Assembly: GCA_038087875.1 (NCBI GenBank)
Contig: CM075990.1
Coordinates: 18,044,001 to 18,108,000, forward strand
Length of the DNA stretch: 64,000 bases
Source: Malacoraja senta
Taxonomy: Eukaryota
Direction: 5' to 3'
Shown in pieces: positions 1-64,000 of this stretch. A program made the position numbers and the translations under genes. The notes beneath the pieces were generated by a model. It did not search any database and was not told the DNA's origin. It was given only the letters and a program-made list of their open reading frames with translations. Each line of letters begins with the position of its first letter. Within the stretch, counting starts at the first letter, position 1.

Positions 1-792
1 CTTTCTTCACTGCCTGCTGCACCTGCATGCCTACTCTCAATGACTGGTGTACCATGACACCCAGGTCTCGTTGCATCTCTCCTTTTCCTAATCGGCCACC
101 ATTCAGATAATAGTCTACTTTCCTGTTTTTGCCACCAAAATGGATAACCTCACATTTATCCACATTATACTGCATCTGCCATGCATTTGCCCACTCACCC
201 AGCCTATCCAAGTCACCTTGCAGCCTCCTAGCATCCTCCTCACAGCTAACACTGCCCCCCAGCTTCGTGTCATTCGCAAACTTGGAGATGTTGCATTCAA
301 TTCCCTCGTCCAAATCATTAATATATATTGTAATTAGCTGGGGTCCCAGCACTGAGCCTTGCGGTACCCTACTAGTCACTGCCTGCCATTCTGAAAAGGA
401 CCCGTTTACTCCTACTCTTTACTTCCTGTCTGCCAGCCAGTTCTCTATCCAAATCAATACTGAACCCCCAATCTCGGTCCTAAAGGATTTCCCCCTAATC
501 CTTAAACTGTGACCCCTTGTTTTGGACTTCCCCATTTACTCCTACTCTTTGCTTCCTGTTTGCCAGCCAGTTCTCTATCCACATCAATACTGAACCCCCA
601 ATACCATGTGCTTTAGGTTTGTATACTAATCTCTTATGTGGGACCTTGTCGAAAGCCTTCTGAAAGTCCAGATACAACACATCCACTGGTTCTCCCCTAT
701 CCACTCTACAAGTTACATCCTCGGAAAATTCTATAAGATTCGTCAGACATGATTTACCTTTCGTAAATCCATGCTGACTTTGTCCAATGATT

Positions 793-2661
793 TCACCACT
801 TTTCCAAATGTGCTGCTATCCCATCTTTAATAACTGACTCTAGCAGTTTCCCCACTACCGATGTTAGACTAACTGGTCTGTAATTCCCCGTTTTCTCTCT
901 CCCTCCCTTCTTAAAAAGTGGGGTTACGTTTGCTACCCTCCAATCCTCAGGAACTACTCCAGAATCTAAAGAGTTTTGAAATATTATCACTAATGCATCC
1001 ACTATTTCTGGAGCTACTTCCTTAAGTACTCTGGGATGCAGCCTATCTGGCCGTGGTGATTTATCGGCCTTTAATCCATTCAATTTACCCAACACCAGTT
1101 CCCGACTAACCTGGATTTCACTCAGTTCCTCCATCTTCTTTGACCCGCGGTCCCCTGCTATTTCCGGCAGATTATTTATGTCTTCCTCAGTGAAGACAGA
1201 ACCAAAGTAGTTATTCAATTGGACTGCCATGTCCTTGTTCCCCATGATCAATTCACCTGTTTCTGACTGCAAGGGACCTACATTTGTTTTAACTAATCTT
1301 TTTCTCTTCACATACCTATAAAAGCTTTTGCAGTCAGTTTTTATGTTCCCTGCCAGTTTTCTTTCATAATCTATTTTCCCTTTCCTAATTAAGCCCTTTG
1401 TCCTCCTCTGCTGGACTCTGAATTTCTCCCAGTCCTCTGGTAGGCTGCTTTTGCTGGCTAATTTGTACGCTTCATCTTTTGTTTTGATACTATCCCTGAT
1501 TTCCTTTATCCATGGATGCACTACCTTCCCTGATTTATTTTTTTGCCAAACTGGGATGAACAATTGTTGTAGTTCATCCATGCAGTCTTGAAATGCCTTC
1601 CTTTGCATATGTACCGTCAACCCATTAAGAATCAATTGCCAGTCTATCTTGGCCAATTCACTTCTCATACCCTCAAAGTTACCTTTCTTTAAGTTCAGGA
1701 CCCTTGTTTCTGAATTAACAATGTCACTCTCCATCCTAATGAAGAACTCAACCATATTATGGTCACTCTTGCCCAAGGGGCCACGCACAACAAGACTGCT
1801 AACTAACCCTTCCTCATTACTCAATACCCAATCTAGAATAGCCTGCTCTCTCGTTGGTTCCTCTACATGTTGGTTTAGAAAACTATCCCGCATACATTCC
1901 AAGAAATCCTCTTCCTCAGCACCCTTGCCAATTTGATTCACCCAATCTATATGTAGATTGAAGTCACCCATTATAACTGTTTTACCTTTGTTGCACGCAT
2001 TTGTAATTTCCTGTTTGATGCCATCCCCAACTCCACTACAACTGTTAGGTGGCCTGTACACAACTCCCACTAGCGTTTTCTGCCCCTTAGTGTTTCGCAG
2101 CTCTACCCATATCGATTCCACATCCTCCAAGCTAATGTCCTTCCTTTCTATTGCGTTAATCTGCTCTCTAACCAGCAACGCTACCCCACCTCCTTTCCAT
2201 TTCTGTCTATCCCTCCTGAATATTGAATATCCCTGGATGTTCAGCTCCCAGCCTTGGTTACCCTGGAGCCATGTCTCCGTGATCCCAACTATATCATAGT
2301 CATTAATATCTATCTGCACATTCAACTCATCCACCTTATTACGAATGCTCCTTGCATTGAGACACAAAGCCTTCAGGCTTGTTTTTACAACACTCTTACC
2401 CCTTATACAATTATGTTGAAAAGTGGCCCTTTTTGACTTTTGCCCTGGATTTGTCTGCCTGCCACTTTTACTTTTCACCTTGCTAACTATTGCTTCTACC
2501 CTCATTTTACACCCCTCTGTCTCTACGCTCACACATTTAAGAAACCCTTTCCCTTTAACTCCATCCTCAACTATCCCATTCGACACCCCACCCCCCTTAT
2601 TCAGTTTAAAACTACTCATGTAGCAGTGACAAACCTGCCTGCCAGAATGCTGGTCCCCCAC
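793..2661 (-). pseudogene. CR1 ORF2 N-terminal part (APE endonuclease + start of RT); frame broken near 793, RT continues in other frames
   Basis: 622-aa ORF with APE motifs; RT continuation in ORF 495..704 and beyond. Confidence 0.9.
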
Positions 2662-3527
2662 CTGTTAAGATGCAATCCGTCCCTTTTGTACAGTTCCCTT
2701 TTACACCAAAACAGATCCCAGTGATCTAAGAATCTAAATCCCTGCCCCGTGCACCAGTTCCTCAGCCACACATTCAGGTCCCGTATCTCCCTGTTCCTGC
2801 TCTCGCCAGCACGAGGTACTGGAAGCAAACCGTAGATAACAACCCTGGAGGTCCTGCTTTTCAGCATTTTTCCGAGCTCTCTAAAGTCACGCTGCAGAAT
2901 ATTCATCCCCTTCTTTCCGACATCGTTTGTGCCGACATGCACTACCACTTCCGGCTGTTCACCTTCGCCCTTGAGGATTTTCTGCACTCTGTCCGTGACA
3001 TCCTGGATCCTGGCACCAGGAAGGCAGCACACCATCCTCGAATCCCGTCTGTTGCCGCAGAAACCCCTGTCCGTACCTCTCACAATGGAGTCTCCCACTA
3101 CAATGGCGTCGCCTGACTTTGGCCTTTTTGGTTTTGGCTCAACAGCCCTATTCGCATCGCAAGCCAGTCTGCCGCTCAGTGTTAAAACGTCTTCTGTCCC
3201 GACAGCTTCTAAGTGGGTGAACCTGTTCACAAGAGGTACAACACCCGGGGACGTTGGCATTCCATGCTTCCCTCCCTTTCTCACTGTCTCCCACCTTCTC
3301 TCTTCCAGTACCTTAGGTGTAACAATATTACTGTAGGACTTGTCGAGGAATGACTCCGTTTCTCGGACAAACCTGAGGTCATCCACTTGCTTCTCCAGTT
3401 CCCCAACACGGTCCTTCAGGAGCTGTACCTGGATGCACTTGTCAGATTTGTAGCAGCCAGAGGCACCAGCAGTGTCATTGACCTCCCATATACTGCAAGC
3501 ATCACACTGAATCAGCTTGCCTGACAT
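2616..3527 (-). CDS. CR1 ORF1p: Cys-rich N-terminus, coiled coil, SGNH/GDSL esterase domain
   Basis: Open 303-aa ORF with CDAC...DKC, heptad LKDRVGELEKQVDDL, GDSIVR, CLPGA, HVGTND, DGLHLN. Confidence 0.9.
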   Translation of the reverse strand: MSGKLIQCDACSIWEVNDTAGASGCYKSDKCIQVQLLKDRVGELEKQVDDLRFVRETESFLDKSYSNIVTPKVLEERRWETVRKGGKHGMPTSPGVVPLVNRFTHLEAVGTEDVLTLSGRLACDANRAVEPKPKRPKSGDAIVVGDSIVRGTDRGFCGNRRDSRMVCCLPGARIQDVTDRVQKILKGEGEQPEVVVHVGTNDVGKKGMNILQRDFRELGKMLKSRTSRVVIYGLLPVPRAGESRNREIRDLNVWLRNWCTGQGFRFLDHWDLFWCKRELYKRDGLHLNRWGTSILAGRFVTAT

Positions 3528-3789
3528 CTCCTTCTTTCGTCTCTCCCTCTGCAGTGTTTTGCGTAGCCTCCTCTCCTCAGCCTCCTCGCCGAAGACTCTC
3601 GAGCCAAAGACTCACACTTTTCTCACAGGGCACTTCCCTCACAAGGCCGCTCCCTCACTGCTGCTCCCTAAGAGCAGTCTTGCTTATATTGACTGATAAA
3701 TTGCCTAATTTACCAATTTACAATCCAAATTCCTCAGTTTTCAACTGTTTTCCCCGCTTTGACTCACTTCTCTCCTCCCTCTCCTCTGA

Positions 3790-4008
3790 CTGGTGGAACT
3801 TGTTCTCACCCTCAACAACTCTTTTGACCACTCTTGCTTTCTTCAAGATAAAGCTGTATCCACATGGGCCCCAGCTATGCCTGCTTTTTTGTTGAACAGT
3901 CTTTGTTCAAAATGTACATTAGCACCTTCCCTCAACTCTTTCTCCACTACACCAATGCCTGCATCCATGCTACTCCTGCATCCATGCAGAACTTGTGGAT
4001 TTCATTGG
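3790..4008 (+). mobile_element. Decayed Penelope-like RT fragment
   Basis: ELVLTLNNSFDHSCFLQ matches ELVLTLNNFSFDSSHFLQ of the PLE at 50552-51412. Confidence 0.75.
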
Positions 4009-4157
4009 TAGGTTAGTACTTTTAATTGGTTTGGTATATTGTAAATTGTCCCTAGTATGTGTAGGATAGTGTAGTGTGCAGGGATCGCTGGTCGACGCGG
4101 GCTCGGTGGGCCAAAGGGTCTCTTTCTGCACTGTATCTCTTTAAATTCTAAACTCTA
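4009..4157 (+). mobile_element. HE1-like V-SINE, 3' part
   Basis: gtaaattgtccctagt...ggtgggccaaagggtc...ctgtatctct, homologous to the SINE at 59366. Confidence 0.75.
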
Positions 4158-4173
4158 CTTTCCTCAAATGCAC

Positions 4174-4345
4174 AATTGGACGGGCCTGCAGTGCAGCAGG
4201 TCACCACACGGTGGGGGTGTTGACCACAAATTGGACGGGCCTGCAGGGCGGCGGATCACCACACGGTGGGAGTATTGACCACAAATTGGATGGGCCTGCA
4301 GTGCGGCAGATCACCACACGGTGGAAGTGTTGACCACAAATTGGA
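4174..4345 (-). repeat. 55-bp minisatellite (~3 units), inverted relative to the copies at 13728 and 21862
   Basis: Reverse complement of unit caggcccgtccaatttgtggtcaacactcccaccgtgtggtgatccgccgcactg. Confidence 0.9.
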
Positions 4346-4529
4346 GCGACCTGTTATGTGAATATACTGCACATTGGGAGCGCTGTCTACAAATTAGATA
4401 TTGTGCTCTCTACTGCAAAATGGTTATTTATTGCTCTGTGACCCTTTACCTTTCCCCGTAATGCACCCATTGCCCAAATGCCAAACTTAGTAAAAGCCCT
4501 GAAACCAGGGAAGATTTGGGATGAAAATC

Positions 4530-4726
4530 AAGGAACTGCAGGTGCTGGTTGACAAAAAAAGGCACAAAGTGCTGGAGTAACTCAGCCGGTCAGGCAGCAT
4601 CTGTGAGAACATGGATAGGTGACGTTTCAGAGTGCTGGAGTAACTCAGCGAGTCAGGCAGCATCTGTGGAGAACATGGATAGGTGACGTTTTACAGAGTG
4701 CTGGAGTAACTCAGTGGGTCAGGCAG
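4530..4726 (-). repeat. Tandem ~66-bp units derived from a Penelope pLTR 3' segment
   Basis: agagtgctggagtaactcagcgggtcaggcagcatctgtggagaacatggataggtgacgtttc, ~2.5 copies. Confidence 0.85.
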
Positions 4727-4883
4727 GATGCCCATAGTAAAGAGTACAGGTTTGGCAGGCAACTCAGAGTTCACTGTTTGTGTGCAGAGTTTGATGCCCA
4801 TAGTAAGAGTTACAGCATTGGGCAGCTCATTCAGGGTGTTCACTGTTTGTGTGAAGTGTTGTCTCTGATATAGCTGGCATGTT

Positions 4884-7386
4884 TTAGTAGATATTAGTAG
4901 TAAGCACAAGGTAGTGATTGTGGGAGATTTCAATTTTCCACACATAGACTGGGAAACATTCTGTAAAAGGGCTGGATGGTTTGGAGTTTGTAAAATGTGT
5001 GCAGGATAGTTTTTTGCAGCAATACATAGAGGTACCTACTAGAGAAGGGGCAGTGCTGGACCTCCTGTTAGGAAATGAGATAGGGCAGGTGGCGGAGGTA
5101 TGCGTCGGGGAGCACTTCGGGTCCAGTGATCACAATACCATTAGTTTCAATATAATTATGGAGAGGGTCAGAACTGGACCTAGGGTTGAGATTTTTGATT
5201 GGAGAAAGGCTAACTTTGAGGAGATGTGAAAGGATTTAAAAGGAGTGAATTGGGACATGTTGCTTTATGCGAAGGATGTAGAAGAGAAATGGAGGACATT
5301 TAAGGGTGAAGTACAGAATCTTTATGTCCCTGTTCGGTTGAAAGGAAATAGTAAAAATTGGAAAGAGCCATGGTTTTTAAGGGAAATTGGTCACTTGGTT
5401 TGGAAAAAGAGAGAGATCTACAATAATTATAGGCAGCATGGAGTAAATGAGGTGCTTGAGGAGTATAAAGAATGTAAAAAGAATATTAAGAAAGAAATTA
5501 GAAAAGCTAAAAGAAGATATGAGGTTGCTTTGGCAAGTAAGGTGAAAGTAAATCCAAAGGGTTTTTACAGTTATATTAATAGCAAAAGGATAACCAGGAA
5601 TAAAATTGGTCCATTAGAGAGTCAGAGTGGACAGCTATCTGCAGAGCCAAAAGAGATGGGGGAAGATATTGAACAATTTCTTTTCTTCGGTATTTACCAA
5701 GGAGAAGGATATGGGATTATATGAGGTAAGGGAAACAAGCAGAGTAGCTATGAGATTCAAAGAAGAGGAGGTGCGGACACTTTTGAAAAATATGAAAACG
5801 GATAAGTCTCCAGGTCCTGACAGGATATTCCCTAGGACATTGAGGGAAGTTAGTGTAGAAATAGCAGGGGCTATGACAGAAATATTTCAAATGTCATTAG
5901 AAACGGGAATAGTGCCGGAGGATTGGCGTACTGCGCATGTTGTTCCATTGTTTAAAAAGGGTTCTAAGAATAAACCTAGCAATTATAGACCTGTTAGTTT
6001 GACGTCAGTGGTGGGCAAATTAATGGAAAGGATACTTAAAGATAATATATATAAGCATCTGGATAAGCAGGGTCTGATTAGGAACAGTCAACATGGATTT
6101 GTGCCTGGAAGGTCATACTTGACTAATCTTCTTGAATTTTTCGAAGAGGTAACTAGGGAAATTGATGAGGGTAAAGCAGTGGATGTTGTCTATATGGACT
6201 TCAGTAAGGCCTTTGACAAGGTTCCTCATGGAAGGTTGGTTAAGAAGATTCAATTGTTGGGTATTAATGGTGGAGTAGCAAGATGGATTCAACAGTGGCT
6301 GAATGGGAGATGCCAGAGAGTAATGGTGGATGGCTGTTTGTCAGGTTGGAGGCCGGTGACTAGTGGGGTGCCTCAGGAGTCTGTGTTGGGTCCACTGTTG
6401 TTTGTCATGTACATCAATGATCTGGATGATGGTGTGGAAAATTGGATTAGTAAGTATGCGGATGATACTAAGATAGGTGGTGTTGTGGATAATGAAGTAG
6501 ATTTTCAAAGTCTACAGAGAGATTTAGGCCATTTGGAAGAGTGGGCTGAAAGATGGCAGATGGAGTTTAATGCTGACAAATGTGAGGTGCTACATCTCGG
6601 CAGGACAAATCAAAATAGGACGTACATGGTAAATGGTAGCGAATTGAGGAATGCAGTTGAACAGAGGGATCTAGGAATAACTGTGCATAGTTCCCTGAAG
6701 GTGGAATCTCATGTAGATAGGGTGGTAAAGAAAGCTTTGGGTGTGCTGGCCTTTATAAATCAGAGCATTGAATATAGAAGTTGGGATGTAATGTTAAAAT
6801 TGTACAAGGCATTGGTGAGGCCAATTCTGGAGTATGGAGTACAATTTTGGTCGCCTAATTATAGGAAGGATGTCAACAAAATAGAGAGAGTACAGAGGAG
6901 ATTTACTAGAATGTTGCCTGGGTTTCAGCAACTAAGTTACAGAGAAAGGTTGAACAAGTTAGGTCTTTATTCTTTGGAGCGCAGAAGGTTAAGAGGGGAC
7001 TTGATAGAGGTCTTTAAAATTATGAGCGGGTTAGACAGAATGGACGTGGATAAGCTTTTCCCATTGAGAGTAGGGAAGATTCAAACAAGGGGACATGACT
7101 TGAGAATTAAGGGACAGAAGTTTAGGGGTAACATTAGGGGGAACTTCTTTACTCAGAGAGTGGTAGCTGTGTGGAATGAGCTTCCAGTGGAAGTGGTGGA
7201 GGCAGGTTCGATGTTATCCTTTAAAAATAGATAGGATGGGTATATGGACGGGAAAGGAATGGAGGGTTATGGTCTGAGTGCAGGTAGATGGGACTAGGGG
7301 GAAGTAAAAAAATAAAATAAAAATAAAAAGTGTTCGGCGCGGACTTGAAGGGCCGAGATGGCCTGTTTCCGAGCTGTTATGGTTAT
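4884..7386 (+). mobile_element. 5'-truncated HER1-like (CR1-clade) LINE with 5-bp TSD atgtt
   Basis: APE C-terminus plus RT (YADDTK) in ORFs 4981, 5245, 5627..7234; 3' end gggccgagatggcctgtttcc resembles HE1 SINE tail; atgtt at 4879-4883 and 7387-7391; empty site in paralogue near 13180. Confidence 0.9.
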
Positions 7387-7739
7387 ATGTTGCTGTGCCA
7401 GTTTGATTATGAAAATAGACACATTTGAATTTCACTGTGCCTTAATTGGTACATGTGACGATAAACTGACCTTGAAACATTGGTCACAGCGCGCAAAACC
7501 CAGAGACAGACCCCACGCACCCAATATCTATCCCCCTCACTGTCCCCACCCTGACCAACAGCCCCAGGTACAGGCAGAAACTCACTACTAAATAGAGACA
7601 CAAGTACATCGCAGTGGTCCCAGTTAAACTCCTTCAAGTAGGCCCAGACCACAACTTTAGTGAATAAACCCTAACGCGGGGGAGGGGAAATGTAATCTTT
7701 AAACTAAAGTGGGCCCCAAGCTGAGAGAGGCTGAGCCCA

Positions 7740-7840
7740 ATTAGAGAAAACAATTGTTAATCTTTCCCAAACCTTCATCCACACTGAAGCCCAAGAGAAG
7801 GTTCTAAACAGGGGCCTTACCTTTGTACCAACTCCATAAC
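7740..7840 (+). mobile_element. Penelope-like ORF N-terminal remnant
   Basis: Translates IVNLSQTFIHTEAQEKVLNRGLTFVPTP; related copy at 12126-12746 split by a solo LTR. Confidence 0.65.
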
Positions 7841-8032
7841 CATATTTACATAGACCAAGTTATATACAAAACAAACCAATGTCAGTTCAAATATCTGGAG
7901 AAACACACCATGACAAACCAGATACTACTTTAACTGACAAAGAAATATTTTGAATTAAATGAGACGTACAAGTAAAGGAACAGTAGTGGAGTTTGGCCCA
8001 GTTTATGCAACATTTGGCAGAATGGGGAAGAC

Positions 8033-8186
8033 CGTCACATTTGTCAGCATTAAACTCCATCTGCCATCTTTCAGCCCACTCTTCCAAATGGCCTAAATCT
8101 CTCTGTAGACTTTGAAAATCTACTTCATTATCCACAACACCACCTATCTTAGTATCATCTGCATACTTACTAATCCAATTTTCCAC
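8033..8186 (-). mobile_element. Inverted fragment of HER1-like RT at the 5' end of the CR1 insertion
   Basis: Near-identical reverse complement of 6433-6587 (ENWISKYADDTKIGG...ADKC). Confidence 0.9.
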
Positions 8187-10778
8187 GCAGTGGAAAGGAA
8201 GGACATTAGCTTGGAGGATGTGGAATCGGTATGGGTAGAGCTGCGAAACACTAAGGGGCAGAAAACGCTGGTGGGTGTTGTGTACAGGCCACCTAGCAGT
8301 AGTAGTGAAGTTGGGGATGGCATCAAACAGGAAATTAGAAATGCGTGCAACAAAGACAAAACAGTTATAATGGGTGACTTCAATCTACATATAGATTGGG
8401 TGAATCAAATTGGCAGGGGTGCTGAGGAAGAGGATTTCTTGGAATGTATGCGGGATAGTTATCTAAACCAACATGTGGAGGAACCAACGAGAGAGCAGGC
8501 TATTCTAGACTGGGTATTGAGTAATGAGGAAGGGTTAGTTAGCAGTCTTGTTGTGCGTGCCCCCTTGGGCAAGAGTGACCATAATATGGTTGAGTTCTTC
8601 ATTAGGATGGAGAGTGACATTGTTAATTCAGAAACAACGGTTCTGAACTTAAAGAAAGGTAACTTTGAGGGTATGAGACGTGAATTGGCCAAGATTGACT
8701 GGCAATTAGTTCTAAAAGGGTTGACGGTGGATATGCAATGGAAGGCATTTAAAGACTGCATGGATGAACTACAAAAATTGTTCATCCCAGTTTGGCAAAA
8801 GAATAAATCAGGGAAGGTAGTGCATCCGTGGATAACAAGGGAAATCAGGGATAGTATCAAAGCAAAAGATGATGCGTACAAATTAGCCAGAAAAAGCAGC
8901 ATACCAGAGGACTGGGAGAAATTCAGAGACCAACAGAGGAGGACAAAGGGCTTAATTAGGAAAGGGAAAATAGATTATGAAAGGAAACTGGCAGGGAACA
9001 TAAAAACTGAAAAACATAAAAGGTGGACCAATTGTATAACTACTTTGGTTCCGTCTTCACTAAGGAAGACATAAATAATCTGCCGGAAATAGCAGGGGGC
9101 CGCGGGTCAAAGGAGATGGAGGAACTGAGTGAAATCCAGGTTAGTCGGGAAGTGGTGTTGGGTAAATTGAATGGATTAAAGGCCGATAAATCACCACGGC
9201 CAGATAGGCTGCATCCCAGAGTACTTAAGGAAGTAGCTCCAGAAATAGTGGATGCATTAGTGATAATTTTTCAAAACTCCTTAGATTCTGGAGTAGTTCC
9301 TGAGGATTGGAGGGTAGCAAACGTAACCCCACTTTTTAAGGAGGGAGGGAGAGAGAAAACGAGGAATTACAGACCAGTTAGTCTAACATCGGTAGTGGGG
9401 AAACTGCTAGAGTCAGTTATTAAAGATGGGATAGCAGCACATTTGGAAAGTGGTGAAATCATTGGACAAAGTCAGCATGGATTTACAAAAGGTAAATCGT
9501 GTCTGACGAATCTTATAGAATTTTTCGAGGATGTAACTAGTAGAGTGGATAGGGGAGAACCAGTGGATGTGTTGTATCTGGACTTTCAGAAGGATTTCGA
9601 CAAGGTACCACATAAGAGATTAGGTTACAAACTTAAATCACACGGTATTGGGGGTTCAGTATTGATGTGGATAGAGAACTGGCTGGCAAACAGGAAGCAA
9701 AGAGTAGGAGTAAACGGGTCCTTTTCACAATGGCAGGGAGTGACTAGTGGGGTACCGCAAGGCTCAGTGCTGGGACCCCAGCTATTTACAATTTATATTA
9801 ATGATCTGGACGAGGGAATTGAAAGCAACATCTCCAAGTTTGCGGATGACACTAAGCTGGGGGGCAGTGTTAGCTGTGAGGAGGATGCTAGGAGACTGCA
9901 AGGTGACTTGGATAGGCTGGGTGAGTGGGCAAATGTTTGGCAGATGCAGTATAATGTGGATAAATGTGAGGTTATCCACTTTGGTGGCAAAAACGGGAAG
10001 GCAGACTATTATCTAAATGGTGGCCGATTAGGAAATGGGGAGATGCAGCGAGACCTGGGTGTCATGGTACACCAGTCATTGAAAGTAGGCATGCAGGTGC
10101 AGCAGGCAGTGAAGAAAGCGAATGGTATGTTGGCCTTCATAGCAAGAGGATTTGAGTATAGGAGCAGGGAGGTTCTACTGCAGTTGTACAGGATCTTGGT
10201 GAGACCACACCTGGAGTATTGCGTACAGTTTTGGTCTCCAAATCTGAGGAAGGACATTATAGCCATAGAGGGAGTGCAGAGAAGGTTCACCAGACTGATT
10301 CCTGGGATGTCAGGACTTTCATATGAAGAAAGACTGGATAGACTTGGCTTATACTCGCTAGAATTTAGGAGATTGAGAGGGGATCTTATAGAAACGTACA
10401 AAATTCTTATGGGGTTGGACAGGCTAGATGCAGGAAGATTGTTCCCGATGTTGGGGAAGTCCAGGACAAGGGGTCACAGCTTAAGGATAAGGGGGAAATC
10501 CTTCAGGACCGAGATGAGGAAAAACTTTTTCACACAGAGAGTGGTGAATCTCTGTAACTCTCTGCCACAGAGGGTAGTTGAGGCCAGTTCATTGGCTATA
10601 TTTAAGAGGGAGTTAGATGTGGCCCTTGTGGCTAAGGGGATCAGGGGGTACGGAGAGAAGGCAGGTACGGGATACTGAGTTGGATGATCAGCCATGATCA
10701 TATTGAATGGCGGTGCAGGCTCGAAGGGCCGAATGGCCTACTCCTGCACCTATTTTCTATGTATCTATGTATCTATGT
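8187..10778 (+). mobile_element. 5'-truncated CR1 LINE (APE part + RT + 3' UTR with (CTATGTAT)n tail)
   Basis: ORFs 8112..9074 and 9023..10678 ending GYGEKAGTGY; internal deletion near 9011. Confidence 0.95.
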
Positions 10779-11013
10779 CTAACCCTGGCAGACTCTTCCT
10801 GCATCAGAGGACCCAGTCTTTGGAGATCCTGGGTGGAATCTAACACTAATTGGTCACCCCTTTAGAAAGGAACAGAGGAGATGAAATGGATTCTGGCAAC
10901 AGACACAAGCATACTAAACCAAATATAGATTTAGACCAATTCCAAACAAAGCTACAGTTGGGTGAATGGAAGGGGCAAGATTACTTAATTGTAATGATTT
11001 AAACACAAGTGTC

Positions 11014-11105
11014 TGAAGAAGGGTTTCGGGCCGAAACGTTGCCTATTTACTTCGCTCCATAGATGCTGCTGCACCCGCTGAGTTTCTCCAGCATTTTTGT
11101 GTACC
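11014..11105 (+). mobile_element. Penelope pLTR mini-insertion with hammerhead-like core; TSD tgtc
   Basis: (c)tgaagaagggtttcgggccgaaacgtt...cagcatttttgtgtacc; absent in paralogue near 63620. Confidence 0.8.
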
Positions 11106-11552
11106 TGTCATGAACATTAAACTACTTTTCCTGTAACAGCAGCCAACTAGGATTACTTTAACCAGGGAATGTAACCTGGTCCAAAACAAAGTCCTGGAGG
11201 TACTTGGCAGATCAGGCACCATCTACCCGACCACAAAGGGAATGGACAGATGCTGTAGTTTCCTGTTGGGACCCTTTCAGACTGATGGAGTCGGGCAGAG
11301 AAAGTGGGAAAGAGGTGGGAGCAGGACAAAGCCTGTTATGTGATTAGTGGATACAGGGGAGAGGGTGATGGGTTGTGACATTGGCTAGAGGTGACAAGAA
11401 GACAAAAGGTGCAACAGATGAGAAGAGTGAAATGTAAAGCTGGAGGGAAGGATACGGGTGGAAGGGGATAGAGTGAAATACGAGACTGGTTTGGGAGGTG
11501 AGCATACACAGGGAAGGAGGAGACCAAGGTGTTGAGGGAAGTGTTCACATCA

Positions 11553-11747
11553 GGGTGGGGGTGCAGGGAAAAAGGGGGTTCCCATCACCAAGGTGGGGGG
11601 CGGTGCAGGGAAAGAGGGGGTTCCCATCACCAGGGTAGGGGTGCAGGGAAAGAGGGGGTTCCCATCACCGGGGTGGGGGTGCAGAAGGGGTTCCCATCAC
11701 CAGGGTGGGGGGGGGGGTTCAGGGAAAGAAGGGGTTCCCATCACCAG
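11553..11747 (+). repeat. G-rich ~38-bp minisatellite (~5 units)
   Basis: Unit gggtgggggtgcagggaaagagggggttcccatcacca; inverted paralogue at 62236-62820. Confidence 0.9.
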
Positions 11748-12158
11748 TATGCTGATTTCCCACCTCCATGCCACATTTCCCTTTTATCCCCTCCCATGTC
11801 CCATTCACCCATAAACCTCCCTCTGGCTTCATCTTCCACACCTCTCCCCTTCTTATCCAACATGTTTTTATCACTTTCACCTCTGGCCTTTGTCACTTAT
11901 TCCATCCATCTGCCAATCACCCACCCCCACATGCCAGGCTTTGTCCCACCCCCACTTTCCATCTTTCTCTTCCTACTCCAGTCTGTAGGTTTCCAACCCA
12001 AAATGCCTTCTGTCTATTTCCCCCACAGATGCTGCCTGACCCTCAGAGTTCCTCCAGCACTTCTCCTCAACATTCCAGCACCCTGAAATACAAGGAACGT
12101 GACCACAAAGCAATTAGGAAAAGACATTGTTAATCTTTCTCAAAGATTTATCCCCAAT

Positions 12159-12693
12159 TGTTATGAATCCCGAAAGCAGGTACTTCAGAGTCGCGTAACA
12201 TAAGTCAAAAACCAGGTTTACGTTCAAAAATAGTTTAATTATTTATTAACACACCAAAACCCAAACCTGATTCAAACAACCCAGACAAGGATGAATGGAT
12301 TAACAAACAACTTAAAGGTGCTCAGGCCAGTCACATGATGGACCGTCGAACCCGAGGCTCTAACCCTGCCTAAAAGAAAGCTATCCCTGAAACAAAATAC
12401 CGATAACGTCTAAGGACAGCCCAATTCAATATTTGGTATTACATAATGATGGAATTACACGAAGTTCTATGCCAAGTGGCCGGGCCTTTCACAGCTCACA
12501 CCAGCACAACCTCACGAGGCAGGGTCGTCACCGAAAGAGAAAGAACTCTGGGAAATCTTCCATTTATACTGGGGATGAGTCAGCCGTCACCTGACGCAGC
12601 CTGGCCAATCAGGTACAGGATCCTTCCAGCCTGCACTTGGGGAAGAAACAGAGGTTAATACATAACATTGACCAGGAGGGGGAGCGTGTCACA
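12159..12693 (-). mobile_element. Solo LTR (535 bp) with 5-bp TSD ccaat
   Basis: TG...CA termini; ccaat at 12154-12158 and 12694-12698; minus-strand TATAAA (~12563) and AATAAA (~12243); removal rejoins the PLE motif IVNLS...LNKGLIFIPSP. Confidence 0.85.
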
Positions 12694-13282
12694 CCAATGA
12701 AACCACGAGAGGGTCTAAACAAGGGCCTTATCTTCATACCATCTCCACAAAGACTAGATTAGATAGACTTGGTTATAGCAAAATAAAATCACTTTAATGA
12801 TTGAAATCTCCTGACATCCTTGATCACACCCTCTTTGACAAGCAGTACTTGGAACAGCAAGTTGACAAAGCCCATCTATCACAAACCATAGAAAACTGGG
12901 GACATTAGAAGATCTCCAAAGACCTTGGCACATCAACCAGAAACAAGTAGAATAACTGTAGAGGGAGAAACAGCAACAGGTGAGAAGATTCTACATTCAA
13001 CTCAAAATATCAAACACTGGATGGACAGGGCCTGGAAAAATAACTCTAGGCCCAATGTTTCAAGGTCAGTTTATCGTCACATGTACCAATTAAGGCACAG
13101 TGACATTCAAATGTGTCAGCAGTAGTGAATCCTACAGGGTAGAATACATTGACTATTTTCATAATCAAACTGGCACAGCAACATGCCAGCTATATCAAAG
13201 ACAACACTTCACACAAACAGTGAACTCCCTGAATGAGCTGCCCAATGCTGTAACTCTTACTATGGGTCAAACTCTTACTATG

Positions 13283-13545
13283 TGACTCCCTGAGTTACTC
13301 CAGCCCTCAGTGAAACGTCGCCTATCCATGTTCTCCACAGATGCTGCCTGACCCGCTGAGTTACTCCATCACTCTGTGAAACGTCGCCTATCCATGTTCT
13401 CCACAGATGCTGCCTGACCCGCTGAGTTACTCCAGCACTCTGTGAAACGTCACTTATCCACGTTCTCCACAGATGCTGCCTGACCCGCTGAGTTGCTCCA
13501 GCACTTTGTGCCTTTTTTTTTAAACCAGCACCTGCAGTTCCTTGA
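13283..13545 (+). repeat. Tandem 66-bp pLTR-derived units (~3.5)
   Basis: gtgaaacgtcgcctatccatgttctccacagatgctgcctgacccgctgagttactccagcactct repeated. Confidence 0.88.
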
Positions 13546-13727
13546 TTTTCATCCCAAATCTTCCCTGATTTCAGGGCTTTTACTAAATTTGGCATCTGGG
13601 CAATGGGTGCATTACGGGGAAAGGTAAAGGGTCACAGAGCAGTAAAGAACCATTCTGCAGTAAAGAGCACATTATCTAATTTGTAGACAGCGCTCTCAAT
13701 GTGCAGTGAATTCACATAACAGGTCGC

Positions 13728-13982
13728 TCCAATTTGTGGTCAACACTCCCACCGTGTGGTGATCTGCCGCACTGCAGGCCCATCCAATTTGTGATCAACA
13801 CTCCCACCGTGTGGTGATCTGCTGCACTGCAGGCCCGTCCAATTTGTGGTCAACACTCCCACCATGTGGTGATCTGCCGCACTGCAGAGGCCCGTCCAAT
13901 TTGTGGTCAACACTCCCACCGTGTGGTGATCCGCCGCACTGCAGGCCCGTCCAATATGTGGTCAACATTCCCACCGTGTGGA
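13728..13982 (+). repeat. 55-bp minisatellite (~4.5 units)
   Basis: Direct tandem unit as at 21862. Confidence 0.9.
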
Positions 13983-13984
13983 TT

Positions 13985-14582
13985 AAGAAAGAAGTGCACA
14001 TGCTGGAAAAATCGAAGGTGGACAAAAATGCTGGAGTAACTCAGTGGGTGAGGCAGCATCTATGGAGAGAAGGAATAGGTGACGTTTCAGGTCGAGACCC
14101 TTCTTCAGACTGAAGTTGGGGGGGTGGGGGTGCGGGATAAAGAAAGGAAGAGGCAGAGACATTAGGCTGTGGGAGAGCTGGGAAGGGGAAGGAGGGAGAA
14201 AGCAAGGACTACCTGAAATTGGAGAATGGGAAGATGAGGCCAGTGGTGGGATCCCGTTGGAGGGGGCGAAAATGTCGGAGGATTATCCGTTTTATGTGAC
14301 GGCTGGTAGGGTGGAAGGTGAGGACATGGGGGACTCTGTACTTGTTACGAGTAGGGGGATGGGGAGTAAGAGCGGAACTGTGGGATATAGAGGAGACCCT
14401 GATAAGAGCCTCATCTATAGTAGAAGAGGGGAACCCCCATTCCCTAAAGAATGAGGACATCTCTGATGCCCTGGTTTGTAACACTTCATCCTGGGTGCAG
14501 AGGTGGCCAGTGTAGTCCAGATAGCCATGGGCGTCAGTGGGTTTGTAGTAGATGTCGGTCAGTAGTCTGTTACCGGTGATAG
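13985..14582 (-). mobile_element. Internally deleted Penelope 3' remnant with pLTR
   Basis: LLTDIYYKPTDAHGYLDY...PHVLTFHPTS; pLTR ctgaagaagggtctcgacctgaaacgtc on minus strand. Confidence 0.85.
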
Positions 14583-17172
14583 ACAATAGATAATAGACGC
14601 CAGAGGAGGCCATTCGGCTCTTCGAGCCAGCACCGCCATTCAATGTGATCATGGCTGATCATCCCCAATCAGGACCCCGTTCCTGCCTTCTCCCCATATC
14701 CCCTGACTCCGCTATCTTTAAGAGCCCTATCTAGCTCTCTCTTGAAAGCTGCCAGAGAACCGGCCTCCACCGCCCTCTGAGGCGGAGAATTCCACAGACT
14801 CACAGCTCTCTGTAAGAAAAAGTCTTTCCTCGTCTCCAATCTAAATGGCTTACCCCTTATTCTTAAACTATGGCCCCTGGTTCTGGACTCCCCCGACATA
14901 GGGAACATGTTTCCTGCCTTTAGCGTGTCCAAACCGTTAACAATCTTATATGTTTCAATGAGATCCCCTCTCATCCTTCTAAACTCCAGAGTGTACAAGC
15001 CCAGCCACTCCCTCTCAGCATATGACAGTCCTGCCATCCCTGGAATTAAACTTGTAAACCTACGCTGGGCTCCCTCAATAGCAAGAATGTCCTTCCTAAA
15101 ATTAGGGGACCAAAACGGCACACAATACTCCAGATGTGGTCTCACTATGGCTCTGTACAACTGCAGAATGACCTCTTTGCTCCTATATTCGATTCCTCTT
15201 GTTATAAAGGCCAACATGCCATTGGCTTTCTTCACTGCCTGCTGTACCTGCATGCTTACTTTCATAGGCTGATGTACAAGGACCCCTAGATCCCGTTGTA
15301 CTTCCCCTTTTCCCAACTTGGCGCCATTTAGATAATAATCTGCCTTCCTGTTTTTGATACCAAAGTGGATAACCTCACATTTATCCGCATTAAACTTCAT
15401 CTGCCATGCATCTGCCTACTCCCCCAACCTGTTCAAGTCACCCTGCATTCTCATAACATCCTCCTCACAGTTCACACTGCCACCCAGCTTTGTGTCATCT
15501 GCAAATTTGCTATTGTTACTTTGAATCCCTTCATCCAAATCATTGATGGATATTGTAAATAGCTGGTACCCCACTAGTCACTGCCTGCACCCGTTAATCC
15601 CTACTCTTTGTTTCCTGGCTGCCAACCTCTTCTCTATCCATGTCAGCACTCTACCCCCAATACCATGTGCCCTAATTTTGCCCACTAATCTCCTATGTGG
15701 GACCTTATCAAATGCTTTCTGAAAGTCCAGGTACACTACATCCACTGGCTCTCCCTTGTCCATTTTCCTAGTTACATCTTCAAAAAATTCCAGAAGATTA
15801 GTCAAGCATGATTTCCCCTTCGTAAATCCATGCTGACTCGGACCGATCCTGTTACTGCTATCCAAATGTTCGGCTATTTCATCTTTTATAATTGACTCCA
15901 GCATCTTCCCCACCACCGATGTCAGGCTAACTGGTCTATAATTCCCTGTTTTCTCTCTCCCGCCTTTCTTAAAAAGTGGGATAACATTAGCTATCCTCCA
16001 ATCCACAGGAACTGATCCTGGGTCTATAGAACATTGGAAAATTATCACCAATGCACCCACGATTTGTAGAGCCACTTCCTTAAGTACCCTGGGATGCAGA
16101 CCATCAGGCCCTGGGGATTTATCAGCCTTCAGTCCCATCAGTCTATCCAACACCATTTCCTGCCTAATGTGGATTTCCTTCAGTTCCTCTGTCACCCCAG
16201 ATCCTCTGGCCACTACTGTATCAGGAAGATTGTTTGTGTCCTCCTTTGTGAAGACAGATCCAAAGTACCTGTTCAACTCATCTGCCATTTCCTTGTTCCC
16301 CATAATAAATTCACCTTTTTCGGTCTTCAAAGGTCCAACTTTGGTCTTAACTAATTTTTTTCTCTTCACATACCTAAAGAAGCTTTTACTATCCTCCTTT
16401 ATATTCTTGGCTAGCTTACCTTCGTACCTCATCTTTTCTCCCCGTATTGTCTTTTTGGTTATCTTCTGTTGTTCTTTAAACATTACCCAATCCTCGCTTC
16501 CCGCTCATCTTTGCTACGTTGTACTTCTTCGCTTTAATTTTTATTCTGTCCCTGACGTCCCTTGTCAGCCATGGTCGCCCCTTTCTCCCCTTGGAATCTT
16601 TCTTCCTCATAGGAATGAACTGATAGACATAGACAAAGAAAATAGGTGCAGGAGTAGGCCATTCGGCCCTTCGAGCCAGCACCGCCATTCAATATGATCA
16701 TGGCTGATCATCCAACAGTATCCCGTACCTGCCTTCTCTCCATAACCCCTGATCCCCTTAGCCACAAGGGCCACATCTAACTCCCTCTTAAATATAGCGA
16801 ATGAACTGGCCTCAATTACCTTCTGTGGCAGAGAATTCCAGAGATTCACCACTCTCTGTGTGAATCTCTGTGTCCGAAAAGACTTCCCCCTTATCCTTAA
16901 ACTGTGATCCCTTGTTCTGGACTTCCCGAACATCGAGAACAATCTTCCTGCATCTAGCCTGTCCAACCCCTTAATGTGATCCTGCACCTTCTGTATTATT
17001 CTTAGAATTTTTGTTTTTTTTTGTTCCACTGTCATCCCTGCTAGTGTATCTTTCCAGTCACCTTTGGCCAACTCCTCCCTCATGGCCCCATAGTCCCCTT
17101 TATTCAACTGCAACACTGTGACCCCCGATCTACCCTTCTCCCTCTCCAATTGTAGATTAAACCTGACCATGT
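14583..17172 (-). mobile_element. 5'-truncated CR1 LINE with a nested CR1 3' fragment (~16625-16976, tgat duplicated)
   Basis: ORFs 14669..15400 and 15578..16483; paralogue near 25975 lacks the nested piece. Confidence 0.92.
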
Positions 17173-17316
17173 TACTCTGAGCAGGTATTAAATAAACGCT
17201 TTGATGATTGCAGTCCTTTGTCACAGAACTCCTTAGTGAGATTTTTTAACCATTTGAGTTCCACTTATATATGATTCTGTGTTTCAAAAGCAGTCGTCGA
17301 GGCCACATCCACCGGA

Positions 17317-18293
17317 GATGTGAATGGGGTACAGACACATATGTGAATGGGGTACAGACACAGATGTGAATGGGGTACAGACACATATGTGAATGGGGTA
17401 CAGACACATATGTGAATGGGGTACAGACACAGACACAGATGTGAATGGGGGTACAGACACAGATGTGAATGGGGTTACAGACACAGATGTGAATGGGGTA
17501 CAGACACAGATGTGAATGGGGTTACAGACACAGATGTGAATGGGGTACAGACACAGATGTGAATGGGGTACAGACACATATGTGAATGGGGATACAGACA
17601 CAGATGTGAATGGGGTACAGACACAGACACAGATGTGAATGGGGGTACAGACACAGATGTGAATGGGGTTACAGACACAGATGTGAATGGGGTACAGACA
17701 CATATGTGAATGGGGGTACAGACACAGATGTGAATGGGGTACAGACACATATGTGAATGGGGTTACAGACACAGATGTGAATGGGGTACAGACACAGATG
17801 TGAATGGGGGTACAGACACAGATGTGAATGGGGTTACAGACACAGATGTGAATGGGGTACAGACACAGATGTGAATGGGGTTACAGACACAGATGTGAAT
17901 GGGGATACAGACACAGATGTGAATGGGGATACAGACACAGATGTGAATGGGGATACAGACACAGATGTGAATGGGGTACAGACACATATGTGAATGGGGG
18001 TACAGACACAGATGTGAATGGGGTACAGACACATATGTGAATGGGGGTACAGACACAGATGTGAATGGGGATACAGACACAGATGTGAATGGGGGTACAG
18101 ACACAGATGTGAATGGGGTACAGGCACATATGTGAATGGGGTACAGACACAGATGTGAATGGGGATACAGACACAGATGTGAATGGGGTACAGACACAGA
18201 TGTGAATGGGGATACAGACACAGATGTGAATGGGGGTACAGACACAGATGTGAATAGGGGTACAGACACAGATGTGAATGGGGTACAGACACA
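17317..18293 (+). repeat. 23/24-bp minisatellite (~41 units), possibly coding (D/Y)VNG(G/V/D)TDT
   Basis: Unit gatgtgaatgggg(g/t/a)tacagacaca. Confidence 0.95.
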
Positions 18294-18529
18294 TCTGCAG
18301 GCTGGACAGGTATACAATTAAAAAAAGAAAATTGTGAGCTTAGATTTGACTTTAATTATTTGTTATTCACACCCTTATAAGATTATTAAATTCATCCTCC
18401 TTCCATTCGTAATATTTATGTGTTTCAAAAATCATCCATGATCTGACAGCAAAGACATAAAACATTTAGCCAGTTTAGTTTTGTCAATTGCAGCTTTTGA
18501 GGGTCTGTATTGCTTTTGCATTTAACCAT

Positions 18530-19420
18530 ATAACAATTACAGCACGTAAACAGGCAATCTCGGCCCTTCTAATCCATGCCAAACACTTATTCTCCCCTAG
18601 TCCCATCTACCTGCACTCAGACCATAACCCTCCATTCCTTTCCCGTCCATATACCTATCCAATTTATTTTTAAATGATAAAATCGAACCTGCCTCCACCA
18701 CTTCCACTGGAAGCTCATTCCACACAACTACCAGTCTCTGAGTAAATAAGTTCCCCCTCATGTTGCCCCTAAACATCTGTCCCTTAATTCTCAAATCATG
18801 TCCTCTTGTTTGAATCTTCCCTACTCTCAATGGAAAAAGCTTATCCACGTCAACTCTGTCTATCCCCCTCATAATTTTAAAGACCTCTATCAAGTCCCCC
18901 CTTAACCTTCTGCGCTCCAAAGAATAAAGACCTATCTTGTTCAACCTTTCTCTGTAACTTAGTTGCTGAAACCCAGGCAACATTCTAGTAAATCTCCTCG
19001 GTGCACAAAAATGCTGGAGAAACTCAGCGGGTGCAGCAGCATCTATGGAGCGAAGGAAATAGGCAACGTTTCGGGCCGAAACCCTTCATCAGTAAATCTC
19101 CTCTGTACTCTCTCTATTTTGTTGACATCTTTCCTATAATTTGGCGACCAAAATTGTACTCCATACTCCAGAATTGGCCTCACCAATGCCTTGTTCAATT
19201 TTAACATTACATCTCAACTTCTATACTCAACGCTCTGGTTTATAAAGGCCAGCACACCAAAAGCTTTCTTTACCACCCTATTCCACCTTCAGGGAACTAT
19301 GCACAGTTATTCCTAGATCCCTCTGTTCAACTGCATTCCTCAATTCGCTACCATTTACGTCCTATTTTGATTTGTCCTGCCAAGATGTAGCACCTCACAT
19401 CTAATGTAACACCTCACATT
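18530..19420 (-). mobile_element. HER1-like LINE 3' fragment
   Basis: ORF 18597..18983 nearly identical to the C-terminus of 5627..7234. Confidence 0.9.
19000..19090 (-). mobile_element. Hammerhead-like pLTR mini-insertion, 13-bp TSD agtaaatctcctc
   Basis: Minus strand (ct)gatgaagggtttcggcccgaaacgtt; TSD at 18987-18999 and 19091-19103. Confidence 0.88.
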
Positions 19421-19442
19421 TAAATCCATCTTTTGTTTTCAG

Positions 19443-19619
19443 AGACAGTCAATGACATCAGCAATCACTTACACAGACCTCCATCCTGCTGGATCAATGT
19501 TATCTTTATTAGCTTCAGATTATGTTGATTACAGTCTTCCTCCAAGAGACACACCGACATCGGCAGCAAGAACGGTTACAGCATGGACCTGGGGCCTATT
19601 GATATTCTCTTTCATGTAG
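19443..19619 (+). other. Candidate terminal coding exon of an unknown host gene (hydrophobic C-terminus)
   Basis: Acceptor ttttgttttcag; non-TE sequence; followed by AT-rich UTR-like tract with ATTAAA (~19692). Confidence 0.4.
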
Positions 19620-20386
19620 ATGTCATGTGTATGTTAAAGTTAATAGTTTGCACTTTGGTTTTTGTTTGAAGTTCTCACATTGTTAAGGTTAATTAAAATT
19701 TTGCGTTAAAGTCTTTTTTCAAAATATATTTGCTTCTCACAATTTGTTACCTTTAATGCACAATGAAAGAAATTCTTTTTTAAAACTAGAATTGATGTCT
19801 GAAATCATTATTTTTATATTAGTCCATCATGTCATCACTTAAATCTCATATTTCATTTATCATATATTTAGATAACTGAAACGCACCAAATCAAGGAAGG
19901 AATGCAATGTATTCCCATTTTAACCTCACAATTATTGTTATGAATGAAAACAGACACAAGCTCTGCATTTTAAAGGAATATTTATTGCACCTTCACACAA
20001 ACAGTGAACTTCCTGACTGAGTTGCCCCAATGCTGTAACTCTTACCCTGGGCATCAAACCCTGTACACAAACAGTGATCTCACTGACTGAGCTGCTCATT
20101 GCTATACTTTTTATTATGGGCATCCTGCCTGACCCGCTGAGTTACTCCAGCACTCTGTGAAACGTCACCTATCCATGTTCTCCACAGATGCTGCCTGACC
20201 CGCTGAGTTACTCCAGCATTTTATCTTTTGAGCAAGAGCATCCAAATATCTTTACAAATCTCGACAACAGTCTGTCCAGTCCAAAGCTCAATGAATGACC
20301 ACTCCACACATCACACAGATTCCTTTCACCTGAAAGTCCTTCATAAGAACTCATAATAAACAAGCTTTGATTAGGAAAGTTAGGAA

Positions 20387-21330
20387 TGTACTCACTCTAT
20401 CCTCATGACTGCGTAGCCGGTCACAGTGCGAACTCCATCATCAAGTTCGCTGATGAGACCACTGTTGTGGGACGTATCACTGATGGGGATGAGTCAGAGT
20501 ATAGAAGAGAGATCGAGCAACTGTCCACATGGTGCCAGCACAATAACCTGGCCCTCAACACCCAGCAAAACCAAGGAACTGATTGTGGACTTTGGAAGGA
20601 GTAGGATGGGGACCCACAGTCCCGTTTATATCAATGGGTCGATGGTTGAAAGGGTCAAGAGCTTTAAATTCCTGGGCGTGCACATCTCTTTCCTGGTCCG
20701 AGAACACTGATGCTACTATTAAGAAAGCACATCAGCGCCTCTACTTCCTGAGAAGATTACGGAGAGTCGGTTTGTCAAGGAGGACTCTCTCTAACTTCTA
20801 CAGGTGCACAGTAGAGAGCATGCTGATCGGTTGCATCGTGGCTTGGTTCGGCAACTTGAGCGCCCTGGAGAGGAAAAGACTACAAAAAGTTTTAAACACT
20901 GCCCAGTCCATCATCGGCTCTGATCTCCCTACCATCGAGGGGATCTATCGCAGTCGCTGCCTCAAAAAGGCTGGCAGCATCATCAAGGACCCACACCATC
21001 CTGGCCACACACTCATCTCCCCGCTACCTTCAGGTAGAAGGTACAGGAGCCTGAAGACTGCAACGACCAGGTTCAGGAATAGCTACTTCCCCACAGCCAT
21101 CAGGCTATTAAACTTGGCTCGGACAAAACTATGAACATTAATAGCCCATTATCTGTTATTTGCACTTTATCAGTTTATTTATTCATGTGTGTATATATTT
21201 ATATTATGGTATATGGACACACTGATCTGTTTTGTCGTCAATGCCTTCTATGTTCTGTTGTGCTGAAGCAAAGCAAGAATTTCATTGTTCTATCTGGGAC
21301 ACATGACAATAAACTCACTTGAACTTGAAC
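20387..21330 (+). mobile_element. Rex1/Babar-type LINE, 5' truncated, (CTTGAA)n tail
   Basis: KFADETTVVG, KTKELIVDF, KKAHQRLYFLRRL, RFRNSYFPTAIRLLN; empty site near 60610. Confidence 0.9.
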
Positions 21331-21861
21331 CATTTCACACAAGTGGTTAACAACTAGTTCACATTAACTTTCCTCAACCAAGTACAATTTAGATCCACTA
21401 TAAATTCCTCACTGTCTTCTTAATCACAACAATTAGTCATCAACTGAAAACCAGTCTTCATAAAGGGCCCCAATTAAAACACAACTGGACAGCTATCCAG
21501 GAAACAAATTAATTCTTGCTACTGCCTTCATGAAGTAAATGGAACCACACCCAGAAATCAGTCTGAAGGTCCCAACCCAAAATCCTACCTGTCCATGTTC
21601 TCCACAGATGCTGCCTGACCCGCTGAGTTACTCCAGCACTTTGTGCCTTTTTGAAAAACCAGCACCTGCAGTTCCTTGATTTTCATCCCAAATCTTCCCT
21701 GGTTTCAGGGTTTTTACTAAGTTTGGCATCTGGGCAATGGGTGCATTACGGGGAAAGGTAAAGGGTCACAGAGCAATAAAGAACCATTTTGCAGTAAAGA
21801 GCACAATATCTAATTTGTAGACAGCGCTCCCAATGTGCAGTGAATTCACATAACAGGTCGC

Positions 21862-22333
21862 TCCAATGTGTGGTCAACACTCCCACCGTGTGGTCATCTG
21901 CTGCACTGCAGGCCCATCCAATTTGTGGTCAACACTCCCGCCGTGTGGTCATCCGACACACTGCAGGCCCGTCCAATTTGTGGTCAACACTCCCACCGTG
22001 TGGTGATCCGCCGCACTGCAGGCCCGTCCAATTTGTGGTCAACACTCCCACCGTGTGGTGATCCGCCGCACTGCAGGCCCGTCCAATTTGTGGTCAACAC
22101 TCCCACCGTGTGGTGATCTGCTGCACTGCAGGCCCGTCCAATTTGTGGTCAACACTCCCACCGTGTGGTGATCTACTGCACTGCAGACCCGTCCAATTTG
22201 TGGTCAACACTCCCACCGTGTGGGCATCCGCGGTACTGCAGGCCCATCCAATTTGTGGTCAACACTCCCACCATGTGGTGATCTGCTGCACTGCAGGCCC
22301 GTCCAATTTGTGGTCAACACTCCCACCGTGTGG
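21862..22333 (+). repeat. 55-bp minisatellite (~8.5 units)
   Basis: Direct tandem repeats; translation cycles through all three frames. Confidence 0.92.
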
Positions 22334-22334
22334 A

Positions 22335-22925
22335 TTAAGAAAGAATTGCACATGCTGGAAAAATCGAAGGTGGACAAAAATGCTGGAGTAACTCAGCGGG
22401 TGAGGCAGCATCTATGGAGAGAAGGAGTAGGTGACGTTTCAGGTCGAGACCCTTCTTCAGACTGAAGTTGGGGGGGGTGGGGGTGCGGGATAAAGAAAGG
22501 AAAAGGCAGAGACAGAAGGCTGTGGGAGAGCTGGGAAGGGGAAGGAGGGAGAAAGCACTGAAATTGGAGAATGGGAAGATGAGGCCAGTGGTGGGATCCC
22601 GTTGGAGGCGGCGAAAATGTTGGAGGATTATCTGTTGTATGTGACGGCTGGTAGGGTGGAAGGTGAGGACATGGGGGACTCTGTCCTTGTTACGAGTAGG
22701 GGGATGGGGAGTAAGAGCGGAGCTGTGGGATATAGAGGAGACCCTGATAAGAGCCTCATCTATAGTAGAAGAGGGGAACCCCCATTCCCTAAAGAATGAG
22801 GACATCTCCGATGCCCTGGTTTGGAACATTTCATCCTGGGTGCAGATGTGGCCAGTGTAGTCCAGATAGCCTTGGGCGTCCGTGGGTTTGTAGTAGATGT
22901 CGGTCAGTAGTCTGTTACCTGTGAT
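22335..22925 (-). mobile_element. Penelope 3' remnant with pLTR (paralogue of 13985-14582)
   Basis: ORF 22335..22958; ctgaagaagggtctcgacctgaaacgtc on minus strand. Confidence 0.85.
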
Positions 22926-25900
22926 AGACAATAGACAATAGACGCCAGAGTAGGCCATTCAGCTCTTCGAGCCAGCACCGCCATTCAATGTGATCATGGC
23001 TGATCATCCCCAATCAGGACCCCGTTCCTGCCTTCTCCCCATATCCCCTGACTCCGCTATCTTTAAGAGCCCTATCTAGCTCTCTCTTGAAAGCATCCAG
23101 AGAACCTGCCCCCACCGCCCTCAGAGGCGGAGAATTCCACAGATTCACCACTCTCTGTGAGAAAAAGTGTTTCCTCGTCTCCGATCTAAATGGCTTACCC
23201 CTTATTCTTAAACTATGGCCCCTGGTTCTGGACTCCCCCGACATCGGGAACATGTTTCCTGCCTCTAGCGTGTCCAAACCCTTAACAATCTTATATGTTT
23301 CAATGAGATTCCCTCTCATCCTTCTAAACTCCAGAGTGTACAAGCCCAGCCACTCCATTCTCTCAGCATATGACAGCCCCACCATCCCGGGAATTAAACT
23401 TGTAAACCTACGCTGGGCTCCCTCAATAGGAAGAATGTCCTTTCTCAAATTAGGGGACCAAAATGGCACACAATACTCCTGATGTGGTCTCACTATGGCT
23501 CTGTACAACTGCAGAATGACCTCTTTGCTCCTATATTCGATTCCTCTTGTTATAAAGGCCCACATGCCATTTGCTTTCTTCACTGCCTGCTGTACCTGCA
23601 TGCTTACTTTCATTGACTGATGTACAAGGACCCACAGATGCCGTTGTACTTCTCCTTTTCCCAACTTGACACCATTTAGATAATAATCTGCCTTCCTGTT
23701 TTTGCTACCAAAGTGGATAACCTCACATTTATCCGCATTAAACTTCATCTGCCATGCATCTGCCTACTCCCCCAACCTGTCCAAGTCACCCTGCATTCTC
23801 ATAACATCCTCCTCACAGTTCACACTGCCACCCAGCTTTGTGTCATCTGCAAATTTGCTAATGTTACTTTGAATCCCTTCATCCATATCATTGATGTATA
23901 TTGTAAATAGCTGCGGTCCCAGCACCGAGCCTTGCGGTACCCCACTAGTCACTGCCTGCCATTCTGAAAGGGACCCGTTAATCCCCAATCTCTGTTTCCT
24001 GTCTGCCAACCACTTCTCTATCCATGTCAGCACTCTACCCCCAATACCATGTGCCCTAATTTTGCCCACTAATCTCCTATGTGGGACCTTATCAAATGCT
24101 TTCTGAAAGTCCAGGTACACTACATCCACTGGCTCTCCCTTGTCCATTTTCCTAGTTACATCTTCAAAAAATTCCAGAAGATTAGTCAAGCATGATTTCC
24201 CCTTCGTAAATCCATGCTGACTCGGATCGATCCTGTTACTGCTATCCAAATGTTTGGCTATCTCATCTTTTATAATTGACTCCAGCATCTTCCCCACCAC
24301 CGATGTCAGGCTAACTGGTCTATAATTCCCTGTTTTCTCTCTCCTGCCTTTCTTAAAAAGCGGGATAACATTAGCTATCTTCCAATCCACAGGAACTGAT
24401 CCTGAGTCTGTAGAACATTGGAAAATTATCACCAATGCATCCACGATTTCTAGAGTCACTTCCGTAAGTACCCTGGAATGCAGACCATCAGGCCCTGGGG
24501 ATTTATCAGCCTTCAGTCCCATCAGTCTATCCTGCCTAATGTGGATTTCCTTCAGTTCCTCCGTCACCCCAGATCCTCTGGCCACTACTATATCAGGAAG
24601 ATTGTTTGTGTCCTCCTTAGTGAAGACAGATCCAAAGTACCTGTTCAACTCATCTGCCATTTCCTTGTTCCCCATAATAAATTCACCTTTTTCAGTCTTC
24701 AACTTTGGTCTTAACTAATTTTTTCCTCTTCACATACCTAAAGAAGCTTTTACTATCCTGCTTTATATTCTTGGCTAGCTTACCTTCGTACCTCATCTTT
24801 TCTCCCCGTGTTGTCTTTTTAGTTATCTTCTTTAAAAATATATATATATATTTTTATTAGAGGCAGGTACAGATCATATTGAAAACATTTCATGTACATC
24901 ATTTCTACATTACTAATATTATCGATCGATATTCGCGCTGCCTCTAATAGTTTTTTAGTTTTTTTTATATAGATAGAAAATAAGAGAAGAGCAGAAAAAG
25001 AAAAAAAGGGATAATAAAGAAGAATGGAATAACTTACTAAAAGTACCACATTGGAGATATATTCGTACATTTTAAAATATAACTTTTCATCTAATCCTTA
25101 ATTCGAGTTTCAGTCAGGTTCTCGTGTCGAACCAGTCTGTCCCCTCAAGTAGTCAATAAATGGAGACCATGTTCTGATAAATAGTTCTTGTTTGTCCATT
25201 AGGACAAGTCTAATTCTTTCCAAATCTAAGGTCTCCGACATTTCCATAATCCACATTTTAATTGTGGGGGTTATAGGACCTTTCCAACATTTTAATATTA
25301 ATTTTTTTCCAGTTATTATACTATAATCGATAAAGTTTCTTTGAGTTCTTGTAAGTGTTTGACTTTGTTCTAATATTCCTAGTATTATTAATTTTGAATC
25401 AGGATCCAATTGAGTGTTGACAACTATAGATATTATTTTTAAAATGTCTGCCCAAAATGTTTTGATTTTTATACAATTCGCGAATGTATGTTAGGTTAGC
25501 ATCTAAATGTTGACATTTATCACAAATAGGGGAGATATGTGGGAAGATTCTGTTTAGTTTTGTTTTAGAATAATGTAATCTATGTAGTACTTTGAATTGT
25601 ATTAGAGAGTGTCTGGCATTTAATGAACATTGATGTATGTGTTGTAAACTTTCATCCCAAGTATCTTTCGTTATTGTTTGGTTTAGTTCATTTTCCCATG
25701 TTTGCCTATATATATCCGTCGATGGTATCTCACTATCTAATAAAGTGTTATATATATGAGATATTAATTTTTCTGTATTAGGGTGTTTATTCAAACAGTC
25801 ATCAAGGATTTTTAGTTATCTTCTGTTGTTCTTTAAACATTACCCAATCCGCTTGCTTCCCACTCATCTTTGCTACGTTGTACTTCTTCGCTTTAATTTT

Positions 25901-26260
25901 TATACTATCCCTGACGTCCCTTGTCAGCCATGGTCGTCCCTTTCTCCCCTTGGAATCTTTCATCCTCCTAGGAATGAACTGATCCTGCACGTTCTCTATT
26001 ATTCCTAGAAACACCTGCCATTGTTGTTCCACTGTCATCCCTGCTAGTGTATCTTTCCAGTCAACTTTGGCCAGCTCCTCCCTCATGGCCCCATAGTCCC
26101 CTTTATTCAACTGTAACACTGACACCTCCGATCTACTCTTCTCCCTCTCCAATTGTAGATTAAACCTGACCATGTTATGGTCACTGCCTCCTAATGGATC
26201 ATTAACCTCAGGTCCTTTATCAAATCCGGTTCATTACATAACACTAAATCCAGAATTGCC
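22926..26260 (-). mobile_element. CR1 LINE (paralogue of 14583-17172) interrupted by L1
   Basis: ORFs 23014..23748, 23764..24702, 25802..26173. Confidence 0.92.
24832..25808 (-). mobile_element. 5'-truncated fish-type L1 with 16-bp TSD tttttagttatcttct
   Basis: QFKVLHRLHYSKTKL, CDKC, KKLILKCWKGPITPTIKMWI; TSD 24816-24831 and 25809-25824; empty site near 16452. Confidence 0.9.
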
Positions 26261-26502
26261 ACACTGCAAACGGTTGTTGGTGGTGGTAACTGCTTTGAAA
26301 TGAAGTGGTAGGTAACTGCACTTGAATTCGGTGGCCTTGCACCCTGCTTGAAATGGCATGAAACTGCATTTGAATTCGGTGGCCTTGCACCCTGCTTGAA
26401 ATGGAATTTGAAGGGATAGCCATGAGTCAACTGCTCGACCACCAGCCGTGAGTGAGCTGCCAGCACATCAGGCTTGAGTGACTGAGCTGCCACCCCAAGA
26501 AT

Positions 26503-26824
26503 TCATTTGGCCCACAGCGGAGGGTGATGGCTAGGCGCAGGCCTGGTTCCTGTGGCTCTCATATAGGTGTCTTTTGTTTCAGCAGAGGGCCCATGTTTGT
26601 CATTAAACAGGTCAGGGGGTATTCTTGTAACGTTTTTAAAAGCAGACAAATCCTCCTCATGCAGCACATTTATCAGGTTCTCATACTGTCCAAGCCTGAA
26701 TCTTCTTTGCAAGAGGGGCTTCATCCACTGAGACCTCTTCTTGTGCTTCCTCTTCACCCTTGTTCTTGCCCATCAGCCGTTACGCTGCAGAAGCAAAAGT
26801 CCTGCTGCAAGTGGGACAGCCCCT
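26503..26824 (-). mobile_element. PIF/Harbinger remnant: TIR end and transposase N-terminus
   Basis: WMKPLLQRR..LGQYENL...ED...FKNVTRIPP.LF...KDTYMR; terminus ggggctgtcccactt; similar end at 28640-28655. Confidence 0.7.
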
Positions 26825-27319
26825 TTAGTCAGCCACATTCGCCTCATTCTTCCCTCAGAATCTTTCTTCCTCTTTGGGATGAAAAGATCCTGCAACTTCT
26901 AAATTATTCTCAGAAACTTCTGCCATTGCTGTTCCACAATCATTCTTGCTTGGATCGCTTTGTACTCAACAATAGCCACCTCCTTACTTATGCCTCTACA
27001 GTTACCTTGACTCTACAGTAATGCCATCACATCTGATATCATCTTCTCAAACTGCAGGTTGAATTTTTTTCATATTATGTCACAAATTCCTAGGGGTTCC
27101 TTTACCTTAAGCTCCCTAATCAAATCCAGTTCTTGCACAACACCGAATCCAGAATTGCCTTTTCCCTGGTAGGCTCAACCACAAGCCGCTCTAAGAAGCC
27201 ATCTCGCAGGCACACTACAAATTCCATCTCTTGGGATCCAGTACCAGCCTGATTTTCCCAGTCTACCTGCATATTGAAATTCCCTGTAACATGGCCTTTC
27301 TTACATGCTGATTGTAAAT

Positions 27320-28468
27320 TAAATCACACGGTATTGGGGGTTCAGTATTGATGTGGATAGAGAACTGGCTGGCAAACAGGAAGCAAAGAGTAGGAGTAAA
27401 CGGGTCCTTTTCACAATGGCAGGCAGTGACTAGTGGGGTACCGCAAGGCTCAGTCCTGGGACCCCAGCTATTTACAATTTATATTAATGATCTGGACGAG
27501 GGAATTGAAAGCAACATCTCCAAGTTTGCGGATGACACTAAGCTGGGGGGCAGTGTTAGCTGTGAGGAGGATGCTAGGAGACTGCAAGGTGACTTGGATA
27601 GGCTGGGTGAGTGGGCAAATGTTTGGCAGATGCAGTATAATGTGGATAAATGTGAGGTTATCCACTTTGGTGGCAAAAACGGGAAGGCAGACTATTATCT
27701 AAATGGTGGCCGATTAGGAAATGGGGAGATGCAGCGAGACCTGGGTGTCATGGTACACCAGTCATTGAAAGTAGGCATGCAGGTGCAGCAGGCAGTGAAG
27801 AAAGCGAATGGTATGTTGGCCTTCATACCAAGAGGATTTGAGTATAGGAGCAGGGTGGTTCTACTGCAGTTGTACAGGGTCTTGGTGAGACCACACCTGG
27901 AGTATTGCGTACAGTTTTGGTCTCCAAATCTGAGGAAGGACATTATAGCCATAGAGGGAGTGCAAAGAAGGTTCACCAGACTGATTCCTGGGATGTCAGG
28001 ACTTTCATATGAAGAAAGACTGGATAGACTTGGCTTATACTCGCTAGAATTTAGGAGATTGAGAGGGGATCTTATAGAAACGTACAAAATTCTTATGGGG
28101 TTGGACAGGCTAGATGCAGGAAGATTGTTCCCGATGTTGGGGAAGTGCAGGACAAGGGGTCACAGCTTAAGGATAAGGGGGAAATCCTTTAAGACCAAGA
28201 TGAGGAAAAACTTTTTCACACAGAGAGTGGTGAATCTCTGGAACTCTCTGCCACAGAGGGTAGTTGAGGCCAGTTCATTGGCTATATTTAAGAGGGAGTT
28301 AGATGTGGCCCTTGTGGCTAAAGGGATCAGGGGGTATGGAGAGAAGGCAGGTACGGGATACTGAGTTGGATGATCAGCCATGATCATATTGAATGGCGGT
28401 GCAGGCTCGAAGGGCCGAATGGCCTACTCCTGCACCTATTTTCTATCTATCTATGTATCTATGTATCT
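27320..28468 (+). mobile_element. 5'-truncated CR1 LINE
   Basis: ORF 27348..28364, near-identical to the 9.65-10.78 kb part of the CR1 upstream. Confidence 0.95.
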
Positions 28469-29906
28469 CCTGCTGTAATTTGTACTCTTCATCCTGACTC
28501 GTGAGCGTCACATCAGTGGTACGGAAGGTATTGAAGAGGATTCTTCAAGATAGGATTTACTCCCATTTGGAAGAAAATGGGCTAATTAGGGATAGCTAGC
28601 ATGGCTTTGTACATGGCTGGTCGTCTTATTAACTTGTTTGAGTGGGACAGGCCCTTAAGAGAGCAAAAGAGCCGAGAGACCATCTCTGCTCATACTATAA
28701 CTCAGCACTGGGCAGTGTGCCGTGGCAGAACTAAGTCATTTGAGGGACAGCAGACAACAGGTACACCAATGCATGAGGAGAACCCACATGCAGACAAGAT
28801 CAGTGAATGTTATGTTTACTTTAAATCCTGCTGACTATGTTTGATTTCAGTTTGTGTGGATTTTTATTTTCATTTTTGTGTCAAGAATTTCATTGCAGAT
28901 GTCTGTTCATAAAGTAGTATTTATCATGCAGCTGCTGGTCTGATTAGTGTAGGTAGATCTGCAAACATAGCCCTTGAATTCATTGCCTTGTCTGTTTTAT
29001 TGTCAGAATGTAGGCTGGTGCTTCATTTGTCAGCTGAATGATAAGAAATACTGGAAAAACGTCTCTGTGTTTCATTTGCTAATTGACATGTACGGTAAGC
29101 CCTATTGCAAACCACCGTTGTTCGCTGTGGTGCTCCATTTATCAAGATGTGTAAAAATGGCCTTTATTTATTGAACAAGATGAATAAAGACTGTTTCACA
29201 TTCACAGTGCGGTTTGTCTTATTTTCTGAGGTTAAATTATTTTACATTTAAAAGGCACAGCAAATGATTGTGAGATGTAAGATGTGAGTAGATCGCATCC
29301 TCTATTTGGTGTTTCATGATGAAGGAAATAGTACATTAAAGTCATGATACTATGGAATTATATTAAAATGAACAAACAGTGAGAATCAAATGGATTCTTA
29401 AGGTGTTTAACTATCACCCACTACAAAATGTGGGAGTTTGCAAATAAAATGAAAACAATCTCAAACAGGGAATAAACACCATTAACATACAAATAAGAAT
29501 CTACATCAAAAGATAAACTTTACTACAGACCCATGTCTCTGAGCCTCTCTCTCTCTCCCTTCATCCACAGCTCTTTTTGTTTCACGGAGACAGCCATCTC
29601 CATATCCAGAAGCCAATGCTGTTAAGGCTGTTACAGCAGGTGCAGATGTGTGAAAGTGAGTAGGGTTCTCTGGAAAAGAATTAGGAAGTACATGTTAAAA
29701 GCTTTTTAGCAGACCATAAAAAGGTGCAGTTGGGTTATTCCAGATTTTACTGTGAACTTTATGAAAATGTATTATCTTTTAGGGCAAATCATGGACTATT
29801 CTTGCATCACATCACTCAAGGAAGATAATTAGTTTAATGGCCTTATGCGGTTGTGAATGAAAATTATTTAAACTACAATCTAACACATAATAATATGCTT
29901 TGAATT

Positions 29907-30737
29907 GTATAATGTGGATAAATGTGAGGTTATCCACTTTGGTGGCAAAAACAGGAAAGTAGACTATTATCTGAATGGTGGCCGATTAGGAAAAGGGGAG
30001 ATGCAATGAGACCTGGGTGTCATGGTACACCAGTCATTGAAAGTGGGCCTGCAGGTGCAGCAGGCAGTGAAGAAAGCGAATGGTATGTTAGCATTCATAG
30101 CAAAAGGATTTGAGTATAGGAGCAGGGAGGTTCTACTGCAGTTGTACAGGGTCTTGGTGAGACCACACCTGGAGTATTGCGTACAGTTTTGGTCTCCTAA
30201 TCTGAGGAAAGACATTCTTGCCATAGAGGGAGTACAGAGAAGGTTCACCAGACTGATTCTTGGATGGCAGGACTTTCATATGAAGAAAGACTGGATAGAC
30301 TTGGCTTGTACTCGCTATAATTTAGAAGATTGAGGGGGATCTTATAGAAACTTACAAAATTCTTAAGGGGTTGGACAGGCTAGATGCAGCAAGATTGTTC
30401 CCGATGTTGGGGAAGTCCAGAACAAGGAGTCACAGTTTAAGGATAAGGGGGAAATCTTTTAGGACCGAGATGAGAAAAACATTTTTCACACAGAGAGTGG
30501 TGAATCTCTGGAATTCTCTGCCACAGAAGGTATTTGAGGCCAGTTCATTGGCTATATTTAAGAGGGAGTTAGATGTGCCCTTGTGGCTAAAGGTATCAGG
30601 GGGTATGGAGAGAAGGCAGGTACAGGATACTGAGTTGGATGATCAGCCATGATCATATCAAATGGCGGTGCAGGCTCGAAGGGCCGAATGGCCTACTCCT
30701 GCACCTATTTTCTATGTTTCTATGTTTCTATGTTTCT
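29907..30737 (+). mobile_element. CR1 3' fragment (copies at ~33797-34632 and ~37655-38488)
   Basis: YNVDKCEVIHFG...GYGEKAGTGY, (TTCTATGT)n tail. Confidence 0.92.
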
Positions 30738-32973
30738 AACATCTCCAGAGGGCTCAACGGTGATACCTGGCGTCCCAGTTACACCCCCCTCAATTCCGTA
30801 CCCTCCTGTATTCATCTTGCAGCCCAATTGTTGTCTCTCCTTTGATCCAAATCCAATTGCTGATTTTTTCTGCAGAATTTGATAATGATTTGATTGCTTG
30901 TTGGAGGGAGCGACCCCTCACCCCCATTTTCTTTAATAGCCTGGTCATAGATGTAGCAACAAATCCCCTGCATCCCACCTCGACAGGGAAAATCTTGGTC
31001 TTCCAGCCATTCTGGGAAGCTTCAGCTGCCAGTTCAGAGTACTAGGTCTTTTTACTCTCATAAGCTTCTTCAACACCATCTTCCCATGGAACTGTCAATT
31101 CCACAACGTATGCCAACTTGGCTGTTGTGGACCACAGGACCATGTCTGGCCGAAGTGTTGTAGCCACAATGTCTGGGGGAAACACACGCCTTTTTCCTAA
31201 GTCCACTTCCATTTTCCAATCCCAAGCAGGCTGCAGAATGCTTGCATCCATTGATGTTATCTGGTGCTCTGGATGTTGGCCTGCTGGTACAAATGTTGTG
31301 AAATGGACATTTCCTGCCGATGTTGGTGGGGAAGCATTTGTGATCGTTCGCCTCTGTTCAAGGATTGATGCCAGCTGTTTGAGAACTTGGTTATGCCGCC
31401 AAGTAACGTCCTTGGCCGAGGCTCATAGTGCATCCTGTTAAAATGTGCCTTAGTGATGCAGGTGCTTGGCAAAGGGAGCAAGTGGGGTCTTCTCCGAACC
31501 ACTGCTTCAGGTTCTGGGGTGAGGGTAGAACATAAGTCGCTCTGATGACAAAACTGAGCCGAGATCCTTCCATTTGCCAGATGTCACGCCAGCTGAGTTT
31601 CCTCTTTTCCAGGCTCTTCCAGTTAGTCCATTGGTCCTGCTTGGCCATTGAGACGGCCTTGGCATGTCGCTCTGCCTCCTCCCGTCTTCTCACCTCCTCC
31701 ACCACAAGCCGTCTCTTCTGCACTGATGTTGCCTTGTGCCATTGAGGAGCTTTTGGGACGAGCCCGAGCCCGGCTTCTCCCGTGTTGGTCTTGACCAACC
31801 ACATCCCGGAAATGAAGAGCAGACTTAGCACTCTGAACGGCTTCAGATGGGGCCCACTTCCTCCCCGTTGCCACACTGGGGGCCGCTGTTCGAATAACAG
31901 TATCTTCAGATTCAGTGAGGGTCATGACCAACCTTGCTTTAGTGCATTTGAACTCTTCCACAAGTCCTGCAATGGGTAATTCCAATTTGCCACTCCCATA
32001 CAGTCCGACAGCACTTAAGCATCGTGGAAGTCCAAGCCACTGTTTCACATGTGTGCTGATCATTCTTTCCAGCTTTTCCACTTTGTTGATGGGGATTTCA
32101 TACATAGTTAAAGGCCACATGATTCTTGGTAGTATGCCAAATTGAAGCACCACAGCTTGAGTTTTCCTGGTAGCAAGGTCTTGTTGATGCGAGCTACGTG
32201 CATGATGGTATCCTTTTTCAGTTGTTCAAACTGCTCGGTGTCCTTGAGCTTTGCATCATACCATCGGCCCAAACTCTTCACTGGCATTTCTGAAACAGTT
32301 GGAACAGGTATTCCGTCAATATGACTATCTTTGATCCTTGACTTGACCTTTGACAATGGAGATGCTTCTGCACTTACTGGGTTTAAACTTCATCCTTGCC
32401 CATGTGATGTTTTGATGAAGTTTTTCCAGATGTCTCTTGGTGCAGGGGATAGTTGTTGTTAGTGTTGTTATATCATCCATAAAGGCTCGTACCGGTGGCA
32501 ATCGCTGACCACACTGTAGCCGTTTTCCTCCCACAACCCATTTTGATGCTCTGACAATGAGCTCCATTGCCATAGTGAAGGTCAATGGGGAGATGGTGCA
32601 CCCCGCCATGATGCCTACTTCCAGTGCTTGCCACGCTGTGGTGAAGTCTGATGTTGTGAGACAAAATTGCAGATCCTGGAAGTCGTTTTTACCAGATTTG
32701 TTATTGTTGCAGGCACATGAAAGAATTCAGAAGCAGTCTACAGTAGTGAATGAGGAACTGATCCATAGGTGTTGGCCAGATCGTGGAACAAGACATGCAG
32801 ATTCTTTCGTTCTTTCTTATCAGTCTGGATTTGATGCCATATGATGCTTGTATGTTCAAGGCATCCCGAGAAGCCTGCTATGCCAGCCTTTTGGATTGAC
32901 GTATCAGTGAAATGGTTTTGTTTCAGATACTTTAAATCTTTTCGCCACCACACTGACAAAGATCTTGCCCTCT
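30738..32973 (-). mobile_element. HERO-like non-LTR retrotransposon (RT + zinc knuckle + restriction-like endonuclease), decayed
   Basis: GIMAGCTISP, AFMDD, CSLCQAPASLRHILTGC, RPDMVLWS...VELTVPWE. Confidence 0.85.
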
Positions 32974-33042
32974 ATAATAATAATGGATGGGATTTATATA
33001 GCGCCTTCTAATACTCAAGGCGCTTTACATCGCATTATTCAT
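32974..33042 (-). mobile_element. L2-like LINE/SINE 3' tail (copy at ~36869-36937)
   Basis: Minus strand gtaaagcgccttgagtattagaaggcgctatataaat...(att)n. Confidence 0.6.
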
Positions 33043-34632
33043 TAAAAATGGCCTTTATTTATTGAACAAGATGAATAAAGACTGTTTCACATTCACAGTG
33101 TGGTTTGTCTTATTTTCTGAGGTTAAATTATTTTACATTTAAAAGGCACAGCAAATGATTGTGAGATGTAAGATGTGAGTAGATCGCATCCTCTATTTGG
33201 TGTTTCATGATGAAGGGAAATAGTACATTAAAGTCATGATACTATGGAATTATATTAAAATGAACAAACGGTGAGAATCAAATGGATTCTTAAGGTGTTT
33301 AACTGTCACCCACTACAAAATGTGGGAGTTTGCAAATAAAACGAAAACAATCTCAAACAGGGAAAAAACACCATTAACATACAAATAAGAGTCTACATCA
33401 AAAGATAAACTTTACTACAGACCCATGTCTCTGAGCCTCTCTCTCTCCCTTCATCCCACAGCTGTTTTTGTTTCACGGAGACAGCCATCTCCATATTCAG
33501 ATGCCAATGCTGTTAAGGCTGTTACAGCAGGTGCAGATGTGTGAAAGTGAGTAGGGTTCTCTGGAAAAGAATTAGGAAGTACATGTTAAAAGCTTTTTAG
33601 CAGACCATAAAAAGGTGCAGTTGGGTTATTCCAGATTTTAATGTGAACTTTATGAAAATGTATTATCTTTTAGGGCAAATCATGGACTATTCTTGCATCA
33701 CATCACTCAAGGAAGATAATTAGTTTAATGGCCTTATGCGGATGTGAATGAAAATTATTTAAACTACAATCTAACACAAAATAATATGCTTTGAATTGTA
33801 TAATGTGGATAAATGTGAGGTTATCCACTTTGGTGGCAAAAACAGGAAAGTAGACTGTTATCTGAATGGTGGCCGCTTAGGAAAAGGGGAGATGCAACGA
33901 GACCTGGGTGTCATGGTACACCAGTCATTGAAAGTAGGCATGCAGGTGCAACAGGCAGTGAAGAAAACGAATGGTATGTTAGCATTCATAGCAAAAGTAT
34001 TTGAGTATAGGAGCAGGGAGGTTCTACTGCAGTTGTACAGGGTCTTGGTGAGACCACACCTGGAGTATTGCGTACAGTTTTGGTCTCCTAATCTGAGGAA
34101 AGACATTCTTGCCATAGAGGGAGTACAGAGAAGGTTCACCAGACTGATTCTTGGGATGGCAGGACTTTCATATGAAGAAAGACTGGATAGACTTGGCTTG
34201 TACTCGCTATAATTTAGAAGATTGAGGGGGATCTTATAGAAACTTACAAAATTCTTAAGGGGTTGGACAGGCTAGATGCAGCAAGATTGTTCCCGATGTT
34301 GGGGAAGTCCAGAACAAAGGAGTCACAGTTTAAGGATAAGGGGGAAATCTTTTTAGGACCGAGATGAGAAAAACATTTTTCACACAGAGAGTGGTGAATC
34401 TCTGGAATTCTCTGCCACAGAAGGTATTTGAGGCCAGTTCATTGGCTATATTTAAGAGGGAGTTAGATGTGGCCCTTGTGGCTAAAGGTATCAGGGGGTA
34501 TGGAGAGAAGTCAGGTACAGGATACTGAGTTGGATGATCAGCCATGATCATATCAAATGGCGGTGCAGGCTCGAAGGGCCGAATGGCCTACGCCTGCACC
34601 TATTTTCTATGTTTCTATGTTTCTATGTTTCT

Positions 34633-36868
34633 AACATCTCCAGAGGGCTCAACGGTGATACCTGGCATCCCAGTTACACCCCCTCAATTCCGTACCCTCC
34701 TGTCTTCATCTTGCAGCCCAATTGTTTTCTCTCCTTTTGATCCAAATCCAATTGCTGATTTTTTCTGCAGAATTTGATAATGATTTGATTGCTTGTTGGA
34801 GGGAGCGACCCCTCACCCCCATTTTCTTTAATAGCCTGGTCATAGATGTAGCAACAAATCCCCTGCATCCCACCTCGACAGGGAAAATCTTGGTCTTCCA
34901 GCCATTCTGGGAAGCTTCAGCTGCCAGTTCAGAGTACTAGGTCTTTTTACTCTCATAAGCTTCTTCAACACCATCTTCCCATGGAACTGTCAATTCCACA
35001 ACGTATGCCAACTTGGCTGTTGTGGACCACAGGACCATGTCTGGCCGAAGTGTTGTAGCCACAATGTCTGGGGGAAACACACGCCTTTTTTCTAAGTCCA
35101 CTTCCATTTTCCAATCCCAAGCAGGCTGCAGAATGCTTGCATCCATTGATGTTATCTGGTGCTCTGGATGTTGGCCTGCTGGTACAAATGTTGTGAAATG
35201 GACATTTCCTGCCGATGTTGGTGGGGAAGCATTTGTGATCGTTCGCCTCTGTTCAAGGATTGATGCCAGCTGTTTGAGAACTTGGTTATGCCGCCAAGTA
35301 ATGTCCTTGGCCGAGGCTCATAGTGCATCCTGTTAAAATGTGCCTTAGTGATGCAGGTGCTTGGCAAAGGGAGCAAGTGGGGTCTTCTCCGAACCACTGC
35401 TTCAGGTTCTGGGGTGAGGGTAAAACATAAGTGGCTCTGATGACAAAACTGAGCCGAGATCCTTCCATTTGCCAGATGTCACGCCAGCTGAGTTTCCACT
35501 TTTCCAGGCTCTTCCAGTTAGTCCATTGGCCCTGCTTGGCCATTGAGACGGCCTTGGCGTGTCGCTCTGCCTCCTCCCGTCTTCTCACCTCCTCCACCAC
35601 AAGCCGTCTCTTCTGCACTGATGTTGCCTTGTGTCATTGAGGAGCTTTTGGGACGAGCCCGAGCCCGGCTCTCCCGTGTTGGTCTTGACCAACCACATCC
35701 CGGAAATGAAGAGCAGACTTAGCACTCTGAACGGCTTCAGATGGGGCCCACTTCCTCCCCGTTGCCACACTGGGGGCCGCTGTTCGAATAACAGTATCTT
35801 CAGATTCAGTGAGGGTCATGACCAACCTTGCTTTAGTGCATTTGAACTCTTCCACAAGTCCTGCAATGGGTAATTCCAATTTGCCACTCCCGTACAGTCC
35901 GACAGCACTTAAGCATCGTGGAAGTCCAAGCCACTGTTTCACATGTGTGCTGAGCATTCTTTCCAGCTTTTCCACTTTGTTGATGGGGATTTCATACATA
36001 GTTAAAGGCCACATGATTCTTGGTAGTATGCCAAATTGGAAGCACCACAGCTTGAGTTTTCCTGGTAGCAAGGTCTTGTTGATGCGAGCTATGTGCATGA
36101 TGGTATCCTTTTTCAGTTGTTCAAACTGCTCGGTGTCCTTGAGCTTTGCATCATACCATCGGCCCAAACTCTTCACTGGCATTTCTGAAACAGTTGGAAC
36201 AGGTATTCCGTCAATATGATATCTTTGATCCTTGACTTGACCTTTCACAATGGAGATGCTTCTGCACTTACTGGGTTTAAACTTCATCCTTGCCCATGTG
36301 ATGTTTTGATGAAGTTTATCGAGATGTCTCTTGGTGCAGGGGATAGTTGTTGTTAGTGTTGTTATATCATCCATAAAGGCTCGTACCGGTGGCAATCGCT
36401 GACCACACTGTAGCCGTTTTCCTCCCACAACCCATTTTGATGCTCTGACAATGAGCTCCATTGCCATAGTGAAGGTCAATGGGGAGATGGTGCACCCCGC
36501 CATGATGCCTACTTCCAGTGCTTGCCACGCTGTGGTGAAGTCTGATGTTGTGAGACAAAATTGCAGATCCTGGAAGTCGTTTTTTACCAGATTTGTTATT
36601 ATTGCAAGCACATGAAAGAATTCAGAAGCAGTCTACAGTAGCGAATGAGGAACTGATCCATAGGTGTTGGCCAGATCGTGGAACAAGACATGCAGATTCT
36701 TTCGTTCTTTCTTATCAGTCTGGATTTGATGCCATATGATGCTTGTATGTTCAAGGCATCCCGAGAAGCCTGCTATGCCAGCCTTTTGGATTGACGTATA
36801 AGTGAAATGGTTTTGTTTCAGATACTTTAAATCTTTTCGCCACCACACTGACAAAGATCTTGCCCTCT
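34633..36868 (-). mobile_element. HERO-like element, copy 2
   Basis: ORFs 35634..36611, 35286..35618, 34937..35146. Confidence 0.85.
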
Positions 36869-38488
36869 ATAATAATAATGGATGGGATTTATATAGCGCC
36901 TTCTAATACTCAAGGCGCTTTACATCGCATTATTCATTAAAAATGGCCTTTATTTATTGAACAAGATGAATAAAGACTGTTTCACATTCACAGTGCGGTT
37001 TGTCTTATTTTCTGAGGTTAAATTATTTTACATTTAAAAGGCACAGCTAATGATTGTGAGATGTAAGATGTGAGTAGATCGCATCCTCTATTTGGTGTTT
37101 CATGATGAAGGAAATAGTACATTAAAGTCATGATACTATGGAATTATATTAAAATGAACAAACAGTGAGAATCAAATGGATTCTTAAGGTGTTTAACTAT
37201 CACCCACTACAAAATGTGGGAGTTTGCAAATAAAATGAAAACAATCTCAAACAGGGAAAAAACACCATTAACATACAGATAAGAGTCTACATCAAAAGAT
37301 AAACTTTATTACAGACCCATGTCTCTGAGCCTCACTCTCTCTCTACCTCCCTTCATCCACAGCTGTTTCTGTTCGACGGAGACAACCATCTCCGTATGTG
37401 AAAGTGAGTAGGGTTCTCTGGAAAAGAACGAGGAAGTCCATGTTAAAAGCTTTTTAGCAGACCATAAAAAAGTGCAGTTGGGTTATTCCAGATTTTACTG
37501 TGAACTTTATGACAATGTATTATCTTTTCGGGCAAATCATGGACTATTCTTGCATCACATCACTCAAGGAAGATAATTAGTTTAATGGCCTTATGCGGTT
37601 GTGAATGAAAATTATTTAAACTACAATCTAACACAAAATAATACGCTTTGAATTGTATAATGTGGATAAATGTGAGGTTATCCACATTGGTGGCCAAAAC
37701 AGGAAAGTAGACTAGTATCTGAATGGTGGCCGATTAGGAAAAGGGGAGATGCAACGACACCTGGGTGTCATGGTACACCAGTCATTGAAAGTAGGCATGC
37801 AGGTGCAGCAGGCAGTGAAGAAAGCGAATGGTATGTTAGCATTCACAGCAAAAGTATTTGAGTACAGGAGCAGGGAGGTTCTACTGCAGTTGTACAGGGT
37901 CTTGGTGAGGCCACACCTGGAGTATTGCGTACAGTTTTGGTCTCCTAATCTGAGGAAAGACATTCTTGCCATAGAGGGTGTACAGAGAAGGTTCACCAGA
38001 CTGATTTTTGGGATGTCAGGACTTTCATATGAAGAAAGACTGGATAGACTTGGCTTGTACTCGCTATAATTTAGAAGATTGAGGGGGGATCTTATAGAAA
38101 CTTACAAAATTCTTAAGGAGTTGGACAGGCTAGATGCAGGAAGATTGTTCCCGACATTCGGGAAGTCCAGAACAAGGAGTCACAGTTTAAGGATAAGGGG
38201 GAAATCTTTTAGGACCGAGATGAGAAAAACATTTTTCACACAGAGAGTGGTGAATCTCTGGAATTCTCTGCCACAGAAGGTATTTGAGGCCAGTTCATTG
38301 GCTATATTTAAGAGGGAGTTAGATGTGGCCCTTGTGGCTAAAGGTATCAGGGGGTATGGAGAGAAGGCAGGTACAGGATACTGAGTTGGATGATCAGCCA
38401 TGATCATATTGAATGGCGATGCAGGCTCGAAGGGCCGAATGGCCTACTCCTGCACCTATTGTCTATGTTTCTATGTTTCTATGTTTCT

Positions 38489-40502
38489 AACATCTCCAGA
38501 GGGCTCAACGGTGATACCTGGCGTCCCAGTTACACCCCCTCAATTCCGTACCCTCCTGTCTTCATCTTGCAGCCCAATTGTTGTCTCTCCTTTTGATCCA
38601 AATCCAATTGCTGATTTTTTCTGCAGAATTTGATAATGATTTGATTGCTTGTTGGAGGGAGCGACCCCTCACCCCCATTTTCTTTAATAGCCTGGTCATA
38701 GATGTAGCAACAAATCCCCTGCATCCCACTTCGACAGGGAAAATCTTGGTCTTCCAGCCATTATGGGAAGCTTCAGTTGCCAGTTCAGAGTACTAGGTCT
38801 TTTTCCTCTCATAAGCTTCTTCAACACCATCTTCCCATGGAACTGTCAATTCCACAACGTATGCCAACTTGGCTGTTGTAGACCACAGGACCATGTCTGG
38901 CTGAAGTGTTGTAGCCACAATGTCTGGGGAAACACAAGCCTTTTTTCTAAGTCCACTTCCATTTTCCAATCCCAAGCAGGCTGCAGAATGCTTGCATCCA
39001 TTGATGTTATCTGGTGCTCTGGAGGTTGGCCTGCTGATACAAATGTTGTGAAGTGGACATTCCTGCCGATGTTGGTGGGGAAGCATTTGTGATCGTTCGC
39101 CTCTGTTCAAGGATTGATGACAGCTGTTTGAGGACTTGGTTATGCCGCCAAGTGTAACGCCCTTGGCCGAGGCTCATAGTGCATCCTGTTAAAATGTGCC
39201 TTAGTGATGCAGGTGATTGTCAAAGGGGAGCAAGTGGGGTCTTCTCTGAACCACTGCTTCAGTTCTGGGATGAGGGTAGAACATAAGTGTCTCTGATGAC
39301 AAAACTGAGCCGAGATCCTTCCATTTGCCAGATGTCACGCCAGCTGAGTTTCCTCTTTTCCAGGCTCTTCCAGTTAGTCCATTGGCCCTGCTTGGCCATT
39401 GAGACGGCCTTGGCGTGTCGCTCTGCCTCCTGCCGTCTTCTCACCTCCTCCACCACAAGCCGTCTCTTCTGCACTGATGTTGCCTTGTGCCATTGAGGAG
39501 CTTTTGGGACGAGCCCGAGCCCGAGCCCGGCTCTCCCGTGTTGGTCTTGACCAACCACATCCCGGAAATGAAGAGCAGACTTAGCACTCTGAACGGCTTC
39601 AGATGGGGCCCACTTCCTCCCCGTTGCCACACTGGGGGCCGCTGTTCGAATAACAGTATCTTCAGATTCAGTGAGGGTCATAAAGGACAAAAGGACAAAG
39701 GACATTTATTGTCACATACACCAAATGGTGTAGTGAAATTTGTTCTTGCCATGCAGCACAAATAGACACAACATTAAAGAAATGTAACATACAACATAAA
39801 AACATCCCCCCACAATGGATCCCACTGTGGGGGAAGGCACAAAGTCCAGTCCATATCCCCTTGTCCACCTATATAGGCCTCCACAGTCGCCGCTACGGGG
39901 GCCGTGCTTTAGTGCATTTGAACTCTTCCACAAGTCCTGCAATGGGTAATTCCAATTTGCCACTCCCGTACAGTCCGACAACACTTAAGCATCGTGGAAG
40001 TCCAAGCCACTGTTTCACATGTGTGCTGATCATTCTTTGCAGCTTTTCCACTTTGTTGATGGGGATTTCATACATAGTTAAAGGCCACATGATTCTTGGT
40101 AGAATGCCAAATTGGAAGCACCACAGCTTGAGTTTTCCTGGTAGCAAGGTCTTGTTGATGGGAGCTATGTGCATGATGGTATCCTTTTTCAGTTGTTCAA
40201 ACTGCTCGGTGTCCTTCAGCTTTGTATCATACCATCGGCCCAAACTCTTCACTGGCATTTCTGAAACAGTTGGAACAGGTATTCCGTCAATATGATATCT
40301 TTGATCCTTGACTTAACCTTTGACAATGGAGATGCTTCTGCACTTGCTGGGTTTAATCTTCATCCTTGCCCATGTGATGTTTTGATGAAGTTTTTCCAGA
40401 AGTATCTTGGTGCAGGGGATTGTTGTTGTTAGTGTTGTTATATCGTCCATAAAGGCTCGTACCGGTGGCAATCGCTGACCACACTGTAGCCGTTTTCCAC
40501 CC
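38489..40502 (-). mobile_element. HERO-like element, copy 3, with a ~220-bp retroposon tail inserted at ~39682-39904
   Basis: Same motifs; insert has minus-strand gtgacaataaa plus microsatellite tail and is absent in copies 1 and 2. Confidence 0.85.
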
Positions 40503-40522
40503 AATTTATTTAAACTACAATC

Positions 40523-42025
40523 TTTTTTAAAAATAATTTATTAGAAGTAATGTACATTACAGTGATATAAGCCAAAAATAACATAATACATTTCCTGTAC
40601 CACTTCTTGTTTTAAACTTTAAGAAGGAGAAGAATAGAGAGAGTTAGATAAGATAGTAAGTTCGTGAAAGAGTGATCAGGAGAAACCTGTAGAAACGTCA
40701 AACACGAGAAAGAGTTAAAACGAAAACCAAAGGAAAAGAAAGAGAAAAATAGAAAATAGAAGATATAAGAAAGTAAAATAAGATAAAAGGGATGTACCTA
40801 CTTCGTATCTTCACACACCCCTCACCAGGTCCTGAAACCATTTATTTTCAAAGTTATGTTGCACCCTATGCTTGTAATAAGTCGATAAATGGAGACCAAA
40901 TCTTTTGGAATGGTCTGATTTACCTGCTAGGAGAAATCTCATCTTCCAGGTGTAACATTTCGGACATATTTGAAATCCACATTTTTATCGTTGGTGTGGG
41001 AACGTTTTTCCAGAATTTAAGTATGTTTTTTTGCCATTAATAAGCCGTAATTAAGGAAACTCTTTTGGAACGAAGTCAGCTCAAAGCTGGCTTCCATTGT
41101 TCCAAAAATAATCAATTCTGCGTTCGGTTTCAGTTTTATTTTAAATAATTTTGTAAAAATTTCAAAGATTTCATTCCAAAATGTTTGGACTTTTATACAA
41201 AAAACAAAGGAATGTGCTATAGTTGCTTCTTGGGATAGACATTTATCACAGATGGGGGAGACATTTGGAAAACATTTACTTATTTTAGTTTTTGAGTAAT
41301 ATAGTCTATGTAAGGTTTTGAATTGGATTAGAATATGTCTTACATTGATCGAGCATTTGTGCACATATAGCAAGTGTTTATCCCAACTCTCTTTCGAGAT
41401 TTTTATAGCTAGTTCTTGTTCCCAAGCTCTTCTAATTCTATCGGATGATGGTATTTCTATATTTAGGATGATATTATACAAGTATGATATTAAATTAGTT
41501 GATTCCGCCTTTATATTCATTGCTTCGTCTAATAGGTCTGGAGACAAATTTTGATATTCTTGTGTATATTTTTTCAAATAATCACGGATTTGAAAATATT
41601 TAAAATATTGATTACTTCTCAGATTGTATTTAAGTTGTAGTTGTTGGAATGATAAAAAATTCCATTTTCATACATGTCTCCAAACGTTTTAATTCCTATT
41701 CTTTCCCAATGTGTAAATGATTTATCTATAATGGATGGTTTAAACGATGGATTATTAACTATGGGAGAGAGAAGCGATAGGTTTCTTAATTTTAGGGTTC
41801 ATTTTATTTGTTTCCAAATTCTAATTGTACTATGAATAATTGGATTTTTACTGTATATTGTATTATTCAGTTTTATTGGTGAGAGAAAGATCGCTCCTAT
41901 ATTAAAAGAGGAGCAATCCTCTCTCTCCATTACTATCCAATCCACCCGTTGGGCAGAGTTGTCCAACAGGTGAATCACATTTTTGACATTTGCAGCCCAA
42001 TAATAATACAAAAAATTAGGGAGTG
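40523..42025 (-). mobile_element. 5'-truncated fish-type L1 with 13-bp TSD ttaaactacaatc
   Basis: LPNFLYYYWAA, QFKTLHRLYYSK, CDKC...H....C; TSD 40510-40522 and 42026-42038. Confidence 0.92.
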
Positions 42026-43765
42026 TTAAACTACAATCTAACACAAAATAATACGCTTTGAATTGTATACCAACACACATTAAATCATTGTGACAATCTC
42101 ATATGAGAAGTAAAGATATTGAAGCCAAGCGATAACAGAAGTAGTTATAATTGAAATGGCATATTTACATTCTCGTGGTAGACGATTGCATTAGTCAAGA
42201 GAAGTTTTGTGAACGCCCACACGTTCCCTGTGGGATTGTTGGTTATCACTGAGGCCACACACTCACAGACTTTAAATACATGGTCGTATTGCGGTGTCGT
42301 TTCCCTGCGTGCATCACTCATCACTTTTATACCTTTTACAAGGTCAGTGAGCTGAAACATAAGAACCCATGTTAAGAGCGCAATGGTGGATGGATGGATG
42401 CATTGGGGAATGAGAATTGAAATGTGCTGCCTTCTAACTCTATGTACTTACAACAGTCAAGTGGTCTTTAAAACCTCTCCCTTCGTCATCCCCTCCAGGT
42501 GTGGTGCCGCCACTGTTGCTCTCCTGCAACATCTGCCTCCTGGAATGCTGGTGGATGGGCCCGGCGAAGAGGTCCCCTCCAGAGGATCATCCACCTCCTG
42601 CTCACTGCTCTGTTGTTGATGCTGGAATCATTTTTACAATGTGTCCAGAGCCTCATGACTGTAACTATGACGTGAGGCAACAGACGGGATGCGAGGATGG
42701 TTTGCTGCCTACCAGGTGCCAGGATCCAGGATGTCATGGACAGAGTGGAGAAAATCCTCAAGAGCGAAGGTGAACAGCCGGAAGTTGTAGTGCATGTTGG
42801 CACAAACGATGTCGGAAAGAACGGGATGAATATTCTGAAGCGCGACTTTAGAGAGCTCAGAAAAGTGCTGAAAAGCAGGACTTCCAGGGTGGTTATCTCT
42901 TGTTTGCTTCCAGTTCCTCGTGCTGGCGAGAGCAGGAACTGGGAGATACGGGACCTGAATGCATGGCTGGGGAACTTGTACAGGGGGCAGGGATTTAGAT
43001 TTTAGACCACTGGGATCTGTTTTGGAGAAGGGGGAACTGTACAAAAGGAACGGATTGCACCTTAACAGGTGGGGGACCGGCATTCTGGCAGGCAGGTTTG
43101 CCACTGCTACACAGGTGGTTTAAAACTAAATAAGGGGGGGGGGGGGTGTCAAATGGGATAGTCGATGATGGAGTTAAAGGGAAAGGGAGTAAGGAAATAG
43201 TTAATGACCCCAGAATTAATGGGAAAGGAAGCTCACAAAGGGATAGGAGAGTATGGCCAAGTGTAATAAGGATCGATGTGAAAGGTGAGATGCGTAAGGA
43301 ATTAAAAGTATTGTATTTGAATGTGCGAAGTATAAGAAGTAAAGTAGATGAGCTTGAGGCTCAGTTAGAGGTTGGTAGATATGACATTGTAGGGATTACC
43401 GAGACGTGGCTGCAGGAGGATCGGGCCTGGGAACTTAATATTCAGGGTTATACATCCTATAGAAAGGACAGGCAGGTGGGCAGAGGAGGGGAGGGGGGGG
43501 GGGGTAGCTCTGCTGGTGAGGGATGGAAGTCAGTCCCTTGTGAGGGAAGACATAGGGACTGATGAGGTAGAGTCCCTGTGGATTGAGTTGAGGAATTGTA
43601 AAGGCAAGAAGACACTAATTGGTGTTATCTACAGACCCCCAAATAGTAGCCCGGATGTAGGGTGTAAGTTGCAGCAGGAGTTAAAACTGGCATGGAACAA
43701 AGGTAATGCCACTGTGGTGATGGGGGATTTCAATATGCAGGTAGACTGGGAAAATGAGGTTGGTC

Positions 43766-44442
43766 CAGGTGTATTTGAGTGCCAGATGGAAGTTAGTGGT
43801 GAAATGGATGAAGTCAGTGTGGGTGCAGGAGGTGGCACCAATGTAGTCGTCGATGTAGCGGAGGTAGAGGTCGGGGATGGGGCCCTGGTACGTCTCGAAC
43901 AAGGATTGTTCGACGTACCCTACAAAGAGGCAGGCGTAGCTGGGGCCCATACGTGTGCCCATAGCTACGCCTTGTATTTGGAGTTGATGAAGTCGGTGAT
44001 GGTGCTAGAGATAGTGGCCTGGTGCTTGTCAGTGGGGTCATGGTCCAGGGGTAAGTAGGAGGAGGTGTCCGAGAGTTGGCGCGTGGCCTCAGCCTTGTAG
44101 AGATCGACGCGCCAGACTACCATGGCACCTCCCTTGTCGGTGGGTTTGATCAGCCTGTCTGGGTTGTTGCGGAGTGAGTCGATGGCTGTACGTTCAGGGG
44201 GGGAGAGGTTGGAGTGAGACAGGGGAGTGGAGAAGTTGAGGGGGTTGATGTCCCGCTGGCAGTTTTGAATAAAAAGGTCTAAAGCCGGAAGGCCATGAGG
44301 GAGGGTCCAAGAGGAGGGGGTCCGTTGGAGATGGGAAAAGGGGTCAACAATAGGGGGCGAGGACTCCTTCCCATGGAAGAACGCAGTGAGGCGGAGGCGA
44401 CGGTAGAAGAGCTCCAAGTCTGGTGGGCGTGGAACTCATTGA
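43766..44442 (-). mobile_element. Penelope fragment (duplicate of ~50690-51811 with internal deletion)
   Basis: GVAMGTRMGPSYA, LRYIDD, IKPTDKGG. Confidence 0.9.
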
Positions 44443-44840
44443 GCTAATGGAATGTTGGCCTTCATAACAAGAGGACTTCAGTATAGGAGTAGAGAGGTTC
44501 TTCTGCAGTTGTATAGGGCTCTGGTGAGAACACATCAGGAGTATTGTGTACAGTTTTGGTCTCCTAATTTGAGGAAGGACATCCTTGTGATTGAGGCAGT
44601 GCAGCGTAGGTTCACAATATTGATCCCTGGGATGGCGGGACGGTCATATGAGGAAAGATTGAAAAAACTAGGCTTGTATTCACTGGAGTTTAGAAGGATG
44701 AGGGATTATCTTATAGAAACTTATAAAATTATAAAAGGACTGGACAAGCTAGACGCAGGAAAAATGTTCCCAATGTTGGGCGAGTCCAGAACCAGGGGCC
44801 ACAGTCTTAGAATAAAGGGGAGGCCATTTAAGACTGAGGT

Positions 44841-46630
44841 ACCTGCTTGTAGGGTAGCTGGCTAGATAAATTGGTACAGTACAAATACTTATAGAAATTA
44901 GAATAGGTTGTGGTTTATATTTGGATTTGGGGTTTAATTACATTAATGTTTTCTTTTTTTTTAACTCTTTAATATTTTATCTTTGCATATTTTTGTTATT
45001 ATTATTATTATTATTACTAATTTTTTTTTTTTTAATTAATTTTTTGGGGGGCATTTTACTAACGCTAGTTTGATAAAGTTATACAAGAATAAACGAGACG
45101 GTTTGTAGGTTTTTTTTTTTAAATTATTTTTTACGAGGTGTTAATAAGGGATTGGGGCTCACTGTAAAATAACATCAAAGGAAGTCTATAATTCTTTCGC
45201 TATTTGTCTTTAAGGTACCTGCTTTTAGATACATTAATTTCACTTTTTTTTAAAAATCACTTAATTAATTGTAAATCACAACTTTTCTTGCTTTATCTAA
45301 GGCACTTTTGGAGATGGAGATGTAATGTAAACTTAAAAATTTGGAATGACCACCCAACGTCGAGAACACGGAGGTATTTGTTTGCACCATATGTTTCAAG
45401 AACATCACTTTGATATACAATGCAGGACGATAGGCAAATAAAGAATGGAGGAATCACATTCTGTAGTTGGAATATAAGGGGTGCCAATGAACCAATAAAG
45501 AGGGGTAAAATTTTTGCTCACCTAAAATCTTTGAAAAGCGACATAATCTACTTGCAAGAAACTCACATGAAACAGGAAACACAAATGAGATTAAAGGCGA
45601 AGTGGATAGGCCAAACATATTATTTGTCATTTACTTCTAAATCTAGAGGTACGGCTATTCTTATTCGAAAAGGTATACCGTTCAAATTAAAGAATACTAT
45701 ATCAGATAAAGAGGGAAGGTATATTATAGTTTCGGGAGAAATTTATGCTACCCCAATAACTATGGTAAATATTTACGCTCCGAATTTTGATAACCCTCAA
45801 TTTTTTGAGAAAATTATAGATATAATACTGGAGTTTAATTATCAAAATGTCATAATAGGAGGGGATTTCAATTGTGTTTTAGATCCTTACTTAGACAAAT
45901 CAGCAAAACAAAGAAGGAGTAATACAAAATCTAAGACTAGTGAATTTCTAAATACATATATAAAAAATACTAACATAACAGATGTATGGAGATCTGCTAA
46001 CCCAGCAGGAAGGGAATACTCGTTTTACTCTTCGGTACATAAAACATACTCAAGAATTGATTATTTTTTAGTGGATAGGAAATTAATGCCATATATAATT
46101 AACCCAACTTACCATATTAGTAGTATTTCTGATCACTCTCCATTGACTTTTTTAGTAAAATTTGAAGGAATGCCGGGAAAATTTTTTTTGGAGGTTTAAC
46201 ACATATATATTAAATGACCTACAGGGTTATCAATATTTGAAACAACAAATGATATCATTTCTTGAGATAAATGATACACCAGGTACCTCACCTTCTTTAA
46301 TATGGGAAACTTTTAAAGCATTTATTAGAGGAATTATAATTTCATATGAAATTTTTCAAAATAAGAAGAATAAAACTGAACAGATGCTGTTAGAACAAGA
46401 AATAAGACAGTTAGAGTTAGATAATGCTAAAGATCCCACTATAGATAAACATAATAAGATAATACTACTGAAATTTAAACTTAACCGAATTCTCTCGGCA
46501 AGAGTAATAAGATTATTCCAAATTACAAAACAGGAACATTTTGAGTTTGGTGACAAACCACATAAGCTGTTGGCGCGTCAATTGAAAAAACAGGAAAAGG
46601 AAAATACTATAAATAAAATTAAATCTGAGA
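44841..46630 (+). mobile_element. Internal L1 fragment (inter-ORF region + ORF2 endonuclease) flanked by 11-bp duplication aagactgaggt
   Basis: SWNIRG, LQETH, NIYAPN, GGDFN, SRIDY, SDHSP; repeats 44830-44840 and 46631-46641; empty site near 52200. Confidence 0.9.
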
Positions 46631-47516
46631 AAGACTGAGGTGAGAAGAAACTTTTTCACCCAGAGAGTTGTGAATTTGTGGAATTCCCTGCCACAGAGGG
46701 CAGTGGAGGCCAAAACACTGGATGGATTTAAGAGAGAGTTAGATAGAGGTCTAGGGGCTAGTGAAGTCAAGGGATATGGGGAGAAGGCAGGCACGGGTTA
46801 TTGATTGTGGACGATCAGCCATGATCACAATGAATGGTGGTGCTGGCTCAAAGGTATGAATGGCCTCCTCCTGCACCTATTTTCTATGTTTCTGCATTTC
46901 TTAATAAACAGACATGCACTTGCAAGCCATTGAGGCCTTTGCAATTGAAGCCCTGTTTTAATTGCCTGCATTCTGCATATTTAATGTGGTCCTTCTTGAA
47001 GATAGGATTCACAGTTCAAAACAAACAGCGGACAAACAATACATGAGTTAATTGCCTGTCCTCATGCATATTTACTCTTTGGGCTTTTGGAGAAAGGATT
47101 CAACCGTCAAACACATAACGTGTGAAAGTTGTCTGCAACCTTACGTTTCCAGCTGCAAACCAAGTACAAACGTTTTATTTAATGCAAAATAAAGACCTTT
47201 CACATCAGTGAGACTGTCAATTTTATTTTTGAAAAGGGAGGGAGAGGGAAAACGGGGAATTACAGACCAGTTAGTCTAACATCGGTAGTGGGAAAACTGC
47301 AAGAGTCAGTTATTAAAGATGGGATAGCAGCACATTTGGAAAGTGGTGAAATCATTGGACAAAGTCAGCATGGATTTATGAAAGGTAAATCATGTCTGAC
47401 GAATCTTATATAATTTTTCGAGGATGTAACTAGTAGCGTGGATAAGGGAGAACCAGTCCAGGAGGATCGGGCCTGGGAACTTGATATTCAGGGTTATACA
47501 TCCTATAGAAAGGACA

Positions 47517-47593
47517 AGGTACACAAAAATGCTGGAGAAACTCAGCGGGTGCAGCAGCATCTATGGAGCGAAGGAAATAGGTAACGTTTCGGG
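47517..47593 (-). mobile_element. pLTR mini-insertion, 15-bp TSD cctatagaaaggaca
   Basis: TSD 47502-47516 and 47594-47608; empty paralogue near 43456. Confidence 0.88.
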
Positions 47594-49668
47594 CCTATAG
47601 AAAGGACAGGCAGGTGGGCAGAGGAGGGGGGGTAGCTCTGCTGGTGAGGGAGGGAATTCAGTCCCTTGCGAGGGAAGACATAGGGACTGACGAGGTAGAG
47701 TCACTGTGGATTGAGTTGAGGAATTGTAACGGCAAGAAGACACTAATTGGTGTTATTTACAGACCCCCAAATATTAGCCGGATGTAGGGTGTAAGTTGCA
47801 GCAGGAGTTAAAACTGGCATGTAACAAAGGTAATGCCACTGTGGTGATGGGGGATTTCAATATGCAGGTAGACTGGGAAAATGAGGTTGGTTCAGGACCC
47901 TAAGAAAGAGAGTTTGTAGAATGCCTCCGAGATGGATTCTTAGAGCAGCTTGTAATGGAGCCGACCAGAGAAAAGGCAATTCTGGATTTAGTGTTGTCCA
48001 ATGAACCAGATATGATAAGAGAACTCGAGGTAAAGGAACCGCTTGGAGGTAGTGATCATAATATGATTCGTTTTAATCTGCAAATTGAGAAGGAGAACGT
48101 TAAATCGGAAGTGTCAGTGATGCAGTTGAACAAAGGGGACTATGAAGGCATGAGAGGGGAGCTGGCCAAAGTAGACTGGAAAGGGATCCTAGCAGGAATG
48201 ATGGTGGAACAGCAATGGCAGGAATTTCTGGGCATAATCCGGAAGACACAGGATCATTTCATTCCAAAAAGGAAGAAAGATTCTAAGGGGAGTAGGAGGC
48301 AACCGTGGCTGACAAGAGAAGTTAGGGATAGAATAAAACTAAAAGAAAAGATGTATAACACAGCAAAGAGTAGCCGGAAGCCAGAGGATTGGGAAACTTT
48401 CATAGGACAACAGAAGGAAACAAAACGGGCAATACGGGCTGAAAAGATGAGGTACGAAGGGAAGATGGCCAGGAATATAAAGAAGGACAGTAAAAGCTTC
48501 TTTAGATATGTTAAGGGAAAAAGAGTAGCAAAGTCAAATGTGGGTCCCTTGAAGGCAGACACGGGTGAAATTATTATGGGCAACAAGGAAATGGCAGAAG
48601 AGTTGAATAGGTACTTCGGATCTGTGTTCACTAAGGAAGACACAAACAATCTCCCAGATGTACTGGAGGACAGAGGATCTAAGGGGGTAGAGGAACTGAA
48701 AGAAATTGTCATTAGGCGAGAAATAGTATTGGGTAGGCTAATGGGACTGAAGGATGATACATCCCCTGGGCCTGATGGCCTGCATCCCAGGGTCCTCAGG
48801 GAGGTGGCTCTAGAAATATTGGACGCATTGGTGATCATTTTCCAATGTTCAATAGATTCAGGAACAGTTCCTGTGGATTGGAGGATAGCTAATGTTATCC
48901 CACTTTTCAAGAAAGGAGCGAGAGAGAAAACGGGGAATTACAGACCAGTTAGCCTGACTTCGGTGGTGGGAAAGATGCTGGAGTCAATTATTAAAGTGGT
49001 AATAATGGGGCATTTGGATAGCAGTAAAAGGATTAGTCCAAGTCAACATGGATTTATGAAAGAAAATCATGCTTGACCAATCTTCTGGAATTGTTTGAGG
49101 ATGTGACAAGTAAAATGGATGAAGGGGAGCCAGTGGATGTAGTGTATCTAGAGTTTCAGAAAGCTTTTGATAAGGTCCCGCATGGGAGACTGGTGACTAA
49201 AATTAGAGCACATGGTATTCGGGTAGGGTGTTGACATGGATAGAAAATTGGTTGGCAGACCGGAAGCAAAGAGTAGGGGTGAACGGGGCCTTTTCAGAAT
49301 GGCAGGCAGTGGCGAGTGGAGTGCCACAAGGCTTGGTGTTGGGGCCGCAACTGTTTACCATATATATTAATGATTTGGAAGAGGGAATTAGGAGCAACAC
49401 TAGCAAGTTGGGTGGCAGTGTGAACTGTGATGAGGATGTTAGGAGGTTGCAGGATGACCTGGACAGGTTGAGTGAGTGGGCAGATGCGTGGCAGATGCAG
49501 TATAATATAGATAAATGTGAGGTTATCCACTTTGGCGGCAAAAACAAGGGGGCAGATTATTATCTCAATGAGGTTAGGTTAGGAAAGGCGGAGGTACAGC
49601 GAGACCTGGGTGTCCTTGTACACCGGTCACTGAAAGTTGGCGTGCAGGTACAGCAGGCAGTGAAGAAA

Positions 49669-51811
49669 GGAGAAAGGAAGAGGAGGAGCCCAGGGCTGAG
49701 CGAGAGCTGAGAAGGGGAGGAGACAGCAAGGGCTACCGGATATTGGAGAAGTCAATGTTCATGCCACTAGGGTGCAAACTGCCCAAGCGGAATATGAGGT
49801 GCTGCTCCTCCAATTTGGGGTGGGCCTCACTCTGGCCATGGAGAGGCCCAGGACAGAAAGGTCAGATTTGTAATGGGAGGGGGAGTTGAAGTGCTGAGCC
49901 ACCGGGAGGTCAGGTTGGTTAATGCGAACCGAGCGGAGGTGTTCGGCGAAGCGACCGCCAACCCTACGCTTGGTCTCACCGATGTAGATCAGCTGACATC
50001 TAGACCAGCGGATGCAATAGATGAGGTTGGATGAGATGCAGGTGAACCTCTGCCGCACCTGGAACGACTGCTTGGGTCCTTGGATGGAGTCGAGGGGAAG
50101 GTAAAGCGACAAGTGTAGCATCTCTTGCGGTTGCAAGGGAAAGTTCCCGGGGAGGGGGTGGTGCGGAAGGGAAGGGAAGAATTGACAAGGGAGTTACGGA
50201 GGGAGCGGTCTCTGCAGAAAGCAGACAGGGGGGGAGATGGGAAGATGTGGCCAGTGGTGGGGTCACGTTGGAGGTGGTGAAAATGTCGGAGGACTATTTG
50301 TTGTATGTGACGGCTGGTGGGGTGAAAGGTAAGGACTAGGGGGACTCTGCCCTTGTTACGAGTGGGGGGATGGGGAGAGAGAGCAGTGTTACGGGGTATA
50401 GAAGAGACCCTGGTGAGAGCCTCATATAGTAGGGGAGGGGAACCCCCGTTCCCTGAAGAATGAGGACATCTCCGATGCCCTGGTGTGGAACACCTCATCC
50501 TGGGAGCAGATGCGGCGTAGACGGAGGAATTGGGAATAGGGGATGGAGTCGTTACAGGAAGCAGGGTGGAAAGAAGTGTAGTCTAGATAGCCATAGGGAG
50601 TCAGTGGGTTTGTAGTGGATGTCGGTCAAAAGTCTATCACCTGCGATGGAGATAGTGAGGTCACGAAATGGTAGGGAAGTGTCGGAAATGGTCCAGGTGT
50701 ATTTGAGTGCCAGATGGAAGTTAGTGGTGAAATGGATGAAGTCAGTGTGGGTGCAGGAGGTAGCACCAATGCAGTCATCAATGTAGCGGAGGTAGAGGTC
50801 GGGGATGGGGCCCTGGTACGTATAGAACAAGGATTGTTTGACGTGCCCTACAAAGAGACAGGCGTAGCGGGGGCCCATGCGCGTGCCCATAGCTACGCCT
50901 TGTATTTGGAGGAAATGGGAGGAGTCAAACGAGAAGTTATTAAGTGTAAGGACCAGCTCCTCTAGGCGGAGGAGAGTATCTGTAGATGGGGATTGGTTGG
51001 TTCTCCGGTCGAGGAAGAACCGGAGGGCTTTGAGACCATCCTGGTGGGGGATGGAGTTGTAGAGTGACTGGACATCCATGGTGAAGATGAGGGGATGGGG
51101 GCCTAGAGAATGGAATGCCCGGAGATAACGGAGAGTGTTTGAGGTGTCTTGAACATAGGTAGGGAGGGATTTAACCAGGGGGGATAGGATGGAGTCGAGG
51201 TATGTGGAAATGAGTTCGGTGGGGCACGAACAGGCAGAGACAATGGGTCTACCAGGACAGTCAGGTTTGTGGATTTTGGGGAGAAGGTAAAATCGGGCCG
51301 TGCGGGGCTGGGGAACGATGGGGTTTGAGGCTCGGGGGGGGCAGGGAGCCGGAGTTGATGAAGTCAGTGATGGTGCTGGAGATAGTGGCCTGGTGCTCGT
51401 CTGTGGGGTCATGGTCCATGGGTAAGTAGAAGGAGGTGTCCGAGAGTTGGCGCGTGGCCTCAGCTTTGTAGAGATCGACCCGCCAGACTACCACGGCACC
51501 TCCCTTGTCGGTGGGTTTGATCAGCCTGTCTGGGTTGTTGCGGAGTGAGTCGATGGCTGTACGTTCAGGGGGGGAGAGGTTGGAGTGAGACAGGGGAGTG
51601 GAGAAGTTGAGGGGGTTGATGTCCCGCTGGCAGTTTTGAATAAAAAGGTCTAAAGCCGGAAGGCCATGAGGGGGGGTCCAAGAGGAGGGGGTCCGTTGGA
51701 GATGGGAAAAGGGGTCAACAATAGGGGGCGAGGACTCCTTCCCATGGAAGAACGCAGTGAGGCGGAGGCGACGGTAGAAGAGCTCCAAGTCTGGTGGGCG
51801 CGGAACTCATT
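49669..51811 (-). mobile_element. Penelope-like element (RT + Cys linker + GIY-YIG; probably Neptune-type), frameshifted
   Basis: FYLLPKIHK, PGRPIVS, TMDVQSLY, LRYIDD, CNRKRCYTC, NLIYCI...YIGETKR. Confidence 0.92.
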
Positions 51812-52993
51812 GAGCTAATGGAATGTTGGCCTTCATAACAAGAGGACTTCAGTATAGGAGTAAAGAGGTTCTTCTGCAGTTGTATAGGGCTCTGGTGAGA
51901 ACACATCTGGAGTATTGTGTACAGTTTTGGTCTCCTAATTTGAGGAAGGACATCCTTGTGATTGAGGCAGTGCAGCATAGGTTCACAAGATTGATCCCTG
52001 GGATGGCGGGACGGTCATATGAGGAAAGATTGAAAAGACTAGGCTTATATTCACTGGAGTTTAGAAGGATGAGGGATTATCTTATAGAAACTTATAAAAT
52101 TATAAAAGGACTGGACAAGCTAGATGTAGGAAAAATGTTCCCAATGTTGGGCGAGTCCAGAACCAGGGGCCACAGTCTTAGAATAAAGGGGAGGCCATTT
52201 AAGACTGAGGTGAGAAGAAACCTTTTCACCCTGAGAGTTGTGAATTTGTGGAATTCCCTGCCACAGAGGGCAGTGGAGGCCAAATCACTGGATGGATTTA
52301 AGAGAGAGTTAGATAGAGCTCTAGGTGCTGGTGGAGTCAAGGGATATGGGGAGAAGGCAGGCACGGGTTATTGATTGGGGACGATCAGCCATGATCACAA
52401 TGAATGGTGGTGCTGGCTCAAAGGTATGAATGGCCTCCTCCTGCACCTATTTTCTATGTTTCTGCGTTTCTTAATAAACAGACATGCACTTGCAAGCCAT
52501 TGAGGCCTTTGCAATTGAAGCCCTGTTTTAATTGCCTGCATTCTGCATATTTAATGTGGTCCTTCTTGAAGATAAGATTCACAGTTCAAAACAAACAGGG
52601 GACAAACAATACATGAGTTAATTGCCTGTCCTCATGCATATTTACTGTTTGGGCTTTTGGAGACAGGATTCAACTGTCAAACACATAACGTGTGAAAGTT
52701 GTCTGCAACCTTACGTTTCCAGCTGCAAACCAAGTACAAACGTTTTATTTAATGCAAAATAAAGCCTTTCACATCAGTGAGACTGTCAATTTTATTTTTG
52801 AAAAGGGAGGGAGAGGGAAAACGGGGAATTAAAGACCAGTTAGTATAACATCAGTAGTGGGAAAAATGCTAGAGTCAGTTATTAAAGATGGGATAGCAGC
52901 ACATTTGGAAAGTGGTGAAATCATTGGACAAAGTCAGCATGGATTTATGAAAGGTAAATCATGTCTGACGAATCTTATATAATTTTTCGAGGA

Positions 52994-53788
52994 TAGAAAC
53001 ATAGAAACATAGAAACATAGAAAATAGGTGCAGGAGTAGGCCATTCGGCCCTTCGAGCCTGCACCGCCATTCAATATGATCATGGCTGATCATCCAACTC
53101 AGTATCCCGTACCTGCCTTCTCTCCATACCCCCTGATCCCTTTAGCCACAAGGGCCACATCTAACTCCCTCTTAAATATAGCCAATGAACTGGCCTCAAC
53201 TACCCTCTGTGGCAGAGAGTTCCAGAGATTCACCACTCTCTGTGTGAAAAAGTTTTTCCTCATCTCGGTCTTAAAGGATTTCCCCCTTATCCTTAAGCTG
53301 TGACCCCTTGTCCTGGACTTCCCCAACATCGGAAGCAATCTTCCTGCATCTAGCCTGTCCAACCCCTTAAGAATTTTGTAAGTTTCTATAAGATCCCCTC
53401 TCAGTCTTCTAAATTCTAGCGAGTACAAGCCGAGTCTATCCAGTCTTTCCTCATACGAAAGTCCTGACATCCCAGGAATCAGTCTGTTGAACCTTATCTG
53501 TACTCCCTCTATGGCAAGAATGTCCTTCCTCAGATTAGGAGACCAAAACTGTTTCTATGTTGGGCTGATGATGCCCCAATATATCAGAATGCACTCACAT
53601 GTGCACCCTGGATAAACATAGAAACATAGAAACATAGAAAATAGGTGCAGGAGGAGGCCATTCGGCCCTTCTAGCCAGCACCGCCATTCATTGTGATCAT
53701 GGCTGATCGTCCCATCAATAACCCGTGCCTGCCTTCTCCCCATATCCCTTGACTCCACCAGCCCCTAGAGCTCTATCTAACTCTCTCT
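52994..53788 (-). mobile_element. Two CR1 3' fragments (~52994-53552 and ~53615-53788)
   Basis: ORF 53099..53470; (ATAGAAAC)n tails. Confidence 0.9.
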
Positions 53789-53807
53789 GAGCCAAATCAC
53801 CCAGGCA

Positions 53808-54775
53808 TGTACACACACAGGCACAGACACAGACACATACATACCCACACATACACACAGACAGATACATATGCACACAGACACATACATATCCACACAT
53901 ACACACAGACAGATACATATACACACATACACACATGTACGTACACACATACACACAGACAGATACATATACACACATACACACATGTACGTACACACAT
54001 ACACACAGACAGATACATATACACACATGTACATACACACATACGTACATATGCACATGCATGTATACAAACACACAGTACACACATACTTACATGCACA
54101 TATATGAAAACACAGGTGCATACATGCATAAGTATGAACTCACAAGTACACATACATATACACAGTTGCACGTCCACATGCAGTTGTGCATACACATGTA
54201 TGTATATACGTAAATGCACACATGCATACACACACGTGTATAAACACACACAGGCACATGTGCACGCACATGCATGTATACACATGTACATGCACACACA
54301 AATATGCATTTGGATATAAACAGGCACAGTCGCACATACATACACATGATGTACATGCACACGCACATACGTAGACATGTACATACACATGTATGCTAAC
54401 ACACATCAGTACACACATGTACATACATACACATGTTTATACGTGTATATGTGTAGTACATGTGTACATATATGCATGTACGTATACACGTGCATGTGTT
54501 TGCACGTGTGCTGGTGCATGTGATTATATGTGAGTGCATCTGTTTCTGTGGGACTGTGTGTATACATGCATATATGTGTATTTGCATACCTATGCATAGT
54601 TATGTCTATGTGTACTACTTATGTGTGTACATGCACACAAACGTGTATTTACACATGTACTGATGCACATACACGCATGTATACATATGCACGTACGTAT
54701 ATCCATGTACATATGCGCATACCAACACACACATACACACGCAGGTACTAAGATGCATGTACACATATACACGCA
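53808..54775. repeat. Cryptic alternating purine-pyrimidine microsatellite (CA/TA/TG)
   Basis: ~970 bp of near-continuous RY alternation. Confidence 0.95.
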
Positions 54776-55004
54776 GGTTCAAACACAGGGCTGTCCGGCC
54801 CACTCCAGAGACTGCTGCTTGTATTTATTTCCCAGTGACCACAGTTCGGCTGAGATGAGGGCAGCAGGATCCCTACTTCACGGCTTGGAGGCGCGGGCAG
54901 AGTCCGCTCAACAACACGGGTTGTCTCGTCATGAACCTCATTCAACCTCAGTCATGTTCCATTTTGGCAAGAGTGCAACACCAAACCTGGAACAGTGGAG
55001 ATAC

Positions 55005-55425
55005 AGAGTGCTGGAGTAACTCAGCGGGTCAGGCAGCATCTGTGGAGAACATGGATAGGTGACGTTTCACAGAGTGCTGGAGTAACTCAGCGGGTCAGGC
55101 AGCATCTGTGGAGAACATGGATAGGTGACGTTTCACAGAGTGCTGGAGTAACTCAGCGGGTCAGGCAGCATCTGTGGAGAACATGGATAGGTGACGTTTC
55201 ACAGAGTGCTGGAGTAACTCAGCGGGTCAGGCAGCATCTCTGGAGAACATGGATAGGTGATGTTATTGGACTGGACCCTTCTTCAGTCTGCAGATTAGCA
55301 GTCTGAAAGTTCCTCACCAGAACTGTCACCTATCCATGTTCTCCAGAGATGCTGCCTGGCCCTCTGAGTAACTCCAACACTTTGTGACTTTTTTGTTAAC
55401 AAGCAGCTGAAATTCCTTGTGTCTA
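55005..55425. repeat. Four tandem 66-bp pLTR units (-) joined head-to-head with an older pLTR (+)
   Basis: 22-aa periodic ORF 54995..55306; cccttcttcag...gtctgaaag junction at 55276-55310. Confidence 0.85.
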
Positions 55426-55511
55426 CATACAACAGTACAGGCCCTCTGGCCCACAGTCTGTGCCAAATATGATGTCAAGTCCAAATCTCTTTCGCCTGCA
55501 CATGATTTCAT

Positions 55512-56265
55512 GCTCTGGTTTCCTCCCACACTCCAAAGACGTACAGGTTTGTAGGTTAATTAGCTTTGGTAATTTGATAATTGTAAAATTGTCCCTTGTG
55601 TGTGGGGTGGTGCTAGTGTACGGGATGATTGCAGGTCAGTGTGCACACGGTGGGCGGAAGGGCCTGTTTCTGTGCTATGTAAACTAAAACTAAAAGGTTG
55701 TTTCCACTAGTGAGAGTCTAGGACCAGAGGGAACAGCCTCAGAATAAAAGTATGTACTTTAGAAAGGAGATGAGAAGGAATTTCTTTAGCTAGAGGGTGG
55801 TGAATGTGGAATTCAATGCCACAGAAGGTTTTGGAGGCCGTCATTGGATATTTTTAAAGCGGAGATTGACAGGTTCTCGATTAGTAAGGTCGTCAAGGGT
55901 TATGGGGAAAAGGCAGGAGAATGGGGTTGAGAGGGAAAGATAGATCAGCCATGATCGAACATAGAAACATAGAAAATAGGTGCAGGAGTAGGCCATTCGG
56001 CCCTTCGAGCCTGCACCGCCATTCAATATGATCATGGCTGATCATCCAACTCAGTATCCTGTACCTGCCTTCTATCCATACCCCCTGATCCCTTTAGCTA
56101 CAAGGGCCACATCTAACTCCCTCTTAAATATTGCCAATGAACTGGCCTCAACTACCTTCTGTGGCAGAGAGTTCCAGAGATTCACCACTCTCTGTGTAAA
56201 AAATGTTTGTCTCAGCTCGGTCCTAAAGGATTTCCCCTTTATCCTTAAACTGTGACCCCTTGTCC
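55512..56265. mobile_element. HE1-like SINE part (+), old CR1 3' end (+), younger CR1 3' end (-)
   Basis: ggtttcctcccacactccaaagac V-domain; two CR1 3' UTRs tail-to-tail at ~55957. Confidence 0.8.
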
Positions 56266-56437
56266 CTCTATGGCAAGAATGTCTTTCCTCAGAACAGTGG
56301 AGTTTCAGAGGGTCGAACATCCTAATTCTGCTCTTATGTCTTATCATCTTTTCTGACAAAGTGAAATGGCAGCAATGAATCAACAGACAATCAACTACTG
56401 CCCCCAGGTGGATATCATCATGTGTGCAACAAACATT

Positions 56438-56652
56438 GATTGGCCACTGGTGGGTTAATGTGGTAATTGGCTAGATTGGAGCTGATTAGGGAATTGCCAG
56501 CTGCTGTGTATAAAAGGGGGAGTTGTGTGAGTGAGTGCAGTTGTCCTGGGCTGACGTTGGGACATGTCGAGTCCCACCTTGCAAGCGGTGCTCATGGTCG
56601 AGGCAGGGAGTCTTCTCTTGTGTCTGAGGTGTCTTCGTCTCCAGGACAGGAG
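56438..56652 (+). promoter_or_regulatory. Pol II promoter-like or LTR-like segment with first-exon donor
   Basis: Three ATTGG boxes, TATAAAAG at 56509, donor gag|gtgagt at 56652. Confidence 0.4.
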
Positions 56653-56837
56653 GTGAGTGAGAACACTATTGCTTTCTCTTAAAGTGTTTGTGTCTTTGAT
56701 TAATTCTCCAAACTTGTTATATATTCTCTTGTTATATTCCTCTTGTTATTAACGTAACATATATATTACAAGAGAATATATAACAAGTCTGGAGAATTAA
56801 TCAAAGACAGAAAACTATTCACATTGGTGAGTGTGGA

Positions 56838-56875
<38 letters not shown>

Positions 56876-57272
56876 TTCCTCCACACTCACCAATGAGATT
56901 AGTTTTCTGTCGGCGGGTTCCCCGTAAAGTATTTAATTGGCTTGAGCCCATCGCGCACTATTTAAAATGGCAATGTGGACAAAAATGCTGGAGAAACTCA
57001 GCGGGCGAAGCAGCATCTTTGTGTGAGTTTGACTCTTGTTCAGACTCGAGCATTTCTCCAGCATTTTTGTCTCTCGCTCTGTAGATGCTGCCTCACCCGC
57101 ATTCACATTCCCGTGCAGATGCCGGTGTGATCGGTGAGAGACACCTCCCGCTCACACCTTCCACCCTCACCTGTGTCCGGCGGCTCTGTGTCTCTGTGTC
57201 CGGCCGCTCTGTCCATCCACACCGCATGGAGTTTTAACCCCGGCCAGGAGCGGGGATGAATCTCGGGCTATA

Positions 57273-58134
57273 GGGGGGTTGCACTGGGTGATAGGGCTTG
57301 ACGCACGGAGCCACTCAATCCATCTGGAGGACATCGCAGCTTCAGGTATATGTTATTAATGCAAGAAACGCGTACTTTCTACCTGTTAAAACCCGCCAAA
57401 ATGGTGACTTTTTGCGCTATAATTACTGTGGAAGTCGGGGTAACTGAGAGACATTTATCCTGTGAGAGACATTTACCCAACTTCAGAATTCCAAATGTGA
57501 GGAGAAATGACGGTAGATAGAAGCGAGAGCTGAAGGGACAACAACTAAAGTACTTGGCGAACATTGGCCGTTTGCTCACTGCATTTCATCAACAGTAAGG
57601 CATTATTTGTGTTTTTTCTTGATTCCTTTGGCATCTACAAAGTTTCACAAGTGATAAATCTGGCTGTAAAATTTTTAAATCGCCCATGGTTCTCAAGTGG
57701 GTTTTTACATACAAAAAGAAAACGCCTCTGAAGCAAAATTTACAGCCAGATTTATCACGTCTGAGACTTTTTAGATACCAAAGGAATCAAGAAAAACATT
57801 AGGGTTAGGGTTACTGTTGATGAAATGCAGTGAGCAAACGGCCAATGTTCGCCAAGCACTTTAGCTGTTGTTGTCCCTTCAGCTCTCGCTTCTCTTTACC
57901 TTCATTTCGCTTCACTTTTGGAATTCTGAAGTTGGGTACATGTCTCTCACACTCACCACGATTTACACAATTTTTTACAGCGAAATAATTCACCATTTTG
58001 GGGGGTTTTAACAGGTAGGAAAGTACATGTTTCTTGTATTAACAACGTATACCGGAAGCTGCGATGTCCTCCAGATGGATTAAGTGGCTCCCTGCGTCAA
58101 GCCCTATGACCCAGTGACCTTACGTGCAACCCCC
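57273..58134. mobile_element. Non-autonomous DNA transposon (MITE) with ~400-bp imperfect TIRs
   Basis: tata-ggggggttgcac ... gtgcaaccccc-tata; 57285-57672 is the inverted match of 57737-58115. Confidence 0.8.
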
Positions 58135-58554
58135 TATAACCCCACTTGAGAACCATGGACGATTTTATAATTTTACAGCCAGATTTATCACTTGTGAAAC
58201 TTTGTAGATGCCAAAGGAATCAAGAAAAAACACAAATAATGCCTTAGTTGATGAAATGCAGTGAGCAAACGGCCAATGTTCGCCAAGCACTCTGGCTGTT
58301 GTTGTCCCTTCAGCTCTCGCTTCTATCTACCGTCATTTCTACTCACTTTTTGAATTCTGAAGTAGGCTAAATGTCTCTCACGCTTATCCCGATTTCCATA
58401 ATTATTTACAGCGCAAAAATTGATAATTTCGGGAACAATGGTAAGTACTTACCTGCAGTTCATCGCGTGTAATCCACTTGGTGTAGCGTAGCAACAGTAC
58501 GGGTCATGGGTCGTGACCCCACTGCCGTGAAACCTCCCTATAGCTCCGATGCCT

Positions 58555-58987
58555 GACCCCCGGGTCATTGACCCTCGTCCCCCCCGGTCACTGTCCCTCA
58601 CCCCCCCAGACCCCGGGTCACTGTCCCTCAACCCCCCCTCCCCAGACCCCCGGGTCACTGTCCCTCACACCCCCCCAGACCCCGGGTCACTGTCCCTCAC
58701 CCCCCCCAGACCCCGGGTCACTGTCCCTCCCCCCCCCCCAGACCCCGGGTCACTGTCCCTCCCCCCCCCAGACCCCGGGTCACTGTCCTCCCCCCCCCAG
58801 ACCCCGGGTCACTGTTCCTCAACCCCCCTCACCCCCCTGGTCACTGTCCCTCACCCCCCCCCCAGACCCCCGGGTCACTGTCCCTCACTCCCCCAGACCC
58901 TGGGTCACTGTCCCTCAGCCCCCCTGACCCCCCCGGTCACTGTCCCTCACCCCCCCGACCCCGGGTCACTGTCCCTCACCCCCCCCG
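58555..58987 (+). repeat. C-rich ~30-bp minisatellite (~14 units)
   Basis: Unit gaccccgggtcactgtccctcacccccccca. Confidence 0.95.
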
Positions 58988-59365
58988 AAGAAAGATTTGA
59001 TAACTGGGATTGTATTCTCTGCAGCAACAGAGGTGAAGAAAATACTTAGTTGAGGTGGATAATATTATGAGAATAGGACCTGTTTTGCTTAACAAAGAGT
59101 GTAAGAAGGAACTGCAGATGGTGGTTTAAACTGAAGATAGACACTAAAAGCTGGAATAACTCGGCAGGACAGGCAGCATCTCTGGAGAGAAAGAATAGGT
59201 GATGTTTCGGGTTGAGACCTTCAGACTGAAGAGGCTGAAAACCAGCCATAAAACACAATGACTGGAGATGTGTGTTATCCAATTAAGGACAGAAATCAGA
59301 ATTGTGTGTTCATCTTTATTGACGTGACACCATAATAAATATATAACAGAAAAAAAGAATTTAAT

Positions 59366-59632
59366 GGGGTGGCGCAGCGGTAGAGTTGCTGCCTTGCAGC
59401 ACCACAGACCCAGATTTGATCCTGACTACGAGTGCTGTCTGTACAGTATTTGTACATTCTCCTTATGACCACATGGTTTTCTCTGGATATTCCAGTTTCT
59501 CCCACATCCGAAAGAAGTGCAGGTTTGTACGTTAATTGGCTTCTGCAAATTGTCCCTGGCATGTAGGATACAACTGGTGTATGGTAGATTGCTGGTCGGT
59601 GTGGACTTGGTGGGCCGAAGGGCCTGTTTCCA
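59366..59632 (+). mobile_element. tRNA-derived HE1-like V-SINE, near full length
   Basis: A-box ggtggcgcagcggtag, degenerate B-box gatttgatcc, V-domain, tail gtgggccgaagggcctgtttcc. Confidence 0.85.
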
Positions 59633-59929
59633 TATGTTTTACATATATATTTTAATTTCATTGAACCATACACGGTTGAATATGTGGCATTATTTTTCCT
59701 AAGGGTAAGGTTGATTTATTTGTGCAGAAATAAATCAACCTTACTCCTCTTGCCTTGCTTTGATGTTTTTGTTTCTATCTCTATATATATGTATAGCAGC
59801 ATGAATTATAATCTGATTTCCATACATGAATATACTAAGGTCATTCATGTGCTGCACCTGTTGATCAGAGCCTGGCTCTACTGTGGAATGTTATTAGGAA
59901 TGTAATTTAGCCTAATCTAATTTAGACTC

Positions 59930-60085
59930 GCTACAGTATGCACCAGATTGCACAATTTCAAGGTGAAAAATGCAAAAGCTCCCTACCATGAGAGGGAGGG
60001 ACCCCACCCCCACCCTCACCCCCCCTCGGTCGCTACGCTCCCTCACAATTTCTCACACAACTCTCACCCAATGTTGGCAGCCCTG
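59930..60085. mobile_element. hAT-type MITE end
   Basis: Terminus atgttggcagccctg (reverse complement cagggctgccaacat). Confidence 0.5.
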
Positions 60086-60903
60086 TCTCTGGTACAAAAA
60101 ACTAGCATCTGCAGTTCTTTGTTTCTACATTTTACTGTTTAATGTTGATCAGTGATAACTGTTATTGATTGATGCACAATGTGGAACAGATGCAGGGATA
60201 ATGTAGAATATTGGGCTGAAGAGGACTGAGGGGCATTCTTACTGTGAACCCAGTGATTTGGAACAATTGGTCTGCTGTGGATTGGAGTAAGGATGTATAA
60301 AATTCCAGATCTGATCTGTCTCCAATGTTTGGAGACCCTTGGAAAGGGTGCAGGCAAGATTTATGAGGATATTGCCAAGAATTGTTGTTGAGGTTCCATT
60401 TACTTCATGAAGGCAGTGGCAAGAATGAATTTGTCTCCTGGATAGATGTCCAATTGTGTTTTAATTGGGGCCCTTTATGAAGACTGGTTTTCAGTTGATG
60501 ACTAATTGTTATGATTAAGAAGACGGCAAGGAATTTAAAGTGGATCTACATTGTACTTGGTTGAGAAAAGTTAATGTGAACTAGTTGTTAACCACTTGTG
60601 TGAAATGGTTCGTGTTAACTACCCTAATCACAGCTTGTTTATTGTGAGTTCTTATGAAGGACTTTCAGGTGAAAGGAATCTGTGTGATGTGTTGAGTGGT
60701 CATTCATTGAGTTTTGGACTGGACAGACTGTTGTAAAGATATTTGTAAAGATATTTGGATACTCTTGCTCAAAAGACAAAATGCTGGAGTAACTCAGCGG
60801 GTCAAAGTCAGCATCTGGAGAACTTGGATAGGTGACGTTACACAGAGTGCTGGAGTAACTCAGCAGGGGTCAGGCAGCATCTGTGGAGAACATGGATAGG
60901 TGA

Positions 60904-62233
60904 CATAGAAACATAGAAAATAGGTGCAGGAGGAGGCCATTCGGCCCTTTGAGCCAGCACCACCATTCACTGATCATGGCTGATCATCCCCAATTAGTAC
61001 CCCATTGCTGCCTTCTCCCCATATCCCCTGCGCTATTTTTAAGAGCCCTATCTAGCTCTCTCTTCAAAGTATCCAGAGAACCTGCCTCCACTGCCCTCTG
61101 AGGCAGAGAATTCCACAGACTCGCCACTCTCTGTGTGGAAAAGTGTTTCCTCGTCTCTGTTCTAAATGGCTTACTCCTTATTCTTAAATTGTGGCCCCTG
61201 GTTCTGGACTCCCCCAACATTGGGGACATGTTTCCTGCCTCTAGCGTGTCCAAGCCCTTAACAATCTTATATGTTTCAATGAGATTCCCTCTCATCCTTC
61301 TAAACTCCAGAGTGTACAAGCCCAGCTGCTCCATTTTCTCAGCATATGACAGTCCCGCCATCCCGGGAATTAACCTGGTGAACTTACGCTGCACTCCCTC
61401 AATAGCAAGAATGTCCTTCCTCAAATTAGGGGACCAAAACTGCACACAATACTCCAGGTGTGGTCTCACTATGGCTCTGTACAACTGCAGAAGGACCTCT
61501 TTGCTCCTATATTTGATTCCTCTTGTTATAAAGGCCAACATGCCATTTGCTTTCTTCACTGCCTGCTGTACCTGCATGCTTACTTTCATAGACTGATGAA
61601 CAAGGACCCCCAGATCCCGTTGTACTTCCCCTTTTCCCAACTTGACGCCATTTAGATGGTAATCTACCTTTTTTTGCTACCAAAGTGGATAACCTCACAT
61701 TTATCCGCATTAAACTTCATCTGCCATGCATCTGCCCACTCCCCAACCTGTCCAAGTCACCCTGCATTCTCATAGCATCCTCCTCATAGTCCACACTGCC
61801 ACCCAGCTTTGTGTCATCTGCAAATTTGCTAATGTTACTTTGAATCCCTTCATCCAAATCATTGATGTATATTGTAAATAGCTGCGGTCCCAGCACTGAG
61901 ACTTGCGGTACCCCACTAATCAATGCCTGCCATTCTGAAAGGGACCCGTTAATCCCTACTCTTTGTTTCCTGTCTGCCAACCACTTCTCTATCCATGTCA
62001 GCACTCTTCCTTCTAAACTCCAGTGAATACAAGTCTATTCTTTTGAATCTTTCCTCATGTGACAGTCCCGCCATCCCAGGGATCAATCTCGCGAACCTAC
62101 GCTGCACTGCCTCAATCACAAGGATGTCCTTCCTCAAAATAGGAGACCAAAACTCTACACAATACTCCAGATGTGGTCTCACCAGAGCCCTGTACAACTG
62201 CAGAAGAACCTCTATACTGAAATCCTCTTGTTA
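60904..62233 (-). mobile_element. 5'-truncated CR1 with a second CR1 fragment fused at ~62006
   Basis: ORFs 60984..61640, 61717..62004, 61949..62197. Confidence 0.9.
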
Positions 62234-62235
62234 GA

Positions 62236-62820
62236 GTGATGGGAACCCCCTCTTTCCCTGCACTCCCCACCCTGGTGATAGGAACCCCCTCTTTCCCAGC
62301 ATGCCCCCCCCACCTTGGTGATGGGAACCCCACTCTTTGCATTCCCCCACCCTGGAGATGGGAACCCCCTCTTTCCCTGCACCCCCCACCCTGGTGATGG
62401 GAACCCCCTCTTTCCCTGCACCCCCACCCTGGTGATAGGAACCCCCTCTTTCACTGCACTCCCCCCCACCCTGGTGATGGGAACCCCCTCTTTCCCTGCA
62501 CTCCCCACTCTGGTGATAGGAACCCCCTCTTTCCGAGCACCTCACCCTGGTGATGGAAACCCCATCTTTCCCCCCCACCCCGGTGATTGGAACCCCCTCT
62601 TTCCCTGCATCCCCCTACCCTGGTAATGGGAACCCCATCTTTCCCTGCACCCCACACCCTGGTGATGGGAACCCCATCTTTCCCTGCACCCCCCACCCTG
62701 ATGATGGGAACCCCATCTTTCCCTGCACTCCCACCCTGGTGATGGGAACCCCATCCTTCCCTGCACCCCCCCCCAACCCTGATGATGGGAACCCCCTCTT
62801 TCCCTGCACCCCCATCCTGG
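62236..62820 (-). repeat. ~38-bp G-rich (minus strand) minisatellite, ~15 units
   Basis: Unit ccctggtgatgggaaccccctctttccctgcacccccca. Confidence 0.95.
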
Positions 62821-64000
62821 TGTGAACACTTCCCTCAACACCTTGGTCACTCTGCTCCTTCCCTGTGTATGCTCACCTCCCAAACCAGTCTCATATTTCA
62901 CTCTATCCCCTTCCACCCGTATCCCTCCCTCCAGCTTTACGTTTCACTCTTCTCATCTGTTGCACCTTTTGTCTCCTTGTCACCCCTAGCCAATGTCACA
63001 ACCCATCACCCTCTCCCCTGTATCCACTGATCATGTACCAGGCTTTGTCCTGCTCCCACCTCTTTCCCACTTTCTCAACCCAACTCCATCAGTCTGAAAG
63101 GGTCCCAACAGGAAACAACAGCATCTGTCCATTCCCTTTGTGGTCGGGTAGATGGTGCCTGATCTGCCAAGTACCTCCAGCACTTTGTTTTGGACCAGGT
63201 TACATCCCCTGGTTAAAGTAATCCTAGTTGGCTGCTGTTGCAGGGAAAGTAGTTTAATGTTGATGACACTTGAAGTCTCATTACAAATTATCAATCCAGC
63301 CGTTCACCCTACTATAGTTTTGGAATTTGTCTAAATCTACATTTGGTTTGAGTGTTTGTTGCCAGAATCCATTTCCTCTCCTCTCTGCTCTTTTGTGAAG
63401 GTGACCAATTAATGTTAGTTTCATTTCCACTTTCTCTACCCTACTCCATCAGTCTGAAGAAGGATCCCAACCTGAAACATCTGTCCATTCCCTTTGCAGG
63501 CAGGCAGATGTTGCCTGACCCACTGAGTACCTCCAGCACTTTGTTTTAGACCAGGTTACATCCCCTGGTTAAAGTCATCCTAGTTGGCTGCTGTTGCAGG
63601 GAAAGTAGTTTAATGTTGATGACACTTGTGTTTAAATCATTACAATTGGGTAATCTTGCCCCTTCCATTCACCCAACTGTAGCTTTGTTTGGAATTTGGT
63701 CTAAATCTATATTTGGTTTCGTATGTTTGTCTGTTGCCAGAATCCATTTCCTCTCCTCTCTGCTCCTTTCTAAAGGGGTGACCAATTAGTGTTAGTTTCC
63801 ACCCAGGATCTCCAAAGACTGGGTCCTCTGATGCAGGAAGAGTCTGCCAGGGTTAGACTGTCTACCCCATTCTGCCAAATGTTGCATAAACTGGGTCAAA
63901 CTTCACTACTGTTCCTTTACTTGTACGTCTTATTTAATTCAAAGTATTTCTTGTCAATTAAAGTAGTATCTGGTTTGTCATGGTGTGTTTCTCCAGGTAT

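Follow-up and report, generated by a model that had tools for sequence, protein, structure and literature searches.

The closest described counterpart of a minisatellite in an exon is the VNTR of MUC1, a coding repeat exon with frameshifting units, as described in two reports (PMC5843638, PMC12458345). The locus analyzed here lies in a 64,000-bp stretch of DNA, which as a whole is called the window, and it resembles the MUC1 array in that tandem units lie in an exon (here a candidate exon), a difference of one base is enough to shift the frame, and the array is hard to sequence. It differs in that MUC1 units are 60 bp long and normally in frame, whereas 19 of the 41 units of our array break the frame, two other organisms have no array, and no expression was shown. 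Several of its traits are those of an ordinary vertebrate minisatellite, namely, a unit of 23 to 24 bp, a length of about 1 kb, interspersed variants, conserved edge units, and restriction to a lineage. Unlike an ordinary minisatellite, the array lies between splice-like signals and over half of its units keep the frame.

Acidic matrix proteins and innate receptors of cartilaginous fish are poorly catalogued. SIRP/CEACAM-like tails are examples of comparable inhibitory receptor tails encoded by multigene families, and GPI-anchored proteins with a Ser/Thr-rich stalk are a known class. The locus resembles the latter in that a 58-codon frame downstream of the array closes with small residues and then a hydrophobic stretch; it differs in that this tail is not conserved, the frame being changed in the high-depth contigs of two other organisms (A and B) by an extra base at position 19597. 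In skates, the MDIRs (CD300/TREM/pIgR-like) are described as multigenic activating and inhibitory receptors (PMC3031540). The locus shares with these receptors and with SIRP/CEACAM-like tails its multiple copies and the order of a short candidate exon and a candidate last exon, the latter beginning with I-x-Y-x-x-L and containing further tyrosines. It differs from them in that neither an Ig domain nor a transmembrane exon was found in the window, in that there was no sequence match, and in that the motif alone is not significant.

Parsing of positions 17317 to 18293 (forward strand) revealed a minisatellite of 41 head-to-tail units with 91% matches, comprising 22 units of 24 bp, 17 units of 23 bp, and 2 units of 29 bp, so that tandem units in the 10- to 100-bp range with variant types, as expected of a VNTR, are present. 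The 24-bp units were of three types, with five G residues (n = 9), with T after the G run (n = 6), or with A after the G run (n = 7). The preliminary description had stated that all units with T or A at this place are 24 bp long, that additional insertions are of 6 bp, and that GGGG versus GGGGG is the only variant that shifts the frame. The complete parsing bears this out for 13 of 13 units with T or A, for both 29-bp units, which combine four G residues with a 6-bp insert, and for the G run across the 41 units, 19 of which contain four G residues. Nine units, absent from that description, start with TAT and specify Tyr instead of Asp. Also missing from it is the fact that the first and last units both combine four G residues with a following T. 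The unit was confined to the array, which contained 41 of the 44 matches found in the window with up to two mismatches (2.5 expected by chance), and the order of the units displayed no higher-order pattern above that of shuffles.

The array splits a nonrepeated island into two parts (17175 to 17315 and 18298 to 18526). Positions 17175 to 17293, unique by self-BLAST of the window and free of transposable elements (TEs), resemble the end of an intron with AG dinucleotides permitting exon starts at 17291 and 17294, and the candidate exon would consist of a 5′ unique part entered in phase 1 (17294 to 17316), the array, and a 3′ unique part (18294 to 18309) extending to the donor and covered by aligned contigs from organisms A, B, and G. 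The splice signals, whose strength the preliminary description did not mention, were only moderate according to a rough frequency matrix, with the two acceptors in the top 11% and top 25% of 4,339 AGs and the donor after 18309 in the top 6.5% of 3,697 GTs. The acceptor AGs, the donor, and the flanks of the array were as initially described. Phase 1 at both ends, as also claimed, held for entry at either AG; at the other end it did not hold for the 1,016-nt exon as assembled and was restored only when all 19 four-G units were corrected. The frame was correctly reported to stop after the first unit (TGA at 17344 to 17346), and any internal 23-bp unit brings a TGA into frame in the following unit. 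With this stop and 19 frameshifts, the array lacks the open frame expected of a coding repeat exon. No exon was found upstream of the array in positions 1 to 17175, about 17 kb of the window.

The four-G units could be genuine or could result from undercalling of homopolymers during sequencing. The four-G state was tied to a variant located 10 bases away, namely, the base (T or G) after each unit. Four G residues were present in each of the 10 units with T at that place, whereas none of the 22 units of 24 bp was followed by T (P = 8e-5). Comparison with the nine five-G units only gave a Fisher P value of 0.0098, and omission of both edge units gave 0.023, at variance with the independence from distant variants expected of artifacts in short runs. 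Three of the four combinations of G-run state and following base were present, a pattern expected from descent along a tree and not from random undercalling. The variants nest as such a tree, leading from four G plus T at both edges to four G plus G and then to 24-bp units plus G with their G, T, and A forms, an arrangement that would make the 23-bp units real. Like errors were not detected elsewhere in the window, where none of 25 G or C runs of at least five residues was frameshifted in 11 long LINE frames (13,143 bp), although these frames had been picked for being open and polishing may differ inside arrays. The per-run error was bounded near 11% by this control versus the 67% required, and at an error rate of 18 in 27, the finding of no frameshifted run would have a probability of 1e-12. 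The best-matching read run contained 0.39 of the words of the window and differed from it at fixed sites. The four-G units are therefore probably not sequencing errors, judging from their pattern in the assembled sequence.

Contigs of four runs were aligned to positions 18247 to 19990 only, at 80% likeness; runs with small word shares were left out. The observations below concern the matches listed, which comprise 12 of the 21 rows for indels, 40 of the 248 rows for substitutions, and 24 of the more than 134,000 pieces. Both non-TE islands were multicopy in organisms A and B. Single contigs of run X3 (organism B) reached depths of 524 and 651, in comparison to about 19 for other contigs, suggesting roughly 15 to 35 copies, depending on what a depth of 19 stands for; summed contig depths are not copy numbers. 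Paralogues of 80 to 90% identity were also present. In run X1 (organism A), the last two units of the array were covered about 15 times as deeply as the flank, indicating that organism A has many such units and that arrays are not private to the window assembly. No indel or substitution deciding the presence of 23-bp units in organism A was present among the rows listed, and word shares did not discriminate between the unit lengths in this organism.

Organisms B and G differed from organism A. Two X3 records (16 and 17) and record 8 of run X17, which is probably a DNA run, aligned from exactly 18280 and had 58 to 143 unmatched bases upstream. This start point indicates that organisms B and G have no array upstream of 18280, because an array would have aligned further. 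Array copy number thus differs between genomes, as is usual for minisatellites, the comparison being between organisms and not within a species. A single 24-bp unit of any type is predicted to give an alignment start at 18280 and a single 23-bp unit a start at 18270. The ancestral state was most likely one 24-bp unit in a 63-nt exon with phase 1 at both ends, as suggested by alignment start points and not by the letters of the unit, and the reading frame chosen in the preliminary description is probably the ancestral one of the family.

The donor is followed by intron-like non-TE DNA (18310 to 18495), which is multicopy in organisms A and B; the depth-524 contig displayed 3 differences over positions 18280 to 18425. 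Positions 18496 to 19416 are occupied on the reverse strand by a LINE fragment, itself containing a short repeat nested in it, with 89 to 92% identity to a LINE of the window (6580 to 7389). A depth-486 X1 contig joined 18495 directly to 19417, indicating that the LINE piece is an insertion in this copy and that the intron is about 210 nt long without it. Farther downstream is a last-exon-like piece (19443 to 19619, forward strand), not mentioned in the preliminary description, which begins at an acceptor ranking in the top 0.2% of the 4,339 AGs. Entry at 19443 in phase 0 leads to the 58-codon frame and entry in phase 1 to a 27-codon frame ending at 19526 to 19528. Given the local composition, a run of 58 open codons in a single frame has a probability of 0.018, uncorrected for the number of frames examined. 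The single ITIM-like motif (19464 to 19481) matches a consensus that is also matched by 13% of shuffles of the 58 residues. The hydrophobic C terminus (mean hydropathy of 2.3 over the last eight residues) is present in the window frame and shifted in contigs of high depth from both organism A and organism B. The adjoining positions (19620 to 19990) are AT-rich, resemble a 3′ untranslated region with an ATTAAA at 19692, and are multicopy in the same two organisms.

Copies of the last-exon-like piece differed by frameshifting indels at 19457 (7 nt), 19571 (1 nt), and 19597 (1 nt), and indels of 7, 1, 1, and 4 nt were found for this region in high-depth contigs. The 7 nt at 19457 were missing from most of the X3 depth (938 plus 333 of 1,427) and kept in X1 and the window. 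The extra base at 19597 occurred in high-depth contigs of organisms A and B and that at 19571 in X1, so that the 58-codon frame is broken at different places in the high-depth contigs of the two organisms. The density of indels among the rows listed was about equal in the 58-codon piece and its flanks. The abundance of nontriplet indels argues against selection for the frame in many of the copies. At 19571 to 19573, contigs of organisms A and B differ in the length of a G run, indicating real variation of this type in the family outside the array.

A 24-bp unit without the 7 nt (organism B) and a 23-bp end unit with the 7 nt (window) both reach the 58-codon frame. The two other pairings end early, and the observed pattern is expected by chance in one of three cases. 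Unit length and the 7-nt state look like frame compensation; record 1 of X1, which has one extra base, perhaps that of a 24-bp unit, may contradict this reading, all contigs of that organism having kept the 7 nt. Correcting all 19 four-G units leads to the 27-codon frame because of the 7 extra nt, which are shared by the X1 contigs. An AG within these 7 nt (19460 to 19461) could speculatively serve as an acceptor restoring the long frame; this candidate was rejected, a far stronger AG being located 19 nt upstream.

RNA and protein searches did not identify a product. No joint between 18309 and 19443 was present among the splice joints listed for runs aligned over 18247 to 19990 (donor side), and RNA run X21 had a depth of at most 1 on both pieces in the 6% of this one run, of unspecified organism and tissue, that was covered. 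For the 58-codon frame, a word search of longer proteins gave 51 candidates with none at an E value of ≤10, phmmer gave no match to 1.84 billion representatives, the ESM Atlas gave no usable match, the PDB gave none, and 599 pattern matches in JGI metagenomes included none that was confirmed. The frame at the array end gave 3,001 word-search candidates, with none at an E value of ≤10. These negatives are weak, the libraries having had no positive control for coverage of cartilaginous fish proteins. No Pfam domain of a host gene was found in 124 frames of unique window DNA, four of which had only retroelement-type or subthreshold matches, and no Ig domain or transmembrane exon was found in the window. 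Rfam gave no match, and nothing on the locus or family appeared in the literature at the level of titles and abstracts. The proposal that the array belongs to an extracellular protein, mucin-like or mineral binding, received no support from any of these analyses. If the locus is coding, the cytoplasmic tail of an inhibitory immune-type receptor is a tentative lead, with which the multiple copies in organisms A and B agree, a trait not specific to this class; a GPI-anchored or secreted stalk is an equally tentative one.

On balance, we consider it somewhat probable that a minisatellite expanded, specifically in this lineage, within a decaying copy from an unnamed multicopy gene family and that this copy is noncoding. 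The locus would be the 3′ end of one member of the family, with one short internal exon ahead of the last one. The internal exon would once have been about 63 nt long with a single unit, which slippage and unequal exchange may have amplified in the lineage of the window and probably in that of organism A. Since an internal 23-bp unit puts a TGA in frame in the next unit, the exon would no longer code, making this copy a pseudogene or pseudo-exon. The latter was one of two possibilities raised initially and is the better fit, given the seemingly real four-G units, the two organisms without the array, and the frame-breaking indels between copies. Directly observed are the array, its frameshifts, the multiple copies of its flanks, and two other organisms in which it is absent. 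In favor of this reading, two islands of spliced appearance are surrounded by DNA of which 76% is self-repeated (48,524 of 64,000 bases), mostly LINE-type elements, with reverse transcriptase or endonuclease Pfam matches in six of eight long frames. Against decay of a gene stand the lack of a listed joint from 18309 to 19443, of an upstream exon, and of a protein relative, as well as the broken 58-codon frame in organisms A and B. The lack of a listed joint and of a protein relative, together with the multicopy flanks, the weak upstream acceptor, the nontriplet indels of the high-depth contigs, and the frequency of the ITIM-like motif in shuffles, would suit islands that never coded, i.e., a multicopy noncoding segment (segmental repeat, nonautonomous element, or long noncoding RNA) hosting a minisatellite, with splice-like sites and frames due to chance. 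We regard this as possible though rather unlikely, as the donor and the top-ranking acceptor occur in the right order about 210 nt apart without the LINE, the exon with one 24-bp unit is symmetric at 63 nt, the long frame is reached from both of the state pairs observed, and paralogues at 80 to 90% identity indicate that the segment is old.

Readings in which the array is tolerated or translated fared less well than decay of the gene copy. A live gene might skip the exon or have other alleles or paralogues with short or all-24-bp arrays, the VNTR acting as an on/off or length switch. The symmetry of the ancestral exon in its 24-bp form, the 22 of 41 units that keep the frame, the depth of the array units in X1, and the fact that the 1,016-nt exon keeps the phase of a one-unit 23-bp exon (both 2 modulo 3) are consistent with such a gene. 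It appears unlikely, since skipping in this copy leads into the 27-codon and not the 58-codon frame, the 18 internal frameshifts are far from an open allele, and RNA support is lacking. A further reading, which we find quite improbable, is a recently amplified, unannotated surface protein family, in what is assumed to be a cartilaginous fish, in which the 63-nt exon became a frame-switching VNTR. A gain of 7 bases in the following exon would make up for the loss of one base from the unit, a long Asp/Thr-rich domain would be made by copies or alleles whose units are all 24 bp long, and those with a 23-bp unit would be off, providing a vertebrate parallel to repeat-driven phase variation. The remaining possibility raised by the preliminary description, that systematic undercalling of homopolymers conceals an Asp/Thr-rich repeat of about 330 residues with an open frame, is very unlikely. 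In its favor are the location of the sole frameshifting variant in a G run, the maintenance of the frame by all T or A units and both inserts, and the apparently ancestral 24-bp frame; polishing can also fail within a 1-kb array, and the evaluation here is of the assembled sequence. It would nonetheless require 18 to 19 errors in 1 kb that track a base 10 nt away while long G and C runs elsewhere stay intact, full correction ends in the 27-codon frame owing to the 7 extra nt, organisms B and G have no array, and frame-breaking indels separate the copies of the next exon that are found in contigs of other organisms.

A dead exon with a minisatellite matters little in itself and cautions annotators against "repairing" the array. 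The locus also points to an unnamed multicopy family missing from the protein databases searched. If open arrays exist in living copies, the locus would show how a repeat domain arises from a single stretch of an exon while frameshifts on the two sides of an intron compensate for each other.

Several other features of the window were recorded. A promoter-like island on the forward strand (56439 to 56658) contains ATTGG boxes at 56439, 56466, and 56475 and a TATAAA at 56509, followed by two ATGs (56564 and 56594) and, near 56652, a donor that fits the consensus. It has no Pfam match and may represent exon 1 of another gene, which could be the next member of the family. Nonrepeated islands at 26482 to 27018 and 54850 to 55000 contain splice-like signals and open frames of 60 to 180 codons with no Pfam match, and a protein-like 100-codon frame in nonrepeated DNA of the reverse strand (42148 to 42447) gave only a subthreshold Pfam match and Atlas scores below 0.9. 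An apparent tandem triplication of a ~3.9-kb unit of retroelement pieces (about 29200 to 40300) is marked by near-identical frames from 31042, 34937, and 38793 and by the same 8-bp repeat at 30705, 34600, and 38462. The same adjacent pair of retroelement frames occurs twice (43965 to 44865 and 51261 to 52374), suggesting further local duplication. Dispersed minisatellite families with units of 55 bp (4174 to 4345, 13728 to 13981, and 21862 to 22333) and 38 to 39 bp (11551 to 11711 and 62236 to 62822), together with a 32-bp array with variable C runs (58581 to 58986), indicate that the region is prone to tandem expansion.
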